Assembly (NCBI GenBank): GCA_038243585.1
Contig: JBBSQY010000002.1
Coordinates: 86,857 to 150,856 of the forward strand
Reading direction: 5' to 3'
Origin: Candidatus Sumerlaeales bacterium
GTDB taxonomy: Bacteria > Sumerlaeota > Sumerlaeia > Sumerlaeales > Sumerlaeaceae
Length of the DNA stretch: 64,000 bases
Positions 1-64,000 of this stretch are shown here, one piece after another. The position numbers and the translations under genes were made by a program. Positions within the stretch are counted from its first letter, which is position 1. The number at the start of each line of letters is the position of its first letter. Under the pieces are notes generated by a model. The model saw only the letters and a list, made by a program, of their open reading frames with translations, made no database searches and was not told where the DNA came from.

Positions 1-1163
1 GTAGAATCGTCGTTTGCCAGCAACACATAATACCCGGTCTTGCCATACTGTATGGTTTCATTGGGCAGCACAAGGACATCCTCGCGTCGCTCCGCCTGGA
101 TTTCCACGTTGGCGGTCATCTCAGGCTTGAGGATGTCGAGACCGGCTTCGCCCACTTCCATTTTTACTTCGAAGGTAACGACGTTGCTGTTTGTGACACC
201 TTTGGCCGCGACGCGAACCACTTCGCCGGTAAACCGTTGCCCAGGAAAGGCATCGGCCGTAATGACCGCCTTTTGTTTTTCCCGAATTTTACCGATGTCT
301 GATTCATCTACGCTGGCGTCGATAAAGAGGCGGCTTAAATCGCTGAGGGTCATTAGAGTAGTGCCGCCGCCTACGTTGCTGATACCGGAAGCTATTATCT
401 GGCCGATTTGCACGGGGCGGGATGTAATCACACCATTCATGGGAGCGTATATTTTGGTTTCCTTGAGGCGCTGTTCCACGTTTTCCATGTCAATTTCCGC
501 GCGGGTAACTTCTGTTTTATTGAGGATAATGTCTTGTTTGCGAAGTTCCACGGTCCGGGGAAGATTTTGCAGTTCAGTGATACGCACCCGGGCCTGCGTG
601 AGCGCACGCTCCGCAGCGCTGGCGTCACTGCGAAGGATATCGAGCTCTTCGCTACTGACAACGCGTTTGCGGTAAAGGTCCTGAGTTCGTTCGAGGCGGC
701 CCTGAATTTCGCGGTATTTCACCTGGGCTGAGTCTAGCTCGGCAAGGGCAGTAGAAGTGCCTGTGTCGACATCGGCCTGGGCAATTCTGAGCTGTTGCGT
801 AGCCTGCTCGAGACGGGCGCGGGTCGCCTGGAGCTGCGCCTGGCGTTGGGCTACATTGCGGAGTTCGTCTACGGGGTCCAGCTGGCACAGCAGATCGCCG
901 GAGGTGATTTTGTCGCTGACGTCAAACGGGAGCCTCGTAATCTGACCGCTCGCCTTAGACTTGATCTCTACGTCTAAATTAGACACGACTTTTCCGGTGG
1001 TAGATACGCGAAGATCAATGGTTTTGCGTTCGACTAAAATCAAACGCGGCTTGTCAGATTGCTGCTCTGCTTCCTGCGTCGCGGCAGCCTGTTTCTGTTG
1101 ATACCAATATGCCGCCGCTCCACATGCGGCCAGGAGAATAAGGAACACCACAAACTTTTTCAA
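1..1163 (-). CDS. Efflux periplasmic adaptor subunit (MacA/HlyD-like), 3' end runs off the window
   Basis: Read manually on the minus strand. TTG start at 1163 overlaps the upstream TGA. Translation MKKFVVFLILLAACGAAAYWYQQ...STTGKVVSNLDVEIKSKASGQI is typical of membrane-fusion proteins. The + ORF 40..675 is its antisense shadow. Confidence 0.85.
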   Translation of the reverse strand, partial: MKKFVVFLILLAACGAAAYWYQQKQAAATQEAEQQSDKPRLILVERKTIDLRVSTTGKVVSNLDVEIKSKASGQITRLPFDVSDKITSGDLLCQLDPVDELRNVAQRQAQLQATRARLEQATQQLRIAQADVDTGTSTALAELDSAQVKYREIQGRLERTQDLYRKRVVSSEELDILRSDASAAERALTQARVRITELQNLPRTVELRKQDIILNKTEVTRAEIDMENVEQRLKETKIYAPMNGVITSRPVQIGQIIASGISNVGGGTTLMTLSDLSRLFIDASVDESDIGKIREKQKAVITADAFPGQRFTGEVVRVAAKGVTNSNVVTFEVKMEVGEAGLDILKPEMTANVEIQAERREDVLVLPNETIQYGKTGYYVLLANDDS

Positions 1164-3202
1164 CCAGCGGGTACTCCACTTTCCGGTGTAATGTGGATTG
1201 GCTGGATTCCCCTGCGCTGCAACGCCGTTCCTTCCACACGATACAGTTCGAGGTAGGCATTTATGTTTGCAACTTCGGCAACCACTCTATCAAGCTGAGA
1301 CTGTACAAAGTCGCGCTGCGCCTGGCTAACCTCAATCTGTGTGCTGCGACCAACGCGGAATTTTTCGGTCTCCGCTTCCAGCTGACGCCTTCTCAGTTCT
1401 TCAGTAATCTCTGTAGAGTAAATAAGGCGGCTGGTACGTTCGATCTCGAGAATGGCGGTACGAACCTCCACGTCGATGATCTGGCAAAAATTTCGGATCG
1501 CCTCTTCTGATAGGGTCTTTTGGAAATTGGCGCGGCGGTGGTTGGCGTTTGCGGTGCGGTTTTGCAGCGGATAGCTGAACTGCAGGCCGACCTGATAGTT
1601 ACGGGTGTCGGTTTCCGGAACCCGTTTAAGGGAATCCCATTGTGTATCGCCAACGCCGGTGAGGCCAAGACCGATGACAAAATCGAGCCGGGGCAAAAGG
1701 CCGTTAGTGGTCCGGTGAACTTCAAGTTCGCCGTTTGCCAGATCAATCTGAGCCTGACGCAGGTCCGGTCTGTAATACCTTGCGAGCCTTACCCGTTCTT
1801 CCGGCACAAGCTTTTCCGTGGGGAGAATGGGTTCTTCACTAGGGAAGATGAGCGACTTCCAGCCGGTGCTCAGATTTTCAGGATTAATAAGGCGTAGAAA
1901 AACGAGCTGGCGCTGTTTCAGGTTAGAAATAGCGTTAATAATGTCGCTGACGCGGCTGGCTTCTTCGGCCTGAGCTGCCAGGGAATCGAGGGGCGCGGAG
2001 CGTCCAACCCGCACGAATTCTTCAGTACGTTCGCGCTGTTCACGGGCAACCTCGAAGGCTTTACGACGAATGTCGAGGGTTTCATAGGCGAGATAGATAT
2101 CCCAATACGCTTTTTGTACATCAGTAACCAGGTTTATCAGGGTGTTTTGAAGCTGATAGAGGGAGATGACGAAGTTGTTTTGAGCCGTCCATACGGAGAT
2201 GAGATTTACATCGCTGCCGGCGCCTCGCAGCAGGTTCTGAGTGATGTTCAGGTTAAGATCGTTGCTAAAGAAAGGCTCGGTTCTGTTTGTGTCACTCCGG
2301 TTTCCAGAGAAGTTAAGGTTGTAGTTCGTGCCAGCCGGTGTGCGACCTTTGAGGGCAACATCGTAATCCAGACCACGGCTCATGGATATATCGTCTACCC
2401 GGTTATCCGGCCCTCTGCTGGGTCGTGGTCCGAGGGTTGATCGACGACTGGAAGCGACGCCGACTGCGGCTTCAAGAACGGTATCAAATTCCCCTTCCGC
2501 GTTTTCAATGCCTGTGTTAGAAATTTCCGGGCGAAGCTGGTCAACTCGAAGTGCCTGATTACTCTGGAGGCTCTGGCAAACCGCAAGCAGCAGCGACATT
2601 TTGCGTACGTTGCTGCTCTTGGTCAGGCTTTCCAGGTCGCCTAGGAAATTACCGGCGCGGGGGTTATCATACATATCGCTGAGGCGCATGGTTGAAGTTG
2701 ATTCTTCGTAGCCGAGGCTTTCGGTAGTGTTTAAAAAGTCGTCGGACAGCAGGGTTGTCATGTCCATTAGTGTTGAAGTGGTGGTGTCGTAGCCGATGGG
2801 GGGCAGACTGAGCAGGCTGTCCTGAAGATCCAGCGTACGATTGCGCAGGGTGTCGTTAAAGGTCGCAGTGTCGGTTCCAGTGGTCAATCCAGACGTTGTA
2901 GACAAGTCCGAATACACCGGCAGTGTTGTTCCCAGGTCCAGGTCGATGTTGCTGTAGTCGTAGTCCGTTTCAAAATCTATTGACGCAGTAGTAATGTCGG
3001 AAGCCAGGCTGGGGATCCGGGGTTTAGACAACTGGGCCAACTGGTCGCCAGATATAGTAGTCGCAGGGCGAACCTCAAACTTTTGCACTACTTTTGGTTG
3101 AGTAGAGACAGCGTTAGAGGCTGCGATCACATAAGCGGAGCAGGTGGCAGTGGCTACTATGGTAAGTAAGCGAGCAATGGCGGAACAGGAAGCGAATTTC
3201 AT
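1160..3202 (-). CDS. TolC family outer membrane efflux protein with a long N-terminal extension
   Basis: OEP-type helical repeats (VQKAYWDIYLA, RPDLRQAQ, LLPRLDF, KFRVGRSTQIEVSQAQ); lies next to the adaptor and ABC permease genes. Confidence 0.9.
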   Translation of the reverse strand: MKFASCSAIARLLTIVATATCSAYVIAASNAVSTQPKVVQKFEVRPATTISGDQLAQLSKPRIPSLASDITTASIDFETDYDYSNIDLDLGTTLPVYSDLSTTSGLTTGTDTATFNDTLRNRTLDLQDSLLSLPPIGYDTTTSTLMDMTTLLSDDFLNTTESLGYEESTSTMRLSDMYDNPRAGNFLGDLESLTKSSNVRKMSLLLAVCQSLQSNQALRVDQLRPEISNTGIENAEGEFDTVLEAAVGVASSRRSTLGPRPSRGPDNRVDDISMSRGLDYDVALKGRTPAGTNYNLNFSGNRSDTNRTEPFFSNDLNLNITQNLLRGAGSDVNLISVWTAQNNFVISLYQLQNTLINLVTDVQKAYWDIYLAYETLDIRRKAFEVAREQRERTEEFVRVGRSAPLDSLAAQAEEASRVSDIINAISNLKQRQLVFLRLINPENLSTGWKSLIFPSEEPILPTEKLVPEERVRLARYYRPDLRQAQIDLANGELEVHRTTNGLLPRLDFVIGLGLTGVGDTQWDSLKRVPETDTRNYQVGLQFSYPLQNRTANANHRRANFQKTLSEEAIRNFCQIIDVEVRTAILEIERTSRLIYSTEITEELRRRQLEAETEKFRVGRSTQIEVSQAQRDFVQSQLDRVVAEVANINAYLELYRVEGTALQRRGIQPIHITPESGVPAG

Positions 3203-3338
3203 GGGAAAAGGTGGATCCTCCAGCAGGGTTCCAAGGTTTCATTTGAGTTTGTGAGAGTGGTTTAGAAACGTTAATGAACGGGATTTGCCGGCGGAAGTAT
3301 CGCAGGTCAATATTTAGTTCGAAAATTAAGTACCTAAC

Positions 3339-4565
3339 CTATTCGTACCGCAGCGCATCGATGGGATCCATGGCGGCGGCCTTGCGCGCCGGGTACCAGC
3401 CGAAGAATACGCCGACGGCGAAAGAGAAACAGAAGGCCAGCACAACGGGCCATACCTGGAAAATGGCGGAGAACGCGCCGTCGAAGTAGTTAGCCATGAC
3501 GTAGTTGAACAGGAAGATACTGCCGATGCCGAAGGTTATCCCTAAAATTCCGCCGGTGAGGCTGACGACCACAGCTTCGAGCAGGAACTGAGTCAGAAGA
3601 TCAAAGGGCCGCGCACCAAGAGCTTTTCTAATTCCGATTTCGCGGGTGCGTTCCGTCACGGTTACCAGCATGATGTTCATGATGCCGATGCCGCCCACCA
3701 GCAGAGATATGCTGGCGACCCCGGCCAGCAGCAGGGTGAACACCTGGGATACCTCGGCCAGGGAATCCGCGATCTCCTGCAGGTTTCGCACAGTAAAATC
3801 GTCACCGCGGCCGGGTTGAATTTTGTGCTGTCGCCGAAGCACGGCGGAAACGCTTTCGATGGCTTCCTGCATATCGGTGCCATCTTTTACGGTTAAGTAA
3901 ATGGAATCAATGTTTTCTTTGCCCATAAGCTGATTCATCCCGGTGTTAAGAGGCACCACAATTTGATCGTCGGGATTGTACCAGCCCTGATCGCCCTTGG
4001 TCTTGGTAACGCCAATGACAATAAAGTTTATCCCCTTTACCTTGATCTGCTCACCGACAGGATTTAAGTCGCCGAAGAGATCAGCTGCGGTTTTAGAGCC
4101 CAGAACAGCAACCTTTGCGGATTGATTAACTTCCGACTCGGTAAATGCCCGGCCATATTCGACTACGAAATTTCTAACTTTGAAGTACGTTGGCGCCTCT
4201 GCCAGAACAGATACCTGGCTGTTTTTGTTGAGGTATTTTGCCTGGTATCGGGAAGAAGCCTCCGGGGAAACCATCTCGACCACCGGCACTTGTTCGAGTA
4301 TGGCGTCGGCATCCTCAAGGGTCAGGTCCTGACGCGCAGCAGAGCTCACGCCCCCGCCCCATCTGGAGGAAGGCCGAACCATTAGCAGATTGCTCCCCAT
4401 GCCCTTAACGGATTCTGTCACTTTGGCCTTCGTGCCGGCGCCCAGGGCCAGCATGGCTATCACGGCCGCCACGCCGATGATAATTCCCAGCATGGTTAAA
4501 AACGACCGCAGTTTGTTGGCTGCGATGCTTTTAAAGGCAATTCTGATGATTGTCCAGATTAACAT
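3339..4565 (-). CDS. MacB-like ABC transporter permease (FtsX domain)
   Basis: NKLRSFLTMLGIIIG, GGIGIMNIMLVTVTERTREIGIRKALGA and the C-terminal PIDALRYE are typical of the family. Confidence 0.95.
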   Translation of the reverse strand: MLIWTIIRIAFKSIAANKLRSFLTMLGIIIGVAAVIAMLALGAGTKAKVTESVKGMGSNLLMVRPSSRWGGGVSSAARQDLTLEDADAILEQVPVVEMVSPEASSRYQAKYLNKNSQVSVLAEAPTYFKVRNFVVEYGRAFTESEVNQSAKVAVLGSKTAADLFGDLNPVGEQIKVKGINFIVIGVTKTKGDQGWYNPDDQIVVPLNTGMNQLMGKENIDSIYLTVKDGTDMQEAIESVSAVLRRQHKIQPGRGDDFTVRNLQEIADSLAEVSQVFTLLLAGVASISLLVGGIGIMNIMLVTVTERTREIGIRKALGARPFDLLTQFLLEAVVVSLTGGILGITFGIGSIFLFNYVMANYFDGAFSAIFQVWPVVLAFCFSFAVGVFFGWYPARKAAAMDPIDALRYE

Positions 4566-4671
4566 GGGGAAGGTCTCATTCCACGGATTATTACGGGATC
4601 TTGTTAATAAAATGCAGCAGTTAAAGCGAAAGGAATTCTGATTTGATCAGCGATGGAAAAAACTGATTGAG

Positions 4672-7131
4672 TTGACGGTTTCCAGGTTTTCTTTCGGCGC
4701 TATTATGTTTTATCGCCGCCCGCTTATTCCATGTATCCTGGCCTATGTTGCCGGGCTGTGGCTGGTTCATTGGGTCTATCACTTTTGGCCTGCCGCCGCC
4801 TTGTTGTTAGGTGGACTGACAGCGGCTGCATCCATCAGCGTTGCCGTACGCTCGAAGGATATGAGCTTGTTCTACCTTTTTCTCCTTATGGCGTTAGGGG
4901 CGTCGGTTATGGGTGTGCGGGAGCGGAGGGCGTATGTGGCGCAGGAGGTAGTTACGCAGCTCCAGTCGCCGGCTGCAAAAATTATTTCAGGCAAAGTCAA
5001 GGCAATGGCGGAGCTGACCGATACGGAAAGTTCTCGGCTGATATTGAGCGACGTCCGGGTTACAAGCGGAAGCGGTTCTGTCGAGCTGCCGGGCCTTGTT
5101 TATTTAACGCTGGACGCGGCGGGTATGGCAGGAGGAAAGTTCCCCGGCGCGGGACAGCGAGTCATTTTTCCCGGACGGATTTTTAAGCCGGGCGCCCTCC
5201 ATAATTTCTTCGGATATGATCGAACCGCGGCCCTGCGCCATGAAGGCGTATTTGCTGGCGCAGCCCCGCTGGGGTCAAAAGGAATCGTCAGGATTCAATC
5301 GGGGAGCGACGGCGTTTTCGGCCGAATCAGCCGGACGCTGAGCAATTTCCGCCGTCTCGTTTCAGAAAACCTGCTTCGGGATATGTGGGACCGAGAAGGG
5401 CGGCTGATGGTCGCAATGCTTTTTAACGATATGAGAAACCTTGGAGATGACGAGAAGGCCATTTTCCGGGACAGCCAGACGTTTCACTTGTTTGCCGTCA
5501 GCGGAATGCACGTGGCCATATTGGCATTCGTGCTAAACCTCCTGTTTCGCGCTCTTCGATTTGGAGTTCGGGCCTCGTGGCTGGGAGTGGCTGTTGTGCT
5601 CCTGATTTATTTGTGGATTATTGGCTTTGTGCCTTCGGCCACTCGCAGCTATCTGATGCTCGTGGCATTCACTGCGGCATATGTGCTGGGGCGGGAAGTC
5701 GACGCCCTGACGTCCTTATTTTTTGCGATTGCGGCGGTGGTGGCTTTTGATCCTGCAGCACCCTGGAAAGCTGGCTTCGTTTTAAGCGTGGCCGGGGTCA
5801 CAGGTATTATCCTGCTGGCTCCGCTTCTGCTGTTGTGGTTTCCGTGGCCGGGGGAAAATCGGCATTCCGGGTGGAGACGATGGGCTGCCAATGGGATGAA
5901 GCTTTTAATGGCGACAATAGCCGTGTCTATCTTTCTGCTGCCGCTCCAGGTTTACTATTTCGGCTTCTGGAATGCCGTTTCACCTGTAGCGAATTTGCTG
6001 CAGGCGATACTCGCGGAGTTTGTGCTGAGCGCCGGCATATTGACGGCGGTCGCAGGACTTGTTTCTGAGGAGGCGGGGGCGCTGGCAGGGCAGTCTGCGT
6101 CTGCCATCATGTGGATGATATATGGTATATCTAAAGCTGCTGCGGAGCTTCCTGAAGGAATGTTTTACTTCCGTCAGATACCGCTTTGGCTGCTAATGGC
6201 CTGCTATGGGATATTAATAGGCGGATACTACCTTGTGCATAGGGATTCTCCGGAGTTTCGATTAAAGAGCCGTGCCCGCTTCGCCACGCATGCCTGTTGC
6301 TGCCTGGGGATGCTGATTGTGTTCCAGCACTGGAGCGATAGCCGCCAGGACGAGCTGGAAATATGGTCGTTGGACGTGGGGCAGGGGGATGCGACGCTGG
6401 TCCGCTTTTCCAATGGGGAAACGCTGCTAATTGATGGCGGCCGATCGGATCCGGATATGGGCCGGCTGGTGGTTGTGCCGCAGCTTAGGGGACTAGGTAT
6501 CTCCAGGCTTGATTATATTGTTGCGACTCATGATGACGACGATCACACCGGCGGTCTGGCGGAAGTAATAAGGTCGGTGGGGTGCAAAAACCTGCTGGTT
6601 CCAGCTGGACTTGAGGCTAAATCGAAATCCACCAAGGCGATGTTGAAAGCGGCTAAAGACCGCAACTGCGTTGTGCAAACGGTATCTAGTGGTTACACCG
6701 CCCGGGCGGGGGAAGCGCTAATCGAAATTCTCAATCCGCTAAAAGGAGCGGCCAATACTGGCAACGACAACGAGAATTCCGTAGTTCTACAGGTTAGCCT
6801 GGGACAATTTTCTGCTTTGCTGATGGGCGACGCCGGGCTTGCGGTGGAAGAACGGCTTATTCGGGAACGAAAGCTGAGCCCGGTTACGCTGCTGAAGGCG
6901 GGGCACCATGGCAGCAAGACGGCTACAGGAAAAGATTTGCTGGTCGCGGTGCGCCCAAAGTGCGTGTTAATTTCATGTGGAGCAGGCAACCGGTTTGGAC
7001 ATCCGGCCACCGATGTGATGGCACGACTGGCGCTGGCTGGAGGAGAGATATTTCGGACGGATGTTGATGGCGCAATCTGCGTCAGCACGAACGGGGACGG
7101 GGTTAATGTTAAGCGGGCAGTAGGCTGGTAA
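4672..7131 (+). CDS. comEC: ComEC/Rec2 DNA uptake channel with a metallo-beta-lactamase domain
   Basis: HLFAVSGMHV competence motif; LDVGQGDA, THDDDDHTGG, GHHGS and NRFGHP motifs. Confidence 0.95.
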   Translation: MTVSRFSFGAIMFYRRPLIPCILAYVAGLWLVHWVYHFWPAAALLLGGLTAAASISVAVRSKDMSLFYLFLLMALGASVMGVRERRAYVAQEVVTQLQSPAAKIISGKVKAMAELTDTESSRLILSDVRVTSGSGSVELPGLVYLTLDAAGMAGGKFPGAGQRVIFPGRIFKPGALHNFFGYDRTAALRHEGVFAGAAPLGSKGIVRIQSGSDGVFGRISRTLSNFRRLVSENLLRDMWDREGRLMVAMLFNDMRNLGDDEKAIFRDSQTFHLFAVSGMHVAILAFVLNLLFRALRFGVRASWLGVAVVLLIYLWIIGFVPSATRSYLMLVAFTAAYVLGREVDALTSLFFAIAAVVAFDPAAPWKAGFVLSVAGVTGIILLAPLLLLWFPWPGENRHSGWRRWAANGMKLLMATIAVSIFLLPLQVYYFGFWNAVSPVANLLQAILAEFVLSAGILTAVAGLVSEEAGALAGQSASAIMWMIYGISKAAAELPEGMFYFRQIPLWLLMACYGILIGGYYLVHRDSPEFRLKSRARFATHACCCLGMLIVFQHWSDSRQDELEIWSLDVGQGDATLVRFSNGETLLIDGGRSDPDMGRLVVVPQLRGLGISRLDYIVATHDDDDHTGGLAEVIRSVGCKNLLVPAGLEAKSKSTKAMLKAAKDRNCVVQTVSSGYTARAGEALIEILNPLKGAANTGNDNENSVVLQVSLGQFSALLMGDAGLAVEERLIRERKLSPVTLLKAGHHGSKTATGKDLLVAVRPKCVLISCGAGNRFGHPATDVMARLALAGGEIFRTDVDGAICVSTNGDGVNVKRAVGW

Positions 7132-7160
7132 ATCGCGCCGGGCCATAGCCGATTAATAAT

Positions 7161-7193
7161 AAAAGGGCTGAGAAACTTTCGTCTCTCAACCCT
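7161..7193 (-). terminator. Intrinsic terminator downstream of the sulfatase gene
   Basis: Minus-strand 13-bp stem AGGGTTGAGAGAC-GAAA-GTTTCTCAGCCCT followed by a T-rich tail. Confidence 0.7.
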
Positions 7194-7222
7194 GCAAAAC
7201 ATGTTCTTGCTAAAAGGTACGA

Positions 7223-8692
7223 CTACTGGTTGCCCTGTTTAGCTTTGTTCCGGTTGCGCTTTCCTTTTTTCCGAACAGCCGGTTTGCTGGTTTTCGAGTC
7301 GTTCTCGGCGGCCAGTTTTTCTCTCGCTTTAAGTAATCTAGAATCCAAAAAAAGTGGTGGTGCGTTTTTGCGGTTCCAAACTTGCCAGGCCTTCCGAAGC
7401 TCAGCGACCTTTTCACTGTTTTCCTGCGCGACATCTTTTGTTTCGCCTATATCTTCATTCAGGTTATAGAGGGCCCAAGGCGCTCCGTCGGCTGGCTGGA
7501 CTGCTTTCCAGTCGCCCATTCTGACGGCTTTTTGGTTAGGGGCGTCAGTCCATTTCCAGAAGAGAGCTTCATGAGGCGTTCCGGTATTTTTACCGGTGAT
7601 AAACGGCAGCAGATCAACTCCTTCAAGATCAGAAGTTGTAGTTGTATTAGCGGCAGCCAGGAAGGTTGGGGTAAGATCGAGAGCAATAACAGGCTTTTCA
7701 TATTTTAGGCCTGCAGGAATAACTCCGTTCCACTGAATGAACAGGGGAACCCGAATGCCGCCTTCATATACAGTAGCTTTGCCGTCGCGCAGGACACCAT
7801 TGGATTCAGAAAGATTGCCGCGGGTACCGCCGTTATCATTGAAAAATACGATAAGGGTATTATCTTCTTGCCCGGAGTCACGGACAGCTTTCAAAATGTC
7901 GCCCACGGAATTATCCATCTCATAAATCATCGCCGCCATAGCGCGGTCTCGATCGTCTTTAATATTTTCAAACTTCTTCCGGGTTTCCTCCGGGGCTTGT
8001 AACGGAGTATGAACCGCGTTGAACGGGACATAGAGGAAGTAGGGATTGTCCTTTGAACGGCCAATGAACTGAACGGCTTCATCACCAAATGCGGTTGTCA
8101 GATACTGAGTCGTTTTAACAGGTTTGTCATTGCGGAGAATTGGTCCCGGTTTTTCAACTCCAGGTTGGTAATCATGGGCACCATGAAGGTGTCCGAAAAA
8201 GTAATCGAATCCCTGGCCGTTGGGCGTCATTTCCGTTTTAAATCCTATATGCCATTTACCAACCATGCCCGTAGAATAGCCGGCATCTTTAAGCATTTCA
8301 GAAACCAGGGTTGCAGTGGTCGGTAAGCCGAAATTTTCCGGAATTACAGGTCCATGATTGGATACGTACCCGAATCTATCTTGATAAATACCGGTGAGGA
8401 TTCCGACGCGAGAAGGCCCGCAAACAGGGCATGTCACGTATGCGTTAGTAAATTGCGCGCCGTTTTTTGCGATGGAATCAATGTTCGGAGTCTCGACTTT
8501 TTTACCGCCGGTTATACTGAGGTCGGCGTAATCCAGATCATCAGCCAGGATAAGAATGATATTTGGCTGCTTCTGCGTCTGCGAGGTTTCCGATGAACCA
8601 GCCAGTGTGGCGGTGGTTTGTGCGGAAACGGAGAACGCGCAGGCAGCCATGGCTGCCGCAAGCAGGCCGGCTCGAAACGTGGTTTGATGCAT
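7223..8692 (-). CDS. Formylglycine-dependent arylsulfatase family protein (secreted)
   Basis: PNIILILADDL, CGPSR (CxPxR), GKWH and DNGG motifs. The ATG at 8692 with an AAAGG RBS and a signal peptide is preferred over the ORF-track start at 8800. Confidence 0.93.
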   Translation of the reverse strand: MHQTTFRAGLLAAAMAACAFSVSAQTTATLAGSSETSQTQKQPNIILILADDLDYADLSITGGKKVETPNIDSIAKNGAQFTNAYVTCPVCGPSRVGILTGIYQDRFGYVSNHGPVIPENFGLPTTATLVSEMLKDAGYSTGMVGKWHIGFKTEMTPNGQGFDYFFGHLHGAHDYQPGVEKPGPILRNDKPVKTTQYLTTAFGDEAVQFIGRSKDNPYFLYVPFNAVHTPLQAPEETRKKFENIKDDRDRAMAAMIYEMDNSVGDILKAVRDSGQEDNTLIVFFNDNGGTRGNLSESNGVLRDGKATVYEGGIRVPLFIQWNGVIPAGLKYEKPVIALDLTPTFLAAANTTTTSDLEGVDLLPFITGKNTGTPHEALFWKWTDAPNQKAVRMGDWKAVQPADGAPWALYNLNEDIGETKDVAQENSEKVAELRKAWQVWNRKNAPPLFLDSRLLKAREKLAAENDSKTSKPAVRKKGKRNRNKAKQGNQ

Positions 8693-8902
8693 TATGTGCC
8701 TTTCTTTGTCCGCTGCGCGTGGCGGCATAGTATCTGGGAGAGGGAAGATGATACACTTGACAACAAATCTGATCGACAGGTTACGCGCGTAAAGGCGCAA
8801 GAGTTGATTTGCAAATTATTTTACGCGCTCGTAGGCTTGTTATGTGAAAAATATCAGCCTAAAAGCTAAGGTTTGGGGAATAACCAGTAATAGTTCGGCA
8901 AT

Positions 8903-9676
8903 TTGGAGGGTACAACTATAACAACCATGCCAGCTAACCTGACTTCGACATCACATCGACCCTACCCGCTCCCGGCGGGACGTCCGGTTATGGAAATGAA
9001 CTGGCACGATCTGATGTTTGCCCATTGGCCGCTTCCGGCGGAGGCTTTAAAAAGCCTGGTTCCCCCCGGTCTATCTATCGATGTTTTTGAGGGACAGGCC
9101 TGGATTGGCATAGTTCCGTTTTCTATGTCGGGCGTGCGACGGTGGCCGTTTCCTCCTATGCCGGGAGTTTCGCTATTCCCGGAGATTAACGTCCGCACCT
9201 ATGTGACCGATGGCGATAAGCCAGGCGTGTATTTTTTCAGCCTTGATGCCGCCAGCCTTTTTGCGGTAAAGGTTGCCCGGGCATGGTACCATTTGCCCTA
9301 CTACCATTCAAGGATCACTTCCAGGCGCGACGGTGATACGATCACCTACAGCGCATCCCGCCGCATAAAAACAGGCCAGATGCCAGTGCAATACGAAGGT
9401 GCCTACCGCGCCATCGGCCCCCCAAATTGCGGAGGCTGCGGTAAGCTTGCTCACTGGCTTACAGAACGGTACTGTTTATACAGCGTAAGTCCGCGCGGGC
9501 ATGTCTATCGTGCAGATATACACCATGACATGTGGCCGCTGCAGCTGGCAGAGGCTGAGATTCGGCTAAACAGTATGGTCGCTCCGTTAGGCCTCGTTCT
9601 ACCCAGCGCTCCACCCCTCCTTCATTTTTCCAAACGCCTGGACGTAGTCGCGTGGCAACCGGTAAGGGTAAGTTAA
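8903..9676 (+). CDS. YqjF/DUF2071 family protein
   Basis: WHDLMFAHWP, FPEINVRTYV, PGVYFFSLDA and WLTERYCLY motifs. Confidence 0.9.
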   Translation: MEGTTITTMPANLTSTSHRPYPLPAGRPVMEMNWHDLMFAHWPLPAEALKSLVPPGLSIDVFEGQAWIGIVPFSMSGVRRWPFPPMPGVSLFPEINVRTYVTDGDKPGVYFFSLDAASLFAVKVARAWYHLPYYHSRITSRRDGDTITYSASRRIKTGQMPVQYEGAYRAIGPPNCGGCGKLAHWLTERYCLYSVSPRGHVYRADIHHDMWPLQLAEAEIRLNSMVAPLGLVLPSAPPLLHFSKRLDVVAWQPVRVS

Positions 9677-9807
9677 GCCGAATCTTAGAGTATTGAGAAA
9701 ATAATACTACAAGGTTCTACAGCGCGGGATGACTTGACAGAAAACAATTTGCACTTGAGACGCTAATATACAAAAGCCTATAGTCTAAACCTTACTGGAG
9801 AGCCGCA

Positions 9808-10701
9808 ATGGATTTAATCCGCACTACGCGAGGCGCACTGATTTTTACAGCACTGGCTGTGATGACTCCACTATGGGGACAAACCCCGGATGAAATCGAA
9901 AAAATAGAAAAGGCTATGCCGGCGACTGCAAGGGTAACGCCAGAGAAGCCGCGGCGGGTACTGGTTTTCAGCCAGGCTTTGAAGTTCAAGCACGCCAGCA
10001 TACCTTATGGTGAAAAAGCCTTCCAGATAATGGGAGAAAAGACCGGAGCATTTAAGGCAGATATATCACGCGATGGGGCAGAGCTGACGCCGGAAAACCT
10101 CGCACAATACGACGCCATTATTATAAATAATACCACCGGCGATTTTATTACAACACCAAGCCTGCGGCAGGGGCTGCTGGACTTCGTGAGCAGTGGCAAA
10201 GGAATTGTCGGTATTCATGCGGCCAGCGACAGCAACTTTTCATGGGAGGAATATGGAGAACTGATTGGCGGATTTTTCGTGAACCACCCGTGGACCTCTA
10301 AGACAAAGGTAACTCTTAAAATTGAAAACCCGGATCATCCTGTCAATCAGGCATTTAAGGGACCGTCGTTCGAGGTAACAGACGAGATCTATCAGTTCCG
10401 AGAGCCATATTCTCGGGAAAAACTGCTCGTACTTGCGAGCCTGGATACCGAAAAAACGGATATGCAGAAGAAAGGGATCGAACGCACAGACAATGACTTC
10501 GCCGTTAGCTGGGTGCGCGAATGGGGCGATGGTCGCATTTTTTACTGCTCGCTTGGCCACAATCCTGAAATATTTTGGAATCAGACGGTGCTGCTGCATT
10601 ACTTGGATGGGATACAGTTTGCCTTAGGAGATCTGAAGGCTACTGCGTCAGCGTCTGATAACAGTAGCACGCAGACCGTTGCAATGCCGCGATCCAATTA
10701 A
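9808..10701 (+). CDS. ThuA-like domain protein
   Basis: FKHASIP, GIVGIHAASD, DEIY and GRIFYCSLGH motifs; signal peptide. Confidence 0.88.
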   Translation: MDLIRTTRGALIFTALAVMTPLWGQTPDEIEKIEKAMPATARVTPEKPRRVLVFSQALKFKHASIPYGEKAFQIMGEKTGAFKADISRDGAELTPENLAQYDAIIINNTTGDFITTPSLRQGLLDFVSSGKGIVGIHAASDSNFSWEEYGELIGGFFVNHPWTSKTKVTLKIENPDHPVNQAFKGPSFEVTDEIYQFREPYSREKLLVLASLDTEKTDMQKKGIERTDNDFAVSWVREWGDGRIFYCSLGHNPEIFWNQTVLLHYLDGIQFALGDLKATASASDNSSTQTVAMPRSN

Positions 10702-10892
10702 GCTGGTTTCTATGATGGTGCTAAGACCAGAAAAAGACTGATCTACTACATCGCCTTATATGTGCATTGCGTATAGGGCAATAGGGTAAGATACTATCTT
10801 CCCCATGTTTATATTAAGACTTAGCAGGTTGCATGGCTATACTGACACGGCCAGGTTGCGTCGAAATCAAATACGCATGTTTGATTGAACAT

Positions 10893-12488
10893 TTAGTTAT
10901 GAGAAGCCGGCGATTCTTCCAGCAGGTCGCGACCTTCTTCTGGGCTTCTTGCATGCCGAGCCTGCTGTTCTACGCTCTCTGAGTCACTATCCAAACCACC
11001 TTCCCCAAGGGCAGAGACAGCCTCAGTCTCGGCGGGTATTGGCTGCTTTGGTCGTGCTGCCGTTTGAGTATGAGCAGTAGAGACTTCGGCAGGCAGGTCT
11101 TTATCAGAGAGCACTCCAGCATCTTCCCGTGTAATGCGAACAACAACTGGAACCTCCTTGTTTACAATCACTTCACGAGCCTCGTCCGGCATGGATATTC
11201 CATTGTCTTGGAACGTTTTTTTAACCATGCGAATGACTGATGAGCGAACTTTTAGCCAGCTGTGCTTCGTACCGTCGAGCCAAAAATAGATCTTGAGATT
11301 TACTGTGGATGGCCCCAGATTATCTACTAAAACCCAAGGTTCAGGTTCGCTCAGAACAGCGGGATGATTGCATAGCACTCCCATCGCTACCTCTTGCACT
11401 TCCGTAATTACGTCATCATATCCGATTCCAATTATAAAGTCCTCGCGCCGATTGGGATTACTGGTATAGTTACGAATGGTGCTTTTATAGATTGTGGCAT
11501 TTGGCACCTGAACATGGTTTCCGTCCAGGGTCATCAGTACAGTCGTCCGAACGGTAAGCCGCTGAACCAGACCTGTAACTTCCTCAACCTCGATAAGGTC
11601 ACCCGACCGAAAGGGTCGTTGGATGCTTAGAAAAATGCTGGCAAGAAAGTTTTCCGTGATATCGCGAAATGCGATACCGATAATCAAGCCAATCAATCCG
11701 GTACCACCAAGTACAGTTACCGCCAGTCGGGCCAGACCAACCACCAGCAGTACTACGTAAAGGCAGAGCAGGAATACACCTGCGCCAGCCGCTATGGCAA
11801 CAACTTCGCGCAGTAGAGGAGTCAGGCTTTCTCTGCGCTGAAAGGTTCGCCGGAGAAATCCCGATATCCCAACCGCAGAAAACCATCCAACTACGAGAAT
11901 GACAATGCCAAAAACAATGAGGGGCAATACTCGGACTACGCTGCGCCACAAATTTTTCAAACTCATCAGAGCTGGAGCCGGATCCCAGAGAGGAGGCGCA
12001 ATAACTTCAATTTGGTTTACGACAGCAACAACGTCACGGGTGTTTCGCGCCAAGTCTCCGGCCCACTTCTTTAAAGACTCAGTTTTGGTGCGTCCGGATA
12101 AAAAAGCAACGCCTTCGTCGACGCTGACACTGGGTTTTTCGAACCACTCTGTTGCCAATAAGATTCTTTCTAAACGGCCGGCAATTTCTGTATCGTCTGA
12201 GCCGGGGCGAACCTCAACTTTGTCAGTCAGCACCGGCTTAGCATCTTCCTCTTCACCCGAGGACAGGGTTTCCTGCTTTGGCGCCCCAGGAAGCAACGAG
12301 CCTGGGGAAAGCTGGGCAAAGACCGGAGAATGTCCGAGTACTATTAAAAACACAAAAAACACGGCCAAGTTCCAGCAGCAGACCTTGCAGGATAACTGGC
12401 TATGCCTTCGCGGGAGGATAAGGTTGGTAGTAAACACGGAAACTCTCGCGTGCAATCGCTGTGCCAATGGGCGGTGCGGCATAGTCAC
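10893..12488 (-). CDS. Small-conductance mechanosensitive channel (MscS) with an N-terminal BON-like domain
   Basis: GIAFRDITENFLAS, PFRSGDLIEV and VPNATIY motifs; BON-like VDEGVAFLSG...VVAVVNQIEV segment. Confidence 0.9.
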   Translation of the reverse strand: MTMPHRPLAQRLHARVSVFTTNLILPRRHSQLSCKVCCWNLAVFFVFLIVLGHSPVFAQLSPGSLLPGAPKQETLSSGEEEDAKPVLTDKVEVRPGSDDTEIAGRLERILLATEWFEKPSVSVDEGVAFLSGRTKTESLKKWAGDLARNTRDVVAVVNQIEVIAPPLWDPAPALMSLKNLWRSVVRVLPLIVFGIVILVVGWFSAVGISGFLRRTFQRRESLTPLLREVVAIAAGAGVFLLCLYVVLLVVGLARLAVTVLGGTGLIGLIIGIAFRDITENFLASIFLSIQRPFRSGDLIEVEEVTGLVQRLTVRTTVLMTLDGNHVQVPNATIYKSTIRNYTSNPNRREDFIIGIGYDDVITEVQEVAMGVLCNHPAVLSEPEPWVLVDNLGPSTVNLKIYFWLDGTKHSWLKVRSSVIRMVKKTFQDNGISMPDEAREVIVNKEVPVVVRITREDAGVLSDKDLPAEVSTAHTQTAARPKQPIPAETEAVSALGEGGLDSDSESVEQQARHARSPEEGRDLLEESPASHN

Positions 12489-12560
12489 GCCATACGCATA
12501 ACTTTATATTATACGTGCTGTGGCTAATAATGAATCGAGGTTAATCTGGTTCAGCGCCTC

Positions 12561-13097
12561 TTAGCTGCGAACCATTGAACTTAATGTGGATAAGCTGCTT
12601 TTTTCAGGAGCGTTAGATATGACTGAGAATGTACCGTCAGTTTCTAAGACGACCCCTTCTGCTTCTGTAGACGCCGAGCCACTATTTCGGAGAGCGGACA
12701 GAATTTCAGCCTCCGTTATACGGGCGCGCCGCATGTTACCTCGCAAATACTCGCCTTGATACATTAACAATGTCGGTTCCGATTTTACTAATTTCTCGAA
12801 CTGCGGAAATCTGACAGAAAGCCACGAAACAACAAACTGAAGAGAAGCCAACAGCAAAAATGCCAGGATTCCCTCTAGAATCGCAACATCTTTAGATAGC
12901 ACGATAGTAGCCAAAGTAGAGCCTAGGGCGACCGTTACCACAAGATCGAAAGCGTTCATTTTAGAAAGCGTTCGTTTTCCAAAGGTACGCAACACAGTGA
13001 CTAGTGCAACGTAGCTTACAGATCCAGCAATCAAAACACGAAGCAGTCCATACCATGAATCAAAAAGCATACTTGGCAGCGAATCAGGTAACTCCAT
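12561..13097 (-). CDS. DUF421/YetF family membrane protein
   Basis: GKRTLSKMNAFDLVVTVALGS and VVLETDGTFSVI motifs. Confidence 0.9.
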   Translation of the reverse strand: MELPDSLPSMLFDSWYGLLRVLIAGSVSYVALVTVLRTFGKRTLSKMNAFDLVVTVALGSTLATIVLSKDVAILEGILAFLLLASLQFVVSWLSVRFPQFEKLVKSEPTLLMYQGEYLRGNMRRARITEAEILSALRNSGSASTEAEGVVLETDGTFSVISNAPEKSSLSTLSSMVRS

Positions 13098-13197
13098 ATT
13101 GCGATGTCTCCTTCTGATCGAGCAGCTTCGGGCCTATGCAAAGGAACAGTAACGCGTCTGGTAAGGCTGTAAACTATTGATCTCAATGGGTTTGAAT

Positions 13198-13221
13198 TTG
13201 GTAGCGACGAGTGGAGTTGAA
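13198..13221. repeat. att core, distal copy (duplicated tRNA-Met 3' end)
   Basis: TTGGTAGCGACGAGTGGAGTTGAA is identical to 23725..23748; the match extends to 27 of 28 bp. Confidence 0.95.
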
Positions 13222-13331
13222 GGATTCGTCGTGGTATTGATACCATTAGACATACGCCCTATATATGGCTACTACACTCAATTTACATCCAATCTATTAT
13301 AGTAGTAGTATCAAACAAATTCCCTTCTATA

Positions 13332-13387
13332 GCCACATATACGCCTTAGAGACTTTACCCTATTTACCCTGTTTACCCTGTTCTAAA
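13332..13387. repeat. Left subterminal inverted repeat with 3x TTTACCCTR 9-mers
   Basis: GCCACATATACGCCTTAGAGAC-TTTACCCTA-TTTACCCTG-TTTACCCTG-TTCTAAA; an inverted near-copy lies at 23530..23586. Confidence 0.85.
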
Positions 13388-14529
13388 AACAATGCCAGCC
13401 GGTTAATGACGACGCGCCTTAGCCGGTCCGGATCCATAAGCTCCGCATAATGCTTATCTGTCATCCCTGCCGGTGCATGGCCTATATAAGCGCCATAGTC
13501 TGACAATGCGACGTCGGCCTTTACGCATAGGTTAACGAATGTTTTTCTAACGTCCTTCGGATCCATGTCGGCGTATGCGGGAATGTCGAAATCCGCCGCC
13601 ACGCTATTGAGTAGCCGGCGCAGGCTTAATCCAACGCTGTGGTGGGTCGCGTCAAATCCCTCGGTGTTCGTGACTACCAGCGCCTCAGGGGCCATCCTAG
13701 ACAGCTCAGCGGCCATCCATGCAGAGACTGCCGGCAGGATAGGAATGGATCGCGCACGATACTTGTTTTTCGACAGCTTAATGGATAGCATATTGCTTGT
13801 GAAATCGAAGTCGCCGACGCGCAGGCGGATAATTTCTTTAATGTTACACCCTACCAAACAGCCTAGAACAACAGCCCGTGGGATCGCACGGTTGACGCGC
13901 ATATTAGCGCATCCCCATAAAAGCGCCACCTGGTCAGCGTTTATGTAGTTTTTCTCCGGTGTGGATTCATCGGTTAAAAATCCGCTCTGGATTACCAGGG
14001 GATAGTACCGGCGCGGATCTGATCGTGCCTGGTTCTTTGCCGTCATAGTCAGAACGCCGATGTAGTGCCGTATGCTCTTTGGCTTTAATCCCTGGTCATG
14101 TAGAAATTTGACATAATCCTGTGCTACCGCGCCCGTGACTTTTTCCCAATATGATATGTTGGGGCCATCACCTTCTAACCAGTTTATGAAGTATTTTTCA
14201 AACCTGCGAAGATCCGCACGACGGTCATCTGTTTTGGCTCTGGCGTGCGTAATGGCTTTTCTGATAGCGTCGCCGATTAGGTCGCCGTCCATCCGGTCCA
14301 TAACATGAGAAAAGCGGGAGCCTAGAATGTCCCTAAGCTCCCGCGCCATCTTCTTCACTTCATCCGGCAGGGTAATTCCTGCCAGTTGCTTTTCCGTCTC
14401 CGCTTTTATGCCGGTGCTCTTCGACAGCCGTTTACCGGCAGTATCACGATAAACTAAATAGTAGCGCTTATCACTACTCTGGATCCTTATAGTAACGGCT
14501 CCGATTTTTTCCACTGTTCGCAGGGTCAT
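13360..14529 (-). CDS. Tyrosine recombinase/integrase
   Basis: N-terminal arm-binding-like YYLVYRDTAGKRLSKSTG; box I-like GCNIKEIIRLRVGDFD; SKNKYRARSIP; DVRKTF; IGH...MTDKHY with the catalytic Tyr; adjacent to att. Confidence 0.88.
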   Translation of the reverse strand: MTLRTVEKIGAVTIRIQSSDKRYYLVYRDTAGKRLSKSTGIKAETEKQLAGITLPDEVKKMARELRDILGSRFSHVMDRMDGDLIGDAIRKAITHARAKTDDRRADLRRFEKYFINWLEGDGPNISYWEKVTGAVAQDYVKFLHDQGLKPKSIRHYIGVLTMTAKNQARSDPRRYYPLVIQSGFLTDESTPEKNYINADQVALLWGCANMRVNRAIPRAVVLGCLVGCNIKEIIRLRVGDFDFTSNMLSIKLSKNKYRARSIPILPAVSAWMAAELSRMAPEALVVTNTEGFDATHHSVGLSLRRLLNSVAADFDIPAYADMDPKDVRKTFVNLCVKADVALSDYGAYIGHAPAGMTDKHYAELMDPDRLRRVVINRLALFLEQGKQGK

Positions 14530-14761
14530 GCTTTTTTTGTTTCATCCTGACTGGTTTTAAGTCAATACTGGTTTTGGGATGGAGCAGGCTTTCCACTCTC
14601 TGCCGGCCTATTTCGTCCAAATAGTGAATGATGGTCCCGCCCCAATACCTGCCCCGAATGGTAGCCAGGGGCGCACATTCGTCAGCGAGTTTGCGGCCTA
14701 GCATTATTTCGAGCTCAGCAGCGCCATACCAGCGGTATGGGCGAATGATAGGTTTAAGCAT
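14474..14761 (-). CDS. Small hypothetical protein, possible excisionase/DNA-binding protein
   Basis: Overlaps both the primase stop and the integrase start; WYGAAELEIMLG resembles the start of an HTH. Confidence 0.55.
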   Translation of the reverse strand: MLKPIIRPYRWYGAAELEIMLGRKLADECAPLATIRGRYWGGTIIHYLDEIGRQRVESLLHPKTSIDLKPVRMKQKKHDPANSGKNRSRYYKDPE

Positions 14762-17267
14762 GATTCACCGCCTGGGGGTTCATGTGGTACACTCTGGCAG
14801 GCTTCTTTGCCCCTGGTGATAGAATCTCCGCTTTGCGCAGGATGTGGCGCTCTTCAAGGTAGGAAAGCGCCTCGCTGAATATGCTTTCGTTTTTCATGCG
14901 CTTCTTTACCCGGTCCCACAAATCCGTGTGGCGGATGGGTGATTCTCCGGTACTGCCGGCAAGGTTGCGGATGTGCCTAAGTGCATATTTAGCATTCGAC
15001 TGGACCGGGAGCTCCTTCACGATGCCGAGCACCTGGTCCGCACGATACAGAAAATATGTTCCCAGCGTAATCGCGCTTTTCATCGTGTCAGCCGATATGG
15101 TCCGCCCTGCGTAATCGATGGGGAATTCTGCTACGTGCAGACACGCCGCCAGGCGAAGGATCCTGCCGGCATGTTTAGCGCCCCACTGTGCAATGTCCTC
15201 TTCGCCGAAGTCACCCGTATCTGGGCAAAGTTTAGGCATGAAGTCTTGTCTGAAAGTACGAAATTCAGCAGCAGCGCCATCACTGAGTTTTAGGACTACA
15301 CCATCGTTCGTATCATTTAGCAGGTGCGTAATTGTTTTAAGGTATTTCTGTTTTATCGCCTCATCGATGGGGGGCGCATCTACTTTATAATTTGCAAAGT
15401 CAATGCTGCCACGCAGAAGGATATAACGCTGGATTACGCCGAGCCCTGTAAATGTGTCCTGGTTTATAACGCCGTCAAATGGCTTCGGTTGCACAAACTG
15501 CACGACAGATAAAAGTGGCGCTTCAAGTGTTTCATTCCCACCTGAAACGCGGTCCCGGACGTGCCTCTCTCCGTCATAGCATTTGGGAAATAATGTGCAT
15601 GAGCTTTGCCCGTTGCTATACATCCCACCCATCACGTTAAACAGTTTGGAAGACTCAGCAGAAATAACGATCCCGCTTTCCCTGTTTTGCTTTTCGCCTA
15701 ATGGCTTGAATAGTGATTCTTCGGTGAAATCCTCATATATAAGCCGCCTTGCATTCCGAGCCGGTAGGGCGTCCAATTCCGTTTCAAGGTCCGTGAGCTC
15801 CATTGCCAGCATTTTACGATCCGCAGAAGTGGACGCCTTATTTACTTTTCGCACAACAGCCGCCTGCCGTGCGACAATTATCTTTTCTTCGTTGCCGGCA
15901 AGGATCCGCTCTTGTCTGGATTCGAGCTCATTCTGTTTTCCCCAAAGAACGGCAGGTTCTGAAATGGCTTCCAATGTCGCTGATTTTGTAGCGCCTGGGG
16001 GAAAGATTACCATCACCCATAAGTTTGTGTTTTCCTGCCAGTTTGTTTTGCCTTCAATTATCACACGCCGCTGGATCGTAGACGATAACATCCCCAACGC
16101 AATGGTCGCGGTTACTTCTACCGGCACGTTCTGTTGAACAGCCAGCTCCGCGGCGAAATCTCTTAACCAGGGTGAACCGTCGAATGACTGTAAGGGGAAC
16201 GTCTCCGCGTCTTCGCCAAACATCTCACCCGGCGCTACCTGGTCAATGGATATCAGCTCCGGCCATTCCTCGACCTGGGCAACCGCCGGCTCCCATAGAA
16301 CAGCTACCTTTAGGCGCTCATCATAACTCATTCCTGCCGGCTCTGGGTCGGCCAGGTCTTGGCCTTTTTCCATGCCATCGGTCGGCATGATCCGCACCCG
16401 CGTATTCATCTCATAAAGGTGTGCGGCTAGTCCGTCCATCGCATCAGTGCCAGGCTCGTCAGCATCAGGAATTAAGAAGCCTTCAGAGTTCGCCAGTAGG
16501 CGCCAGTCTGTTTTGTTCCATGTTCCGGCGCTACCTTGCCAGGTGAGTATTAACAGATCAGGCCAGCGCTCCTGTGCGGCCTCCATTGTCTTGTGCCCTT
16601 CACATATTGCCCACGGCCTGGTATCTCCAGCAGCAATCTTGTCAGCCCCATAGAACGGCTTATTGTCCAGGCTACCGTGAAAGTGCCAGCCAGCTTTATA
16701 TTTTCTGCCTTCGTGGGTGTGTTCTGTGTCGTAGTAGTAGCACGGTCTGAATTGCTTACGGTCAAACACTGGGGGATTGTCCCATCGGTAGTCATAATTG
16801 AACAGCGTGCCATCAGAATTTAAGAGGGTGTAGACGTGATCCGGCTTGCCTAATTTGTAAGCTTCTTTTGGCGGTGCAATATCTTCCGGCGGGTTACGAT
16901 TTATGTTGCATATATCTGCCGGCAGGGGTGTAGTTTTGGTAATCCTTGTCGGGATACTTTTAGGTTTTGCCTCGGTTCGCGCCGGGGCAATTTCTTTTTT
17001 TGGGGGGCTTGTGTTTGTCGCTGTGTTCATCCGGTGGTTGCCTCTCAAATCGTCTCTGAAGTGGTCTGCTATTTCTTTGGTGGGGCATTTCATGGTAGTG
17101 CACTTGAACATCACATCCCCAGACTTCGCGCTATCCCATACCAGGCAGTTTAAGCCGCTGCCCTTATGGATGGGGCAATTGATCCTGTAGCAGCCTTTAG
17201 CGTCCGGTCTGGTAGATCGTGCGCTGCCGTTGCCGTACCTGTCGGCAATGTCTGCCGCGTTCATCAT
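14754..17267 (-). CDS. Primase (Zn-finger + Toprim) fused to a DUF3987/YfjI-like domain
   Basis: CPIH...FKC zinc-binding motif; Toprim ICEGHK...PDADEPG...KGQDLAD; C-terminal NLWVMVIFPPGATKS, DFTEESL, YDGE...RDR and GRILRLAACLH typical of DUF3987. Confidence 0.88.
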   Translation of the reverse strand: MMNAADIADRYGNGSARSTRPDAKGCYRINCPIHKGSGLNCLVWDSAKSGDVMFKCTTMKCPTKEIADHFRDDLRGNHRMNTATNTSPPKKEIAPARTEAKPKSIPTRITKTTPLPADICNINRNPPEDIAPPKEAYKLGKPDHVYTLLNSDGTLFNYDYRWDNPPVFDRKQFRPCYYYDTEHTHEGRKYKAGWHFHGSLDNKPFYGADKIAAGDTRPWAICEGHKTMEAAQERWPDLLILTWQGSAGTWNKTDWRLLANSEGFLIPDADEPGTDAMDGLAAHLYEMNTRVRIMPTDGMEKGQDLADPEPAGMSYDERLKVAVLWEPAVAQVEEWPELISIDQVAPGEMFGEDAETFPLQSFDGSPWLRDFAAELAVQQNVPVEVTATIALGMLSSTIQRRVIIEGKTNWQENTNLWVMVIFPPGATKSATLEAISEPAVLWGKQNELESRQERILAGNEEKIIVARQAAVVRKVNKASTSADRKMLAMELTDLETELDALPARNARRLIYEDFTEESLFKPLGEKQNRESGIVISAESSKLFNVMGGMYSNGQSSCTLFPKCYDGERHVRDRVSGGNETLEAPLLSVVQFVQPKPFDGVINQDTFTGLGVIQRYILLRGSIDFANYKVDAPPIDEAIKQKYLKTITHLLNDTNDGVVLKLSDGAAAEFRTFRQDFMPKLCPDTGDFGEEDIAQWGAKHAGRILRLAACLHVAEFPIDYAGRTISADTMKSAITLGTYFLYRADQVLGIVKELPVQSNAKYALRHIRNLAGSTGESPIRHTDLWDRVKKRMKNESIFSEALSYLEERHILRKAEILSPGAKKPARVYHMNPQAVNHA

Positions 17268-17494
17268 TTCTTTTCCTCAATTCTGTAATGCCCGCCGCTG
17301 TGATTCCAGCAGTGTGATAATCGGTGGTCGGGGTCGGTGAATTCCGGCTTCGTCCCGGTGCCGCCGCCGTGTCGGTGTGGCTCTCGGCAGTAGGGGCATT
17401 GTCCTATCAGCAGCCACATACTGCTGTAACGTGACCACTCAGCCCGGCAGTAGAATACCGGCAGTTGTTCCTCGGTGTCGATGGTGGTGGTCAT
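17264..17494 (-). CDS. Small Cys/His zinc-binding protein
   Basis: CPYCREPHRHG...HRLSHC; ATGA-coupled to its neighbours. Confidence 0.65.
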   Translation of the reverse strand: MTTTIDTEEQLPVFYCRAEWSRYSSMWLLIGQCPYCREPHRHGGGTGTKPEFTDPDHRLSHCWNHSGGHYRIEEKK

Positions 17495-17703
17495 CGTTCG
17501 CCACCGCCCAAACCGACAGATCCGCGACGCAGGCCCCAGCGCTCCAAGGCTTTTTCCAGTGAATCAGCATCGACGCGCCGCCGGATGCGGAAAACTGGAT
17601 AATCTGGAACAGTGTTATTATGATAATCTGCCCAGTGATGAAAGGCGTTTGGACTACTGAAACCGGCAAGTTTTGCCGCCGACGTGATGGAGATCAATTT
17701 CAT
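17491..17703 (-). CDS. Small HTH-like DNA-binding protein (paralog of 17700..17918)
   Basis: MKLISITSAAKLAG excisionase/AlpA-like start; 4-bp overlaps with both neighbours. Confidence 0.7.
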   Translation of the reverse strand: MKLISITSAAKLAGFSSPNAFHHWADYHNNTVPDYPVFRIRRRVDADSLEKALERWGLRRGSVGLGGGER

Positions 17704-17918
17704 TTGGTCGCCTCCCGCTTGCCTTGCTTTGCTGCCGAACGTGCATGTGCTTTCCGAATGATCGCCGCCTCGATAGAATCCAAATCGACCCGGTTACCAC
17801 ATCTCAAAATTGGATGTGCTGGAAAATCTGCCTCGTACCGGCCAAGCCAGTTGTTAAACGAGTTCTTGCTTACATGACCCGTAAAAGCCATTGCCGCGTC
17901 TAATGAAACGAAACGCAT
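17700..17918 (-). CDS. Small HTH-like DNA-binding protein (paralog of 17491..17703)
   Basis: ATG at 17918 preceded by a GGAGG RBS; aligns end to end with the downstream ORF. Confidence 0.7.
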   Translation of the reverse strand: MRFVSLDAAMAFTGHVSKNSFNNWLGRYEADFPAHPILRCGNRVDLDSIEAAIIRKAHARSAAKQGKREATK

Positions 17919-18029
17919 TATGCTGCCTCCTGTGTAACTGAAAATTAGTTTCAACCCGCATTAACGACAGTCGGCTACAGGTGGGCGCAAAATAGTTGAA
18001 ATAGTTGTGGTGGGTCGCCCGGCGGGATG

Positions 18030-18059
18030 AAAAAAGCCCCCCGGCGCTTGCCAGGGGGC
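18030..18059 (-). terminator. Intrinsic terminator inside the element, upstream of the replication operon
   Basis: Minus strand GCCCCCTGGC-AAGC-GCCGGGGGGC-TTTTTT, 5 nt after the stop at 18065. Confidence 0.8.
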
Positions 18060-18064
18060 AGTGG

Positions 18065-18280
18065 TTAAAGCGCCTCGACTTCATCCGCCACGGCTCTGAG
18101 TTTATCCGGCAGGTGATCAGCCAGGTGCCGGGCTTCCTCAATGCAAAGCCAGGTAACTTCACCGCGGACTTCCAGGGCAACCAAAGGGATTCCCCCACGG
18201 TACTCGACATAAACTTCAATCCCGTGATCTTTGAAAACATCTTCGCCGGTGAAAACAGGTCGCGTGGTGGTGGCGGTCAT
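18065..18280 (-). CDS. Hypothetical protein (71 aa)
   Basis: ATGA overlap with the upstream ORF; followed by a terminator. Confidence 0.6.
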   Translation of the reverse strand: MTATTTRPVFTGEDVFKDHGIEVYVEYRGGIPLVALEVRGEVTWLCIEEARHLADHLPDKLRAVADEVEAL

Positions 18281-18612
18281 AGCGCTACCGCTGTGAAAAA
18301 CAGATCGGCATCAGCGTCGCGCTTCTCTATGTCATCGCGAAATTCGCACATTGATTTCAATGCGGTATCACGTCCGCTAACTACGGCATTATAGTAGTCG
18401 CTTAAGTCTTCCGAATCCATCAGCGGAATTCTAATCTGGCGAAACAGATCATACAGAATCGTGGCAATGGGTGCAAACTTTGCCAGCATCTGCTCTTTTT
18501 CTTCCCGTGAAAAAACTGCTGAATCTATCACGATAAACTCAGGACGTCCGAAATCAATCTGACTTTCGTTCTCTCTGTGGGTAACGGGGTTTGTTGCGTT
18601 AATCGTGGACAT
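18277..18612 (-). CDS. Hypothetical protein (111 aa, acidic)
   Basis: ATG with an AAAGG RBS; coupled to the downstream ORF. Confidence 0.6.
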   Translation of the reverse strand: MSTINATNPVTHRENESQIDFGRPEFIVIDSAVFSREEKEQMLAKFAPIATILYDLFRQIRIPLMDSEDLSDYYNAVVSGRDTALKSMCEFRDDIEKRDADADLFFTAVAL

Positions 18613-18853
18613 AAAAAAATCAACCTTTCGATACTTCGTGGTTGACGGAGACTGACACGCACCTTCAGGAATGCGTATAGGTCATTCGGTGTGCAATCAC
18701 CGTCTTGACTCAGGCCCTGGGTTGCGCTGAACACGCTTCCTGGGGCCGCTTATTTATCCGGCATGGTCTTACTGCCGGGCGTTGGCAAGAGAAATCGACA
18801 TCACGGCGCGATTCCAGCCACTCTGAGCCACTTTAGCAGTTGCCTGCGTGTGT

Positions 18854-18979
18854 TTGCACCGTCGGCACATGAACGAAAGCCAGCGGGCAATGATTGGCGC
18901 GAAGATCGCCAATATGGTGCGGGGTGAAAATCAGCATACGCAAATTTGCGGAACCATATCCCAATCCGACGCCGCTGAA
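18854..18979 (+). pseudogene. Fragment resembling phage ParB-like/HTH proteins
   Basis: Translates as LHRRHMNESQRAMIGAKIANMVRGENQHTQICGTISQSDAAE, matching the NLHRRHLxxSQRAM...SQxxAA pattern; no N-terminal domain is present. Confidence 0.55.
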
Positions 18980-18981
18980 CA

Positions 18982-20475
18982 TCATATCCCCATCACTTCA
19001 TGACCTGGATTCCGTTCATTCAGCGTGAAGTTAATCGTGGATTCCTGCCCGGCGCGTCCGGTATTGGCCCGGTTGGCGGCTTGCGTCGCGTGAATATCCT
19101 CATTCGACATCCCGCCTCCCTGCAACGCACCAGCACCGAATTTTGCAACCATGTCAGCCTGTAGCTTTTTATCTTTCGTGGCATCCATCGCCGTTTTACC
19201 ATGCGCCCTTAACCAGTTGTCCACGACGGCATTTGTGGAAATAGCTGTCTGGTTCATCGGGTTGGCGCGGTCGCTGTCGGCCGGGTACCGCGCCGTTGTC
19301 TTCGCATCATGAGCCGCTACCTTGTCACGGTAGCCCGTTTCATTCGCAGCAAATCCAGCCGCTTTTTCGCGCGCTTTTGCAGCCATCTCATCCGCGCCGA
19401 ATAAGTCATAGACATTAGCCGCAAGATTCTCCGACTTGCCCATAACACTATTATTAAACGCCCCGGCTTTGTTGTCCAGGTTCTTAATGTCACCGGCTTT
19501 TTCAGACATCGAGGAAACCAGCGCCGCAGCATTTACAGCAGCGGTGCCCAGGAAGTCAGAAAACGCCTTCGCGTCTTGCCCCATCTCTGCCCAATCAATG
19601 CTTTTGATCGTGCCGAACAGGTCTTTGGCGCTGTCTGCAATGTTCTCTCCAAATGCTTTGGTAAACTCGTCAACACCCATCTTCGCGTCACCGCTGATAT
19701 ACTGCACGAAGTCCACCAATTCGCCTTTAATGACATCAAACAAGGGAGCCGTCGACGCCTGCTTCATGTTATCGAAGAATGATCCCGCCGTGCTGGATAG
19801 CCCTTCCCATGTCGACGCCATCTGCATAACCAGTTCAGGCCCCGCGCCCATTTGTTTCAGTGCAGCATTGATCAGCTCCATACCCTCGAGGCCCTGGGCT
19901 TTTAATTCTTTTATAACACTACGAGATATATCAAACCGGCTTTGTAAACTTACATAGTCCCCGCCCATAGCCTCACGGATAGAGAATGCAGCACCTTCAA
20001 GCCCCTGCGCCGGATTAAGCGCCGCCAGAACTTCCGCAGTCTTAACCAACTTCATCAGCTCTTCGCGTGAACCCTTCGCGCTGGAAATCAGCGCTTTGCC
20101 CGCTGTGATCATCTCGCCGGTGTCGAACGGCGTAACGTCAGCTTCCGTGCGAAGATCCATTACAATCTGTTTTGCAAGCGCCGCGTCCTTCGTAAACGCT
20201 GTAAACGTCGCTGTGGCCTGCTCAATCGAACTGTTGAGCGCCAACCCATCTTTCACCATGGAACCAAACGCGACACCCGTAGCAGCCGCCGCAACACCCG
20301 CAGCAACGCCCATCCCGGCCAGAACCTTCGCAGCCGGTGCAAACGCTTTCGCCACAGCCCGGCCTTCAGTCATTGCGTTATTCTTAAACCGGGTGAAACC
20401 TGTTTGCGCGCTCACTATACCCGCGCGAAATTCGGCGGCGTCTAATTTAACTTTTGCTGTGACTTCTGCGCTCAT
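18982..20475 (-). CDS. Short tail tape-measure-like protein (497 aa)
   Basis: Ala/Gly-rich and helical; N-terminal VTAKVKLDAAEF; tape-measure domain pattern IEQATATFTAF...ADVTPFDTGEM...ASTWEGLSST; GAAAGG RBS. Confidence 0.75.
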   Translation of the reverse strand: MSAEVTAKVKLDAAEFRAGIVSAQTGFTRFKNNAMTEGRAVAKAFAPAAKVLAGMGVAAGVAAAATGVAFGSMVKDGLALNSSIEQATATFTAFTKDAALAKQIVMDLRTEADVTPFDTGEMITAGKALISSAKGSREELMKLVKTAEVLAALNPAQGLEGAAFSIREAMGGDYVSLQSRFDISRSVIKELKAQGLEGMELINAALKQMGAGPELVMQMASTWEGLSSTAGSFFDNMKQASTAPLFDVIKGELVDFVQYISGDAKMGVDEFTKAFGENIADSAKDLFGTIKSIDWAEMGQDAKAFSDFLGTAAVNAAALVSSMSEKAGDIKNLDNKAGAFNNSVMGKSENLAANVYDLFGADEMAAKAREKAAGFAANETGYRDKVAAHDAKTTARYPADSDRANPMNQTAISTNAVVDNWLRAHGKTAMDATKDKKLQADMVAKFGAGALQGGGMSNEDIHATQAANRANTGRAGQESTINFTLNERNPGHEVMGI

Positions 20476-20490
20476 AACGAATTACCTTTC

Positions 20491-20531
20491 AAAATAAAAA
20501 TGCCGCCTGGGGCAGAGGGATCCCAGGCGGC
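20491..20531 (-). terminator. Intrinsic terminator immediately upstream of the tape-measure-like gene
   Basis: 10-bp stem GCCGCCTGGG/CCCAGGCGGC followed on the minus strand by ATTTTTATTTT. Confidence 0.65.
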
Positions 20532-20640
20532 GATTCGCGGGGAAACGAGCGTAAACCCGCGAAGATAAAATAAGTTGGACGACGGCTAACCCTCGCCGAT
20601 TAGCCGCCGCCCGCTCTTGACGGTTTCCCATCAAACTTTG

Positions 20641-20820
20641 TTACCGCCTGCGTACCAGGTCAGCCAATGGATCAGGCGACCTTGCATTGTCCTGGACGCG
20701 CTGGGTGTCGATATCCGTGCCCGCGCCCAACGAGGATAAACTCGAAAATCGCTGGACAGGTTCCGCCGATTCGTCATCAGCAGGTTTTGGCTCTTCTATG
20801 TCTTGGTAAAAATCTCTCAT
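20641..20820 (-). CDS. 59-aa acidic peptide (not in the ORF track)
   Basis: ATG at 20820 with a GGAAAG RBS, TAA at 20641; MRDFYQDIEEPKPADDESAEPVQRFSSLSSLGAGTDIDTQRVQDNARSPDPLADLVRRR. Confidence 0.55.
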   Translation of the reverse strand: MRDFYQDIEEPKPADDESAEPVQRFSSLSSLGAGTDIDTQRVQDNARSPDPLADLVRRR

Positions 20821-20988
20821 AATTTAATCTTTCCGAGTAGACGGACGCCTCTTCCAAGACGCCCGCCCAACCCTATTTCGGAGCTATGGACGCAACGACA
20901 ACGGCCATATTTTGACCGCCGGGCTACGCGGTTGAAGGTGTGCCCGGCGGCCTGATTCGTTCGCAGCAGGCAAGCGAATCAAACGTGA

Positions 20989-21999
20989 TTACGGAGTCTC
21001 ATCAGCGCTTATAAGGATAGAAGCCGGATAGCGGTCAGCCTCTAACGGCTGTGCCACTGTGACCGGGTTCGCCGTACAAAAGCCAATTCGCGCGACCGCT
21101 TTAATTGCGATAGAGTCAGCTTGCATGAGATTCAGCATAATGTTTCCCGCCAAATCTTGGATCACGCCATCTTTGTGAACGCTGATATGGAGTTCCTCAC
21201 GGACGCCCACCAGGTGTTTTGTGCGGTCGAACATGATCATTTCAATGTCGGACGCGTCGGGGTTCTGTGGCGGGAAAACTCCGTCGACCCCGAAGGAAAT
21301 TTCACGACCAAACAACCGGCCTTCCAGTGCCTCGCCGCTCTGAAGTTCCTCGGGAATGAAAAGCGGGCGTCCGAGCGTATCGGTTTCCGACATTAAATCG
21401 TACTCGAACCCCGGCCTAGCGATAGCGCCATTTAACTGGAAACCATCCCGGCGCGACATCTTTAGCACGTTCATAATGTCCGTGCGTAGACCACCATTAG
21501 CCGCCGCCGTGTCGATAACCGTCACGTTACCGGCGCTCATCGCACCAGCAGCAACATGAGCCGGCCAGACAATCGGCTTTTCAATTCCGAAGAAAATTGC
21601 CTTATCAATTGCCATCGCGATACTCTGGGCAATCGCCGGAATTATTTCTTCCGTGAGATTGATCCCTCCAGCCTGAATGTCAGACATCAGCCGGCGCGGA
21701 AATGGTATGATGACGGCAATGTCGGCCACGTTCATGTCAATATTGGCCCATGATACATCGCTCGTCTGGATAAGCCGGGTATCATCTTCAGGTGTGCCGG
21801 TTTGGGTTAGCCAATAAGATTTCGGCAGCGCCGTCATAACCGGGAAAGATTTGTTCTGCGTCAAAATTGGAACGTGCTTGAAGAACCGCAATGCGGCCGA
21901 CTGTTGCGTCGCCATCTTGAAAATTTTGTTGGAATGTTCGCATGGAACAAGGCCACCGGCAGAGGTTGCGTTGCGGTCTGTGATATCGTTGAAAGCCAT
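20989..21999 (-). CDS. Phage major capsid protein (HK97 fold)
   Basis: GGLVP..S.KI, IAVIIP, IA.AIDKAIFFG, DTLGRPLF, LFGREI and NLMQADSIAIKAVARIGF patterns; AAGGAG RBS. Confidence 0.88.
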   Translation of the reverse strand: MAFNDITDRNATSAGGLVPCEHSNKIFKMATQQSAALRFFKHVPILTQNKSFPVMTALPKSYWLTQTGTPEDDTRLIQTSDVSWANIDMNVADIAVIIPFPRRLMSDIQAGGINLTEEIIPAIAQSIAMAIDKAIFFGIEKPIVWPAHVAAGAMSAGNVTVIDTAAANGGLRTDIMNVLKMSRRDGFQLNGAIARPGFEYDLMSETDTLGRPLFIPEELQSGEALEGRLFGREISFGVDGVFPPQNPDASDIEMIMFDRTKHLVGVREELHISVHKDGVIQDLAGNIMLNLMQADSIAIKAVARIGFCTANPVTVAQPLEADRYPASILISADETP

Positions 22000-22090
22000 G
22001 AAAGTGGCTCCTTAATAGGGAGATCGCGGGAGGAATGGAATAGCCTATCAGTTACCTGTCAGCCATGACGTTTCAACCGCGTCGCCTTTA

Positions 22091-22609
22091 TTAACGACAG
22101 CTTGCTTCCAGGTCGCTCCCAATAATCCGATTTTGCATCATATCTGATAGTATTTCCGGCTGTGCAAATAAAGCCGTCCCGAAATCCTGTAGGCTTGCGA
22201 AAAGAGCACCCTCACGACGCCACGCACGACGCCGCATTTTCAGAATATCCATCGCCTTATTTTTCGCGGATCCGAGAAAAAACGAATTCACGCTGCCGCT
22301 AAATTCAAACCCGGCAACCGGTAACCCGGTTCGCGGATTGAGACGCCGGCATTGTTTAGGTTTTGCGCTCTCGAGTAGGTGCATCAAAATTTCATTTCGT
22401 GCGTCGTCTTGATCCTCCTGCGACAGTGAAACCTTGTACGCCCATTGCTTCGCCAGTGGTAGCAGCAGGGCCGCAACGTCAGCCAGCAGGAATTCATTCT
22501 CTGGATCCCGCCGCAGCGCCACAATAGCGGCCTCCAGGTCAATGGCCTGTTGTGCGAAATCAATCACTGCGTGATGGCTACGGGGAGCGCAAACAGCAGG
22601 CATAAGCAA
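22091..22609 (-). CDS. Sigma-70 region-2-like protein lacking region 4
   Basis: LLPLAKQWAYKV...EDQDDARNEILMHL...SVNSFFLGSAKNKAMDILKMRRR resembles ECF sigma region 2. Confidence 0.6.
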   Translation of the reverse strand: MLMPAVCAPRSHHAVIDFAQQAIDLEAAIVALRRDPENEFLLADVAALLLPLAKQWAYKVSLSQEDQDDARNEILMHLLESAKPKQCRRLNPRTGLPVAGFEFSGSVNSFFLGSAKNKAMDILKMRRRAWRREGALFASLQDFGTALFAQPEILSDMMQNRIIGSDLEASCR

Positions 22610-22684
22610 ATCCTTTCTTGTGTAAATGCTTACCCGTACCCGCCGCTTTCATGCAAGGTGAATCCGACAGTCAAGAGAAAAAAA

Positions 22685-23290
22685 TTATGCTTTCACCGGC
22701 GGGGCATCGCCCATCTTTTCAGGCATATAGTCGCTGAAGTCCATCGTATCGCCGACGCATCCAGTTTCTACCCACTCCCTGGGCGGCAAACCAACATGGA
22801 CGAACGTGATCGGGGTCTCCGTGTCATCCTTCGCCACAAGTTCCTGGTAGGCCTGAAAATCTTTGCTCAGCCGTTGGTCATAACTAATCCGGGCCTCGAG
22901 TAGCTTCCGTTTTTCCGATGTGTAAAAGCGCTTATCCGCCATTGTCTCAGCATCAGCCAGGCATTGATCAAGACGAAGGGCCTCCACATCCAGCGCCACA
23001 AGCGTGTTTTCGTGCCGATCCAGCATGAAAGCCAGCCGCGCCTTGCCACTGGATAGACTCTCAGCCAGGTTCACCGGATCGCCCTCGGCAATAGCCAGAA
23101 CAATCGCCGGTGTATGCGAATGTACCCTTGCCGTAGTCTTACCCACCGGCGGCTCATCGCCACGAACCCGCGCACGGTACCGCCGTTTACTGTCAGCCCG
23201 GCATTTCTTGCAATCGCCCGCAGCATAACGCTCTGAGGTGCCACACTTCGCGCAAATCTTGTCATTATCCATGCCAGGTATTAACGCCAT
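22685..23290 (-). CDS. Zn-finger (CxxC...CxxC) coiled-coil protein, possibly terminase small subunit-like
   Basis: CAKC...CKKC N-terminus, helical middle and a terminal beta-strand-like PITFVHVG; first gene of the structural block. The function is inferred from position only. Confidence 0.5.
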   Translation of the reverse strand: MALIPGMDNDKICAKCGTSERYAAGDCKKCRADSKRRYRARVRGDEPPVGKTTARVHSHTPAIVLAIAEGDPVNLAESLSSGKARLAFMLDRHENTLVALDVEALRLDQCLADAETMADKRFYTSEKRKLLEARISYDQRLSKDFQAYQELVAKDDTETPITFVHVGLPPREWVETGCVGDTMDFSDYMPEKMGDAPPVKA

Positions 23291-23529
23291 TCGTACCCAC
23301 CGGCCACGCTGTACCCATGATTTTCACAAAAAGCCAAAAATCTCCCGTTTCAGTGCTAGCGAGCATTGGCCTATACCAGCTACAGGGGTGCCCCGGCCTT
23401 GTAATAGTTACAACCGTTGTGTGGTGCCCTGTGGCGGCTGTGGTGGTGGTGCTACTCGGATCAGTGCCACGCGGTGCGGTGTGTTGTGTGTGTGGTGGTG
23501 CGCCGGCAGTGGTGGTTGACGTGCGTTGG

Positions 23530-23586
23530 TTTAGCAATAGGGTAAATAGGGTAAACAGGGGAACTCTCTTAAAGCGTATATGTGAC
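23530..23586. repeat. Right subterminal inverted repeat with YAGGGTAAA 9-mers
   Basis: The reverse complement GTCACATATACGCTTTAAGAGAGTTCCCCTGTTTACCCTATTTACCCTATTGCTAAA aligns with 13332..13387. Confidence 0.85.
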
Positions 23587-23724
23587 ATCACCACATACGC
23601 CCTACACCCAGTTTACACCCAGTTGTTCGTGGTGTGGTGGGTGTATCTTGCCTGTACCTTCAATGTGGTTAAAGTGGTTATCGCTTGATATAGCTGGGGA
23701 TCAGGTAGTTGGGTGATAGGGAAA

Positions 23725-23748
23725 TTGGTAGCGACGAGTGGAGTTGAA
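23725..23748. repeat. att core, copy within the intact tRNA-Met
   Basis: Identical to 13198..13221. Confidence 0.95.
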
Positions 23749-23802
23749 CCACTGACCTAAGGGTTATGAGTCCTTCGCTCTAACCACCTGAGCTACGCCG
23801 CC
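23726..23802 (-). tRNA. tRNA-Met(CAT), probably elongator (Ile2 not fully excluded)
   Basis: GGCGGCGTAGCTCAGGTGGTTAGAGCGAAGGACTCATAACCCTTAGGTCAGTGGTTCAACTCCACTCGTCGCTACCA; cloverleaf, CAT anticodon, encoded CCA. Confidence 0.93.
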
Positions 23803-23852
23803 CCGTGGTTTGAAGTACGGTTCTGCACTTCAAAACATTCTTGCAAAAAAAG

Positions 23853-23928
<76 letters not shown>

Positions 23929-24092
23929 TCATTTTGCAGCCGCACTGTTCCGGTTGCAGGCTCATTTTACCGGAGGCGTTTGGTTTTCTTCAAAGATTAG
24001 CAATATTGGTTTTTGGATTTTCAGATTTCGGCTTTTGATCCACGTCTATCAGCAAAATCCAGTTCTTATGTCATTGTTTTCCAGTATAGTAT

Positions 24093-24500
24093 TTACTTTC
24101 GACGGGTCCTTCCGGGGGAAGCTGAGGTGGAGGTTTCTGTAAGGATTGGCGAGGTTTCCAGCATTGGTACGGCGGGTGATGTTTTTGACTCGTTCTCAAA
24201 AAGCATCACCTTTTCTCCAGGTCTGTGCATTTGGAGGCGTTCCCGAATTTGTTTTTCGCTTTCCACCCCATTGAACATTAAGCTCTGCTGTTGACGCCTC
24301 AACTGTGCGATGCGTTGCTTGGTTTTGGCTATCTCTAACTGAGCCTTTTCCCGGTTCCGATGAGTCTCAGAAAACTCATGCAGGTTTTCGCGGTTTATCA
24401 CAAACCAGAGCCCTGCAGCTACAAGAGTAAATACCACTGCAAACAGAAAATAACCTCGGGATTTAGGCGGCGCGGGATTGTGCTGATACCTTTTCTGCAT
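24093..24500 (-). CDS. Septum formation initiator (FtsB/DivIC family)
   Basis: One TM helix, a coiled coil and EKQIRERLQMHRPGEK. Confidence 0.8.
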   Translation of the reverse strand: MQKRYQHNPAPPKSRGYFLFAVVFTLVAAGLWFVINRENLHEFSETHRNREKAQLEIAKTKQRIAQLRRQQQSLMFNGVESEKQIRERLQMHRPGEKVMLFENESKTSPAVPMLETSPILTETSTSASPGRTRRK

Positions 24501-24526
24501 AGAATTGATCCGTACCGACGCCTAGT

Positions 24527-25006
24527 TTATCGTTCTGCCATAAACGTGAGAAGAGCTTCGGACACCAGCGAATCGCCGACGAACGCTTTCGCAGCAGAGC
24601 GACCCACGCCTTTGCGCCGGTACTCCTGGGTGACTTCAATTCGGAGAACGTCTCCCGGCTGAACCAATTTACGAAAACGAGCCTTGTCCACACCAGCAAG
24701 AAAAACGAGTTTATCTTTATTTTCTTCCCATTGATGCACCATGACGGCTCCTGTCTGAGCCATGGCCTCAACAATGAGAACCCCCGGCATAACCGGTTTA
24801 TCGGGGAAGTGCCCCTGGAAAAACCATTCGTTCATGGTAACACATTTAATACCGGTGACTTTCGTTTCGGAAGACTCAATGATACGGTCAATCAAAAGAA
24901 AAGGATACCGGTGAGGAAGAATCTTAAGAATTTGTTCAATCGAAAAGACTTCGCCGGTGGTTGTCGGCAAAGAAGCTAAGTTTTCTGTGTTTAGGCTGTC
25001 ACTCAT
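24527..25006 (-). CDS. fabZ: 3-hydroxyacyl-ACP dehydratase
   Basis: LPHRYPFLLIDR, FFQGHFP and MPGVLIVEAMAQ motifs. Confidence 0.97.
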   Translation of the reverse strand: MSDSLNTENLASLPTTTGEVFSIEQILKILPHRYPFLLIDRIIESSETKVTGIKCVTMNEWFFQGHFPDKPVMPGVLIVEAMAQTGAVMVHQWEENKDKLVFLAGVDKARFRKLVQPGDVLRIEVTQEYRRKGVGRSAAKAFVGDSLVSEALLTFMAER

Positions 25007-25884
25007 AAATCAAGTTCCTTTTGTAGGTGTTTTCCGAAGGCCGCATTAACGGCATGGCCGGCCCTCCAGGCTAAAAAATGCCCTTGTAGTGGTGCTCCAA
25101 GAAGCGCCATATCGCCAATGAAATCAAGAATTTTGTGGCGCACAGGCTCATCCGGAAACCTGAGGCTTTCGTTTAAAATGCTCTTCCGCCCTATTACGAC
25201 AGCGGAAGCTAGGTTAGCACCCTTGATCAAACCGGCCTTCCGCATGGCTTCTATTTCTTCAAAAAAGCAAAAGGTCCGCGCGGGAGCTATTTCTTTAAAA
25301 TAACTTTCCGGTGTTACGACCACAGAGTAGGCCTGATTACGCAGAGCAGGGTGATCAGAAGTGTAGAAAAAAGACACACGAAATTCGTGGGACGGCACTG
25401 CTGAAATTTCCGCACCAGCATGGATAAATGCCAGAGGCTTTTTTATGACAATGGGTGGAGCGGGAAGTTCAGTGGCGATAGTGCCTGCGCTTTTAATCAT
25501 TGCTGCGTATTGCAGGCTGCTTCCATCAAGAAAGGGTGGTTCGGCGGCGTCGAGGCGTACATCTACATCATCGACTTGCAGGGCTGCCAAAGCACTTAAG
25601 ACGTGCTCAATAGTGTAAACTACCGCATCGCCAGCTCGAAGAGTAGTGCGGCGGTCCAACTCTTTATCGACGAGGGTATTATAGCTTGCCCGGATGACAG
25701 GTTGAGTTGGAAGATCTATACGAACAAAACGTATGCCGGAACCAGGAGGGGCAGGGGACAGGGTTATATTAGATACGATACCGGAATGAACTCCGCGACC
25801 AGATATGCTCGCTTCGGAGGCCAAGGTGTTTCTGGTTCTGGGAACAGGAGAAGCCATTAAAGGTTCAACGATGGCCGATTCCAC
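25003..25884 (-). CDS. lpxC: UDP-3-O-acyl-GlcNAc deacetylase
   Basis: TIEHVLSAL, EIAPARTF and EPVRHKILDFIGD motifs. Confidence 0.96.
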   Translation of the reverse strand: MESAIVEPLMASPVPRTRNTLASEASISGRGVHSGIVSNITLSPAPPGSGIRFVRIDLPTQPVIRASYNTLVDKELDRRTTLRAGDAVVYTIEHVLSALAALQVDDVDVRLDAAEPPFLDGSSLQYAAMIKSAGTIATELPAPPIVIKKPLAFIHAGAEISAVPSHEFRVSFFYTSDHPALRNQAYSVVVTPESYFKEIAPARTFCFFEEIEAMRKAGLIKGANLASAVVIGRKSILNESLRFPDEPVRHKILDFIGDMALLGAPLQGHFLAWRAGHAVNAAFGKHLQKELDL

Positions 25885-25889
25885 AATAG

Positions 25890-26639
25890 TTAGTCCTGTT
25901 GACGGTCAACGGGCCGCTTGGCCATGGGGATTTTTGCGTTGCCGGACGTGGATTTACCGGAATCGCTGCCGGTTGGCGCATCACTCTTAGCCGAAGGGCT
26001 GGATCCCGATTTAACCTTGGATTCCGTCTCTCTGGATGAGCCGGTGGACTCTTCGTCGTCATCGTTTTCAGAACTGGACGAATCGGTGGACGAAGAGGAC
26101 GTTTTAGATTTTGATGCCGTACCGGACATGTACGTCTGACTATTAAGCATTTTAATAACATCATTAGTAATATCAGAGCTATCGGTGCCATAAATTACGG
26201 CTTCGCCGCGGACTACAAGGTCGATTTTTTTCTCTCGAGCTACATCCTGAATAGCCAGAACGATTGTTTTGATCATTGGCTCAAAAAGCGTGGTGTCCAG
26301 TTTTTGAAGTTCGCGACGACCTTCGTACTCCAGATCAACCAGCTTTTTATCAAGCCCGGCCGCTTCGTCCCGCTTCTTTTTTAACTCAGAGTCTGCAAGG
26401 ACTCCTTCGCCTTTTTTGATCTCGCTACGGATTTCCACCAGGCGGGCTCGCTTGGATTCTATCTCTTTTTGAATGTCTTCAACTCGCCCTTTGACGCTTC
26501 CCATGGCGGTGTTGATCTTTTCAGACTTCTCGGTTACACGGTCTATGTCGACATACGCAACGCTGGTTGTTTGCGCGACGGCGCCTGCGCAGAGTGCCCA
26601 TGCGAAGGCCGCTGTTGTACAAGTAAGTTTCAGATTCAT
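25890..26639 (-). CDS. skp: OmpH/Skp chaperone with a Ser-rich C-terminal tail
   Basis: VAYVD start, coiled coil and DITNDVIKMLN; downstream of bamA. Confidence 0.88.
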   Translation of the reverse strand: MNLKLTCTTAAFAWALCAGAVAQTTSVAYVDIDRVTEKSEKINTAMGSVKGRVEDIQKEIESKRARLVEIRSEIKKGEGVLADSELKKKRDEAAGLDKKLVDLEYEGRRELQKLDTTLFEPMIKTIVLAIQDVAREKKIDLVVRGEAVIYGTDSSDITNDVIKMLNSQTYMSGTASKSKTSSSSTDSSSSENDDDEESTGSSRETESKVKSGSSPSAKSDAPTGSDSGKSTSGNAKIPMAKRPVDRQQD

Positions 26640-26690
26640 CTATTTTTACCCCTACCGTTCAGGAAATGCGAGTGACTGGCTCTACCGTTA

Positions 26691-29357
26691 TTAGAAGGCA
26701 GAAGTCATGTTGAAGTGGAGAATCTGGCGCTGATCTTCGTCCTGGCTTATGACAGGAATACCAACGTCCAGGCTGACCGAAGCGACTGGAAGCCTTACCC
26801 GAACGCCAGCACCTACCGATGCGCGTGGCGTTTCAAATTCCAGGGGATCATGGCCCAGCATGCCCATATCGGCAAAGAGAACACCTGCTAAATTTTCCGT
26901 AAAGCGATGGCGCAGCTCAAACTGAGTAATCAACTTGGTGGCGCCGCCAAGAGGTACACTACTATTTCGTCTGTCGTGAGGTCCGGCCCCGCTGACCCTG
27001 AAGCCCCGCAGATCGCCGCTGCCGCCCATAAACAGACGGTCGGCGTAGCCTATATCCTCGACATCCATAGGGATCAAGCCGACGAGCGTGTTGTTCGCCA
27101 GCACCCAGTCGTCAGTGACATTAAAGTAGGTGGCGTACTGTCCCTCCAGCTTCACGAGAAAGCTGTCAGCGACACCGGTTTCCGCGCTAACTGTGGCAAC
27201 ATGGCCCTCTGTGGGAAAGAACAGATCATCGCGGGTATCATGATTAATGCGGTAACGAACTGTAGCCGCCAGATAATCGTCGATGTTGGTTTCCGGTTTT
27301 TTCTTATTGTCGAAATCGTATCCGATGGATTCGACGCGCAGGCGAATGCTATCCTTCATCACATCGGAAACTGGCCGTGTAAATTCGGTCGTAAGTCCGG
27401 TGTTACTTTGCTCAAAGTTTCCAGTGCGGCGAAAGGTCCTGTGAAACGCTGTGAACTGGGCGGATATATCACTGGCCATGAAATAACGATCCAGATAAGA
27501 AATCTCGCCACTGGTAGCGCGGGTGCCCATGAGAAGCGAAACGCGAAGGTCGCGGGCCATTCCCAAAAGATTATGTTCTATATAGTTAGCGTACACAAAG
27601 GCACCTTCTACATCACCAAAACCGGCGCCGAAGATCAAACTCCCGGTATTTCCCTGCTCCACCTGCACAACCATATCACGGACGTTGGTCTCAGCGGTCA
27701 GTTGTTCATGGACCTTTACTGTTTCAAATACATTGAGAGACTGAAGTCGCTCTTTGGTTCGGACCTCGTCAAACCTGCGGTAGACTTGGCCAGGGCGCAT
27801 CTGCACTTCCCGGCGAACTACCTCATCTTTAACGGGAGGGGAGAAGCGGGAGTAATACCGACGAAGCCAGCCCATATCCGCATCTTCGGGGTAGGACTCG
27901 CTTACGACACGAACGTCACCCACATAGACTCGCGGACCTTCAGCAATTTTAACGTCAACATCAACCAGTCCCGTGGAGGGATCCTTATGAAATTCGGATG
28001 ACGCAGTAGAAGTAATAAAGCCTTCGTCGCCATACATATTTTGAACGCTTTTCGAACGCTTTTCAAACTCCGCCTGATCATATACCTGGCCCTGCATGGT
28101 GCGGTACGGTTCGAGAATCTCATCCCGGGTAAAGAGGGTATAGCCAGATGCTTCAAGGCGACCTACTCTATATTGTCGTCCTTCGTTTACAATAATGACA
28201 GGATCTACCCAGCTTCGGTCTTCTGCGTAAACAAAATCTCCGCGACGAACATCTACATCAAGAAAGCCTTTGTTTAAATAAGCGGCGCGAATGACGTTCA
28301 TATCCTGCTCAAAACGAGACTCATTGTAGTAGCGTTTGAACGGTCCCCAGCTTCCTCGGTTTTCGGTTTTCAACTTCAGAAGCAGGTCATTCATGCTGTT
28401 AGCGCCGACGATCTGAAGATTACGGATGCGAGTTTTAGTTCCCTCATCTACCGTAATATTTAGCTCCACGTTCTGGTTGAAATCGGGCCGCTCTTCAATT
28501 GTCACTGCAGCGTCAGGAAACCCACGTTCCTCGTAGAGGCGCAAAATGTTCTCTCGAATCTTATTTTGAGCCTGAACCGTGTAAGTTTCTCCCGCTTTTA
28601 CCGGCAGATCGCTTATGATTTTGGTGGTTGGAACCTTTAGATTGCCATTCACGTTGACCGCGCTAACCTTTGGATTCGGCTGCACAACGTACCTAACTAT
28701 AACGCCGCCGTCTGAAGTGTCCTGCGCTTCCACAAGAATATTGGGTTGAAATATTCCAAGGTCGTAAAGCTTGTTAATGTCCTTGCGCTGCTTATCCGGG
28801 TCGAGTGGTTCCCCTTCCCGGGTAGTCAGCAATCTGCGGGCGCGATCAGCATCTTCGGTTGACGCACCGGTTATCTCTACTCCACGAACGATAGGAGCAT
28901 CTGGAACAGAAACAGGCCGGTTATCCGGCTGGTAGGCTTCAGGTCCGGCCGCTGACCTTGCTTTTTCGGCCGCCTCTCGCTCAATCCGGGCATCGTCCTC
29001 TGGCGTGCGATCACGAGCATCCACGTTGTCGTGGGTCTGAGCGCGGGGTTGAGCATCGGCCGCATCAGTAGGCATAGTGTGGCTGAGGGGACCGCCGCCG
29101 CTGGAAAACGCTGCCTGGCTCCAGGCATCCGACGTCGAGACCATGGCGAAAACGGCTATGCACAGAGAACAAATACCCGTCTTTAAAGGGTGCTGACCCA
29201 GAAGCGCCAACCTTGAAAAGGTCGCGATGGGCTTATCAATGTACTTATACGGCTGGCAGCTAAACAGGGTAAGTCCTCGGGCTTGTAAACTTCTGAACGT
29301 CGTTATCCAGGAAAAGTGGCTTCTGATTATGTTCCCGTCGAGGACGTTGCAAGGCAA
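26691..29357 (-). CDS. bamA: Outer membrane protein assembly factor BamA
   Basis: POTRA repeats, EQGNTGSLIFGAGF, GDLRGF and a terminal Phe; the true start may lie downstream of 29357. Confidence 0.92.
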   Translation of the reverse strand: MPCNVLDGNIIRSHFSWITTFRSLQARGLTLFSCQPYKYIDKPIATFSRLALLGQHPLKTGICSLCIAVFAMVSTSDAWSQAAFSSGGGPLSHTMPTDAADAQPRAQTHDNVDARDRTPEDDARIEREAAEKARSAAGPEAYQPDNRPVSVPDAPIVRGVEITGASTEDADRARRLLTTREGEPLDPDKQRKDINKLYDLGIFQPNILVEAQDTSDGGVIVRYVVQPNPKVSAVNVNGNLKVPTTKIISDLPVKAGETYTVQAQNKIRENILRLYEERGFPDAAVTIEERPDFNQNVELNITVDEGTKTRIRNLQIVGANSMNDLLLKLKTENRGSWGPFKRYYNESRFEQDMNVIRAAYLNKGFLDVDVRRGDFVYAEDRSWVDPVIIVNEGRQYRVGRLEASGYTLFTRDEILEPYRTMQGQVYDQAEFEKRSKSVQNMYGDEGFITSTASSEFHKDPSTGLVDVDVKIAEGPRVYVGDVRVVSESYPEDADMGWLRRYYSRFSPPVKDEVVRREVQMRPGQVYRRFDEVRTKERLQSLNVFETVKVHEQLTAETNVRDMVVQVEQGNTGSLIFGAGFGDVEGAFVYANYIEHNLLGMARDLRVSLLMGTRATSGEISYLDRYFMASDISAQFTAFHRTFRRTGNFEQSNTGLTTEFTRPVSDVMKDSIRLRVESIGYDFDNKKKPETNIDDYLAATVRYRINHDTRDDLFFPTEGHVATVSAETGVADSFLVKLEGQYATYFNVTDDWVLANNTLVGLIPMDVEDIGYADRLFMGGSGDLRGFRVSGAGPHDRRNSSVPLGGATKLITQFELRHRFTENLAGVLFADMGMLGHDPLEFETPRASVGAGVRVRLPVASVSLDVGIPVISQDEDQRQILHFNMTSAF

Positions 29358-29429
29358 AAACGTGGGCTAGTTAATAATTTTAGACGTACGCTTAGCTTAT
29401 AAAATCTCGACTCGGCGAGCAATGTTCTC

Positions 29430-29465
29430 AAAAAAAAAATCCCCAGCCTGTAACGGCCGGGGATT
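29430..29465 (-). terminator. Intrinsic terminator after the ppiD-like gene
   Basis: AATCCCCGGCCG...GGCTGGGGATT followed by a long T run on the minus strand. Confidence 0.8.
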
Positions 29466-29475
29466 AAGATGAAAT

Positions 29476-31500
29476 TTACAGGTAATCTTCGTTGATATCA
29501 ATTCGATTTTCGAGCTTTTTGCGCTGGTCCCGCATATACTCCAGCACGATGATCTCACGCTTGCGTTCTTCCAGGCGTTGGCTAATGCCCCCAAGACCTT
29601 TGGCGAAATCAGTCTTTGAAGGTTCCACAATTTTTGCAAGATGCCAGACGACGAAAGACTGCTGCTGGCCGGGGCGTCCCACTTCAGACATCTGAATGGA
29701 CCCTTCTTTAATTCCAGCGGTAGCGTTGCCAAAATCCTGAACAGGTCCGCCAAATATACTTCCTACTTCAGGTCGCGCGAATGGCCTGCTGCGTGTGTAG
29801 GTGGTGCCTGCATCCGTTAAGGCTTTTTCAAAGGACGCAATATCTGTAGATTTCTTTAGAAGTTCTTCCGCCTTCGCCTTGGCCGCTTCTTCCGCCAACT
29901 GCAGCTTGTAGGCCTGCTCGACGCGTCCGCGTATTGTTTGTAAATCCGGCGTGTGAGCGGGATACTCCTGCTTGATTTGAATGACCAAATGGCGCTGAGC
30001 ATCCGACAGTACGTCGCTGCGGCCACCGGCTGTCAAATCCTGAACTGCGTCCTCAAGATCGCCTAGAAGTCCGATCCCAGGAACGAATTTGCTGTCTGTG
30101 TTCACTTTCTGAGATACGGCAACGGTTGCGGATGTTTCCTGCGCAAGCTGGTCGAGGCTGGTAACGCGTTTGGCGGCGGCTTCCATCGATTCGCCGGCAT
30201 TGGCGAAAACGGGTTCGACTTTCTGTTCGCGTATGCGATTCTCTACCAGCGGACGAACTTGGTCCAAAGCTTGAATCTCGCCGTCTATCACATTCTTCAC
30301 CTGCACAATGGCAAAGCCATTTGCGGTTCTAATAGGCTTTGTAAGGCCTCCCGGCTGCATTGAGAATACTGCGGAAGTCCATTGTTCATTATACCAGGTA
30401 TTAGTCACGTCTTCGCTTAAGAGACCCAGATAGCCGCCCGCTGTAGTTTTTTTGTCCGTGGCGGTAGTCGTCTCGTCGTCAGCTCGTGGCGGAAAGTTCT
30501 CTTCTTCACTGAACGTATCGGCAAGGCTTGCAAAGTTTTCGCCTTTGGCCGCCCGTTCATATAAGTCTGTCGCTTTTGCGCTTACTGCTTCGGTAATAGA
30601 GGTTAGTGCTTCTGCGCTCGTAGTGTTTAATTCTTCCGGGGTCGGAAGCTTGAGGAAAATCTGGCTCGCTTCCACCTTGCGTGGGAGCCGGAAGTCTTCT
30701 TTATTAGCGGCATAAAAACTAGTTACATCGTCTTCAGATACTGTGATGCTACTTTTCAGGTCGTCTTTGCGCAACAGGACGTATTCGTATTCAAGCTGAT
30801 TTGGGACGCGAAACTTTTCGGAGTTTTTCTCGAAGTAAGCGGTCAGGCCCTCATCAGTCACGGTTACGGATGACATGAGATCGTTCGGGCTAAACCGAAT
30901 GTAATCGGCAACAAGGCTTTCATTGGATTTCAAATAGTCCTGCCACGCCTCATAATGGGTAATCCGGACGGTAGCGCCAAGGCTTTCCGCCGCCTTTTGA
31001 AGCACGCGGCCTTTGCGTTCTTCTTCCAGAACAGATTCCACCGAACGCCCCTGCTGGCGCCACTGATCAACGAGCTGCCTGCGCTGGTCGGCGGTGGTCA
31101 TCTGCTGAAAAAAGCCCTGAACTTCTTCCATGCTGACTGTGAGGTTATTAACTTCCGCGTAATGTCTTAAAATATCCAGATTAACGGCCTGATCCATGAT
31201 CGTACGGTTATCCGCAAGCTGGCTGGTTGCGAGAGAATCAAGAACTGTTCCCTGTTCCTGCGAATAGCGGTTTAAACGGTTTTCCAGGTAGTTTTTGGCG
31301 AAGCGCAGCTCACTGCTCCCAATGGCCCCAGCAGCTCCCTCCGGGTAATCGATTTCGGCTACAGGACCAGTGTTACGAACGGTCTGACTACCACTCGACC
31401 CAAACCCGTAAAATGCAACCATCGCTGGAATGATTAATACCAGCAAGCCAATCCAAAGGATGCGCTTCATTTTTTCCGCAGAACGTAGCTGTCTCAGCAT
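29476..31500 (-). CDS. PpiD/SurA-like parvulin peptidyl-prolyl isomerase
   Basis: N-terminal TM helix, SurA-N region and rotamase GENFASLADTFSEE...GGYLG...KPIRTANGF. Confidence 0.88.
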   Translation of the reverse strand: MLRQLRSAEKMKRILWIGLLVLIIPAMVAFYGFGSSGSQTVRNTGPVAEIDYPEGAAGAIGSSELRFAKNYLENRLNRYSQEQGTVLDSLATSQLADNRTIMDQAVNLDILRHYAEVNNLTVSMEEVQGFFQQMTTADQRRQLVDQWRQQGRSVESVLEEERKGRVLQKAAESLGATVRITHYEAWQDYLKSNESLVADYIRFSPNDLMSSVTVTDEGLTAYFEKNSEKFRVPNQLEYEYVLLRKDDLKSSITVSEDDVTSFYAANKEDFRLPRKVEASQIFLKLPTPEELNTTSAEALTSITEAVSAKATDLYERAAKGENFASLADTFSEEENFPPRADDETTTATDKKTTAGGYLGLLSEDVTNTWYNEQWTSAVFSMQPGGLTKPIRTANGFAIVQVKNVIDGEIQALDQVRPLVENRIREQKVEPVFANAGESMEAAAKRVTSLDQLAQETSATVAVSQKVNTDSKFVPGIGLLGDLEDAVQDLTAGGRSDVLSDAQRHLVIQIKQEYPAHTPDLQTIRGRVEQAYKLQLAEEAAKAKAEELLKKSTDIASFEKALTDAGTTYTRSRPFARPEVGSIFGGPVQDFGNATAGIKEGSIQMSEVGRPGQQQSFVVWHLAKIVEPSKTDFAKGLGGISQRLEERKREIIVLEYMRDQRKKLENRIDINEDYL

Positions 31501-31701
31501 ATCGGTTTAGATATCTCCATTAGCAGGGTGTAATTATTTGTTAAGACTTTAATAAGTTCTTAGTGTTCGAGCAGACGCAACCCGGCACGTTTTTACATTT
31601 ATAAGCCGAAGGATAGTCGGAGGCCCTTCAAATTCATGTCAACATAGAAAGTGTATTACTTCACATTGAGCCGTACTCGCCGACACCGGGGGGAATGACT
31701 A

Positions 31702-32787
31702 TTAAATAATTCCACCGCGATCGCCGGTTGATGCAATGCCTGCGATAAACCGCTTATACGCATAGAAATCCTCGCAGTGAAGCGCACCTTCATCAAAGGT
31801 AATCTTATTTGCGCGCACCAGATCGGCCAACGCCTGATCAAAAGTTTGCATACCGTCATCGCGTCCCTTGATAACACCAAAAATATCCGGAACGCGATCT
31901 TCCGAAATGAGTTTGGCAATGGTCGCATTTACCACCATGATTTCCTGCACCGCCACACGTCCCGAGCCTGACGCCCGCTTAACGAGGCGCTGAGTAATGG
32001 ATGCGCGAAGGTTTAGGGAAAGCTGTTCGCTGAGAAGAGCATGTTCGCTCCTGTCAAAGTAGCCGAATATGCGCTGAACTGTATGTACGGCGCTGGTGGT
32101 ATGAAGCGTCGACAGTACAAGATGGCCGGTTTCCGAAGCTTTGATGGCCACACGTATTGTTTCAGCATCGCGCATTTCGCCGACCAGGATAATATCAGGA
32201 TCCATACGCATCGCCTGACGCAAGGCAGAGTTAAAATCCGGAACGTCTTTGCCCACTTCACGCTGGCTGATGATGGCTTTTTTGTTCGTATAAACATATT
32301 CCACTGGGTCTTCAATGGTGATAATGCGTACGGATTCTGTTGTGTTGATGTAATCGATCATCGCCGCCAGAGTAGTGGATTTACCTGAACCGGTCATGCC
32401 AGTCAGAAGAATCATACCGCGGCTGTTTCCAGCGATCGTGCGCACGACTTCCGGCAGTTCCAAATCTTCAATGGTGGGGATTTCCAATGGAATGAGGCGC
32501 ATGACGAGACCTCGGTTTCCCATCTCGTAGAAAGCGACAACGCGCACGCGGATATCCTTACCGACCTGGTAACCAAAATCGGCGCCTCGCTGACTTTCGT
32601 ATTCCCTATGCAGATGCGTAGGCATCATCTTCTTCAGCATCACCGTGATATCTTCCGGTGAAACAGCGGGCAGATCAACTTTTTTCATGTCGCCGGCGAT
32701 TCGGAAATATGGCGACTGACCCTCGATCAGATGGACGTCAGACGCTTTTACCTTCTTTGCGCCCAAGAGCATGGAATCAATATTCAT
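31702..32787 (-). CDS. PilT/PilU family type IV pilus retraction ATPase
   Basis: GMTGSGKSTTLAAMID, ITIEDPVE, DPDIILVGEMRD, TGHLVLSTLHT and GMQTFDQAL motifs. Confidence 0.95.
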   Translation of the reverse strand: MNIDSMLLGAKKVKASDVHLIEGQSPYFRIAGDMKKVDLPAVSPEDITVMLKKMMPTHLHREYESQRGADFGYQVGKDIRVRVVAFYEMGNRGLVMRLIPLEIPTIEDLELPEVVRTIAGNSRGMILLTGMTGSGKSTTLAAMIDYINTTESVRIITIEDPVEYVYTNKKAIISQREVGKDVPDFNSALRQAMRMDPDIILVGEMRDAETIRVAIKASETGHLVLSTLHTTSAVHTVQRIFGYFDRSEHALLSEQLSLNLRASITQRLVKRASGSGRVAVQEIMVVNATIAKLISEDRVPDIFGVIKGRDDGMQTFDQALADLVRANKITFDEGALHCEDFYAYKRFIAGIASTGDRGGII

Positions 32788-33018
32788 TCAAAAACCTTCG
32801 TTTAGATCGGCTCGGAGCCGCGGAATGGCGGTGACAAAGAAGAAAGATGGTAATCCGTCGATCTTCGGCTGAAATGGTTACACTCGTGCAGGCTTCGGAA
32901 TTTACAGAAGTAATAACTGGTTCCCAGCCGTTTGTTGATTTTACAGGAAAACTGTTGATTTCCGTCAGAAGAATTTTGATTAGTCTATTAGTCACATTGC
33001 TATTGAGGAAAACTATCG

Positions 33019-34248
33019 ATGCCTTATTTTACATATGTTGCGCGTAATCCTAACGGAAAGCTTGTTACTGGGCGTACAGAAGCTCCCACACAGGCGATGG
33101 TAGTCAAGATACTGAAAGATCAGGGTCTTACGCCTACGTCCATTGACACGGGTACGGCAGCAGCGGCACGGGGACGCTCGAAAGTTAGAAAACAGAAACT
33201 GAAGCGTGGTAAAGCCAAGATAGAAGATCTTGTTCTTATCTCGCGTCAGCTTGCTACTATGATTCGCGCCGGTTTGCCTCTAATTGAAGTGTTGAACATC
33301 CTGGGCGAGCAGGTGGAAAGACTTTCTCTGAAAAACGTTTTGCGTCAGGTGGAAAAGGACGTTCAGGGCGGCAGTTCTTTTTACGAAGCGCTAGCGCGCC
33401 ACCCCCGCGTATTTAATCAGTTCTTTCTCAGCATGGTCAAAGCGGGCGAGGCCAGCGGTATGCTGGATACAATCCTGGATCAGGTGGCAACCTATCTGGA
33501 AAAATCTGCAAGTATCCGCCGTAAGGTGAAAGCGGCGACCATGTATCCAGCCGTTGTGACTATTGTGGCGGGACTTATCATGATTCTGATCATGTGGAAG
33601 ATCGTGCCAGTCTTTGAAGACATCTTCAAAGATCTCGGAGAAGAGTTGCCTCTCCTCACCAAAATGGTAGTCGCTATAAGCCGTTTTATACGTGAGCGGT
33701 GGTATATCGCACTGGCGGGAACTGTCGGGTTGTACACCTTGATAGTTCAATGGGGACGAACCAAAACGGGTCGCAGGCATATCGACACTTGGAAAATTCG
33801 CATGCCGGTTTTCGGACCGCTGCTTTTAAAGGTAGCCATTGCGAAGTTTACCCGGTCGCTTGGGACACTGATGCGCGCCGGCGTCAACATCCGTGGCGCG
33901 CTTGAAATTGTTGCCAAAACGGCAGGCAATGTTATTATTGAAGAAGCCATCATGAGCACGAAGCTAAGCATTCAGGGCGGCGAGAGCATAACGAAACCGC
34001 TCGTGGAAAGCGGCGTGTTTCCCCCCATGGTGACCCGAATGATAGAAGTCGGCGAAAAAACCGGCGCTTTGGAAAATATGCTGCATAAAGTAGCCGAATA
34101 CTACGAAGATCAGGTAGACACCGCCGTGGCTGGTTTGACTTCGTTAATTGAACCGCTTCTCATTGTCGGACTGGGCATTGCCATCGGCACAATTGTAATA
34201 GCCATGTTTCTGCCGCTTATCAAGATGATCGAATCCGTGTCCGGCTAA
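33019..34248 (+). CDS. pilC: Type IV pilus/T2SS platform protein PilC/GspF
   Basis: RQLATMIRAGLPL, AGEASGMLD, VGEKTGAL and LIEPLLIV motifs. Confidence 0.93.
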   Translation: MPYFTYVARNPNGKLVTGRTEAPTQAMVVKILKDQGLTPTSIDTGTAAAARGRSKVRKQKLKRGKAKIEDLVLISRQLATMIRAGLPLIEVLNILGEQVERLSLKNVLRQVEKDVQGGSSFYEALARHPRVFNQFFLSMVKAGEASGMLDTILDQVATYLEKSASIRRKVKAATMYPAVVTIVAGLIMILIMWKIVPVFEDIFKDLGEELPLLTKMVVAISRFIRERWYIALAGTVGLYTLIVQWGRTKTGRRHIDTWKIRMPVFGPLLLKVAIAKFTRSLGTLMRAGVNIRGALEIVAKTAGNVIIEEAIMSTKLSIQGGESITKPLVESGVFPPMVTRMIEVGEKTGALENMLHKVAEYYEDQVDTAVAGLTSLIEPLLIVGLGIAIGTIVIAMFLPLIKMIESVSG

Positions 34249-34347
34249 AAACTACTTGAAGGCAGAAAATTGCCTCTCGCAGGTATAAGTTTTTCCGCTG
34301 ATCGCACCACCAGCAATTAATTAATCAGGCATACAGGTTCATTACTC

Positions 34348-35409
34348 ATGATAGATCCGGTAGTTGAAAGACAGTACTCAGATACAAAAGAGCTAATGTC
34401 GCATTGGAACACATTTCACCAATTTTTTAATCTTGGTGTTAAAGGCGAAAACATTACGCCGGAGAAAGAAAACCAATTTCTGGATCTAAAAAGCCGGATA
34501 GCGATGCTCCACGATAGTTTTATGGATGCGCTGACCAGCAACCAGAATGTGGGTCAGGATGTGCTTAGCGTTATCACCCGAGCCATTACCCTGAAAGGGG
34601 TTAACCGGTTAAGCACGGCTGACACGAAAAAGCTGGAAACTGAGTGGCATGATGTGTACCTGCTTCTTAATGACACTATCGCTGTTCTTGAGCAGAAACG
34701 CCAAGACCTGGATGCCATTAACGAAAGCCAGTTCCGGGCAAAACGGGCGGCAGGATTAGCAAACCAAAAGGTTAGAAAATTCTTAGGCAGCTTCTATTTC
34801 AAGTTGTCCGCAATTATCGTAGCCCTGCTTTTCGTCACTATCGGCATTCAAACCCTTGGGTTTTATGACTACGATAATATCGGACAGATGTCTGGTCTTA
34901 CGACACCATACAATTGGGGCAAGGCTGCTGTGCGAATTGTAAAGCCCGACAGCCCATGGCCCTCAATTCAGTCAATGTATCGTAAACCTCATAGCGGATG
35001 GCCCGCTGGACTTTCCGAACCGGAAGTAGATACCGATCTGGATAAAGATGGCGCCGCCCGAAAGTTGGCTCAACTTACAGCTCCCGCCGGTATTGGTCAG
35101 CAGTTCGGCACCATCCTCCAAAGCGCTTTGGAATTTAAGTATGAAGAGTCCACAAAGCAACATGGCGACGGGGTAGAAATCTATACGTTCCGCTTCGCGA
35201 ACGCCGATCAATCAAGAGAATTGGATAAGCTGTGGAAGGACACACGGAAAGGCTATGCCAACCGTCCGCAGAATAACCGGACACCAACTCCGCCCGTCAT
35301 TGACAGACTTGAGATGGCGCCAAGCGTAAACATTGTGACCATCGTATACTCTCAGAATCCTGAGACTGCGGTGAAAATGATGGAAGATGTCTTTGGAAGG
35401 CCGCACTGA
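34348..35409 (+). CDS. Hypothetical single-pass membrane protein
   Basis: 353-aa ORF with a central TM segment, co-oriented with its neighbours. Confidence 0.75.
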   Translation: MIDPVVERQYSDTKELMSHWNTFHQFFNLGVKGENITPEKENQFLDLKSRIAMLHDSFMDALTSNQNVGQDVLSVITRAITLKGVNRLSTADTKKLETEWHDVYLLLNDTIAVLEQKRQDLDAINESQFRAKRAAGLANQKVRKFLGSFYFKLSAIIVALLFVTIGIQTLGFYDYDNIGQMSGLTTPYNWGKAAVRIVKPDSPWPSIQSMYRKPHSGWPAGLSEPEVDTDLDKDGAARKLAQLTAPAGIGQQFGTILQSALEFKYEESTKQHGDGVEIYTFRFANADQSRELDKLWKDTRKGYANRPQNNRTPTPPVIDRLEMAPSVNIVTIVYSQNPETAVKMMEDVFGRPH

Positions 35410-35429
35410 TCCGGCGAAGGTAAGCTATC

Positions 35430-36167
35430 ATGACAAGCCGGTACTACTGCGGTAGCACGCCTATGACTCCGGGGGCGCGGGTCGAACTTTCTGATGAGGA
35501 ATCGCGCCACCTTTTAAAGGTGATGCGTGCCCAAACTGGAGATTCCATCGTTGTCTTCGGCGACGAAGGTCAATTTTCTGCGACAGTAGTCGGCCCGGGT
35601 ACTGCGAGGTCCGCTGTCGTCATAATCGGAGATCCGGTGCCGGGCGCAAGGCCGCCCGCTGTTCAAATGACCTTCCTGATTCCTTGGATCAAGGGCGGTA
35701 AGACGGATCTGGTCGTGCAAAAACTGACAGAAATCGGCGCATGCGGAATGATCGTATTCCAGTCTGAGCGCGAAGTCGCTCGCGGCGATGATTCAAAACT
35801 TGACCGGCTCAGGCGTGTAGCATTGGAAGCGTGCAAGCAGTGTGAGCGAGTAGATATGCCGAAAATCGAGAGCGCTGGGTCATTGCGTCTGGGAGTTGAT
35901 ATGGCTCCAGACATCCCGCGCAAAAATCGATTTCTGCTTCACGAAAGAAATACCGTCACTTTACTTTCAACGGTTGCGGCGCCGGCCCTCGGCCATTCAT
36001 CCAGGATACTGTTTGCCAGTGGGCCTGAAGGCGGCTGGCATGATCGTGAACTGGAATCCGTAGAGGAATTGATGTTGGCTGTCTCTTTGGGACCGCGGAT
36101 TTTACGTGCGGAAACCGCTCCCATAGTCGCGGCATCAGCTATGCTGACCTTGGCCGGAGAAATTTAA
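35430..36167 (+). CDS. rsmE: 16S rRNA m3U1498 methyltransferase
   Basis: HLLKVMR, EACKQCER, GPEGGW and SLGPRILRAETA motifs. Confidence 0.96.
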   Translation: MTSRYYCGSTPMTPGARVELSDEESRHLLKVMRAQTGDSIVVFGDEGQFSATVVGPGTARSAVVIIGDPVPGARPPAVQMTFLIPWIKGGKTDLVVQKLTEIGACGMIVFQSEREVARGDDSKLDRLRRVALEACKQCERVDMPKIESAGSLRLGVDMAPDIPRKNRFLLHERNTVTLLSTVAAPALGHSSRILFASGPEGGWHDRELESVEELMLAVSLGPRILRAETAPIVAASAMLTLAGEI

Positions 36168-36170
36168 CCG

Positions 36171-37463
36171 ATGTGGAAAGGGCGGGGCAATATAGTGGTT
36201 TACGCTCTGCTCGCCATTCTCGCGGTCATATCACTATTGATATTGTTTCGGTTGCGCGAGCGGTTTGAGAATAGCCTCAGCGACAGGATCGATGATTTAC
36301 AGCGGGTTTTTTCCAGCCGCACACTTCTTAAAATGCCGTCGGATCATAAAATTGTCTTTGCTGATATTGAAGCCGAGGCGGCTAAATATGAGAATCGCGG
36401 CGAATTTGGAAGCCTTTGGATTTCGAAAAACTTCGGACAGTCACAGCGGATAATTTATCCGTTTTATTACCCGCCGGTTCATAGCGCTGATATTGAGGTA
36501 GCGCAGAAGGATAACAGTGTCGAAATAGTGGAGCAGGGTTACCTCGAGCGGCTATTATTAAAAGAGTCTCTCGCCGAAAGGCCCCTCATTTCAGACGACG
36601 GCGAGCGCCTGGGGACGTTGTTCGTCCAGGTTAATGAGGCACCGCTTCGTACAGTCAGCATGGTTATATGGGCTTTGGGAGCAATGCTGGCAACCTCCCT
36701 TGCGTTTCTGGCGAGTCAGTTCCGACGGCAGGAAAAGGTTATTTCGGCCACCACCATTGAACTGGAAGAGAAACGCCGCGAACTGGTGCGCCTGGAACGG
36801 CTGGCAATGGCCGGGCAGTTGTCCGCTAACATATTGCATGATCTAAAGAAACCGGTGCTGAACATCCGTAACGAAGCCGATGAAGCGCTCCACCCCATGG
36901 AAACAAATGTAGAGCCTCCGGCACCTTCTGGAATTTTTTCACGCATAAGGGAGCAGGCTGATTTCTTTCTGGCAATTTTGAAAGACGCCGGTTTCGATCG
37001 TTTTGTCCGCGCTCAGGAAGAGCGCGAATATGTGGATATAAATGAGTTGCTTGATCGCAGCCTGGCACTGGTTCGTTACGAACAGGCGAATATCACGGTA
37101 AACCGCAGCTACGAGCCGGAACTACCACCGGTTCTGGCTGCACCGGTTCGTATTATACAGGTATTCTCGAATGTTATCCTGAATGCATACCAGGCCATGG
37201 GCGGCCGTGGCGATCTTTGTGTAGAAACAAAACAGACAGGGGACTCCATATTAGTCGATATTGTCGACAACGGGCCCGGAATGTCAGAGAAGTTAATAAC
37301 AAATATATTCGACCCCTTTTATACAACTAAGCCGCCAGGGCAGGGAACAGGACTTGGCCTTTACATTGTGGCGGATATCCTGCGGGACCTCGGCGGGACA
37401 ATAAGCGTGACCAGTAAACCCGGCCACACTACCTTTCATATCAAGTTTCGCACAGAAACTTAA
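36171..37463 (+). CDS. Sensor histidine kinase
   Basis: H-box ILHDLKKP, N-box NAYQAM, DNGPG and FDPFYTTKPPGQGTGLGL. Confidence 0.95.
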   Translation: MWKGRGNIVVYALLAILAVISLLILFRLRERFENSLSDRIDDLQRVFSSRTLLKMPSDHKIVFADIEAEAAKYENRGEFGSLWISKNFGQSQRIIYPFYYPPVHSADIEVAQKDNSVEIVEQGYLERLLLKESLAERPLISDDGERLGTLFVQVNEAPLRTVSMVIWALGAMLATSLAFLASQFRRQEKVISATTIELEEKRRELVRLERLAMAGQLSANILHDLKKPVLNIRNEADEALHPMETNVEPPAPSGIFSRIREQADFFLAILKDAGFDRFVRAQEEREYVDINELLDRSLALVRYEQANITVNRSYEPELPPVLAAPVRIIQVFSNVILNAYQAMGGRGDLCVETKQTGDSILVDIVDNGPGMSEKLITNIFDPFYTTKPPGQGTGLGLYIVADILRDLGGTISVTSKPGHTTFHIKFRTET

Positions 37464-37575
37464 TCGTCGTTACTGGTGCTGTGTATAAAAAGAACTAGAG
37501 TGTTGTTCCGGGTTGACAGAGACAGAACACGACTTTTATGTCATAGATATATTTGCTGTTAGAGGACGCTTTGGA

Positions 37576-37833
37576 ATGAAGTTGGTAGCTGCTGGTGCCC
37601 TTGCACTAATGATGGTTTTTCAGTTCACTGGATGCACACGCCCCACCCCGGTCGCGAGTGTTTCGACCCTTGCTCCACAAAGCCGACCAACCGCCAGTGG
37701 AATCAAACCCGCCGCCCAGGTAAACCAATGTTGCCGTGCATTTGCCGAGGGGCGCATCAGCCTTGATAGATGCATGGAAAATCCTGCATGTGTTGCCAAT
37801 GGTCGGCAATGTTGTATGCAGGCTATTCAATAA
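37576..37833 (+). CDS. Small Cys-rich lipoprotein
   Basis: ATG at 37576 with an AGAGG RBS, lipobox FTGC and six C-terminal Cys. Confidence 0.65.
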   Translation: MKLVAAGALALMMVFQFTGCTRPTPVASVSTLAPQSRPTASGIKPAAQVNQCCRAFAEGRISLDRCMENPACVANGRQCCMQAIQ

Positions 37834-37878
37834 TCTGCAATACGTCTTGGTCTACCGTACCCATTCTGGGTACCTTGG

Positions 37879-39465
37879 CTAGCGCAACGTTACTGGCAGA
37901 CTTCCCTGTGGGGTAGCTTCACCCCTTAGCACTTCCGCCATCGCTTGCTGGCTAGGCTGCGTTGCACCGTAGGCGCATAAGTATGACGTGGCCTCCTGTA
38001 GCTGTTCGATAATATAAGGGCTACCGAAGCTAACCAGCAGGAAATCCCGGTCGCGCAACAGGGTCTTCAGCATATCGACCATGGCGGAAGACAGGTCAAT
38101 TGTGCCACTGCTTAACCGAACACTCACATAGGCCGCAACGATAACTACGTCCGACTCAGCTACAGTTTGAGCAAGCCGCGGTGCAATTGCGGCTATATGA
38201 GCATCCTCACTGCTTAATGCAAAGGATTTTACACTTCGGCCATCTGCGCCCAGATAATCGGCAAAGCTCTGCGGTTCAAGAAATCCGCTCCTGCCATCGC
38301 CGCCGTTGCTGACCGTAACACAACAAATAGTCCTATTTCTGTCAAGCGGCAGATCTCCGCCGTCTTTTACCAGCGTCACAGACTGCCGGGCAATTTCGAT
38401 AGAGCGGGTAACGTTAGCAGGCACCTGCGTTTGCAAATACACCCTGGCTGGGTCCGGCAACGCCGCATTAAGAATTCCACGAGTCTCTTTCAAACTAAGA
38501 ATCCTACCCACCGCTTCATTTAACCGGTCTTCTGAGACCTCTCCGCTGGCAACTGCCCGCGATAGCACGTCAATGGCAAACGCGTTATCCTGAGGCATTA
38601 TAAGCTGGTCACATCCGGCATTAATTGCCATGGGAATGGCAACTTCCGGTGGATAATTCTCAGCAACAGCCCCCATGTCCAGCGCGTCGCTAACTGCTAC
38701 GCCTGTAAATCCCATTTGCTCCCGGAGCAGAGTCGTCATTATTCGTTTTGACAGGGTCGCCGGCAGGCGCTCTGGTTCATACGCCGGAATCAGCAGATGC
38801 GCAGACATGATACAATCGACTCCTGCTTCAATAAGGGCACGAAATGGAAGCAACTCTATTGCTTCAAGTTCAATTCTTGTCCCACCAACGCTGCCCAGCA
38901 GGCTGTGAGAATCGATGTTCGTATTCCCATGGCCGGGAAAGTGTTTGCCACACGAGGCCACACCCCCATCGTGCAAACCCTTTGCGAATGCCACTGCCAT
39001 TCTGGCAACATTAATTGGATCATTCCCGAAGGATCTTGTATTAATTACAGGATTTGCTGAGTTTGAGTTGACGTCCAACACCGGCGCGTAATTTACATTA
39101 ATGCCCATGACTGCGGACTCTTCCGCAATCATTCGTGCCGCGTCATAGGCGGCCTTTTCATCGCCTGTCGCTCCGAGGGCCATGCACGTAACTACTTCAA
39201 CTGCCCCACTAAGTGTTCCTCCAACGCCACGCTCCAGATCCGCCGCAATGATTAACGGAATACGCGTGGCCTGCTGGATTGCCCGCGTCTGACGGGCCAC
39301 CGATAGCGCATCGCTATAAATTCGAATGTACCCGCCAGGGTAGAATCGCAGGTCAGATTGGGCCTGAGCCTCATTCCTCCAGGTAAAAACAAAAACCTGA
39401 CCAATTTTTTCAGCCAGGGACATATCTGCCAAAAGATTCAGCACTACAGCGCTGGTGTCCATCAT
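37879..39465 (-). CDS. GH3 beta-N-acetylhexosaminidase (NagZ-like)
   Basis: KHFPGHGNTNIDSH, APVLDVN, RSFG and SDALDMGA motifs. Confidence 0.93.
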   Translation of the reverse strand: MMDTSAVVLNLLADMSLAEKIGQVFVFTWRNEAQAQSDLRFYPGGYIRIYSDALSVARQTRAIQQATRIPLIIAADLERGVGGTLSGAVEVVTCMALGATGDEKAAYDAARMIAEESAVMGINVNYAPVLDVNSNSANPVINTRSFGNDPINVARMAVAFAKGLHDGGVASCGKHFPGHGNTNIDSHSLLGSVGGTRIELEAIELLPFRALIEAGVDCIMSAHLLIPAYEPERLPATLSKRIMTTLLREQMGFTGVAVSDALDMGAVAENYPPEVAIPMAINAGCDQLIMPQDNAFAIDVLSRAVASGEVSEDRLNEAVGRILSLKETRGILNAALPDPARVYLQTQVPANVTRSIEIARQSVTLVKDGGDLPLDRNRTICCVTVSNGGDGRSGFLEPQSFADYLGADGRSVKSFALSSEDAHIAAIAPRLAQTVAESDVVIVAAYVSVRLSSGTIDLSSAMVDMLKTLLRDRDFLLVSFGSPYIIEQLQEATSYLCAYGATQPSQQAMAEVLRGEATPQGSLPVTLR

Positions 39466-39477
39466 AAGAAGGCCTCT

Positions 39478-41145
39478 CTAGCGGATGAGCGGGGCAATGA
39501 TACTAAGATGCGCGGTATTGGGGTCAGATACAATGATATCTGTACGGCTATCCGCATTGACATCCGTAAAGGATAGAGATGCATTTTCAGGAATCGTAAA
39601 TGTGGCTGCAGGAGTTTGACCAAGAACAAAATTACCTTTAGTAAGAAAGATTTGCAACTGATCGGCCGACGTTCGTACAACCAAGTCCATCATCTTATCA
39701 TTGTTCATATCTTTCACGATCATCACCGGCGGATTGCCACGAAAATTTTCCAACTTCGTGTTTAGCGTTATTTGTTGCTCTGCATCCGGTTGGCGCGGAA
39801 ACCCCTGTTTGCCGCGCCCTAAAAAATACTGAAGGCGAAACTGGATCTTGTTGGCAAAAGCCAGATCAACTATATCTTCCATAGAACCAAACTGGTAGCT
39901 GAAAAAGGTCATCGCGAAGTCGGTAACCCCATCGCTGTTAAAATCGTTTAGTTGCACTAGGCCGACCGGATCCTTCGTAATAAACCTGTCGGTTTCCTGG
40001 GCAAAAACTTGATATCCGTCTTGCTCACCAATAAAGAATTTTACCACAGTTCGCGGATTGACTACGTCAAGATTACTGCGCACGAGTATGGCGTCCAGTC
40101 GCCCATCTAAATTGATATCTCTAAAGGTCGCATCCGCCTGGCTATCGTAGGGCACGGCGAACGATTGCGCGGGACTGTCTGAAAATGTTAAATCGTCACG
40201 TTGGATGTATACGTCGTAGCGCTCCACCTGACGCGACGAAGAGCCTGTGGCCGTGGATGAGTATATAAGGTCAAGGCGACCATCACTATTAGCGTCAAAA
40301 AACAACAGATCATCTGTGCCACGTCGATGGGAGATTGCAGCCATGGAAAACGCCGGCCGGACAGGATCATCCGGAACATCACGGCTGAAGGTAAACGTTT
40401 GCTCAGACTGATATGGGTTCTTTGGCAGCTTTACGCTGGAAAAGCTCCCGCCTTTAGCGCGATGGTGAATTTCGAAGCCTGTTTTGCCAGGCAGAAGCAA
40501 TTCATCTAATCCGTCGCCATCAAGATCCAGGGCCATATCATAATACCGATGGACAGGACCGGGAGAGGTTTCTGTCACAAGGTCTGTCGCAAACAAGCTG
40601 ATTGGTTGTGAACCGATAATTTCATCTTGCAACGGGTAATATGCCGCGGTTCCCGAAGAGAGTACCACCAGCGAATAATGGTTTTCGGATTCCACTCGCG
40701 CGAAGCCATAATAAACGTGTCCGCTACCTTTTGGCGGAAGCGGCAGGGGTAGAACCTGGAGTGGAACAAACCCGTTCGGTGTCTGACCAAAAACTACGGC
40801 TTTACCGTTACCAGAGAGAACTAGCTCCAGTTCAGGGCCACCAACCAGATTGACGGGATGGACCTGTGTATTCTCGCCGATTGCATCTTTGGCGACAACG
40901 AAACGTTCAAACCGAACTTCCGCCGCATAGATGCCGTCTAATGCCGCCATCGCCAACAAAAATAATCCAATTCTTTGTCGGAACTGACGTTGAGCCGAAA
41001 TGGTGGCTGCTAATTTTCTAGTAATGAACGGCACTTTAGAAAAGATTATTTTACCTGAGGGACTGCGACACTTGAAACAAACGCTTTTAGAGAATTCACA
41101 ATTTCTGCAGGGCAATCTTCGAAAAACAATCCAATGCGATAACAT
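39478..41145 (-). CDS. FG-GAP/VCBS repeat protein
   Basis: Repeated DLDGDGLDE, DANSDGRLD, DINLDGRLD and DFNSDGVTD; the true start is likely downstream of 41145. Confidence 0.85.
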   Translation of the reverse strand: MLSHWIVFRRLPCRNCEFSKSVCFKCRSPSGKIIFSKVPFITRKLAATISAQRQFRQRIGLFLLAMAALDGIYAAEVRFERFVVAKDAIGENTQVHPVNLVGGPELELVLSGNGKAVVFGQTPNGFVPLQVLPLPLPPKGSGHVYYGFARVESENHYSLVVLSSGTAAYYPLQDEIIGSQPISLFATDLVTETSPGPVHRYYDMALDLDGDGLDELLLPGKTGFEIHHRAKGGSFSSVKLPKNPYQSEQTFTFSRDVPDDPVRPAFSMAAISHRRGTDDLLFFDANSDGRLDLIYSSTATGSSSRQVERYDVYIQRDDLTFSDSPAQSFAVPYDSQADATFRDINLDGRLDAILVRSNLDVVNPRTVVKFFIGEQDGYQVFAQETDRFITKDPVGLVQLNDFNSDGVTDFAMTFFSYQFGSMEDIVDLAFANKIQFRLQYFLGRGKQGFPRQPDAEQQITLNTKLENFRGNPPVMIVKDMNNDKMMDLVVRTSADQLQIFLTKGNFVLGQTPAATFTIPENASLSFTDVNADSRTDIIVSDPNTAHLSIIAPLIR

Positions 41146-41438
41146 CGTTGTTCGTCGTTACCTTGAGGCTGCAACCAGACCGCGCGACCGGCCACTTTAT
41201 CCGGAAGATGATCGATTCCGGAAAAGGCCAATCGGCAATGCCTCGTTTTTTGCAGCATCAAACTATAGGTTTCCGGGGCAAGAGAAACGTTGATCATTGC
41301 CCCGCGCTCACTTAAATCCATGACCTCGCAGTCATACTCCAACGGGCGGAAGGTGTTTTCAGGTATTAAAATACTAAACCGAGCGGGCAGAGAAATCTCT
41401 ACGCGAACGCTTTTTCTTTTATCTGCAGGGTGTGGCAT
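41046..41438 (-). CDS. PilZ domain protein
   Basis: RKSVR (RxxxR) and DLSERG (DxSxxG) c-di-GMP-binding motifs. Confidence 0.85.
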   Translation of the reverse strand: MPHPADKRKSVRVEISLPARFSILIPENTFRPLEYDCEVMDLSERGAMINVSLAPETYSLMLQKTRHCRLAFSGIDHLPDKVAGRAVWLQPQGNDEQRCYRIGLFFEDCPAEIVNSLKAFVSSVAVPQVK

Positions 41439-41876
41439 AAACTTAAAATCCCATCTTTGCTACGCATATACACCGCAGTCTCTTAAGACTGCCTTAGTCG
41501 TGATTCGGCGCAATATTTTTTTATGTGATGATCTTAACGTGACGAGAGAAGAATACAAAACCTGTAATTCGGCGATATAAACATGGTTCCATTGGGTAAC
41601 ACAAGTGTTATATATCAAGCATTTCTGTTAATCGGTCCCACTATTTTTCTGTTGGATTCCCGGTCGAGAAATTTTTGACTGTCAGTCGTAATAAAAAGCA
41701 ATATTCTGTCGTTCCGTGAATGGGCAGTCTTATGGGTTTAACACATCCGTGTAGGCACCCAGGTATTGTCGTTCTTTAACGGGGTCAATGCATCTGAGAA
41801 TTTAACGGTTTTAATTTGACGCCGCCTGCTGGTCGTCTCATCACAACAAAAGTTGCTTAATATCAAAGGTCAGGTA

Positions 41877-42350
41877 ATGGAACATATAATTTCTGTTTTG
41901 GTTGAAAATCGATTTGGGGTTTTAGCCCATATAGCCGGCTTGTTTTCAGGGCGCGGCTTTAATATTGACAGCCTGGCTGTCGGTGAAACCCACGATGCAT
42001 CGGTCAGCCGCATGACGATTGTTGTCCGAGGTGACGATAATGTGGTCGAGCAAATTCTTAAGCAGCTGAATCGCCTGGTGGATGTAATAAGCGTCCAAAA
42101 CTTGACAGAGCAGAGTCACGTTGACAGGGAGTTAATGCTGGCCAAGGTTGAAACCACTACACAAACCCGCAGTCAAGTCATTGAGATAGCCGAAGTCTTT
42201 CGCGCCAAAATAGTAGACGTCCAGCGAAGCAGTTTAACCATTGAGGCTGCCGGTAGCGGAGACAAGCTGCAGGCATTGCTGGACCTGTTAACCCCCTACG
42301 GCATTAAAGAACTCGTGCGAACCGGCCGCATCGGCATGGCTCGCGGATAA
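41877..42350 (+). CDS. ilvN: Acetolactate synthase small (regulatory) subunit
   Basis: ISVLVENRFGVLAHIAGLFSGRGFNIDSLAV and IKELVRTG. Confidence 0.95.
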   Translation: MEHIISVLVENRFGVLAHIAGLFSGRGFNIDSLAVGETHDASVSRMTIVVRGDDNVVEQILKQLNRLVDVISVQNLTEQSHVDRELMLAKVETTTQTRSQVIEIAEVFRAKIVDVQRSSLTIEAAGSGDKLQALLDLLTPYGIKELVRTGRIGMARG

Positions 42351-42372
42351 AAGCAGGAGCTTAAGTTAAATT

Positions 42373-42810
42373 ATGATAAACAATGAGCGCGTCATAGTAG
42401 CTTCACCGTTGGCCCCCAAGGCAGTCGGTCCCTATTCCCAGGCTGTAAAATTTGGGAATATGATTTTTTGCAGTGGGCAGATTCCATTACATCCCGAAAC
42501 CGGCGAAGTAGTGGGTACTGATATAGCTACACAAACGGAACAGGTCCTTCAGAATCTGGAGGCTGTGCTTCGAGTCGTGGATAGCGGTTTATATCAGGTC
42601 GTAAAGACGACGGTATACCTCCAATCGCTGGACGATTTTGCGGAAATGAACGCGGTCTACGCCAGGCATTTCATGGTTGATCCGCCGGCAAGAGCGACAG
42701 TTGAGGTTGCACGCTTACCAAAAGAAGTGCTGGTAGAAATCGACTGCATTGCAATTCTTCCGGAAAAAATGACCGGCGGCGCCGCTCTAGGGGTAAATAC
42801 CAGTATATAA
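42373..42810 (+). CDS. ridA: RidA family enamine/imine deaminase
   Basis: APKAVGPYSQA, SGQIP and PARATVEVARLPK. Confidence 0.93.
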   Translation: MINNERVIVASPLAPKAVGPYSQAVKFGNMIFCSGQIPLHPETGEVVGTDIATQTEQVLQNLEAVLRVVDSGLYQVVKTTVYLQSLDDFAEMNAVYARHFMVDPPARATVEVARLPKEVLVEIDCIAILPEKMTGGAALGVNTSI

Positions 42811-42892
42811 GTGACTTGGCACGATATGTGTAACCGATTGCGAAGCCTCTTAAAAAAAGGCTGCTAATTTCCGTGTCTATGGAGTCTTCCCA

Positions 42893-44179
42893 ATGCAGCG
42901 AATAGTAATTGATGGACAAGTGCCCCTGCGCGGCACGGTAAGTGTCAGCGGATCAAAAAATGCGACACTTCCACTTATGGCTGCGGCCCTCTTGGGAGAT
43001 ACTGCCACCACCCTCACAAACGTGCCTGACCTCCAGGATGTGCGGACAATGGCGCAGGTGCTGGAATCCCTTGGGGCGAAGGTGGATTTCGCCGATCACG
43101 TAATGCGCATTGATCCTGCTAACTTTAAAGAGACAGAAGCGCCATACGAAACTGTGCGTAAAATGCGTGCTTCCATCTATGTAATGGGGCCTATGCTGGC
43201 CCGCTTGCGTCGCGCTAAAGTGTCGCTTCCCGGCGGCTGCGCCATAGGGTCCAGGCCAATTGATCTTCATTTAAAAGGCTTTGAAAATCTAGGTGCGGAT
43301 GTTCGGCTCGAACACGGATATGTGCTTGCAGAAACAGCAGGCTTGAAAGGGAATGAGTTTAACCTTTCTGGAGCCACAGGATCCAGCGTTGGCGCGACCT
43401 GCAACGTAGTTATGGCGGCCACGCTGGCAAGTAGAACGACAGTAGTCCACGGTGCGGCTTGTGAACCGGACATTATTGAATTGTGCGAATTCCTCAATAA
43501 AATGGGCGCGCAAATTGAAAATGCGGGCAAACCTACGATAACGATTCACGGAGTCTCCAGCCTGTCTGGTATTGATCATTGTGTTGTCAGCGATCGAATC
43601 GAAGCTGGTACTTTTATGACGGCCGCCGCAATCACCGGCGGAGATGTGATAATAGAGCGCTGTCCTATGGTAGACATGGAGTCTACAATCGAAAAACTCA
43701 GGGAAATCGGAGTTCGTGTTGAGACACTTGGAACTGACTCCTGTCGTGTTTCCGGCACGCCCGCTGACTATGTCCCGACAAACATTCAAACTTTGGTCTA
43801 TCCAGGATTTCCAACGGATATGCAGGCGCAGTTTATGGCCCTTCTCAGTATCGTTAGCGGTCAAAGCACTATAAAAGAAAATATTTATGTAGATCGTTTC
43901 ATGCACGCGGCAGAGTTAAATCGAATGGGAGCCGACATTAAGGTAGTGTCCGGATTTGCAACAATCCACGGTGTACCCGAATTAATGGGCGCGCCCGTCA
44001 TGGCAAGCGATCTGCGCGCATCCGCGGCTTTGGTTGTGGCTGGAATGGCAGCTGAAGGTATTACTATCATTAATCGCGTGTATCATATTGATCGAGGTTA
44101 TGAAAAGATCGAAACTAAGATGCAGGCTCTTGGAGCGCGCATTCAGCGCGAAACCGTCGATGGCGATGACTTTGGCTAA
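42893..44179 (+). CDS. murA: UDP-N-acetylglucosamine 1-carboxyvinyltransferase
   Basis: SGSKNATLP, LPGGCAIGSRP, PGFPTDMQAQ and HIDRGYE. Confidence 0.98.
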   Translation: MQRIVIDGQVPLRGTVSVSGSKNATLPLMAAALLGDTATTLTNVPDLQDVRTMAQVLESLGAKVDFADHVMRIDPANFKETEAPYETVRKMRASIYVMGPMLARLRRAKVSLPGGCAIGSRPIDLHLKGFENLGADVRLEHGYVLAETAGLKGNEFNLSGATGSSVGATCNVVMAATLASRTTVVHGAACEPDIIELCEFLNKMGAQIENAGKPTITIHGVSSLSGIDHCVVSDRIEAGTFMTAAAITGGDVIIERCPMVDMESTIEKLREIGVRVETLGTDSCRVSGTPADYVPTNIQTLVYPGFPTDMQAQFMALLSIVSGQSTIKENIYVDRFMHAAELNRMGADIKVVSGFATIHGVPELMGAPVMASDLRASAALVVAGMAAEGITIINRVYHIDRGYEKIETKMQALGARIQRETVDGDDFG

Positions 44180-44206
44180 TTGCAACCAGGCGCCGTTTTG
44201 CGGTAG

Positions 44207-45040
44207 ATGATAAGCAGATTCCTGTATCACGCATTCTGGAACTTCTACGATGTTATGGGTACGCTTGCTCTTTGCGGGACTCTTTACGCCGTATTGGCTC
44301 TGGGGACTACCGTCGTAGGATTTTCATTTATTAATAACGCCTCGCAAACGACTCTCGTTACCGTCCTTATTGTTTCAGTTCAAATAGTCTTGCTTACGGT
44401 TACACTATCTCTGCTGCTCCCTTTTTGTGGTCGCGCGGCACGGGGCGAGTCTGCACGATTGAACACCCTATGGCCGGGAAGAAGCCCCATTGTTTACTTG
44501 GGATTAATTTTAACTATCTGGCTCTTGGTATGCACGGCACTCTTATTTAACGCCAACTTGTATTTGAACCTTCAAAACACCATAGCCTCACCCATTTTCA
44601 GGATGGCTGTTATATTGATTGGGGCTTTAGTTGGCTGGGCGTTAGCTGGCTGGTTATTATTTTTACCCATCGTGCTATGCGCCGCCACTTTCGGAAGCAG
44701 GTTAACCCTAAAAACTGTTTTCAGTAACGCATTGCTGGCACTTGCCCTATCACCATTGCTCTGGATTTTTGTCGGTATTTTTGGAGTGATTCTGCTTGTT
44801 AGTGGAGGGATAACCCGAGTCGGTCTCATACTCTTTCTTCCTGTCATGGCAAGTGTTAGCCAGACCGCTTATCAAATTTCCATGCAGTACGCTTCCTTTT
44901 TGGCCGAGGCAAAGGACACATGCGGAGCGGGGAAATCATTAAAGGAATATAAGGATCGGGCAACAGAACTGGCTCAGCTGTGGGAGTATCGTCAACCGCG
45001 ACGAACCTTTAAAGAGATCATTAGACCTTGGGAGTATTAG
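44207..45040 (+). CDS. Hypothetical multi-pass membrane protein
   Basis: About six hydrophobic segments; co-oriented with murA. Confidence 0.75.
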   Translation: MISRFLYHAFWNFYDVMGTLALCGTLYAVLALGTTVVGFSFINNASQTTLVTVLIVSVQIVLLTVTLSLLLPFCGRAARGESARLNTLWPGRSPIVYLGLILTIWLLVCTALLFNANLYLNLQNTIASPIFRMAVILIGALVGWALAGWLLFLPIVLCAATFGSRLTLKTVFSNALLALALSPLLWIFVGIFGVILLVSGGITRVGLILFLPVMASVSQTAYQISMQYASFLAEAKDTCGAGKSLKEYKDRATELAQLWEYRQPRRTFKEIIRPWEY

Positions 45041-45246
45041 CGGCAAAACTGGAGATGCTGGTACCATCATACATTTAGCAAACCGTTGGCTATGTTGTAA
45101 GAAAAACGAAGAAGATATTCCGACTACTATACTCGCAATGATTACAAAAACCATATTACAGTATGAATTGTTTACTTTAAGTTAGTCTACTAGAGCTCAT
45201 CTGTACTAAAAAATATTGAACTTATACTTTCTTATTGGAGCTAAAC

Positions 45247-45537
45247 ATGAAAGTCGCACTGGAAAACGGCGAAGTATTAGATATTGCTCTTGTCGAAGGA
45301 GACCGGATCATTGGAACTCTTAGCATTCAGCTTAAAGGTCTGGCAGGCGCAGGCAAGGCATCACGTTCTGCGGTAGCATCGCAGCAAAGCGAGTCTGCTT
45401 CCACAAGTGGTTTAGGGAAAAAAACACGTAAGCCACGCAAACCAATGTCAGCAGAGGGCCGCGCTCGTATGGCCGCCGCGCAAAAGAAACGTTGGGAAGA
45501 GAAACGTGGCGGACAAAACAACTCAAACCAGGGTTAA
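45247..45537 (+). CDS. Small basic protein, possibly nucleoid-associated
   Basis: GGAG RBS; C-terminal KKTRKPRKPMSAEGRARMAAAQKKRWEEK; followed by a strong terminator. Confidence 0.7.
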   Translation: MKVALENGEVLDIALVEGDRIIGTLSIQLKGLAGAGKASRSAVASQQSESASTSGLGKKTRKPRKPMSAEGRARMAAAQKKRWEEKRGGQNNSNQG

Positions 45538-45555
45538 TATTGATTAGTAGAGTTC

Positions 45556-45588
45556 AGGCGCCGAGACTCGGCGCCTTTTTTTTTTTTT
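45556..45588 (+). terminator. Intrinsic terminator
   Basis: AGGCGCCGAG-A-CTCGGCGCCT followed by a long T tract. Confidence 0.85.
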
Positions 45589-45613
45589 AAGCCGAGTGCA
45601 TGATAAGAAATTC

Positions 45614-46978
45614 TTACCTCAGTGACATTACCTGGCCAACAGCAAAGGCAAGTTCGGCGGCGTAAATACAAAAGAACCACCGCTTCGAAGGATTTGAAAA
45701 GCCATAACCAGCAAAGATCAACATCACGTATTCCATGTAAAATCGCTGACGTGCAGCGTTCCCGCCGTATGCCGACGTAAGAAACAGCAGCGCTCCAAAG
45801 CCCAGCGCCGCTATAGGGATAATAGCAAGGTTTACGTTTTGCCGTAACGCCGCGTATAACCCGGCGAAACCAAGTGGATAGCCTATCAGGTACAAATACC
45901 ACATTCCCGGATACATACCGTACATTGGTGTTGGCACGTCAAATCTTAGCCATGCATATGGAGCCAGAAATAGCGCCGGTATTCCCGCTCCCATTCTAAG
46001 CAACAGCGCCAGTGGCCCATCCACCGCCGCTGGGGACAACGCGATCAGGCTGGACATCATTTGTTGAAATAACCGGTAGCCGGGCAGCGTGTAAGCCGTG
46101 ACAAGAACCAATACAAGCAAGCTAACAAAGGCCACTTGAACTATAGCCGATTTTTTAAAGCGGAGAGCTGGAAACAACATTGCCCCGACAAGCAATGACA
46201 CGGCTGCATATATCCTGATACTAAATAAATAAGGGGCCAATAGCAACGCAGCAATTCCATAGCTCAAGCTCCTATTACGCAATGTCCCCAGGATAAGCGT
46301 CAATAACGCCAGAAAAACAAACGACGTGTACATATCTTTCATCATGTACGAAGCCCAGTAGAACTGATTGGGGTGTAGTGCAGTCAATATCGCAGAGGCA
46401 TAAATGGGATTCCGCATTGAAACTGCGCCGGCCGCATAGGCCGATTTTCTATCCCCCCATAGGAAGCAACTTGTGAAGGCCACAAGCATTGGGAGCAACG
46501 AAGCACATGCGGCATTTAACAGGAGACCTGCTACTGTAGAAGGGCCTGTAACAAGAAAGATGGCGGCGAGGGGCCGATGGTAGCCCACATGGATCGTCCC
46601 AAGATACGGCGGAGAACCTTTCTTCCAGATCTCTGGGAAAAAACCCTGACTCCAGGAGTCGGCAATGGCTGCCGCTTCTATAAAATAATTGTGGTCATCT
46701 CTCCAGTATGTGCCCGGCGATGCTGCGCTATACCCCTCCGCCCTGATCCACGCCCAAAGCGCATGGAAAATGAACAGGCAGAAGCAGATAAAAGAAAGTC
46801 GCTTTCCAACCGGACTCTTCAGAAATTCCATCTCCTGCATTAAAAGAGAAAGGGCCGGAAGAGAGAGTACGGTTACCCAAAAATACGCTGGAAATACGTT
46901 CTTGAGTCCGACTGCGGTTGCTGCCCACACTATTAACAGGATATTACGCAGTGACAGCAATGACAGAGTGCTCTGCAT
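45614..46978 (-). CDS. Polytopic membrane protein, GT-C/polymerase-like
   Basis: About 11 TM segments; luminal RDDHNY and MKD motifs. Confidence 0.65.
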   Translation of the reverse strand: MQSTLSLLSLRNILLIVWAATAVGLKNVFPAYFWVTVLSLPALSLLMQEMEFLKSPVGKRLSFICFCLFIFHALWAWIRAEGYSAASPGTYWRDDHNYFIEAAAIADSWSQGFFPEIWKKGSPPYLGTIHVGYHRPLAAIFLVTGPSTVAGLLLNAACASLLPMLVAFTSCFLWGDRKSAYAAGAVSMRNPIYASAILTALHPNQFYWASYMMKDMYTSFVFLALLTLILGTLRNRSLSYGIAALLLAPYLFSIRIYAAVSLLVGAMLFPALRFKKSAIVQVAFVSLLVLVLVTAYTLPGYRLFQQMMSSLIALSPAAVDGPLALLLRMGAGIPALFLAPYAWLRFDVPTPMYGMYPGMWYLYLIGYPLGFAGLYAALRQNVNLAIIPIAALGFGALLFLTSAYGGNAARQRFYMEYVMLIFAGYGFSNPSKRWFFCIYAAELAFAVGQVMSLR

Positions 46979-47009
46979 CAGGCAAAAGGTCCGGCTATCT
47001 AAAGAAATG

Positions 47010-47041
47010 TACGGCGGCCTGCAAAAGCACAGGCCGCCGTA
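47010..47041 (-). terminator. Hairpin/terminator downstream of carD
   Basis: TACGGCGGCCTG...CAGGCCGCCGTA 12-bp stem. Confidence 0.65.
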
Positions 47042-47070
47042 AATAGTTTTATATTAAATTGCTGATAGGA

Positions 47071-47628
47071 TCAGAGAGGAGTTGCAGCGTTTTTCTTACG
47101 CGCTTCTCTGTCTTTCATAACTTTTTTCTTATACATCATTTTCAAAGATTCCTGGATGTCGTCAGTCACTTTTATCTTTGAATCAGCGCTGATATAGGTG
47201 ATCTCGTCCAATAGGAACTTTTTGGCCTGCTCCATTATTTCGCGTTCTTTACCCTTCAGCTCGTTGGTCTGATCCAGAGTATAGAGATCTCGCAATAATT
47301 TGGATATCTTGTTTGGGTCGCCACTGTTCATGATCTCACGATAGGCGCTATACTGCATACGCGCATCGTTCCTGTTAGGAGAAGTCGGCTGTTTCAGAAG
47401 GCTCATTACCTTCTTTGCGTCTTCCTTGCTCATAGGCTTGCGCACGCCGCGCTTTTCGATCTGTGTTTTTGGAACAAGCACCGTGGCGTTGTTCTGCGCG
47501 TGAAAAACGTAATAATCCTGCGTTTGTTGGTCCACCGTTATACGACGGATACCCTCCACATTGCAGATGCCAAGACTGGGTTCTACGACTACATCGCCAA
47601 TTTTAAATTCCATGTTTGTTTGTTCCAA
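47071..47628 (-). CDS. carD: CarD/CdnL family transcription factor
   Basis: FKIGDVVVEPSLGICNVEGI, VLVP...GVRKPMS and LLRDLY...EREIMEQA. Confidence 0.9.
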   Translation of the reverse strand: MEQTNMEFKIGDVVVEPSLGICNVEGIRRITVDQQTQDYYVFHAQNNATVLVPKTQIEKRGVRKPMSKEDAKKVMSLLKQPTSPNRNDARMQYSAYREIMNSGDPNKISKLLRDLYTLDQTNELKGKEREIMEQAKKFLLDEITYISADSKIKVTDDIQESLKMMYKKKVMKDREARKKNAATPL

Positions 47629-47689
47629 GGCCTTTCATAGGTAATCATCAGGTCTAACCCAGAGTTATACACCAAACTTCGCGGTGTAA

Positions 47690-48058
47690 TTACTCCCAAT
47701 CAATTCTAGGTGCGTCGCCCCATAGTCTTTCGAGGTCAAAAAGCTCTCTTGAGTCCTGCATCATAGCGTGAACGATAACGTTGCCGTAGTCGAAAACCAT
47801 CCATCCGGAACCTCGTTCTCCATCAACTGGGCCGGTCTTCGAGCCGATTTCTTTCATCGCTTTTTCTATACGTCCGCCAAGGGCCCGAAGGTGAACCTGA
47901 CTTGTTCCGGTAAATACTACAAAATAATCGGTGATGTTGCTCAACTCATGCAAATCCAGGATGACTATGTTTTCAGCCTTGCCCTCGCTGGCAACAGCAG
48001 CAATGTGTTCTGCTCTTTGCAAAGCGTTATAGTTTGTCTTTTCTACGGGTACGGCCAA
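47690..48058 (-). CDS. rsfS: Ribosome silencing factor
   Basis: KAENIVILD, TDYFVV, WMVFDYGNVIVH and DLERLWGDA. Confidence 0.95.
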   Translation of the reverse strand: MAVPVEKTNYNALQRAEHIAAVASEGKAENIVILDLHELSNITDYFVVFTGTSQVHLRALGGRIEKAMKEIGSKTGPVDGERGSGWMVFDYGNVIVHAMMQDSRELFDLERLWGDAPRIDWE

Positions 48059-48667
48059 TTAGCTCTCCAGGGATTCAATGGTACTGTATATTCTCGAATG
48101 GACTTTTTGATCTCTTCCGGCTAAATCTTCTATTTTTAGATTTAAAATTGTGAGGAGACCCTTACTCAGGTCTTGTCGGACCAGACGACGCATTCTGTCG
48201 GCGTGAGGGTGTTGCCGGGTTGGTTCACAAAAATCCGCACACATTAATACTTGAAGAACTTTTGTTGGATTTTTGCATCCCACCGTGTGATTCTCAACAG
48301 CTTGCAAAACATCTTCATCGGTAATCTTATACTTAGACCGACCAATATAAGCAGCTACAGCTCCATGCCAGATAGCCGGGAACTCCATGTCTTCTGGCAG
48401 TAAACTTATAAGTCCTTGATCAGCCAGCTTTAGCGTTTCTTCCCGACTAAAATTTTTGGCGCAATCATGCAATAAGGCAGCTACGGCAAGTTTCTCTTTA
48501 TCCAACCCATAAATTGCACCCAGGGACATACAGCTTTGAAGAACGCCATATATATGCAGAACCCGGTAGGGTGTTTGATCTGTTTGGATATCTTGAGTAA
48601 GTCGATCCAAAAGACTGGGAAATGTATGTTTTATAGCCATATCTGCCTGACAATACAGTACAATCAT
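48059..48667 (-). CDS. yqeK: YqeK family HD-domain Ap4A hydrolase
   Basis: AALLHDCAK, WHG, HTVG and ADFCEPTR; adjacent to rsfS. Confidence 0.88.
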   Translation of the reverse strand: MIVLYCQADMAIKHTFPSLLDRLTQDIQTDQTPYRVLHIYGVLQSCMSLGAIYGLDKEKLAVAALLHDCAKNFSREETLKLADQGLISLLPEDMEFPAIWHGAVAAYIGRSKYKITDEDVLQAVENHTVGCKNPTKVLQVLMCADFCEPTRQHPHADRMRRLVRQDLSKGLLTILNLKIEDLAGRDQKVHSRIYSTIESLES

Positions 48668-48916
48668 GGCATGGTCATGATTCCATCGATCAGAAATACA
48701 ACGAGCGCAACTTGTTCAGGTTGCGATCACTCGTCCAGCCTACGGTGTTAGACTATTTACTAACCTTGGATTTCCGTTGCGTCCAAGCTAAATATCCTCA
48801 GGCATTCACAGGTTATCGTAATCAGGCACTATTGTTGCGAAATAATGGCCGAAATCAGCTCAAACAAAAATTGTTACTCTATCTGGAATCAAGAATTTAA
48901 AGGGAGACTCCGACCG

Positions 48917-51385
48917 ATGTCGTATAATACGCGGATTACAATGCTTACAGCGACTGCCTGTATTTTAGCGTCCCTGGCAACCGCTCAACCTGACGGTAAC
49001 CCGAATGGAACTAAGCGAGAGCGCAAGGAGCAGAAACAAGAACAGCGTCAGCAGCAGCGCCAGTCCAACCAAGCCGCGCAACAACAGGAGCGCCAAGGGC
49101 AGCAGCGTCAGCAGCAGCAGCCTGATCAAGGTCGCCAGCAGGAGCGGCAGGACCAGGCGCGACAGCAACAGCAGCAAAAACAAGAACAGGCTCAGCAGCG
49201 TCGGTCCGAGCAGCAGAGTCAAAAGCAGGAGCAGGAAAGAAACCAGGCTGCTCAGCGTTCGCAGCAGCAGGAGCAGCGTCGTGCTGAGGAGCAAGGGCGA
49301 AAAGCTGAACAGGATCAGGCTAGAGCAGCCCAGCGCGAACAACAGCAGCAGCGCGAAAAACAGCAGCAGTCTGAGAAGAACAATAGGTCAGAACAGGCTG
49401 CGAAACAGGCTCGGCAACAACAAGATCAGCAAGCTCAAAAATCTAAAAGACAATCTCAGCAGGCCGAACAAGAGCGTATAAAGGCTGAACAGCGCCAGCA
49501 GCAACAAGCTCAACAGGCTGCAAAACAGGCAGAACAGCAGCAGGCAAGCAAGGCTCAGGAAGCAGCTAAGCAAGCCCGTCAGGCTGAGCAGGCTGCGAAG
49601 CAGGCTCAACAGCAGCAGGACAAACAAGCGCAACAAGCTGCAAAGCAGGCAGAACAGCCCGGAAAAAACGCCGGCCAAAATGCAGATAAGCAGGCCAAGC
49701 AAGCCGCAAAACAGGCTGAGCAGCAGCAGGCAAAAGAAGCCCAGGAAGCTGCTAAGCAAGCCCGTCAGGCTGAGCAGGCTGCAAAACAAGCTCAACAGCA
49801 GCAGGACAAACAAGCGCAACAAGCCGCAAAGCAGGCCGAACAGCCTGGAGAAAACACCGGCCAAAATGCAGATAAGCAGGCTAAGCAAGCCGCAAAACAG
49901 GCTGAGCAACAGCAGGCAAAAGAAGCCCAGGAAGCTGCTAAGCAGGACCGTCAGGCTGAGCAGGCGGCAAAACAAGCTCAACAGCAGCAGGATAAACAAG
50001 CAAAACAAGCAGCAAAGCAGGCAGAACAGCCCGAAGAAAATACTGGCCAAAACGCAGATAAGCAGGCCAAGCAAGCCGCAAAACAGGCTGAGCAGCAGCA
50101 GGCAAAAGAAGCCCAGGAAGCTGCTAAGCAGGCCCGTCAGGCCGAGCAGGCTGCAAAACAAGCTCAGAAGGCTGAGCAGCGCGCTGGACAGCAGGCAGCG
50201 CCAGGCCAAGACCCGGCAATTGTGCCCCCCGGATCCAACAAGCAGGAGCGTAAGCAGGCCAATCAAGAGGCTAAGCAGGCTACTCAAGCAGAAAAGCAAG
50301 CTCAGCAGGCCGCAAAACAGGCCGAGCAGCAGGCTCGCCAAGTAAGCCAGCAAGAGGCTAAGGTTCAGCAAAAGGCGTTAAAAGAGGAACAGCGTCAGCA
50401 GGCTCAGCAACTTCAATTAGACAATAAAGAAGCCAAGCAGGCCGCCAAGCAGATTAAGCTAAATGACCGACGCGGTCTGTCGCAAGAAGATCTGGGTGCC
50501 GTACCGACTTTTGGTAATGCTGGCGAGGCCGACAATACAACCGGGCTTAACAAAAAGCAACAACGTCAGCTTAACGAGGAAGCTCGTAAGTCCGCAAATC
50601 AGCTTGAGAAGGCTCAGCGCCAACTCGAAAAAAGCTTCCGTCAGGACAACAGAAATGGTGGAGGCAAGCTCACAAAGGCTGAAAGAGCTGTCTTAATCGG
50701 AGCGGACGTCCTACCAAACAGCTTCAACAATGGACATTACAATGAGCGTTTGTCAGGTAATGACGTAAAGATTAAAATTAAAAATGTTACCAACATCAAC
50801 AACATTAATATCAACATCAACAACGGGAATATCATAAATAACGGAGTGCTAACTCAGTTCCAGAACAACGTTATCCCGCCGCAATACCAGCCTTATGGCA
50901 ACTATGGATCGTTTTCTCAGCCGCTTTACGCATCGCAGAATTATGACCCATACTTTCTACCGCCGCCTGCTCCAATTAGCGGAGGCTTCTCAGCAAACCT
51001 TTCGTGGAACTATTACGATGGCCGCTCTTACTATGACCATGACTATGCCGAAAGTCTTTTTGTCAGCGTAGGACACACACGGCATAATGGTTATGATGGT
51101 ATAGCTGTCGGAGGTCGTTACTGGAGCTATGGTCACGGCTGGATAGATGGCTGCATTGATTACGGTCATCGTCGCATGTGGGTGCCCGGCTTCTGGGCAC
51201 CATATACCGTGGAGGAATGCGGCAGCGTGCCAATATTCCTACCTCCAGTATATGAAGATGTCTGGACCGGTTGCTGCTGGGAGCGGATTCAGGTCGATGG
51301 CGGTTATTTTGTCACCCCGCCCCCTGAATGCCATCTTGTAACTCGCAGCACTTGGATTCCAGGTCACTATGAGTACTATTATTAA
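48917..51385 (+). CDS. Secreted Gln/Ala/Lys-rich repeat protein with an aromatic WxPGxW-type C-terminal domain
   Basis: ATG at 48917 after AGGGAG, signal peptide, low-complexity helical region and WVPGFW/WIPGHY motifs. Confidence 0.8.
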   Translation: MSYNTRITMLTATACILASLATAQPDGNPNGTKRERKEQKQEQRQQQRQSNQAAQQQERQGQQRQQQQPDQGRQQERQDQARQQQQQKQEQAQQRRSEQQSQKQEQERNQAAQRSQQQEQRRAEEQGRKAEQDQARAAQREQQQQREKQQQSEKNNRSEQAAKQARQQQDQQAQKSKRQSQQAEQERIKAEQRQQQQAQQAAKQAEQQQASKAQEAAKQARQAEQAAKQAQQQQDKQAQQAAKQAEQPGKNAGQNADKQAKQAAKQAEQQQAKEAQEAAKQARQAEQAAKQAQQQQDKQAQQAAKQAEQPGENTGQNADKQAKQAAKQAEQQQAKEAQEAAKQDRQAEQAAKQAQQQQDKQAKQAAKQAEQPEENTGQNADKQAKQAAKQAEQQQAKEAQEAAKQARQAEQAAKQAQKAEQRAGQQAAPGQDPAIVPPGSNKQERKQANQEAKQATQAEKQAQQAAKQAEQQARQVSQQEAKVQQKALKEEQRQQAQQLQLDNKEAKQAAKQIKLNDRRGLSQEDLGAVPTFGNAGEADNTTGLNKKQQRQLNEEARKSANQLEKAQRQLEKSFRQDNRNGGGKLTKAERAVLIGADVLPNSFNNGHYNERLSGNDVKIKIKNVTNINNINININNGNIINNGVLTQFQNNVIPPQYQPYGNYGSFSQPLYASQNYDPYFLPPPAPISGGFSANLSWNYYDGRSYYDHDYAESLFVSVGHTRHNGYDGIAVGGRYWSYGHGWIDGCIDYGHRRMWVPGFWAPYTVEECGSVPIFLPPVYEDVWTGCCWERIQVDGGYFVTPPPECHLVTRSTWIPGHYEYYY
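49514..50167 (+). repeat. Coding tandem repeat, 186-bp unit (62 aa), ~3.5 copies
   Basis: GCAGATAAG recurs at 186-bp spacing (49682, 49868, 50054). Confidence 0.92.
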
Positions 51386-51412
51386 TAACGATTAAACATC
51401 CTGTTGAAAACC

Positions 51413-51445
51413 GCGGAGACTGCTTATTGCAGTCTCCGCTTTTTT
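51413..51445 (+). terminator. Intrinsic terminator
   Basis: GCGGAGACTGC-TTATT-GCAGTCTCCGC-TTTTTT. Confidence 0.9.
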
Positions 51446-51484
51446 GTTTTGAAAAAAGGAATTCAATTCCTATAAATCCGGTTC

Positions 51485-54346
51485 ATGTTCTCTAAAAATA
51501 ACCTCTCTGCTTCATTTTCTCTGGCTTTTATCACTATATTCGCCTTACCATGTAACGGCCAGAAGACTACTGCGTCCCTTATCACACAAGCTCCGGCTGC
51601 GATAACCACGTCAACTGCGGCTACAAGCGCTCCGCTGCGAGTGAACTATGACCTGGTGGGAGAAACCGATGACACCACCAGCAAGACTTTAGAGGATGTG
51701 GCGGCTTTAAGTCCTGACCAGAGTAGAGAATTAAGATTGTTGGGGGCCGCAATCTCCGATTCGTTTCGGGAATCCGACGCTGACAAACGAGTTTTTTATA
51801 GGGGGCTCGTATCTGGAGATGAAACCGATGATACGCAGGGTGATAAGTTTGTTTCCACGGCGGAAGCCTATCCAGGTACTTCCGGGCGACAGCCAGTAGG
51901 TCCCCTTACTGGCCGAGTCGTCTTTTGTAGCGCCGGACACGGATGGACTAACGACAACACCAGCACATCATTATGGTATACCCAGCGCCCGGAAACCAAC
52001 GGATTAGTTGAAGACTTCGGAAATCTGGATCAAATGAACCTTTATGCGGATATCTGTTTTCGCGCCGGAGCCACCATAGTTCCGCTGCGCCCCATAGGTT
52101 TTCAGCATATTGAGAGGGTCATTGATAACGTAAGCGGCCATGCGGCATTTCACGGAGAATGGGCCGACTCTCAATCCACTTCCTCCTTTGGTTTCGCCGG
52201 CGCTACCGTGCCATATAGATATGCGCGCGCATCTGCCGATGATACCGCGGTTGCTCGATTTCGTCCAGTTATTCCTGAAACCGACATTTATCCGGTTTAT
52301 ACCTGGGTACGCGCTGGAGCGGATCGCGTGGTTCAGACCTATCGCATTGTGTACGGGGGCAGCGTTCACGAGGTGGATGTCGACCACCGACAGGTCGCAA
52401 ATGGCTGGGTTTACCTCGGCAGTTATATGTTTAAACAAGGAACCAGCGGCTATGTGGAGGTGACAAACCAGGTACGAGACGCAAAATTGGCGGCCGAAGG
52501 TCGGGTTGTCGTAGCGGATGCCATTCGCTTTGGCAACGGTATGGGCGACGTGAACCGCGGCGGAGGGATCAGCGGATTTCCACGAGAAGAAGAAGCAAGC
52601 CGCTATTGGATAGAACGATCCCTCTCTCCAGAAATAGCGCCCATTTACGAAGGAATCATTGATCGTAATGATCAAAGTAATAATGTTGGAGCAGCTCCCC
52701 GATTTGCAGCTCACATGAACAATGAAAACTCGGGCTCCTTTTTCGACAGAATTTATATGAGCTTCCACACAAACGCATCCGGTGGTAGGGGAGTAGTCGG
52801 ACTCTATAATTCTCACGCCGCCCTGCGGCCCGACAAACAGATCGAACTGGCGAAGTTGACGGCAAATGAACTTAATGCTGAGATGACCCAGTCAGGTCTT
52901 CGTCTGAAAAAACTATGGCACGTGGGTAATAGGTTAACGGCTGCCCATATCAATTTTGGCGAAATCCGCAGAGATTTCCTTAATAATGAAATGTCTGCAA
53001 CAATTCTTGAAGTCGCTTTTCACGATGATATGGAAGACGCCATCCTGCTGCGACAGCTCTCCGTAAGAAATGCCGTGGCCGAATCTGCTTATCGCGCGAC
53101 CGTTCGCTATTTTGGCGAAGTAGGCGGCGCAAATCTCGATGTTTACTCTCCTCCACTGACACCACGTTTTATGGCGGCTCGCCAGGGGAGCACCACGGGC
53201 ACCATTAAACTGGAATGGTCACCGGCCGCTCAGGATCCGCTGTCTTCTCCCACCGACGTGATCAGTTACCGGGTATTTCAGTCCACCGACGGAGTGGTTT
53301 TCGACAACGGGCGCGATGTGGGTGGCTTAACCAGCTTCGTACTTTCTGACATTCCCTCGGCGACACCGCGATATTTTCGCATAACCGCCATTTCCCTTGG
53401 CGGCGAAAGTCGCCCCTCCGCCGTCCTCGGCACATCGCTTTCCGGGCTAAACAGGGCGCTCGTGATTCAGGGCGTAGCCATGGTTGCGGATGATGCCGCC
53501 CTTACCCAGACAGCCGCCGCAAGCCTTGGTGCCCCACTGCGAGACGGAGGACAATTTGTCCGGCTTGTGCCGAGAATAATGAACAATGGAGAGCAGGTTC
53601 GGGCGATTGGGTCTGGACTCGGCCGGCTGCGTCTGGGCTTTGATTCCGTGGACATCTCCAGGATTAATTCCACAGACAGCTTTAGCACTTACACTGCCCT
53701 TTGTTTTATGACGGGGCGTAATGCTGTGGCGGAAGAACTGGCAACTACCGCCATGTTGCAGCGCCTGAACGACTACGTCACATCTGGTGGACACTTAATG
53801 TTTAGTGGAGCCTGCCTGGCCCAGTGTGATGATACATCTACAGACGCACTTTCCAGATGGAGCGAATTTTCCGAGTCGGTTTTGCAGACCAGCTACGCGG
53901 CGCAGACCACTCTTACGGAACTCATAAAGTCTGGCGACAGGGACCTTACCACAGTAACCCTGACATTAGGCGACCGGTCTTTGCAATATTTTGAACCACG
54001 GCCCACTGAGGTTCTTCTGGCTGCGGAAGCAGGGAGGCCAGTGCTCGCATATCAAGGCTTCGCAGGCGCCGCCGCTGTCGGGACTTTAAAAGATCGTCTT
54101 CTTAGAACTGTCGTTCTCGGATTTCCTCTCGAAGAGCTGGATGATCGGAATGAGCAGGGGGTTTTGGCAGCGCAAATACTTATGGCCATGGGACTGAAAG
54201 CCGAGACGATACCCAAGAAAAATGTCGTAGTAGAGGACAAGGGAAAGTTAAAGGGTAAAGATGCGGCAACAAGCTCGTCCGCTGGCAGCAAAACAGCAGA
54301 ATCTGCTGAAACCACATCGGATACGACCATGCGCGAGACACGATAA
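51485..54346 (+). CDS. N-acetylmuramoyl-L-alanine amidase-like protein with golvesin-like and FN3 domains
   Basis: SAGHGW, SFHTNA and ILEVAFHD amidase_3 motifs; golvesin-like GWVYLGSYMF...VVADAIRFGNG; FN3-like LEWSP...YFRITA. Confidence 0.8.
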   Translation: MFSKNNLSASFSLAFITIFALPCNGQKTTASLITQAPAAITTSTAATSAPLRVNYDLVGETDDTTSKTLEDVAALSPDQSRELRLLGAAISDSFRESDADKRVFYRGLVSGDETDDTQGDKFVSTAEAYPGTSGRQPVGPLTGRVVFCSAGHGWTNDNTSTSLWYTQRPETNGLVEDFGNLDQMNLYADICFRAGATIVPLRPIGFQHIERVIDNVSGHAAFHGEWADSQSTSSFGFAGATVPYRYARASADDTAVARFRPVIPETDIYPVYTWVRAGADRVVQTYRIVYGGSVHEVDVDHRQVANGWVYLGSYMFKQGTSGYVEVTNQVRDAKLAAEGRVVVADAIRFGNGMGDVNRGGGISGFPREEEASRYWIERSLSPEIAPIYEGIIDRNDQSNNVGAAPRFAAHMNNENSGSFFDRIYMSFHTNASGGRGVVGLYNSHAALRPDKQIELAKLTANELNAEMTQSGLRLKKLWHVGNRLTAAHINFGEIRRDFLNNEMSATILEVAFHDDMEDAILLRQLSVRNAVAESAYRATVRYFGEVGGANLDVYSPPLTPRFMAARQGSTTGTIKLEWSPAAQDPLSSPTDVISYRVFQSTDGVVFDNGRDVGGLTSFVLSDIPSATPRYFRITAISLGGESRPSAVLGTSLSGLNRALVIQGVAMVADDAALTQTAAASLGAPLRDGGQFVRLVPRIMNNGEQVRAIGSGLGRLRLGFDSVDISRINSTDSFSTYTALCFMTGRNAVAEELATTAMLQRLNDYVTSGGHLMFSGACLAQCDDTSTDALSRWSEFSESVLQTSYAAQTTLTELIKSGDRDLTTVTLTLGDRSLQYFEPRPTEVLLAAEAGRPVLAYQGFAGAAAVGTLKDRLLRTVVLGFPLEELDDRNEQGVLAAQILMAMGLKAETIPKKNVVVEDKGKLKGKDAATSSSAGSKTAESAETTSDTTMRETR

Positions 54347-54450
54347 AAGTCTGCTCCCTTAGTAATGCCGCGGACCTTAGGGGCAATCTATTTGCGAACG
54401 GCCTTCGGTTACAAGTCTGCACGGCCACGCGAGGGAAATTTCTAATCAGG

Positions 54451-55791
54451 TCATTCGTTGTCCAGGGCTTCGTTCGCCAGTTTTACCGCTTGCCGCAGAG
54501 TCTGGGTTGTGTGGGCGTCGCGTGAAACGATTTCGTTCATGGCCCAACGCACGTGCTGTTTCATGACTTGAGCGTTAGGCAAAAGCTGCAACGGCCTTGC
54601 ATTATCGATAGCCTGGCGAACCACTTGATAAACTTTTTGATTTCCAAAATACGGCATTGGCTGATCAAACTCTGCATTGTCCCATGCGTCGCGCAGCGGC
54701 GGGGGGCTGCCAACTCGCTTGAAATACGCTATCGCAAATTCTTCCGACGCCAGAAACTTGGCAAGTTCAATAGCTCCCATTTTGTTTTCTGCATTGTAAG
54801 GCATTGCAAGACATGATCCCCCGAGTCCTGTAGAGGGGTATCCCGGATTTCGCGTAGGAAAAAGAGCCACGCGCCATTTGCCCGCCTGTTCCGGCGCACG
54901 AGTTTCCAAGATTTTGCAGTACCATGGCCCCGCTATGTTGGCTGCAATTCGTTCGGATTTCACCAACTCCATTGCCTCCCCCTGCGTTGCACGATTCCAT
55001 TCTTTAGCCGTTTTATTTTCTATGAGATCATGGAGAAAGCTGAAGGCCGCAATGCATTCCGGTGAATCAAACACGGCCCTGCTGAGGTCTGAACTAAATA
55101 CCATTCCGCCCGATGCAGGAAGAAAAGCCATGCGCATAGGCACAGGATCCTCAGGATCCAGATAAATCAGGTTTAACGAGTTACCCCTCAATGTTCGAGG
55201 AGAGAAGACTGCTTCGCCCAGGCGACTGAAGCTGTCCCAGCTTTCAGGAAAAGCGTTCATCCCCAGGTTCTCAAGCACCGGGTCTATGATGTCAGCGCGG
55301 TAAAACATCAACATCATGTCCAGATCGAGTGGTATGCCATACTGCCGCATTCCGCCTCGCTCACCTGGATTGTCCTTATCCACGTAGGGGAATTGGTATG
55401 TCCCGAGTGCGCTGGGGAAGTATTGGGCAAAAAACTCTGGCGACAAGTAGTTATCAAGGGGCTCCAACGCACCGCTATTGGCAAGCCCTCCGGTCCATTC
55501 GGAACTGCCCAGTATAAGATCAGGCACATTACTGCCGGCCGCTACGGCCCATAACGTCTTTTCCTGCAGACTGTTCCACCCTACGGTTTGGATATCAACC
55601 TTATACTGAGGATGAAGACGCTCAAACTGCTCTGTAAACTCCGTAATAATTTGCGCCGGAATAGAGGTACACCAAACTTGGATTATCTGTTTGCCGGAAG
55701 CGACTTCTACTGCCGGTGGGCTCAGTTTTTTGTTGGCAAAATAAAATGCGAGCGCGATGGCAAACACGACAAAAGGCAAAATTCTGCTCAT
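54451..55791 (-). CDS. Sugar ABC transporter substrate-binding protein
   Basis: VPDL, GALEPLD, YGIP...MFYRAD, PESWD, AGPW and GGSCLAM motifs. Confidence 0.9.
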   Translation of the reverse strand: MSRILPFVVFAIALAFYFANKKLSPPAVEVASGKQIIQVWCTSIPAQIITEFTEQFERLHPQYKVDIQTVGWNSLQEKTLWAVAAGSNVPDLILGSSEWTGGLANSGALEPLDNYLSPEFFAQYFPSALGTYQFPYVDKDNPGERGGMRQYGIPLDLDMMLMFYRADIIDPVLENLGMNAFPESWDSFSRLGEAVFSPRTLRGNSLNLIYLDPEDPVPMRMAFLPASGGMVFSSDLSRAVFDSPECIAAFSFLHDLIENKTAKEWNRATQGEAMELVKSERIAANIAGPWYCKILETRAPEQAGKWRVALFPTRNPGYPSTGLGGSCLAMPYNAENKMGAIELAKFLASEEFAIAYFKRVGSPPPLRDAWDNAEFDQPMPYFGNQKVYQVVRQAIDNARPLQLLPNAQVMKQHVRWAMNEIVSRDAHTTQTLRQAVKLANEALDNE

Positions 55792-55885
55792 AAAACAAGG
55801 CTTTCTCTTGCCGGGAAATTTTTGAAATGGATATGTTTGGCATTCGTATACAGATCTGCTGCCGGCCCAAAAAGATTACGATCTT

Positions 55886-56674
55886 TCACTTGTTTTCCGT
55901 CACCGGTAGCCATGTTTGTTGAGCAGGTTGCTGCGTCGCGGTTGTTTCCCGAAGCGACTCTGTCGTCGTAAAAGTATCGCTGTTTAAAGTGGTCGTCGTT
56001 GGTAAGGCGGCTGATTGAGTGGGAATATTCTTATCCAAGCTTCTCAAGGTCATGCCGCCTGCTCTGGATGTTTCAAATAACTGGTTATCATCCTTGACCG
56101 AATTCACGGCATTTTCCGGTTGTGGAGCTGACGGCATAACAGTTTCCTGTTTTAATCCGTTATCAGGATCTGCAGAACGTCCAATATCCATCATTTCCGA
56201 GGGTGACTCTTTGCGCGCCGATTTTTTATCTGCTTTTTCTTCAGAATGGATAGTTGGACCCCGCATCACCTGAACTGCGACAATGTTGTCGTAATCAAAA
56301 GATTGAGTGAGGCGATTATTATAAAATGCCACCGCGAAAATAACAAGAACAGCGGCGGCGAACATCCATGGTATTAGAACCATTTTCCGACTGTTTTGCG
56401 AGAGTTTATGCTTCGGCATCTGAATGGCAGCGTGCACGGCAGGGGAGAGCCCGACCGGAGTCGGACCGGTCGGCATGGAGTTGCGCAGGTGCGTGACAAG
56501 TTCATTGCGAAACAATAACTCGGCTTTGCAGACATCACAATGCTCCAAATGATCTTCTAACTGTTTGCGCTCCTCCGTCGGCAGACGGCCCTGCCTGTAA
56601 TCGTCAAGCAGATCCTCACAACGGTCGCAGGGCGTTTGTTTATCAGGCGTCATCGCGTGGGAGCTTCCTCGCAC
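55886..56674 (-). CDS. Zinc-finger (zf-HC2) anti-sigma factor
   Basis: HLEHCDVC (HxxxCxxC) plus one TM helix, coupled to the ECF sigma gene. Confidence 0.88.
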   Translation of the reverse strand: MRGSSHAMTPDKQTPCDRCEDLLDDYRQGRLPTEERKQLEDHLEHCDVCKAELLFRNELVTHLRNSMPTGPTPVGLSPAVHAAIQMPKHKLSQNSRKMVLIPWMFAAAVLVIFAVAFYNNRLTQSFDYDNIVAVQVMRGPTIHSEEKADKKSARKESPSEMMDIGRSADPDNGLKQETVMPSAPQPENAVNSVKDDNQLFETSRAGGMTLRSLDKNIPTQSAALPTTTTLNSDTFTTTESLRETTATQQPAQQTWLPVTENK

Positions 56675-57261
56675 AGGCTGGAGCCGGAAACACCTATAAG
56701 GCGCAGTCTCGCCCTCATGTTCTTTCGGGCTTCGTGAAGATGAAACTTTACCGCTCCACTGGTTATTTCCATGATTCTGGCAACTTCAATGATCGATAAA
56801 TCTTCTATCTCGAACAAGACAAGTGCGACCTTCTGCCGTTCTGAAAGAGTTGCGACGGCCTGGTTGATGCGCGCATTCATCTCATGAGTTTCCGCAGACC
56901 TTCGCGGAGATAGCGGCTGAGAGGATGTGGCAGCCACTGCAGCGCCTGCGGCGCCTTCTTCCAACTCGCCCACATCGATAACAGGCGCAACGCCCCGCCG
57001 CCGGCTTTCAGCCGCCTGGTTCGTCAGCAGCCGCATCAGCCATCCCGGCAGCGCCCGGGGGTCGCGCATGGACGGCAAAAAGCGGATAATCCTGACCATA
57101 GAATCCTGTAGCGCGTCAGAGGCATCATCGTGATTCCGCAACAATGACAGCAATACGGCGTAAGCGCCTGGCTGAACCATCAGACAGAACTCTTCCATAG
57201 CGTCAGTTTGACCTTCGCGGGCCCGTTGCACAAGCAGATGAGGGATGTTCTCGAATCGCAC
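56650..57261 (-). CDS. ECF RNA polymerase sigma factor
   Basis: DASDALQD, GWLMRLLTN and region 4 LSERQK...SIIEVARIMEITSGAVKFHLHEAR. Confidence 0.93.
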   Translation of the reverse strand: MRFENIPHLLVQRAREGQTDAMEEFCLMVQPGAYAVLLSLLRNHDDASDALQDSMVRIIRFLPSMRDPRALPGWLMRLLTNQAAESRRRGVAPVIDVGELEEGAAGAAVAATSSQPLSPRRSAETHEMNARINQAVATLSERQKVALVLFEIEDLSIIEVARIMEITSGAVKFHLHEARKNMRARLRLIGVSGSSLCEEAPTR

Positions 57262-57512
57262 GATTTAAGTATGTGCCGCCTGTTTTTCTTCATTTCAACA
57301 AACATGACCAGATTCGCGCAGAAAAGGTTTGATAGCTTGCAATATTAAAACAGAAATCGCCCGATCACTCCTTGCGAAAATCTATAAGAACAATTCTTAC
57401 AAAATCCTGCAAATTTACAATGCTGGCTGTCGTTGTGGTTTGTTCCAGCGTATAGGGCCTTTCGCATACTTGCCTGGATATTCTATGCCCGTGTCCCGCT
57501 TGACAGGTAAAA

Positions 57513-59090
57513 TTATTGTAAAGCAGATATGACACCGGTATCTAACGGGTTTATCTTGGCGTTAGCGCCCCGCACTCTGGCAAGTATGGCATCTAATACC
57601 ATATATGAGCCCCACCATAAGTAAGCAATCCACAGCCATTGCGTGGTCGATCTATACCTGAACATCTCGGCGTTTTGAGACAGAGAAATCGCGCAGAATG
57701 TATAGGCTACGGTAGAAACGCAGAGTAGATTGATAAACAATACGGAGAAGTTGCGGCGGTAGATGATCAGGATCGTGATAAAAAGCAGCCCTGCACCCAA
57801 TAGCTGGCGTACAGGGTGGATTGGCGGGGCAACGGCGGAAAGAACCCGAGCAGGAAATCGCCAAATCGCGTGATCTCTTACGTACCGTACCAGATACCCA
57901 TTTGCATAGCTGTCATCGTCCGGATCAATGGCATAAGCAAAAAATCTTAAGGCGTTTACAGCTGCGGATTTTATATAATAGCCGCGATGCTGAGCAAGGA
58001 CTTCATTATTTGACCGAGTCAAAAGCGTATAGAATGCACCAGGAGAGAGATTCAGGCGGGTATAAATTTCCTTATCCCGACCGCGGCAAAGCGTGCAGAT
58101 AGTCCCGCTGGTCCTAATAGTTTCCACCATGGCGGACTTGAACTGCGCCTCCATCGGATTTTGCGGTTTAAAATCTTCAAAAATTGCCGATGAATAGTTC
58201 AGTTTGTTAAACGGCCCCAAGGGAGACAAGCCCACAAAATCGTGCCGGAAAAAGTTGCTTCCGAATAGCAGCGCGATGAAAATTATAAGTGGCAACGAAA
58301 CCGTAAGTACTGTTTTCCAGGTAGATGCCACAAATTGTCTAACATTAGTTAAGAATCGAGGGCAAACGATGGCTCTGGCGAGTAAATACGACATTGTTAT
58401 AGGTGCAAACAGCAGCAAAAACTGAGGTCTGATGGCCGAATTGAGCAGCAGCGTAAGCCCGACAACTATGGACGATTTCAGCGCAATGCCGTGCTTTCCA
58501 TAGTTCCGCAGCCAGACCGCGATACTGAGAACGGACGTCGCCAAAAGCGCGGATGAAAGAGCATCGCTTCCCGCCATTGTCTCCATTCGCAGTGTCGCAT
58601 CCGCCGCAAGGTATGAAAATGACAGAAGGAAAGCAACCCAAGGCGGCGACGCTTGCACAAACAGCAGGAAAATCGCCATTGGAATAACGGCGCATCCAAG
58701 ACTGATGGCAATAGTGATACCCCAGATGGACGGGTTGTTAAATAAATTTTCAACCAACGCCAGAAAAGCGGAAAACCCCCAAGGCAAAAGAAATGCAATG
58801 GTTGGGTCATCAATTCTGCCCTGAAGCACGTCGGCCAAGCGCTGGTAACCGTTAAAATCGCGCATCACGACTACCGGTTGACCCATCAGCGACTGGTATT
58901 TGAAAATTAAAGCCCAGATCGCTGTAAGGCTTAAGAAAATTATCTTTGGTAATCGGATTCTGATCTTGCCTATTGAGGCGAAATCCCTAGGCGAATCATC
59001 AATAGGATCGCCCTTGGAGGAAGTGTTGTCACCCGCCTGGGGTCGGTTACGTTTCCAACTTTTCCTAGAAAAACAGCGGCGGTCAGCCAA
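57513..59090 (-). CDS. Polytopic membrane protein, GT-C-like
   Basis: Many TM segments; RDFNGY, GSDALS, IRP and FRYR motifs; start uncertain. Confidence 0.6.
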   Translation of the reverse strand: MADRRCFSRKSWKRNRPQAGDNTSSKGDPIDDSPRDFASIGKIRIRLPKIIFLSLTAIWALIFKYQSLMGQPVVVMRDFNGYQRLADVLQGRIDDPTIAFLLPWGFSAFLALVENLFNNPSIWGITIAISLGCAVIPMAIFLLFVQASPPWVAFLLSFSYLAADATLRMETMAGSDALSSALLATSVLSIAVWLRNYGKHGIALKSSIVVGLTLLLNSAIRPQFLLLFAPITMSYLLARAIVCPRFLTNVRQFVASTWKTVLTVSLPLIIFIALLFGSNFFRHDFVGLSPLGPFNKLNYSSAIFEDFKPQNPMEAQFKSAMVETIRTSGTICTLCRGRDKEIYTRLNLSPGAFYTLLTRSNNEVLAQHRGYYIKSAAVNALRFFAYAIDPDDDSYANGYLVRYVRDHAIWRFPARVLSAVAPPIHPVRQLLGAGLLFITILIIYRRNFSVLFINLLCVSTVAYTFCAISLSQNAEMFRYRSTTQWLWIAYLWWGSYMVLDAILARVRGANAKINPLDTGVISALQ

Positions 59091-59093
59091 TTG

Positions 59094-60341
59094 TTAATTC
59101 GTCGCCGCGTCTACCTGGTTCTGCCGGGCAAGGATTCTTGCGGATACCGCCAGGACGTTTAAGAAACCTTCGCTGTCGGCATGATTGAATTCACCCACTT
59201 TTTCCATGCTCGATGCCGCTTCTGAGTAGAGGCAATGAGGCACGTCCGTCGCGCTGGTGTAAAATGCGTGGCCTTTGTACAGCTGCAATGTGATTGTACC
59301 AGTCGAAAACCGTGAGAAATGGGCAATGGCCGCCTTAGCGGCCGTGCTGGCCGGATCAAACCAATAGCCTTGGTAAATTTGTTCTGCAAGCATCTCTTTT
59401 AGATTATCAAACAGCTTACGGCTGCGCCGATCGAGGGTTAATTGGATTAGATATTCGTAGGCCTTGCCAATGATTTCCATTCCCGGGGTCTCGTATATGC
59501 CGCGGCTTTTGATTCCTACAAACCGGTTTTCCACGAGGTGCAGGCCAATGCCGACGCCATTGCGCCCGCCGATCTGGTTTGCTTCCTCGAAGATCGTGAG
59601 AAGATCCAAGGTTTTCCCGTTAAGCGCAGTGGGCATGCCTTTCTCGAAAGTGATTGAAACCTGCTCCATCTTATCCGGTGCCTGATGTGGTAGCACTCCA
59701 AATTCCGGCTCAATATCCAACGCGCCGACTTCCAGGCTTTCCAGCTTACCCGCCTCGTGAGTCAGGCCAAGAAGGTTAGCGTCTGTGCTGTAGGGCTTAC
59801 TATGGCTCGCTTTGACAGGCACGTTCCGCTGCTGACAATAATCGATCATCTCTTTACGACCGCCGAAAGCATCCAAAAACTGCTGGTCACGCCAGGGAGC
59901 GTATACTTCGTAATCCGGCTCAAGCATATGCGTAACCAGCTGAAACCGAACCTGATCGTTTCCGCGTCCCGTAGCCCCGTGGCTCAAAATCTTAATCCCG
60001 CGCTCACGCATAACGTCCAGGATAAGGCTGGTGGTAACATGACGAGCAATGCCCGTAGTGTTCCAGTAATCTCCCTCATAGCGTGCCTGCGCCTGCACGA
60101 CCTTCATGCCTTCCGCCGCCAGCGCCGCCCTGCCATCCACCACTACCGCGTCCACAGCCCCGGCTGCCAGCATCCGCTGGCGCACCTCTTCCAGGCTACT
60201 TTCGTCCGGTTGGCCCAGGTCAAGCGTCACGCTGACAACCTTTACCCCAAGATCCGTAAGCCACCGCGTGATAGTGCAGCTATCCAGGCCGCCGCTGCCG
60301 GCAAATGCTATGGTTTGTCCTTTAAGATCGTTGGCGTTCAT
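59094..60341 (-). CDS. argG: Argininosuccinate synthase
   Basis: SGGLDS, HGATGRGNDQVRF, YSTDANL and ENRFVGIKSRGIYETPG. Confidence 0.97.
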   Translation of the reverse strand: MNANDLKGQTIAFAGSGGLDSCTITRWLTDLGVKVVSVTLDLGQPDESSLEEVRQRMLAAGAVDAVVVDGRAALAAEGMKVVQAQARYEGDYWNTTGIARHVTTSLILDVMRERGIKILSHGATGRGNDQVRFQLVTHMLEPDYEVYAPWRDQQFLDAFGGRKEMIDYCQQRNVPVKASHSKPYSTDANLLGLTHEAGKLESLEVGALDIEPEFGVLPHQAPDKMEQVSITFEKGMPTALNGKTLDLLTIFEEANQIGGRNGVGIGLHLVENRFVGIKSRGIYETPGMEIIGKAYEYLIQLTLDRRSRKLFDNLKEMLAEQIYQGYWFDPASTAAKAAIAHFSRFSTGTITLQLYKGHAFYTSATDVPHCLYSEAASSMEKVGEFNHADSEGFLNVLAVSARILARQNQVDAATN

Positions 60342-60438
60342 GGCTCTCTCAGTAGTTTAATGTATGATGGGAAACGCGATATCTCACAGAGTACCCGCGC
60401 GTTTATTTGAAAAAGAAGCTTTGACGCGAAATTACAGA

Positions 60439-61083
60439 TTAAAACTGTGTGGGATCACCAAAAAACTCGCGGGTCACACTATCGCAAGTATCCGGATCAA
60501 ATCCTCGGCGGGCCAGATGCTGCGACATTTTCCTCGCTGCCTTCACCAAGTCATCCTCATCTTTAAGATTAGGATACTTTTTCGCCGCCACCTTGCGCGC
60601 CATTTCTAATTGTGTTTCTGTTTCAGCCATTGATTCTACCGCCTTACGGGCTTCGTCGCGATTAATGCCGCGAGCCTGTAGTTCCATACTTACTATTCGC
60701 GGGCCTTTTGTTCCCGATTTCATGCGAGTCCGAGCAAAAGCTGCTGCAAAATCCGTGTCATCCAGATATTTATGCTCACGTGCATACGAGACTGCCTCAT
60801 CGGCTGCAGCACCATTGAAGCCGTGCTTTTTAAGATATAAGCGAGCGTCAGCAATTGATTTCTTACGGAGTGACAGGTAAAGAACAAGCTTCCGCTTAGC
60901 CCGCAGGACCTCGTCCGCCAGCGTAATTTCACTAAGGAGCTCCTCAGAAAGTTCCATTCCCCGCGCTAGATGGAACCGCACGGCTACCTCGGCGTCTAAC
61001 GCGATGGCTGTACCGTCGTCAAACGTCGTGGTTACTTCGCCTCCAGAGCGGCGCTGCCGATATTGAAGTTCAGTGACACGCAT
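60439..61083 (-). CDS. recX: Regulatory protein RecX
   Basis: YLDDTDFA, KGPRIVSMELQARGI and HLARRGF. Confidence 0.92.
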   Translation of the reverse strand: MRVTELQYRQRRSGGEVTTTFDDGTAIALDAEVAVRFHLARGMELSEELLSEITLADEVLRAKRKLVLYLSLRKKSIADARLYLKKHGFNGAAADEAVSYAREHKYLDDTDFAAAFARTRMKSGTKGPRIVSMELQARGINRDEARKAVESMAETETQLEMARKVAAKKYPNLKDEDDLVKAARKMSQHLARRGFDPDTCDSVTREFFGDPTQF

Positions 61084-61199
61084 AAAAAATCATGTTCAGT
61101 ATGAACGGTTTAATTCGTAATTGTAGTACTTGGGGTGACGGACATCAAAAGGAATCGTAAACGCATGAGCAACCGGAACACCTCGGGGGCGCAGTTTTC

Positions 61200-64000
61200 A
61201 TGAGTAAAAACCCGAATCGAAAGCCCCGGTCGCGATGGTCATGTTGCTTTTCTATTATAGGCGTTGCGGCGCTGCTGCTGATCATTGCAGCCGGAGCTTT
61301 TGGCTGGTTCTACACCCATCCCATCAGCAATGTAAGTCTGCATACCCGCGTGTTAAACCGCCTTGAGCGCATCAGCGGTCTTGGCGTGACCTATGATTCC
61401 GCAAGTTTGACAATCGCTACAGGTAAATATACCATCACAAACTTGCGTTTTACCGATCCGAACAAACCGGAAATCCCTGTTTTATCCGTCGGCGAGGTTA
61501 ATGCCACAATAAATCCATGGCAGTTGATCTCTAATCCTGAGTCCGTAATCTCCCATGTCGTGCTGAAGAATCCTTCCCGACTCGACGTGGTCTATTCCGC
61601 CGACTCCATAAAACTTGGCGAGCGCTCTCAGTTTCTCGTAGATGCTGTGAAAAAGGCTCAACCGCCGGGTATAAACCAGGCTGGCCGGCTCCCTTTTGAT
61701 GAGCTTGAAATTGAAAATTCCGAAATCTCTTTTTCGGAGTCGGAAGGAATTTTGCCTGATCTCGCTCCGTCGCAGGCGGCCCTCATCATGTCTGGCCACA
61801 TGAGCATCACCAATAATGGTTCCTCCGGATTGGACGTAAAATTTAAAGGGCAGGCGGCGAAGCCGCTTGTTCCTACAGCAGAAACAACCACAGCTACAAT
61901 GGCCGGCGGCATCGAGGCCAATGTTGTGCTCGACAGTGATGACCGTATTATAGCGCAGGGCACGATTGCGCAGCTCGCCATGGACAAGATTTTTCGGAAC
62001 CTGCCGGAAACCTCAGTAGAAGCGGCTGATCTTAAGTTTGATTTCGAATCCTCGCCGTCGAACGGAAATCGCGTCATCAAAGGCGACGTAAAGGCGGCGA
62101 GTCTGGCCTATAACAGCCCGGAAAAACAAATACGTGTTAACGATGAAAACATAGATATTCAGGCCGACCTTGAACTGCAATCGTCCGCTGGTTTAGTAAA
62201 AATGCGGTCTCTTGCCCTCACCAGCGACGGCGCCAAAGCAAGCGTTATGGGAGTATTACAATACCATGAGCCGCGCGGTTACGACTTAGCTTTGTCTGCC
62301 AAACAGCTTGACCAGAACTATCAAGCCCTACTGGAAAAGCTTCTTCCCGACGGCTGGGACGTTCAGGCGAACCAGGACAGCTTTGCGGTAGACGTGCACG
62401 CAGTGTCCACCAGTGGATCACTCACCAGCTTAGAGGGCGCCGTCGCCTTGCGCAATATTACTCTTAAAACGCCGGCGCTTCCGTCAAGCCTCAGGCACCT
62501 GCAGGGAGACATCCAGTTTTCTGATGACTCAATTAGTTTTGCCGGCATAACAGGGGAATACGGAGGGGCGCATCTCTCTCTTGACGGGGTGTATCTTGGC
62601 GATCCATGGCGGGCCGAACCGGGAAAGTTGGAAATGTCATGGAAAGCGGCTGTTTCCCTGGACGAAGCAATTAAACTGTATCAAAAGCAAAGTCCCAATG
62701 CGCACCTGGCATTCTCAGGGAGCGGTGAAATTACCGGCCAGGGCACCTGGCGACAGGAGGTAAGCCTTTTAGAGCCCGCCTCTTCTGGAACTCCTCAGGT
62801 GGAGGGTGCGGCTGATTTTACGAATGTTTCCCTGCAACATCCCTCATTGCCTGCCCCAATTGCGGGTCTCTCCGGAAAGACGAAAATTGTCGGTAGTCGG
62901 CTTGAAGTCGAAAACCTTTCCGGCAGTATGCAGGGCAACGAGCTCTCAGTAGATGGCTATGTGGAAGGCGATACGTTTTTCTGGAAAGACTCTGCAGTGT
63001 CAGCAACGCTGAACTCGCGGCTTGATCTGGCGCAAATAGGGCCATACTTGTCCACCGAACAGAAAGCCAGCCTGGACAAATATCAGGTTTCCGGCCAGGC
63101 CAGCACAAGGATGCTGCTGAGTGGCCCATTGTCTGAACTTGGAAAGCAGCTCACGGGCGTAATGCGCGTATCCAACGTCAGTCTCGCTCCAGACCTTGAA
63201 TTCATGGAAGGTAAGTTTTCTGAGGTGTCTGGACTTGTTGCGTGGGATGGCAACACACTACGCATGGACACCTTAACCGGGCGGTTAAACAATGAAGAAG
63301 TGCAACTTTCCGGCTATCTGACGGCCCAGAAAATTGATATAAACATTAAAACTCAAACTTCTCTGGAGGCGGTGCAAAAAACGTTTCCCCGCTTCGACAA
63401 ATATCTGGAGATGTCTGGGGGACTAACATCGGACTTGAAATTTTCGGTTGGGGGAGATACGCCTCCCGCAGCGGGCTCTCTACCCGATGTGCTTGAAGCT
63501 GCGCGTCTTCTGATGGAATCCGCGGTTCAGAAGAAATCATACGCGCTGAACGGAACATTAAAGTTCAAGGATGCCTCCATACGCCATATAGCAATGCCAA
63601 TTGCTCGCACTGAGGATGGAAAGAAGATTCCAGCGGGCCGCGTGACTGGTTTAACAGGAACGGTTCTAGTAAAAAACGACACTTTGACGGTACCCGAAAA
63701 CGCGACATTGTCCTGCGCGTTTTCAGATACAACGAAAACGCGCCTCAGCGGCTCAATCAAATTACGACCAGACAACTTTCCCTCCATGAAAGTTAAAATC
63801 AGTTCAGCGGGCACAATGCGCCTGGATACCTGGGCAACAGGCTGGGGCAAGGCGCTACCGGATTTGGCCAGCCCGCCCATGACAGGAAAGAAATTTGATT
63901 TTGAAGCGGACATTTCTGCCCCCGCAGTCGTTTTTCGCGGGCAGGAAGCGGGCCGAAGCAAGGCGAAAATTCTTTTTCAAATGACGCAGGACAAAACCCC
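61200..64000 (+). CDS. AsmA-like (YhdP/TamB-type) protein, runs off the window
   Basis: ATG at 61200, MSKNPNRKPRSRWSCCFSIIGVAALLLII N-terminal TM helix, then a long beta-rich frame. The frame was spot-checked at both ends; it is absent from the ORF track, consistent with no stop in the window. Confidence 0.75.
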   Translation, partial: MSKNPNRKPRSRWSCCFSIIGVAALLLIIAAGAFGWFYTHPISNVSLHTRVLNRLERISGLGVTYDSASLTIATGKYTITNLRFTDPNKPEIPVLSVGEVNATINPWQLISNPESVISHVVLKNPSRLDVVYSADSIKLGERSQFLVDAVKKAQPPGINQAGRLPFDELEIENSEISFSESEGILPDLAPSQAALIMSGHMSITNNGSSGLDVKFKGQAAKPLVPTAETTTATMAGGIEANVVLDSDDRIIAQGTIAQLAMDKIFRNLPETSVEAADLKFDFESSPSNGNRVIKGDVKAASLAYNSPEKQIRVNDENIDIQADLELQSSAGLVKMRSLALTSDGAKASVMGVLQYHEPRGYDLALSAKQLDQNYQALLEKLLPDGWDVQANQDSFAVDVHAVSTSGSLTSLEGAVALRNITLKTPALPSSLRHLQGDIQFSDDSISFAGITGEYGGAHLSLDGVYLGDPWRAEPGKLEMSWKAAVSLDEAIKLYQKQSPNAHLAFSGSGEITGQGTWRQEVSLLEPASSGTPQVEGAADFTNVSLQHPSLPAPIAGLSGKTKIVGSRLEVENLSGSMQGNELSVDGYVEGDTFFWKDSAVSATLNSRLDLAQIGPYLSTEQKASLDKYQVSGQASTRMLLSGPLSELGKQLTGVMRVSNVSLAPDLEFMEGKFSEVSGLVAWDGNTLRMDTLTGRLNNEEVQLSGYLTAQKIDINIKTQTSLEAVQKTFPRFDKYLEMSGGLTSDLKFSVGGDTPPAAGSLPDVLEAARLLMESAVQKKSYALNGTLKFKDASIRHIAMPIARTEDGKKIPAGRVTGLTGTVLVKNDTLTVPENATLSCAFSDTTKTRLSGSIKLRPDNFPSMKVKISSAGTMRLDTWATGWGKALPDLASPPMTGKKFDFEADISAPAVVFRGQEAGRSKAKILFQMTQDKT

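Follow-up and report, generated by a model that had tools for sequence, protein, structure and literature searches.

P4 carries neither a capsid nor a tape-measure gene; its Sid and Psu proteins resize the helper capsid, and Delta activates the helper late genes. These three, with the P4 alpha-type primase and an integrase, serve as its markers. The markers of classical PICIs are int, alpA/stl and pri-rep, plus TerS or capsid-redirection genes. In P4-like and PICI elements the backbone usually consists of a primase-helicase, an integrase and small ORFs of HTH-like type.

The cf-PICIs are described as encoding a capsid protein, protease, portal, head-tail connectors, TerS/TerL and HNH (PMC10690885), and some of them are depicted with putative tmp genes (PMC12987554, Extended Data Fig. 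10). For the PLEs of Vibrio cholerae it is reported that the satellite tape measure is incorporated selectively, so that the tails are chimeric and of altered length (PMC12987554). The EPIP satellites of Mycolicibacterium (bioRxiv, December 2025) are described as having both capsid and tape-measure genes in a small genome (PMC12822802). Finally, portal-less and tail-less HK97-capsid genomes of 5-11.6 kb with sigma factors, helicases and integrases have been reported (Aguilar et al., Nat Commun 2026, PMC13669383). By that account tail genes, mostly one, are carried by 23 of 536 such mini HK97 genomes, one ORF is annotated as a tape measure, and satellite life is one published hypothesis for the portal-less genomes. 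The dominant group is described there as coming from human gut, with a mean length of 8.75 kb, encapsulin-like capsid domains and a scaffold gene, and several of its genomes have RepA (PMC13669383).

Here we analysed a tRNA-Met gene of Candidatus Sumerlaeales bacterium, an uncultured soil bacterium (MAG 89.7% complete, assembly 3.43 Mb), that is the insertion target of a 10.5-kb mobile island. In our leading interpretation, to which we give about an even chance, the unit of 10,527 bp is an integrative mobile element, still intact, that spreads as a satellite of a tailed phage.

The element resembles P4 in length (~11 kb), tRNA integration, a putative integrase, a primase-helicase, small candidate regulators and a size fitting a T=4 shell. 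Neither Sid, Psu and Delta nor the classical PICI markers TerS, Ppi, Rpp and Cpm had a family match (Pfam, PHROGs) among the 15 ORFs scanned, 13 from the element and two from flanking genes. Like the cf-PICIs as described, it is integrative and has its own HK97 capsid protein, and some cf-PICIs also have a predicted tape measure; unlike them, it has the capsid protein only, with no match to portal, protease, connector, terminase or HNH. By their published description, PLEs differ in encoding a chaperone of tail assembly and, in many cases, a baseplate hub. They pair the helper capsid protein with an external scaffold of their own and are described as specific to ICP1 and Vibrio; no sequence relation to the element was found. 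With the EPIPs the element shares a small size and the pair of capsid and tape-measure-like genes. EPIPs are also described with TerS, a head-to-tail adaptor, a stopper, a scaffold and a serine integrase; the element shows none of these and has a putative tyrosine-type integrase and a primase-helicase.

With the mini HK97 genomes, as they are described, the element shares the length class, an HK97-fold capsid and a helicase and, by its candidate genes, a sigma-like factor and an integrase. The likeness extends to the lack of a recognised portal, terminase, connector or tail-tube gene and to a single tape-measure-like gene, as in a minority of those genomes. Going by the account of the dominant group, the element differs in its origin from a soil MAG, its PF05065-only capsid, its primase-like/DUF3987 protein and its conserved short tape measure. 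It is also seen integrated with defined att sites, which by their description sets it apart from the mini HK97 genomes.

An earlier note on this DNA had proposed a new type of satellite. The element does not fit the marker sets of P4-like elements, PICIs, cf-PICIs or EPIPs, but the proposal has been overtaken in part, as far as these accounts go (PMC13669383, PMC12987554, PMC12822802). Elements of this kind were first described in 2025-2026, and the claim of newness is weakened by these papers. What is new are arm-type-like motifs found only beside the att cores, the organization in three modules, and a tape-measure clade with its own C-terminal motif.

Borders and modules of the element

A direct repeat of 28 nt (96% identical) occurs at 13194-13221 and 23721-23748 of the window, that is, the whole 64-kb stretch of DNA that was analysed. 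The right copy overlaps the 3' end of tRNA-Met(CAT). Within the repeat a 24-nt core is fully identical between the copies, which are spaced by 10,527 bp, and the 24-mer occurs only at these two att sites in the entire 3.43-Mb assembly. The repeat search and the position of the tRNA thus confirm the unit delimited in the earlier note. The border features are as follows.

13198..13221, no strand: distal att core, attR with respect to the tRNA, its 24 nt the same as those at 23725-23748
13252..13380, plus strand: att-proximal arm in which ATACGCCYTA is present at both 13252 and 13339, and TTTACCCTR three times in tandem at 13354-13380
23291..23724, no strand: leader of 434 nt from the tRNA-side att core to the first gene, with motifs and repeats
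23725..23748, no strand: tRNA-side att core, inside the 3' end of tRNA-Met
23726..23802, minus strand: tRNA-Met(CAT), the integration target, its 3' end restored by the element

A second tRNA-Met gene is situated nearby, at 23853-23928. An apparently decayed insertion is seen at the same tRNA in the sister species G002.

In the leader, TTTACCCTA occurs twice in tandem on the minus strand at 23538-23555, and ATACGCCCTA is found at 23595. An 11-mer is repeated in tandem at 23603-23624, and there are also repeats rich in GT. ATACGCCYTA has three matches in the window against 0.12 expected, all within 130 nt of a core. TTTACCCTR has five matches against 0.72 expected, all beside the att cores, and forms tandem arrays in inverted relative orientation between the two arms. 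By their pattern and placement, both motifs are candidate arm-type recombinase or accessory-protein sites.

All credible genes are located on the minus strand. They are compact and intact, with overlaps of 4-8 nt, and form three co-directional transcription modules with terminator-like hairpins between them. Module A encodes a zinc-ribbon protein, a sigma-region-2-like protein, the capsid protein and a 59-aa ORF. Module B carries the gene for the tape-measure-like protein, followed by two small ORFs with acidic products. Module C contains two paralogous small ORFs, a Cys/His ORF, a primase-like/DUF3987 helicase, a 95-aa ORF and the integrase. In the order of transcription, the features are the following.

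22685..23290, minus strand: at the head of module A, a candidate Cys4 zinc-ribbon protein of 201 aa, CxxC...CxxC read from the sequence
22091..22609, minus strand: putative sigma-70 region-2-like protein, 172 aa, from the predicted fold and a sub-threshold PF04542 match
20989..21999, minus strand: HK97-fold major capsid protein (MCP), 336 aa, full length, no delta domain
20641..20820, minus strand: acidic ORF of 59 aa directly after the capsid gene, no family
20577..20612, minus strand: stem-loop of 15 pairs with a T-rich tail at the end of module A, between orf59 and the tape-measure-like gene
18982..20475, minus strand: tape-measure-like protein, 497 aa, by transitive homology
18613..18981, no strand: 369-nt stretch without a credible ORF or Rfam match
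18065..18612, minus strand: two acidic ORFs without a family, orf111 and orf71, which overlap by 4 nt and follow the tape-measure-like gene within its module
18036..18059, minus strand: terminator-like hairpin of 10 pairs (9 G-C) with a T tract, end of module B
17264..17954, minus strand: three small translationally coupled ORFs (orf76, orf70, orf84)
14754..17267, minus strand: replication protein, 837 aa, with a primase-like N-terminal part and a DUF3987 helicase-like domain
14474..14761, minus strand: ORF of 95 aa, no family, overlapping the primase stop and the integrase start
13360..14529, minus strand: tyrosine-recombinase-like integrase, 389 aa, last gene of module C

The 369-nt stretch is a candidate regulatory, ori or packaging region. 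Two further ORFs are probably not genes: 23265-23594 (109 aa) is low-complexity leader sequence, and 17854-18240 (128 aa) spans the terminator-like hairpin. At E<=0.01, three of the 15 ORFs match Pfam and five match PHROGs. Among the 15, Pfam and PHROGs recognised no protein of the portal, terminase, protease, connector, tail-tube or lysis type, in agreement with the earlier note, in which no portal, TerL, head protease, tail tube or lysis gene was recognisable. No TerS and no cos or pac site was recognised in the element.

The integrase matches phrog_1 (E=9.1e-22), and its PF00589 score of 25.9 bits is just below the cut-off of 27.1. A paralogue with 39% identity is encoded on contig C75. Compared by eye with what we take to be the family motif (R..HxxR..Y), the protein presumably retains KxxR, H and Y. 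The position that we assume to be that of the first catalytic Arg reads Asn, likewise in the C75 paralogue. The replication protein matches PF13148 (E=3.9e-62), the DNA helicase family phrog_2373 (E=2.7e-47) and the primase/helicase family phrog_239 (E=5.9e-9); its best homologue found has 28% identity. Among the small ORFs, orf76 contains Cys/His residues. The paralogous pair orf70 and orf84 shares 33-34% identity (E 2e-7 and 7e-9), and orf84 probably starts at the ATG at 17918. The Pfam scan of the three gave no match; judging from residue pattern, orf70 and orf84 may be AlpA/Xis-like helix-turn-helix proteins.

The sigma-like protein has one homologue (52% identity) and a sub-threshold match to PF04542 (E=0.086). 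Its AF2 model has pLDDT 62. The best VIA-align match of the model is sigB (Z 8.9, rmsd 2.5 over 91 residues), a Z range common for helical bundles, and sigma factors occupy at least 16 of the top 20 rows. The top Foldseek rows are also sigma factors, with weak scores (PDB E 0.13, BFVD E 0.011). The zinc-ribbon protein is predicted to form a long helical hairpin with a disordered acidic tail, its AF2 model being poor (pLDDT 46); it matches no solved structure or family, with atlas scores of at most 0.86.

Overall, the anatomy and the gene calls of the earlier note were borne out, the integrase and the sigma2-like protein as putative ones: intact co-directional genes, all credible ORFs being on the minus strand; the MCP, by PF05065, phrog_10 and TIGR01554; the primase-DUF3987 protein, by PF13148 and phrog_239; and the integrase, by phrog_1, though with PF00589 under the cut-off. 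The sigma2-like call gains support from the fold comparison together with the sub-threshold PF04542 match, and the Zn-finger call is consistent with the cysteine pattern.

The capsid protein and the tape-measure-like protein

The MCP matches PF05065 (E=1.6e-11, 44.6 bits, cut-off 24.2), phrog_10 (E=4.5e-27) and TIGR01554 (E=9.7e-13, 48 bits, cut-off 27.5). PF05065 is the sole Pfam match at E<=0.01, and no encapsulin domain was found. The MCP profile matches the solved actinophage capsid 8eci (E=2.4e-103, positions 2-325) and the phage 80alpha capsid 6b0x (E=3.3e-20), and the alignment with solved actinophage capsids of T=7/T=9 spans the protein from end to end. It matches capsid proteins from cultured siphophages of 40-52 kb, and 632 of 634 cultured-phage matches cover at least 80% of the protein. 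Close relatives, known as proteins only, have 48-53% identity and the same length (336-339 aa).

The 497-aa protein itself has no match in Pfam (including TMP_3, PF20155), PHROGs or NCBIfam, and no tblastn match in the plasmid collection. However, at E<=0.001 it has 1341 homologues, and its residues ~40-290 align with the N-termini of proteins of 500-2400 aa. TMP_3 (PF20155) is matched by five of 21 homologues scanned, with only one of them (P0020) above the cut-off. All seven matching cultured-phage records are annotated as tape measures, and the homologue stands in a tail module in loci L120 and L168. The protein has a tape-measure N-domain (~40-290) and a hydrophobic segment rich in Ala and Gly (~44-75). 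Its middle varies, and its C-terminal end (ERNPxHxVMx) is specific to the clade.

A C-terminal H-x-[VI]-M end occurs in nine of the 150 listed homologues, all of 424-503 aa, and is absent from longer listed ones. Eight of these nine short homologues were aligned (31-67% identity); the ninth is P0135. Judging from these alignments, the short form is a conserved clade, not a one-off truncation. The earlier note had called the protein a mini tape measure. The tape-measure homology holds; 'mini' is relative, several of the 150 listed homologues also having 366-550 aa. The gap between the MCP and tape-measure genes is 513 bp in the element. In the phages that carry both genes (L168, L171, ChuckDuck and L120) it is ~4-5 kb, with connector and tail genes in between.

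Helper dependence and competing explanations

The element has capsid and short tail-ruler genes without packaging or tail genes, and is therefore probably a parasite of a helper phage. Upon helper infection or induction, it would excise by means of its integrase and small ORFs and replicate with its own primase-helicase, and the sigma-like protein would switch on its late genes. With the helper also providing scaffold and protease, its capsid protein would assemble on the helper portal into a shell that holds ~10.5 kb. This shell may be ~T=4 by analogy with P4, whose 11.6-kb genome is reported to occupy a T=4 shell (PMC13669383). The helper terminase would then package the element, and its short tape measure would replace that of the helper, producing a chimeric and probably shorter tail. 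Tail length is ~1.5 Angstrom per tape-measure residue; if this holds, the tail would be ~75 nm.

The observations in favour of a satellite are the identical att cores, the tRNA target and the arm motifs beside the cores; the compact intact genes, the hairpins, the full-length MCP, the constant length of its relatives, the tape-measure homology and the conserved short tape-measure clade; and the 513-bp spacing of the capsid and tape-measure genes. Published precedents of satellite tape measures, of satellites with both capsid and tape-measure genes and of portal-less mini HK97 genomes point the same way by analogy. Against it, the host MAG has no portal (PF04860), TerL (PF03354, PF03237) or other capsid gene, and tblastn of the MAG detected no second capsid or tape-measure homologue. 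In the single sequencing run containing the element, it is single copy (depth ~8 against ~10-12 for the flanks), with no circle junction or sound excision joint and one weak, imprecise skip joint (13070->23726, 22 letters on one side). The element has no recognised TerS, cos or pac, and the integrase is below the Pfam cut-off and seemingly lacks the first catalytic Arg. Lastly, with no portal, scaffold or protease of its own, the capsid protein must fit the head machinery of the helper, a form that to our knowledge has no counterpart in any satellite class. The satellite claim of the earlier note is thus supported in part: anatomy and gene calls agree with it, and helper dependence we infer as the most economical reading, the MAG having shown no helper.

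The family is very rare, which also counts against a satellite. It is absent from 74 other genomes of the phylum that were searched, no close relative was found in IMG/VR, and it was not found in the species genomes (one pattern scan) or JGI metagenome contigs. All examined loci with a distant capsid or tape-measure homologue are ordinary phages, prophages or fragments. On the side of a satellite, the largest contigs of close relatives (8.5, 9.2, 11.8, 11.9 and 33.1 kb) fit elements of ~10.5 kb, without proving it. The primase-helicase homologues all have at most 28% identity, and therefore the capsid and tape-measure relatives are not demonstrably on the same backbone.

Some of these data would also be expected of a cryptic prophage remnant, an explanation that we consider unlikely. 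A small siphophage at tRNA-Met would have lost its packaging, connector, tail and lysis genes (terminase, portal, protease, connectors, tail tube, distal tail, lysis), and by chance the genes for capsid, replication and integrase would have remained together with a tape measure reduced in length. The relatives examined of the capsid and of the tape-measure N-domain all lie in ordinary phages or prophages, with no related ~10-kb locus among them; the single copy, the lack of an excision signal and the unusual integrase motif agree with this, and the insertion in G002 looks decayed, so decay at this site does occur. However, there would have to have been at least three separate deletions, each of them leaving the ORFs intact, tightly spaced and co-directional and the ends of the modules clean. 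Identity of the att cores persists, with repeat arrays kept on both arms, the short tape measure belongs to a conserved clade with its own C-terminus, and capsid relatives at ~50% identity keep the same length. The primase-helicase, small HTH-like ORFs and integrase also correspond to the usual satellite backbone. We consider it improbable that the capsid and tape-measure genes of the island act mainly as decoys that poison head and tail assembly of infecting phages, as a defence with or without transfer of its own. A complete conserved capsid protein exceeds the needs of a decoy, the replication and integration modules point to a mobile element, and a PADLOC scan of the 15 proteins gave no match to a defence model. 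Its sigma-like regulator would suit such an island, and satellites and islands are reported to block helper capsid or tail assembly (PLE11 Rta, chimeric tails; PMC12987554), tail-assembly-interference systems being described on PICIs and prophages (PMC11364771).

Still another explanation, for which the chances seem slim, is an autonomous portal-less 'twilight-zone' HK97 mini-virus with its own small (~T=4) shell and neither a helper nor a canonical tail. In place of a tail, a transient conduit for DNA ejection would be formed by the tape-measure-like protein, which has a C-terminus specific to its clade; its hydrophobic, membrane-like segment at ~44-75 of the 497 residues would suit this role. 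The length of 10.5 kb and the gene set fit the published mini HK97 genomes, for which non-canonical packaging is raised (PMC13669383). That set comprises a capsid, a sigma-like factor, a helicase and an integrase, without portal, terminase or tail, and the MAG showed no helper when searched. However, the known HK97-fold viruses all package dsDNA with a portal and terminase, and we know of none that does so without them. The element has a primase-helicase, whereas a rolling-circle Rep underlies the published alternative; its capsid protein is a typical Phage_capsid member near T=7/T=9 tailed-phage capsids, with no encapsulin domain match; and a tape-measure homologue implies a tail tube to measure.

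If the element is a remnant, it is an ordinary cryptic island. If it is a self-sufficient portal-less HK97 mini-virus, it would exemplify the hypothetical non-canonical 'twilight-zone' viruses in integrated form and linked to a host. It adds a host, an integration site and exact borders to the portal-less mini HK97 genomes, all three of which metagenomic contigs lack, and the host is an uncultured diderm from a sparsely sampled phylum. Should it prove to be a working satellite, no other with a capsid gene would so far be as reduced, for it would supply only a shell protein and a tail ruler, along with a sigma-like switch of its own. Both the shell protein and the ruler would then have to fit the portal, scaffold and tail parts of the helper, and chimerism of head and tail could be tested in one small element.

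Borders and recombination sites

The element is bounded by a 28-nt direct repeat with one mismatch (13194-13221 and 23721-23748). Within this repeat 24 nt are identical (13198-13221 and 23725-23748, spacing 10,527), and across the whole 3.43-Mb assembly the 24-mer is confined to these two sites. Analysis of repeats and tRNAs thus confirms the att-bounded unit of the earlier note, to which the att arms, the gene modules and a clade of short tape measures can now be added. The Rfam scan produced no match beyond two tRNAs. The GC content is 0.51-0.56 within the element and 0.45-0.52 in the flanks, so that the element is only slightly higher.

Features at the borders of the element
13354-13380, plus strand: tandem array of three TTTACCCTR sites
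23538-23555, minus strand: tandem array of two TTTACCCTR sites
23726-23802, minus strand: tRNA-Met(CAT), whose 3' end is the right repeat copy
23853-23928: second tRNA-Met

Two motifs are restricted to the att-proximal arms. ATACGCCYTA has three sites in the 64-kb window (13252, 13339, 23595; 0.12 expected) and TTTACCCTR has five (0.72 expected); neither count was reached in any shuffle. On the circular form both motifs would lie some 130-190 nt from the core on each side, by analogy with arm-type sites of attP. This restriction to the arms, a new finding, supports an intact integration system. The leader contains an exact tandem 11-mer, TACACCCAGTT, present twice at 23603-23624, and GT-rich 30-nt repeats at 23418-23516; a promoter, an operator or a packaging site are possibilities for these repeats.

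The integrase itself is atypical, which counts against an intact integration system. Its Pfam score of 25.9 bits is below the cut-off of 27.1, it has no match in PDB or among cultured phages, and it appears to carry Asn at the position usually taken by the first catalytic Arg of tyrosine recombinases. A paralogue in the same MAG (contig C75, 9784-10432, truncated where the contig ends; 39% identity across the C-terminal 215 aa) has the same Asn, an argument that the gene belongs to a variant clade and is not dead.

The genes flanking the element are ordinary ones of the host. On the left these are MscS and a YetF-like gene, and the right flank has DivIC-like, FabZ, LpxC, Skp and BamA. Therefore the host is a diderm bacterium. 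A ComEC/Rec2 competence gene (4672-7131, TIGR00361 4.4e-70) lies 6 kb to the left of the element, and to its right there are genes for PilT and PilC (31702-34248). Natural competence is a possibility for this host.

No empty tRNA-Met site was seen, and in the genome of a sister species from the same genus (G002) other DNA occupies the site. There, a second copy of the 3' end of the orthologous tRNA-Met lies about 3.9 kb away (8456-8488 and 12351-12383 of locus L214, contig C101). The segment between the two copies encodes a kinase/FGE-sulfatase fusion, a 354-aa unknown protein and an AraC regulator but no integrase, and it resembles either a decayed insertion at the same tRNA-Met hot spot or a different one. 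The left flank in this genome (cytochrome c, NMO, ribonucleotide reductase) is unlike that of the window.

Gene content and modules

All credible ORFs of the element are on the minus strand, and two terminator-like hairpins divide them into three modules.

Hairpins and modules of the element
20577-20612, minus strand: terminator-like hairpin
18036-18059, minus strand: terminator-like hairpin
Module A: zinc-ribbon protein p201, sigma-like protein p172, capsid protein, orf59
Module B: tape-measure-like 497-aa protein, 369-nt gap, orf111, orf71
Module C: orf84, orf70, orf76, primase-helicase, orf95, integrase, with 4-8-nt overlaps

Two further ORFs are probably not genes: 23265-23594, because of its location in the repeat-rich leader, and 17854-18240, because it spans a terminator-like hairpin. 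Promoter-like sites are not enriched (11, compared to 10.0 in shuffles).

The Pfam scan of 15 ORFs named three, the integrase (under the cut-off), DUF3987 and Phage_capsid. PHROGs named five of 15, two of them weakly (above 0.003); the matches were integrase (9.1e-22), DNA helicase (2.7e-47) and primase/helicase (5.9e-9) for the replication protein, and major head protein (4.5e-27) for the capsid protein. No homologue of the primase-helicase exceeds 28% identity, and relatives with the same structural pair might have another backbone. The paralogues orf84 and orf70 have a sequence pattern that reads like AlpA/excisionase-type helix-turn-helix proteins; no family model supports this reading. 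The 369-nt gap directly after the tape-measure-like gene (18613-18981), in an element that is otherwise tightly packed, contains no credible ORF and has no Rfam match.

The p172 protein has one homologue (52% identity). A model built from the two sequences has pLDDT 62, with a core of 73-86. In an all-against-representatives structural search sigma factors made up 16 or more of the 20 best rows, with sigB the best match (Z 8.9, rmsd 2.5 Angstrom, 91 residues). Sigma factors were also ranked first by Foldseek in PDB and among viral models, at weak E-values of 0.13 and 0.011. Pfam Sigma70_r2 matched at E=0.086, and the atlas search returned one Sigma70_r2 cluster at 0.94. The p172 protein is likely, though not certain, to be sigma region-2-like.

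Besides its CxxC...CxxC ribbon, p201 is predicted to have a helical hairpin; its single-sequence model (pLDDT 46) is too poor for structural searches, and searches of PDB, Pfam and the atlas gave nothing usable. A TerS-like or scaffold-like role for p201, for which gene position and the helical hairpin would be the grounds, is not claimed here. BLASTP showed no similarity of p201 to TerS, or of p172 to the scaffold protein, of Arthrobacter phage ChuckDuck.

Capsid protein and tape-measure-like protein

The capsid protein (20989-21999, minus strand) is complete. A profile of this protein and five relatives matches solved actinophage capsids end to end (8eci, 2.4e-103; 8edu, 7.5e-83) and the staphylococcal phage 80alpha capsid at 3.3e-20. 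In tblastn it matches 634 cultured-phage records, and at least 80% of the protein is covered in 632 of them. All these matches are below 60% identity, the best being near 33% in siphophages of 40-52 kb. In ChuckDuck the capsid homologue is found in the canonical order TerS, TerL, portal, gp4, scaffold, capsid, decoration, adaptor, stopper, terminator, tube, chaperones and a tape measure of about 1267 aa.

The 497-aa protein (18982-20475, minus strand) is Ala/Gly-rich with one hydrophobic stretch at about 44-75, and has no direct family-model match. An exhaustive phmmer search found 1341 homologues, 597 of them at 1e-10 or below. Residues 40-290, approximately, align with N-terminal parts of proteins of 500-2400 aa, Pfam TMP_3 matches five of 21 scanned homologues (above the cut-off in one), and all seven cultured-phage matches are annotated as tape measures. 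The nearest long form retrieved (710 aa, locus L120; 52% identity over residues 19-239) is encoded within a normal module of portal, capsid, adaptor and tail protein, followed by an integrase. Therefore the tape-measure homology is sound.

The C-terminal motif H-x-[VI]-M-x, which follows a short strand-like stretch, is present in nine of the 150 listed homologues (P0007-P0014 and P0135, 424-503 aa), the remaining 141 having other ends. Hence the short forms make up a conserved clade that is distinguished by its C-terminus, and the gene is not a broken one. The "mini" tape measure proposed earlier holds as a short form; the word is relative, since there are further homologues of 366-550 aa.

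Together with L121, L120 represents a compact prophage-like region (IMG/VR contigs, 72% GC) with portal, capsid, adaptor, tail protein and the 710-aa tape measure, directly after which integrase and excisionase follow. Among the retrieved loci this is the closest full tail module to the tape measure of the element.

Relatives, helper and possible lifestyles

A close-capsid profile found one positive among the 75 species genomes of the phylum, namely the element's own copy. Distant capsid relatives form 37 loci in species genomes (at most 36% identity, mostly Actinomycetota) and 387 loci in IMG/VR, of which 80 were retained for comparison; 80 tape-measure loci were compared too. Capsid and tape-measure homologues co-occur in two loci, about 4-5 kb apart, compared to 513 bp in the window. 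The earlier note suggested looking elsewhere for the same synteny (integrase, DUF3987 primase, tape measure, capsid). By tblastn against 199 retrieved loci, the other element proteins matched the window's own locus only, so that none of the compared capsid or tape-measure loci encodes a relative of them.

Close capsid relatives (48-53% identity) are known as proteins only, on contigs of 2.4-9.2 kb, as are the short tape-measure relatives (1.5-11.9 kb and one contig of 33.1 kb). The 9.2-kb contig encodes capsid P0003; among the short tape measures, P0007 is on 8.5 kb, P0135 on 11.8 kb, P0010 on 11.9 kb and P0012 on 33.1 kb. No close relative was found in IMG/VR by single-protein scans with the capsid and the 497-aa protein or with an alignment of the four closest capsids, nor in metagenome contigs scanned with alignment A3 and the short homologue P0010. 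No match was obtained in E. coli genomes or cultured phages by megablast of the element, nor with a back-translated pattern of the tape-measure motif. IMG/VR contigs below 16 kb with distant capsid homologues had no terminal repeat (0/52) and were treated as fragments.

The host MAG (99 contigs, 89.7% complete) shows no portal, no TerL by two models and no second capsid gene. When contigs of three runs were compared, the element was present in one (X1), a public run that is probably of the source sample, at depth about 8, with flanks at about 10-12. Looking across the attP junction, as suggested earlier, gave no sign of excision: the X1 contigs contain no circle junction. The sole skip joint in X1 (13070 to 23726) was rejected as too short, having 22 letters on one side, and off the att core. 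A second contig form in X1 joins 17261 to 18101, has three base differences at 17211-17214, and lacks or replaces orf76, orf70 and orf84, before the primase gene, together with the terminator region. Its depth is 4.4, about half that of the main form (about 9.5), and therefore variants of the element, or of the host strain, coexist.

Several satellites with related gene sets have been described. PMC12987554 shows that PLEs, which encode a tape measure, a chaperone and a hub, assemble chimeric tails, and the legend of its Extended Data Fig. 10 mentions putative tmp genes in PLE-like elements and some cf-PICIs. EPIPs, as described in PMC12822802, have TerS, adaptor, stopper, serine integrase, scaffold, capsid and tape measure. 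PMC10690885 lists the cf-PICI gene set and gives MiniFlayer and MulchRoom terminases, portal and capsid. The element fails the gene-set tests for P4-like elements, PICI, cf-PICI, PLE and EPIP.

The HK97-capsid mini genomes of 5-11.6 kb (PMC13669383) are alike in size and content. Genomes of their dominant group are 8.75 kb long on average, encode sigma factors, repressors, RepA, DNA helicase and integrase, and are described there as devoid of terminase, portal and tail genes, with one ORF annotated as tape measure. Among 536 twilight genomes in which there are capsid genes, 23 have tail genes too, and 20 of the 23 carry only one. Satellites or non-canonical packaging are the explanations offered by those authors. 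Compared with the mini genomes as described there, the element differs in biome, replication gene, a capsid without the encapsulin-like domain and the conserved short tape measure.

We give about even chances to a satellite that depends on a helper and contributes a shell protein and a tail ruler of its own. The element could instead be a cryptic remnant; this is rather unlikely, as the short tape measure belongs to a conserved clade with its own C-terminus. Among the scanned ORFs nothing was similar to portal, terminase, protease, connector, tail tube, chaperone, baseplate, holin or lysin. An autonomous mini-virus that dispenses with a portal is the least probable of the readings. A defence or decoy island is slightly less improbable than such a virus; in PADLOC there was no match for the 15 proteins scanned, which comprise 13 element ORFs and two flanking genes.

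The earlier note proposed the element as a candidate new satellite type. It is indeed unlike the established gene sets, but not categorically new, as similar kinds were described in 2025-2026. Its host, its integration site and the exact borders are what the element adds to these kinds.

Follow-up and report, generated by a model that had tools for sequence, protein, structure and literature searches.

The closest described counterparts of the locus analyzed here are the attachment sites of lambda, P4 and KplE1/HK620. In lambda, attP combines arm-type sites for Int, named P1, P2 and P'1-3 and described by a consensus, with sites for Xis, IHF and Fis, and the lambda record shows three units in tandem that extend into the stop codon of int (CDS 27812-28882; repeat positions L242 386-415). 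In the P4 GenBank record, tandem 12-nt attP arm sequence repeats flank the core in both orientations (3915-3965 and 4151-4174), one of them overlapping int; these arm repeats are separate from the ori/crr iterons (TGTTCACC/A), which lie on one side of attP. For KplE1, one study describes an Int N-terminal domain that binds arm-type sites, and an attL in which P' sites and sites for the recombination directionality factor (RDF) are interleaved (PMC2951348).

Here, we analyzed a window of 64,000 nucleotides (the whole stretch of DNA considered), which holds an integrated element of 10.5 kb (13194-23748) inserted into the 3' end of a tRNA-Met gene (Table 1). Its attachment region resembles lambda attP in carrying short repeats of mixed orientation on both sides of the core, on arms that are split into attL and attR by integration, and the full-length model of the element integrase suggests a separate N-terminal domain like that of lambda Int. 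It differs from lambda in that the repeats reach further out (up to ~180 nt) and one class has a 9-nt period, in its four composite box-plus-repeat modules, in having two candidate HTH partners where lambda has one Xis, and in an integrase whose sequence retrieved none of the solved structures (0 matches, E up to 1). P4 and the element are both ~10-12 kb long, lie in a tRNA gene and include int, a primase-helicase and an Xis-like HTH protein. However, by BLASTP neither int nor alpha of P4 resembles the element proteins (best E 0.42 and 0.89), and a second array that could serve as an origin was not identified in the element. With the attL of KplE1/HK620, the locus shares two kinds of short sites (there, IntS P' arm-type and TorI RDF sites) interleaved beside a tRNA-derived core; in KplE1, however, the arm overlaps the int promoter, whereas here int reads towards one arm, with the operon downstream of the other (PMC2951348).

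Based on their position, the predicted integrase fold and the comparison with relatives, we read the two arrays as Int/Xis arm sites. Specifically, we estimate a probability of roughly 0.8 that they are the attP arms, i.e., grouped sites to which the recombination proteins would bind when they assemble the intasome. This favors what a first-pass annotation of this DNA had offered as its alternative, Int or Xis binding arrays, over its main proposal of an origin assembled by excision.

Limits and contents of the integrated element

A direct repeat of 28 nt (27/28 matching, 24 nt exact) forms the att core; its sequence is that of the 3' end of tRNA-Met(cat). The element limits rest on this repeat and on the tRNA, because the empty-site check in relatives, made with the left flank DNA and a 531-aa flank protein, gave no match in 5 genomes. 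Contigs from one DNA run gave no usable junction; their sole joint, from 13070 to 23726, has a shorter side of 22 nt and does not fit the att core. An Rfam scan returned no family besides tRNAs, and the single-strand folding of the arrays was not unusual (z +0.88 and -0.93). On the arm-site reading, the arrays would mark a complete attL/attR pair that is probably mobile, in a lineage about which little is known.

Judged by its profile matches, the HK97-type capsid gene gives the element a satellite- or phage-like character. Short repeats are common in the pac and cos recognition regions of phages and, with a capsid protein encoded by the element, the arrays might be conceived as recognition sites for terminase or its small subunit that are complete only in the circle or in a concatemer. 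We consider such a packaging signal extremely improbable, since no terminase small subunit was recognized among the element proteins, and since the repeats track the integrase in relatives, some of which had no capsid gene among the ORFs scanned.

Table 1 Features of the integrated element and its tRNA target (window coordinates).
Feature	Position	Strand	Evidence and remarks
att core copy, integrase end	13194-13221	.	Duplicates tRNA-Met 3' end; direct repeat
Module M1 (P' arm)	13250-13294	+	Box ACATACGCC 13250-13258, then 11-mers TACACTCAATT and TACATCCAATC 13273-13294
Module M2 (P' arm)	13334-13380	+	Box CACATATACGC 13334-13344, then three 9-mers TTTACCCTR 13354-13380
Tyrosine integrase P0001, 389 aa	13360-14529	-	PF00589, phrog_1, AF2 model
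Primase-helicase P0002, 837 aa, DUF3987 helicase domain	14754-17267	-	PF13148 E 3.9e-62; phrog_2373, phrog_239
orf70	17491-17703	-	Small protein, paralogue of orf84
orf84	17700-17954	-	Small protein, paralogue of orf70
Major capsid protein, HK97 type	20989-21999	-	PF05065 E 1.6e-11; phrog_10 E 4.5e-27
Module M3 (P arm), inverted copy of M2	23538-23584	-	9-mers, then box CACATATACGC 23574-23584
Module M4 (P arm)	23592-23624	+	Box CACATACGCCC 23592-23602, followed by TACACCCAGTT twice 23603-23624
att core, second copy	23721-23748	-	Overlaps 3' end of intact tRNA-Met(cat); direct repeat
tRNA-Met(cat)	23726-23802	-	ARAGORN; Rfam tRNA

Paired repeat modules around the att core

Just inside both element ends, a repeat search found a 62-nt inverted repeat (13334-13395 and 23523-23584; 74% complementary), whose arms lie 10127 nt apart and carry CACATATACGC and three 9-mers TTTACCCTR. 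This bears out the first-pass annotation, which had described ~55-bp inverted near-copies ~10.1 kb apart, each with a box and about three tandem 9-mers, that would come to lie ~270 bp apart and symmetric about the core once excised. By our count, the inner array edges would be 136 + 28 + 112 = 276 nt apart in the excised circle, in a roughly symmetric arrangement. All three 9-mers are exact in M2, while in M3 two are exact (23538-23546 and 23547-23555) and the third matches at 7/9 positions (23556-23564); the box CACATATACGC is exact in both, and with up to one mismatch it is not enriched (5 matches vs 3.66 expected). The M2 array (TRF period 9, 3.2 copies) lies 132-159 nt from the core and includes the int stop codon (13360-13362), and the M3 9-mers lie 156-182 nt from the core. 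Overall, the 64-kb window contains TTTACCCTR five times without mismatch, always within the two arrays (13354, 13363 and 13372 on the forward strand; 23538 and 23547 on the reverse strand), against 0.72 expected and with 0/100 shuffles reaching 5. Among the matches listed for the 3.43-Mb assembly, at least two copies close together occur only at these two arrays.

A second pair of modules, overlooked by the earlier annotation, is directly oriented and consists of ACATACGCC and two 11-mers TACAYYCARTT (13250-13294 and 23592-23624). M1 begins 28 nt from the core and has the same orientation as M4, which ends 96 nt from the core and has ACATACGCC at 23593 and a perfect tandem array (TRF period 11, 2.0 copies, 100% match). 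M1 and M2 are separated by an AT-rich stretch, and the boxes of M3 and M4 stand back to back as a near-palindrome (23574-23602). Each arm is made of two composite modules, i.e., a box CACATA(TA)CGCY combined with tandem 9-mers or 11-mers, and in both arms the two repeat classes stay within ~180 nt of the core and are absent elsewhere in the element. The longest word common to both arms is 17 nt, compared to at most 11 nt in 65 control windows.

Since all genes run leftward from the right arm, a promoter must be near M3 and M4, and the boxes (above all 23574-23602) and repeats could be operators through which HTH proteins or Int regulate the leftward operon and int, with no essential role in recombination. 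The near-palindrome formed by the two right-arm boxes is consistent with this, as is the use of arm and RDF sites as operators of the int promoter in KplE1 (PMC2951348). However, the same modules also occur at the far end, downstream of int, where a promoter is unexpected, and a simple sigma-70 scan of 23300-23720, which may not suit this organism, found no promoter-like site. Regulation and recombination are moreover compatible, the same KplE1 sites doing both (PMC2951348), and we consider it quite unlikely that the modules are purely transcriptional.

The first-pass annotation had instead proposed that the 9-mer arrays are primase-helicase iterons, which would form a working origin only once they are ~270 bp apart around the core after excision. 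Short tandem repeats in both orientations, spaced 9-11 nt, indeed recall P4 type-1 iterons, the AT-rich stretch between M1 and M2 would suit an origin, and a tandem-repeat search found no convincing second iteron array inside the element. GTGGTG repeats are present in 23290-23530, and intergenic regions span 18612-18982 and 20475-20989. TGTTTACC occurs once per array and agrees with TGTTCACC at 7/8 positions, but its 2 copies against 1.51 expected amount to chance, and TGTTCACC itself has no copy in the element and its sole copy in the window at 3735. In P4, furthermore, all iterons are on the same side of attP and are kept together on integration. In the literature searched (titles and abstract openings), we met no description of an origin split by integration, although one may still be in print. 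We found the proposal unsupported and regard an origin divided between the two arrays as very unlikely.

A predicted two-specificity integrase and its candidate partners

The integrase P0001 scores just under the curated cut-off of PF00589 (E 9.9e-6; 25.9 bits vs 27.1) and matches phrog_1 with E 9e-22. Across a 30-sequence alignment, R260 is invariant and H351 nearly invariant. In the full-length AF2 model (pLDDT 91), residues 4-42 form four strands and residues 56-70 a helix, both blocks with pLDDT 87-95, and its structural matches include Tn1549 Int (Z 17.8; 266 residues, rmsd 2.9) and lambda Int (Z 16). With full-length lambda Int chains, the alignment covers 308-312 residues and starts with model residue 5-6 on lambda residue 9-10, while N-truncated lambda Int(75-356) chains align over 250-252 residues only, i.e., ~57-60 fewer. 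The predicted arm-binding fold rests on the full-length model and these alignment ranges, because modeling of the isolated N-domain yielded nothing usable (pLDDT 51); no Pfam arm-domain family was matched in the integrase. From this modeling, the protein is probably a lambda-type, two-specificity tyrosine integrase with a predicted beta-sheet-plus-helix N-terminal domain.

Searches among 1.84 billion representative proteins returned 253 matches to the integrase at E up to 1e-3, and by this count it belongs to a rare, divergent clade. Only 2 close homologues, 60% identical, were found in a 5.8-billion-cluster search. The C-terminal residues EQGKQGK of P0001 are encoded by the M2 9-mer array, and these two homologues end ...GKKGKQG... 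and ...IG*, which would be what AGGGTAAA repeats encode in other frames. No close integrase relatives were obtained from viral_contigs or genome_contigs with the single protein, nor from metagenome_contigs, genome_contigs or viral_contigs with integrase alignments, and single-protein genome searches matched only the window's own genome (1/13 genomes of the family, 1/73 of the class).

Candidate partners are encoded by orf70 and orf84, which match each other with 33-34% identity (tblastn E 1.7e-8 and 6e-10) and for which no Pfam family was found. Atlas leads, obtained for orf70 only, name HTH, putative excisionase (DUF1233), HTH_17 and Phage_Cox with scores of 0.90-0.92, and we treat both proteins as candidate Xis/Cox-type HTH accessory factors. 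P0002 offers little to the idea that the arrays are P4-like iterons: beyond its lack of BLASTP similarity to P4 alpha, its Pfam search returned DUF3987 only, with no D5_N or Pox_D5, unlike the D5_N + Pox_D5 primase-helicase of the relative L228. No relatives of P0002 were found in viral_contigs.

If the arrays are attP arms, the catalytic and core-binding domains of the integrase would act on the 24-28-nt core, while its N-terminal beta-sheet domain would bind the short arm-type repeats that flank the core at distances of 30-180 nt. As to which protein binds which repeat class, we infer, as a best guess, that the Int N-domain would read one class, likeliest the 9-mers overlapping its own stop codon, and that orf70 and/or orf84, as directionality or bending factors, would recognize either the boxes or the remaining repeat class. 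Integration would then part the arms by 10.1 kb into attL and attR and excision would reunite them, most likely as a normal consequence of site-specific recombination and not as a licensing device. Understood in this way, the arrays would be a standard feature of lambda-type site-specific recombination and add little beyond that. The arm sites of this rare integrase clade would at the same time be readable directly from sequence, and the four box-plus-repeat modules with two paralogous small HTH proteins would provide a tractable system for the study of directionality.

Putative arm repeats across the integrase family

A paralogous integrase in the same genome, on contig C75, is 42% identical over the half of the protein covered. 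Downstream of its int stop lie, in this order, a 9-nt-period array of five units, two 11-mers and a tRNA 3' fragment, i.e., the arm layout of the element described here with different repeat sequences; a search of the assembly did not reveal the opposite end of the C75 element. Retention of this layout beside the paralogue's own int is better accounted for by arm sites than by a divided origin.

Pattern scans for the 9-mer array gave 96 metagenome and 93 viral stretches, many of which we assume to be coding repeats of the G-K-x type. Among 190 pattern-scan records, an integrase match was found only in the window's own genome and a primase match in one, L044, a metagenome contig on which three AGGGTAAAT units lie ~420 nt downstream of a distant DUF3987 helicase (21% identical). 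This combination speaks for replication iterons, but it is a single match among the pattern-scan loci searched (190 records) and may be a coincidence. Because L044 carries the same 9-mer array and no other iteron array was found in the element, a combined function is kept alive, in which the arms assemble the intasome and the DUF3987 primase-helicase, through its winged-helix-like C-terminus (about residues 760-837), would also recognize the 9-mers, giving an origin only on the excised circle and no replication in situ. We assign this combined function a very small probability; if true, it would link replication and excision in a novel manner.

Relatives of the integrase provide a broader comparison. 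Near the Int C-terminus, 9/20 relatives have a tandem repeat that is exact over at least 7 nt and spaced by 9-12 nt, compared to 12.7% of 2034 control windows, for windows that had been shifted after the motif positions had been seen. The pre-set first windows gave a weaker signal (6/20 relatives vs 9.7% of controls); with such windows, the C6 locus of the window's own genome was also not above its controls. Across nine loci, the best repeat (at least 6 nt) begins -16 to +27 nt from the anchor. Distant relatives have mostly direct 10-11-nt repeats, from which the 9-nt period and inverted 9-mers of the present element differ.

A comparison with related elements had been suggested by the first-pass annotation, and analogous arm repeats were indeed present there: the arms share a motif in all four relatives for which both ends were found (L228, L222, L225 and C6). 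The shared arm word was above all controls for L228, L222 and C6 (41, 47 and 51 controls, respectively) and was reached by 1/95 controls for L225. L229 was excluded from this comparison for its direct repeat of at least 60 nt in coding-like sequence ~230 nt past the stop, which we rejected as an att core and which looks like a duplication.

The motif C(T/C)GGCA is common to L222, which has PrimPol-DUF3987, L235, which has a D5-type helicase, L225, in which no primase was found, and C6, which has HTH_36 only. Identity among the Ints of L222, L235 and L225 is 37-48%, and the C6 Int shares 36-39% identity with those three. L228, with its D5-type primase-helicase, has ACTTACA in place of C(T/C)GGCA. 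By these comparisons, the arm motif goes with the integrase clade and not with the replicase, across elements with PrimPol-DUF3987, D5-type or no detected replication proteins, which argues against iterons dedicated to a particular primase-helicase. At a finer level, the N-domains of three ACTTACA elements are 43-45% identical to each other and no nearer than to L233 (43-47%), whose motif differs, so that motif and integrase N-domain show no clean co-variation in the sequences compared. An arm motif that tracks the integrase clade across replication modules would cleanly illustrate how satellite-like elements exchange modules.

Architecture of the element arms

A 28-nt direct repeat, matching the 3′ end of a tRNA-Met(cat) gene, delimits the 10.5-kb insertion that encloses the two repeat arrays, and every long ORF of the insertion reads leftward (see table). 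This tRNA gene belongs to a tandem pair whose starts lie 127 nt apart and whose sequences are 73% alike over 66 nt; only the first gene serves as att site. The first-pass annotation had described two inverted near-copy arrays with tandem 9-mers, ~10.1 kb apart when integrated and ~270 bp apart in the excised circle, and both the structure and the distances held: the inverted repeat spans 62 nt at 74% complementarity with its arms 10127 nt apart, and the inner edges of the arrays, counted from the sequence, lie 136 + 28 + 112 = 276 nt apart in the circle. Each arm of the inverted repeat carries an exact CACATATACGC, separated by a 9-nt spacer from tandem 9-mers TTTACCCTR. All five exact 9-mer copies in the 64-kb window fall inside the two arrays (0.72 expected; 0/100 shuffles reached 5), with a third unit of the right array matching at 7/9, and among the matches listed for the 3.43-Mb assembly closely spaced copies occurred only in these arrays. 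Since the left array contains the integrase stop codon, the last integrase residues, EQGKQGK, are repeat-encoded.

A second pair of related modules, absent from the first-pass annotation, consists of a box, ACATACGCC, and two 11-mers TACAYYCARTT in each arm, in identical orientation. Overall, each arm holds two composite modules, in tandem on the left (M1, M2) and back to back on the right (M3, M4), where the boxes form a near-palindrome; all four box-pattern matches within 12500-24500 are in the arms. Elsewhere in the element, the adjacent paralogues orf70 and orf84 (33–34% identical) share an Xis/AlpA-like sequence pattern; neither matched a Pfam or PHROG family, and Atlas returned excisionase, Cox or HTH_17 for orf70 at 0.90–0.92, i.e., at lead level only.

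Coordinates of features in the element and in related loci
Feature	Sequence	Position	Strand or direction	Remarks
Direct repeat, left	window	13194-13221		27/28 to right copy
M1	window	13250-13294	+	box at 13250; 11-mers 13273-13294
M2	window	13334-13380	+	CACATATACGC at 13334-13344 (+)
Inverted repeat, left	window	13334-13395		
Tyrosine integrase (P0001)	window	13360-14529	leftward	stop codon 13360-13362
95-aa protein	window		leftward	
DUF3987 primase-helicase (P0002)	window	14754-17267	leftward	
orf70 and orf84	window	17491-17954		
Several small proteins	window		leftward	
497-aa protein	window		leftward	
HK97-type capsid protein	window	20989-21999	leftward	
201-aa and 172-aa proteins	window		leftward	
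GTGGTG-rich stretch	window	23421-23639		
Inverted repeat, right	window	23523-23584		
M3	window	23538-23584	-	CACATATACGC at 23574-23584 (-)
M3/M4 boxes	window	23574-23602		
M4	window	23592-23624	+	box at 23593; 11-mers 23603-23624 (TRF period 11, 100% match)
Direct repeat, right	window	23721-23748		
tRNA-Met(cat)	window	23726-23802	-	
tRNA-Met(cat) pair	window	23726-23928		
C75 9-nt-period array	L002	1419-1375	-	five units
C75 11-mers	L002	1327-1306		two units
C75 tRNA 3′ fragment	L002	1255-1231		
C6 element	L241	11543-19895		8.3 kb, tRNA-Leu(caa)
L228 element	G040:C9	about 262-7175		6.9 kb, tRNA-Arg
DUF3987 helicase contig	L044	2-2056		metagenome

The integrase and its relatives

Judged from its homologues, P0001 is a member of a rare, divergent integrase clade: a word-indexed search of 5.8 billion clusters returned only two close homologues (60% and 59% identical), and among 1.84 billion representatives HMMER found 253 matches at E ≤ 1e-3, of which 10 reached E ≤ 1e-30. 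The C-termini of these two homologues (...ERGKKGKQGN... and ...YLIG*) appear to be exactly what AGGGTAAA repeats would encode in the two other frames. A sequence search of solved structures returned no match for P0001. Its AF2 model from a 30-sequence alignment (mean pLDDT 91) aligned over residues 82–355 with Tn1549 Int (Z 17.8, rmsd 2.9, 266 aligned) and lambda Int(75-356) (Z 16.0, 252 aligned), while full-length lambda Int chains aligned over 308–312 residues, from model residue 5–6 (lambda residue 9–10) onward. Because the 57–60 residues thus gained coincide with four strands (4–42) and a helix (56–70) of the model, the model points to a lambda-type arm-binding domain at the N-terminus. 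Two results weaken this reading: the search of Pfam arm-domain models gave no match, and the N-domain folded alone reached a pLDDT of 51.

An integrase-family profile matched 61 of 75 phylum genomes at E ≤ 1e-20, the weakest being ordinary Xer-like recombinases. We inspected the DNA 3′ of the integrase gene in 21 of 30 returned loci (L192-L210, L215, L216), and in many of these two or three tandem units of 10–11 nt sit right at the gene end, 40–100 nt ahead of a tRNA gene or fragment, with a motif that varies by element (ACTTACA, CTGGCA, TGCAGC, AATGGCACG, AAATGCA, TTGCAAC). Scoring exact matches of ≥7 nt at 9–12-nt spacing, 6 of 20 relatives had a tandem repeat in a window on the stop codon vs 9.7% of 2662 control windows. 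With the window on the conserved-domain end, picked after C-terminal tails had been noticed in some clades, the figures were 9 of 20 vs 12.7% of 2034 (binomial tail 4e-4, the relatives being kin and not independent); there, the best repeat (≥6 nt) begins −16 to +27 nt from the anchor in nine loci.

Two further members of this integrase family occur in the same assembly, on contigs C6 and C75. The C75 integrase (42% identical to P0001 over half of the sequence) belongs to an element broken off by the contig end and adjoining a tRNA 3′ fragment; its gene is followed by a 9-nt-period array, two 11-mers and then this fragment, i.e., the layout of the left arm studied here with different repeat sequences. 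The C6 element has 42-nt att repeats.

Association of arm motifs with integrase or replicase

The far-end direct repeat was located in 5 of 20 relatives; L229 was left out of the arm comparison as its direct repeat looked like a coding duplication. The two arms shared a motif in all four remaining relatives. The longest common word reached 15 nt in L228, 11 nt in L222 and 18 nt in C6 (equaled by 0/41, 0/47 and 0/51 controls, respectively); that of L225 (9 nt) was not exceptional (37/95), and its shared 7-mers were equaled by 1/95. A narrower window, used at first, did not lift C6 above its controls and gave 4/95 for L225. The shared motif lies in direct orientation, with additional inverted copies in L222.

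Cargo varies among elements: a Toprim/D5_N/DUF5906/Pox_D5 primase-helicase with a small terminase in L228, a PrimPol-DUF3987 protein in L222, a D5-type helicase in L235 (32% identity with the L228 protein), only an HTH_36 protein in C6, and a tape-measure protein with no primase found in L225. Motif C(T/C)GGCA is common to L222, L235, L225 and C6; the first three have integrases that are mutual nearest relatives (37–48% identical), with the C6 integrase 36–39% identical to them. L228 carries ACTTACA despite sharing its replicase type with L235, and P0002 matches only 2 of 20 relative loci. By this distribution, the arm repeats move together with the integrase module rather than the replication module. 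A finer test gave no clean answer: the N-domains of three ACTTACA elements (43–45% identical to one another) were at least as similar to that of an element with a different motif. The L228 element, with its P4-alpha-type primase and integrase of the P0001 family, resembles a satellite of the P4 or PICI type, here within this phylum.

Known attachment sites and a putative role of the arrays

The P4 GenBank record is the most telling comparison. Flanking the core (4078-4097) on either side, it places "attP arm sequence repeats" at 3915-3965, 4151-4174 and 3621-3632, in both orientations and with one overlapping int, and separately annotates type-1 iterons in crr (4291-4590) and ori (9086-9809), all of them on the same side. 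Both repeat types therefore occur in P4, and it is the arm repeats that flank its core. The first-pass annotation had favored a P4-like origin split by integration and joined by excision. Two observations speak for it: no second convincing iteron array was found in the element, and L044, the only pattern-scan contig among 190 records to match the primase (through a distantly related DUF3987 helicase, with 21% identity at E 2e-7), carries three AGGGTAAAT units ~420 nt downstream of the helicase, a resemblance due perhaps to chance, perhaps to a DNA word in common. However, BLASTP detected no similarity between P0002 and P4 alpha (best E 0.89), the P4 iteron TGTTCACC is absent from the element, and its 7-of-8 variant TGTTTACC, one per array, is near expectation (2 vs 1.51), so that a split origin is not supported. 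That the arrays serve both the intasome and a primase-helicase origin on the circle seems very improbable.

L044 is AT-rich, with TTTTTACCCC-like words after the helicase stop codon and, past the next small ORF, an inverted TTACCCTAA beside the AGGGTAAAT units.

The alternative in the same annotation, arrays bound by Int or Xis, is supported by repeats that follow the integrase module and by the P4 precedent. In the lambda record, regions bound by Int are annotated in each arm, and three tandem units (L242 386-415), which we take to be P′1-P′3, extend into the int stop codon (413-415). The element Int has no BLASTP similarity to P4 Int (best E 0.42). The KplE1 study describes a two-specificity integrase, with arm-type and RDF sites that are interleaved in attL (PMC2951348).

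We propose that the arms act as protein-binding scaffolds of attP, on which Int would bridge core and arm sites through two DNA-binding parts. The tandem 9-mers at the 3′ end of int, together with the inverted copy in the opposite arm, are the likeliest candidates for Int arm-type sites; boxes and/or 11-mers may be sites for orf70 and orf84. Integration would part the arms and excision reunite them, as is usual for any such system. The right arm is also situated upstream of the entire leftward operon, so that its sites may have a second role in transcriptional regulation, as is known from KplE1; searching this arm with a simple sigma-70 model returned nothing.

The back-to-back M3/M4 boxes, GCGTATATGTG and CACATACGC, lie 7 nt apart and form an operator-like near-palindrome ~285–310 nt upstream of the first gene's start. 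GTGGTG constitutes a third, strand-specific repeat family: 9 of its 22 plus-strand copies in the window fall in a 220-nt G+T-rich stretch that flanks M3 and M4 on both sides, a candidate control region, origin or site of single-strand initiation.

Follow-up and report, generated by a model that had tools for sequence, protein, structure and literature searches.

Satellites were held to remodel only the heads of their helper phages until the PLEs of Vibrio cholerae were reported to build chimeric tails with their own tape-measure protein (TMP), TAC and BhuB (Mathur, Boyd et al., Nature 2026, PMC12987554). The PLE11 TMP is present in virions and shortens tails by 10 nm, and its deletion lowers transduction by ~99.9%; predicted tmp genes also occur in some cf-PICIs (Extended Data Fig. 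10 legend) and in PLE-like elements (PMC12987554). The EPIPs of Mycolicibacterium aichiense are satellites of ~11 kb with a TMP, and their tails are longer than those of the helper (Qian et al., bioRxiv 2025, PMC12822802); the preprint is inconsistent on whether a capsid is encoded. TMP-bearing satellites, namely PLEs, EPIPs and some cf-PICIs, are already published. The five-component PICI model of SatelliteFinder forbids tail genes and has a median size of 9.5 kb (de Sousa et al., NAR 2023, PMC10085698), and VEIMEs are described in excerpts of PMC9618062 as lacking capsid genes. Small portal-less HK97 genomes rarely carry a TMP, with one case on record (PMC13669383), and the main text of PMC10111431 contains neither 'tape measure' nor 'TMP'. 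Among the papers listed on satellite TMPs and satellite models we found no description of exactly the layout reported here, with a capsid gene and a TMP gene but no recognised chaperone; supplements may list some.

Here we describe an element of this layout in a window of 64,000 nucleotides (the whole stretch of DNA analysed) from a Candidatus Sumerlaeales bacterium. The element is intact, spans 10,527 bp (10.5 kb) between 28-nt repeats and is inserted at tRNA-Met. Every recognised gene of the element is on the minus strand. From attL the order is a 201-aa ORF, a 172-aa ORF, an HK97 capsid gene, a 59-aa ORF, a structured spacer, the TMP gene and two small ORFs; onward from a hairpin (18036..18059) come three small ORFs, a DUF3987 primase, a 95-aa ORF and a tyrosine integrase. 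Its features, from attL to attR, are as follows.

23721..23748, minus strand: attL, within the 3' end of tRNA-Met (23726-23802)
23523..23584: partner arm, at the opposite end of the element from the arm at 13334..13395
22685..23290, minus strand: 201-aa ORF with a Cys-rich N-terminus, a helical hairpin and a conserved C-terminal segment
22091..22609, minus strand: 172-aa ORF faintly resembling sigma-70 region 2 (E 0.086), possibly a late regulator
20989..21999, minus strand: HK97-fold major capsid protein, 336 aa (PF05065 E 1.6e-11; phrog_10 E 4.5e-27; TIGR01554)
20641..20820, minus strand: 59-aa acidic ORF with a ribosome-binding site (RBS)
20476..20640, minus strand: structured non-coding spacer with four hairpins, one of them terminator-like (20612-20577)
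18982..20475, minus strand: tape-measure protein, 497 aa, with an ATG start and a ribosome-binding-like GAAAGGT 8 nt upstream
18277..18612, minus strand: 111-aa ORF downstream of the TMP gene, no family match
18065..18280, minus strand: 71-aa ORF, no family match
18036..18059, minus strand: strong terminator-like hairpin that closes the capsid-TMP module
17700-17954 and 17491-17703, minus strand: two paralogous small ORFs of 84 aa and 70 aa (~33% identical), no family match at the cut-off, resembling small DNA-binding regulators by eye
17264..17494, minus strand: 76-aa Cys/His-containing ORF
14754..17267, minus strand: Primase-DUF3987 replication protein, 837 aa (PF13148 E 3.9e-62; phrog_2373, phrog_239)
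14474..14761, minus strand: 95-aa ORF preceding the integrase, by its position a possible excisionase
13360..14529, minus strand: tyrosine integrase, 389 aa (phrog_1 E 9e-22; PF00589 E 1e-5)
13334..13395: arm carrying short tandem repeats, in inverted orientation to 23523-23584 (62 nt, 74%)
13194..13221, minus strand: attR, a duplicated 3' end of tRNA-Met, 27/28 identical to attL

A 23-nt att core occurs only twice in the genome, at attL and at attR, and the inverted arms are likely integrase arm-binding sites. A genome of the same genus (G002) has the identical site, consisting of a fabZ-like gene and two tRNA-Met genes that follow the same two host genes. In this genome no homologs of the element proteins were found in ~15 kb beyond the tRNAs, which indicates that the element is an insertion. 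The satellite setting proposed in the original prediction holds, with an integrase, a primase and a capsid gene inside an att-bounded insertion. Between attL and the first gene lies a Thr/His-rich low-complexity stretch with short repeats (23265-23594, minus strand, and 23430-23517), which is probably non-coding. Beyond attR, the region 8000-13100 encodes a DUF421/YetF protein, a mechanosensitive-channel-like protein (by eye) and other genes; the DUF421 gene was not found in five relatives with the query used, so the flank on the attR side may be accessory DNA. In Rfam, only the two tRNAs reached significance.

Among the 18 ORFs of the element, searches of Pfam and PHROGs recognised no portal, large terminase, adaptor, connector, tube or chaperone. 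No lysis gene, Dit or Tal was recognised either, and the small ORFs had no match to AlpA, MerR or Stl regulators at the cut-off. The TMP gene is flanked by the 59-aa ORF and the capsid gene on one side and by the 111-aa ORF on the other, rather than by a chaperone, Dit or hub gene; the small ORFs beside it have no chaperone match in Pfam or PHROGs, where a very divergent chaperone could escape. The original prediction had noted this absence of the usual tail neighbours. Its description of the gene as stand-alone is limited to tail genes, because the capsid gene lies only 513 bp upstream in the same att-flanked element.

Sequence comparison identifies the 497-aa ORF as a real gene for a tape-measure protein, rich in Ala (18.5%) and Gly (9.1%) as predicted. 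The protein has a TMP-type N-terminus, one hydrophobic segment near residues 50-75 (the 19 residues from position 51 average a hydropathy of 1.8), a TMP_3-like core (~77-260), a variable helical region (300-470) and a clade-specific C-terminal end formed by a strand and then N-P-x-H-x-V-M. The profile search suggested at the outset was blank for the protein itself, with no tape-measure model matched in Pfam, PHROGs or NCBIfam and no family in PADLOC, but succeeded for its homologs, six of the 14 scanned matching PF20155 (TMP_3) at E values of 6e-8 to 0.019, all under the curated cut-off. Family libraries evidently overlook TMPs of this kind. In tblastn the protein matched 35 phage records, and 28 of the 30 matches listed fell inside annotated tape measure genes, the best (E 3e-9) covering residues 107-193. 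An AlphaFold model is all-helical, with a mean pLDDT of 54 and values of ~70-87 at residues 80-220. The top entry for this model in a Foldseek search of BFVD was a tape-measure protein (E 1.5e-6, with TM-scores of only ~0.3), and a search of the PDB gave no match. Among 50% representatives, 1341 relatives of the core domain are found. We examined 12 of the 75 viral loci returned with a broad TMP alignment; in eight of these, tube, chaperone, completion, connector or Dit families were among the scanned neighbours. No sheath was present among the 43 neighbour genes scanned, which indicates siphovirus-type operons for the phage relatives. Together the TMP_3 matches of the homologs, the tblastn and Foldseek results and the tail or neck neighbours of phage relatives support the tape-measure identity, homology having been found by profile, indirectly through the homologs, as well as by structure.

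Ten full-length TMPs, 424-497 aa long and 32-65% identical to the query, align end to end. On the core domain alone they form a clade with a FastTree support of 0.937 among 114 sequences (the ten, 44 TMPs from phage loci and the first 60 other hits of 199 candidates) and a UFBoot of 91 in IQ-TREE among 40 sequences, in trees with midpoint or arbitrary roots. In all ten, the C-terminus consists of a strand-like stretch and then N-x-x-H-x-(V/I)-M, a motif present in 10 of the 199 candidates. The support and the motif tests are partly circular, since the clade was at first selected for its resemblance to the query, and the motif itself comes from the clade. Scored by a crude regular expression, nine of the ten have 12-14 residues after the last strand-like pattern, compared with 23-37 residues in 29 of the 44 phage TMPs; one further phage TMP has 10 residues there and 14 have no such pattern. 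This spacing suggests that the usual terminal segment of phage TMPs has been replaced in the clade. A profile of the clade C-terminus scored at best a weak 11.1 bits (P0136) against 189 other C-termini. The 44 phage TMPs measure 493-1694 aa (median 713, near-duplicates included), placing the clade at or below their short end, so that 'short' applies to the protein only as the low end of its family. Loci of the other clade members were found neither in metagenome, genome or viral contig collections, nor in a search of viral contigs with the C-terminal motif pattern, nor in 60 relatives or 74 other genomes of the phylum.

The capsid and the 201-aa protein also have small sets of close relatives. 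The capsid, in which no delta domain is evident, forms with three close relatives a long-branch clade of four members (support 1.0 among 70), and close relatives sought in contig collections were only ordinary phage capsids at 29-36% identity. Phage capsids of the same family have a scaffold gene upstream in 71 of 81 loci, unlike the element, which has none. The 201-aa protein has three homologs at 43-58%. One capsid relative and one 201-aa relative are each listed on a contig of 9213 bp, probably the same contig; no listed TMP relative lies on one of that length. Taken as sequences, these groups suggest a family of capsid-TMP elements. The layout of the 201-aa protein is small-terminase-like and makes it a possible candidate TerS; it matched no terminase profile, its Atlas score was below 0.9, its VIA matches were generic helical hairpins, and Foldseek returned nothing for its model at E 0.001.

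The 165-nt spacer ahead of the TMP gene folds with a z-score of -5.39, and none of 200 shuffles was as stable, whereas folding of the spacer downstream of the TMP gene is no better than chance (z -1.44). A single variant was available for comparison, from a second contig set at ~4.5x in the probable source run. It differs from the spacer at 15 places, of which 12 are unpaired; at one more the pairing is retained, and at the other two an inner 2-bp stem is disrupted. The spacer may be an attenuator that sets the capsid:TMP ratio; an attenuator at this position would suit hundreds of capsid subunits per few TMP copies. Roles for two ORFs in this region were considered and rejected. A profile of 57 phage scaffold C-termini gave the 59-aa ORF -1.2 bits as a mini-scaffold, under many shuffles, and a 50-aa ORF (20482-20634) considered as a chaperone had no match, no RBS and net frame-shifting indels in the variant contig, and was treated as non-coding.

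These data allow us to propose that the protein is a functional TMP of an integrative phage satellite, swapped into the tails of a helper siphovirus as Vibrio PLEs do, and we give this reading a probability of roughly 0.55. It corresponds to the first of the three options in the original prediction, shorter satellite-specific tails; the poison and pilot options have less support. Infection by the helper would cause the element to excise from tRNA-Met and to replicate via its own primase. A late module comprising the possible TerS, the capsid protein and the TMP would then be expressed, and the portal, large terminase, adaptors, tube, chaperones and tail tip would be borrowed from the helper. 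The satellite TMP would displace that of the helper to give chimeric tails reserved for satellite heads, and the capsid protein and possible TerS would redirect head assembly and packaging. Tail length is 0.145-0.15 nm per TMP residue, and the predicted tails would measure ~72-75 nm. Given that the element has its own TMP and capsid but no other recognisable tail genes, it probably inserts its TMP into borrowed tails. In keeping with a satellite are the att repeats at a tRNA, the arm-like repeats, the intact integrase and primase genes, and the small set of close relatives that the TMP, the capsid and the 201-aa protein each possess. Against a tail swap, no chaperone or baseplate hub is recognised, unlike in PLEs, no helper was found, and contigs of the probable source run have flat depth and no attP junction; the C-terminus is shortened after the last strand-like pattern, so the TMP may not dock in a normal tail tip.

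The same gaps could be read as those of a tail-assembly poison, a TMP-derived decoy that soaks up the chaperones or tail tips of a helper or invader and leaves the phage tail-less, acting like the Tai, Tab or Rta defences but by mimicry of a TMP. In its favour are the lack of a chaperone or hub partner, the altered C-terminus and a conservation that is much higher in the chaperone-proximal core (0.69 at residues 101-200) than distally (0.13-0.25 at 301-497); satellites also commonly block tail assembly (PMC11364771). We nevertheless think a poison unlikely. The narrow length band of 424-497 aa with both ends conserved is what is expected of a ruler and not of a decoy, and the gene belongs to the late module, preceded by a hairpin-rich spacer, rather than to a separately promoted cargo slot. 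PADLOC gave no match for 10 element proteins, and Rta is an 80-aa protein described in excerpts of PMC12987554 as other than a TMP.

It is also conceivable, at long odds, that the locus is a decayed prophage from which deletions took most structural genes, the capsid and TMP genes surviving by chance. The capsid gene precedes the TMP gene as in siphoviruses, scaffold, portal and adaptor are missing, and neither excision nor replication is apparent in the contigs of the probable source run. In these contigs the depth was 8-10 over most of the element and 9-14 in the flanks, with no sign of induction, and no attP junction was present; contigs drop rare forms, and rare excision could be missed in them. 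A joint of 13070 to 23726 was rejected as evidence of excision, its 22 letters being the att core common to both ends, as was low depth over part of the TMP gene, which is a hole in the contigs. A second variant of the element is seen at about half depth in run X1 (17211-17261, 18101, 20514-20601), in which the block of small ORFs at 17261-18101 is apparently replaced. Decay sits poorly with the intact state of both att sites, the arm repeats and all ORFs. Between the capsid and TMP genes no neck or tube remnant is recognised; the highly structured spacer lies there instead. Diverged full-length relatives of the TMP, the capsid and the 201-aa protein form groups of their own, and a single conserved TMP clade with a distinctive short C-terminus argues against decay.

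A further point against decay is that similar islands with an integrase and a DUF3987 primase occur in relatives. Seven of the 75 phylum genomes have primase homologs. Of the eight primase loci fetched, three have a related integrase adjoining; none showed the TMP or an element-type capsid. The loci L173-L180 (in G065, G049, G006, G064 and G016) are small islands with a DUF3987 primase. Several have a related integrase, and one carries a clear small terminase (L173:581-1162, PF03592 E 2e-22); they are candidate minimal satellites of the phylum. In the source genome, an integrase 39% identical to that of the element and cut by a contig end (C75:9784-10431) is possibly part of a second related element. 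Profiles of the TMP and of the 201-aa protein matched only the source genome among the 75, and the capsid profile found one weak, different capsid besides.

The source genome also has phage-head genes among its host genes, and so we considered the element as a parasite of these, instead of or alongside a phage. A Mu-type portal, a protease, a decoration-like protein, a capsid and a small hydrophobic ORF lie together on one contig (C67; L195:6496-11009). The capsid of this cassette has a match in 62 of the 75 phylum genomes, nearly always in single copy, and is therefore inherited, pointing to a gene-transfer-agent-like head cassette. A lone large terminase lies elsewhere among host genes (C36; L226:1426-3204), and five further partial matches at 67-77% identity lie at the ends of C4, C27, C29, C51 and C65; 10 of 13 family genomes have a match, G002 and G008 more than one, which suggests a multi-copy gene. 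The head cassette of other families is followed by an adaptor-like gene (L232) and by large proteins of 520-1040 aa with faint tail matches (L230, L232, L234), among which no tube or TMP was recognised.

On this account the element would parasitise the host head system, whose portal, protease, capsid and large terminase lie at separate chromosomal sites, while supplying its own capsid and TerS, and the TMP would be an ejection or pilot protein of a particle with little or no tail. The genome does encode a portal and a large terminase, two parts that the element lacks, the cassette capsid and the large terminase are widespread as described above, and around the head cassette no TMP-clade or tube match was found in eight relatives. 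Set against this, the element capsid belongs to a different clade from the cassette capsid, one that normally uses a scaffold, making a pairing with a Mu-type portal doubtful, and the delivery route is left unexplained, since no tube, sheath or baseplate was found in the source genome. Here a search of the ORFs of the 90%-complete assembly with 26 tail and neck proteins was negative, as were the sheath and baseplate J profiles, whose controls worked; PF07030 had no match, its controls being equally blank. Moreover, the element occurs in one of 75 genomes and the cassette is near-universal. We regard this reading as very improbable, and its strict form still more so. In that form a domesticated, host-encoded head system, and not a phage, would be what the satellite exploits: the element would borrow portal and large terminase, contribute capsid and small terminase, and use the TMP with its remodelled C-terminus as a DNA ejection conduit. 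No such case came up among the papers listed on satellites and gene transfer agents, or in excerpts of PMC9618062. If the inherited head genes of the host were exploited in this way, it would be a new kind of parasitism.

An external siphovirus is a likelier helper than the host head genes, given the different clade of the element capsid and the need of a ruler for a tube. No helper phage was found: the TMP profile matched only the source genome among the 75, three of which have a TMP_3 match, and the 1183-aa tape measure of a prophage in one of these three (L198; G041:C170) did not match the clade profile (E 0.42). In the source genome itself, TMP profiles gave nothing else of note, and no resident prophage TMP was available for the comparison originally suggested. 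The least probable of the readings is that of a superinfection or entry factor, in which the protein works at the membrane in DNA entry, or keeps related phages out, and tail length does not depend on it; TMPs act in DNA entry and this one has its hydrophobic stretch, but ordinary phage TMPs of the family have the same stretch and the gene is linked to a capsid gene.

With a tail swap as the preferred reading, the element can be placed among described satellites. Like PLEs, it is an integrative satellite with its own TMP and, as far as PLEs are characterised in excerpts of PMC12987554, without tube, sheath or fibres. PLEs, unlike the element, carry TAC and BhuB, use the capsid protein of the helper and parasitise a myovirus (PMC12987554); the element encodes a capsid itself, has no TAC or hub that could be recognised, and its phage TMP relatives sit in siphovirus-type operons. 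Compared by description, the PLE core genes are capR, repA, nixI and lidI (V. cholerae, ICP1), and the element replication protein belongs to the DUF3987 type. EPIPs resemble it in their ~11 kb, integrase, small terminase (here a candidate), listed major capsid protein and TMP with no other tail genes, and differ in having a serine integrase, a head-tail adaptor and stopper and often a scaffold (PMC12822802), where the element has a tyrosine integrase and a DUF3987 primase with no adaptor or scaffold recognised.

The size, integrase with att sites, primase-replicase, capsid gene, candidate small regulators, possible TerS and single coding strand are shared with PICIs, whose model, in the excerpted text of PMC10085698, has no place for a tail gene such as the TMP; the gene order also differs from that of PICIs, with the late module at attL and the integrase at the far end. 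A capsid gene of its own and the proposed dependence on helper tails recall cf-PICIs, some of which carry tmp; those need TerL, a portal, a head-tail adaptor and a connector (PMC10085698), none of which is recognised here. The Tai and Rta tail-assembly inhibitors are likewise satellite genes that act on tail assembly, as proposed here (PMC11364771; PMC12987554), but in excerpts of these reports they are not described as TMP homologs, and Rta has 80 aa where the element encodes a full-length TMP. The element is thus PLE-like in carrying a TMP and PICI-like in its backbone, and falls outside both groups as they are defined; satellite models that forbid tail genes would reject elements of this kind. 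With it, TMP carriage extends to a minimal layout, in which capsid and TMP stand without any chaperone, hub or adaptor that could be recognised, and to TMPs of a siphovirus-type family; it also reaches a phylum of which few genomes are available (75 here). A one-gene version with a distinctive conserved C-terminus would offer a simple handle on how a satellite TMP outcompetes that of its helper. What is new beside the published TMP-bearing satellites is that capsid and TMP are combined with no recognisable chaperone, in a host phylum whose inherited phage head genes are tail-poor.
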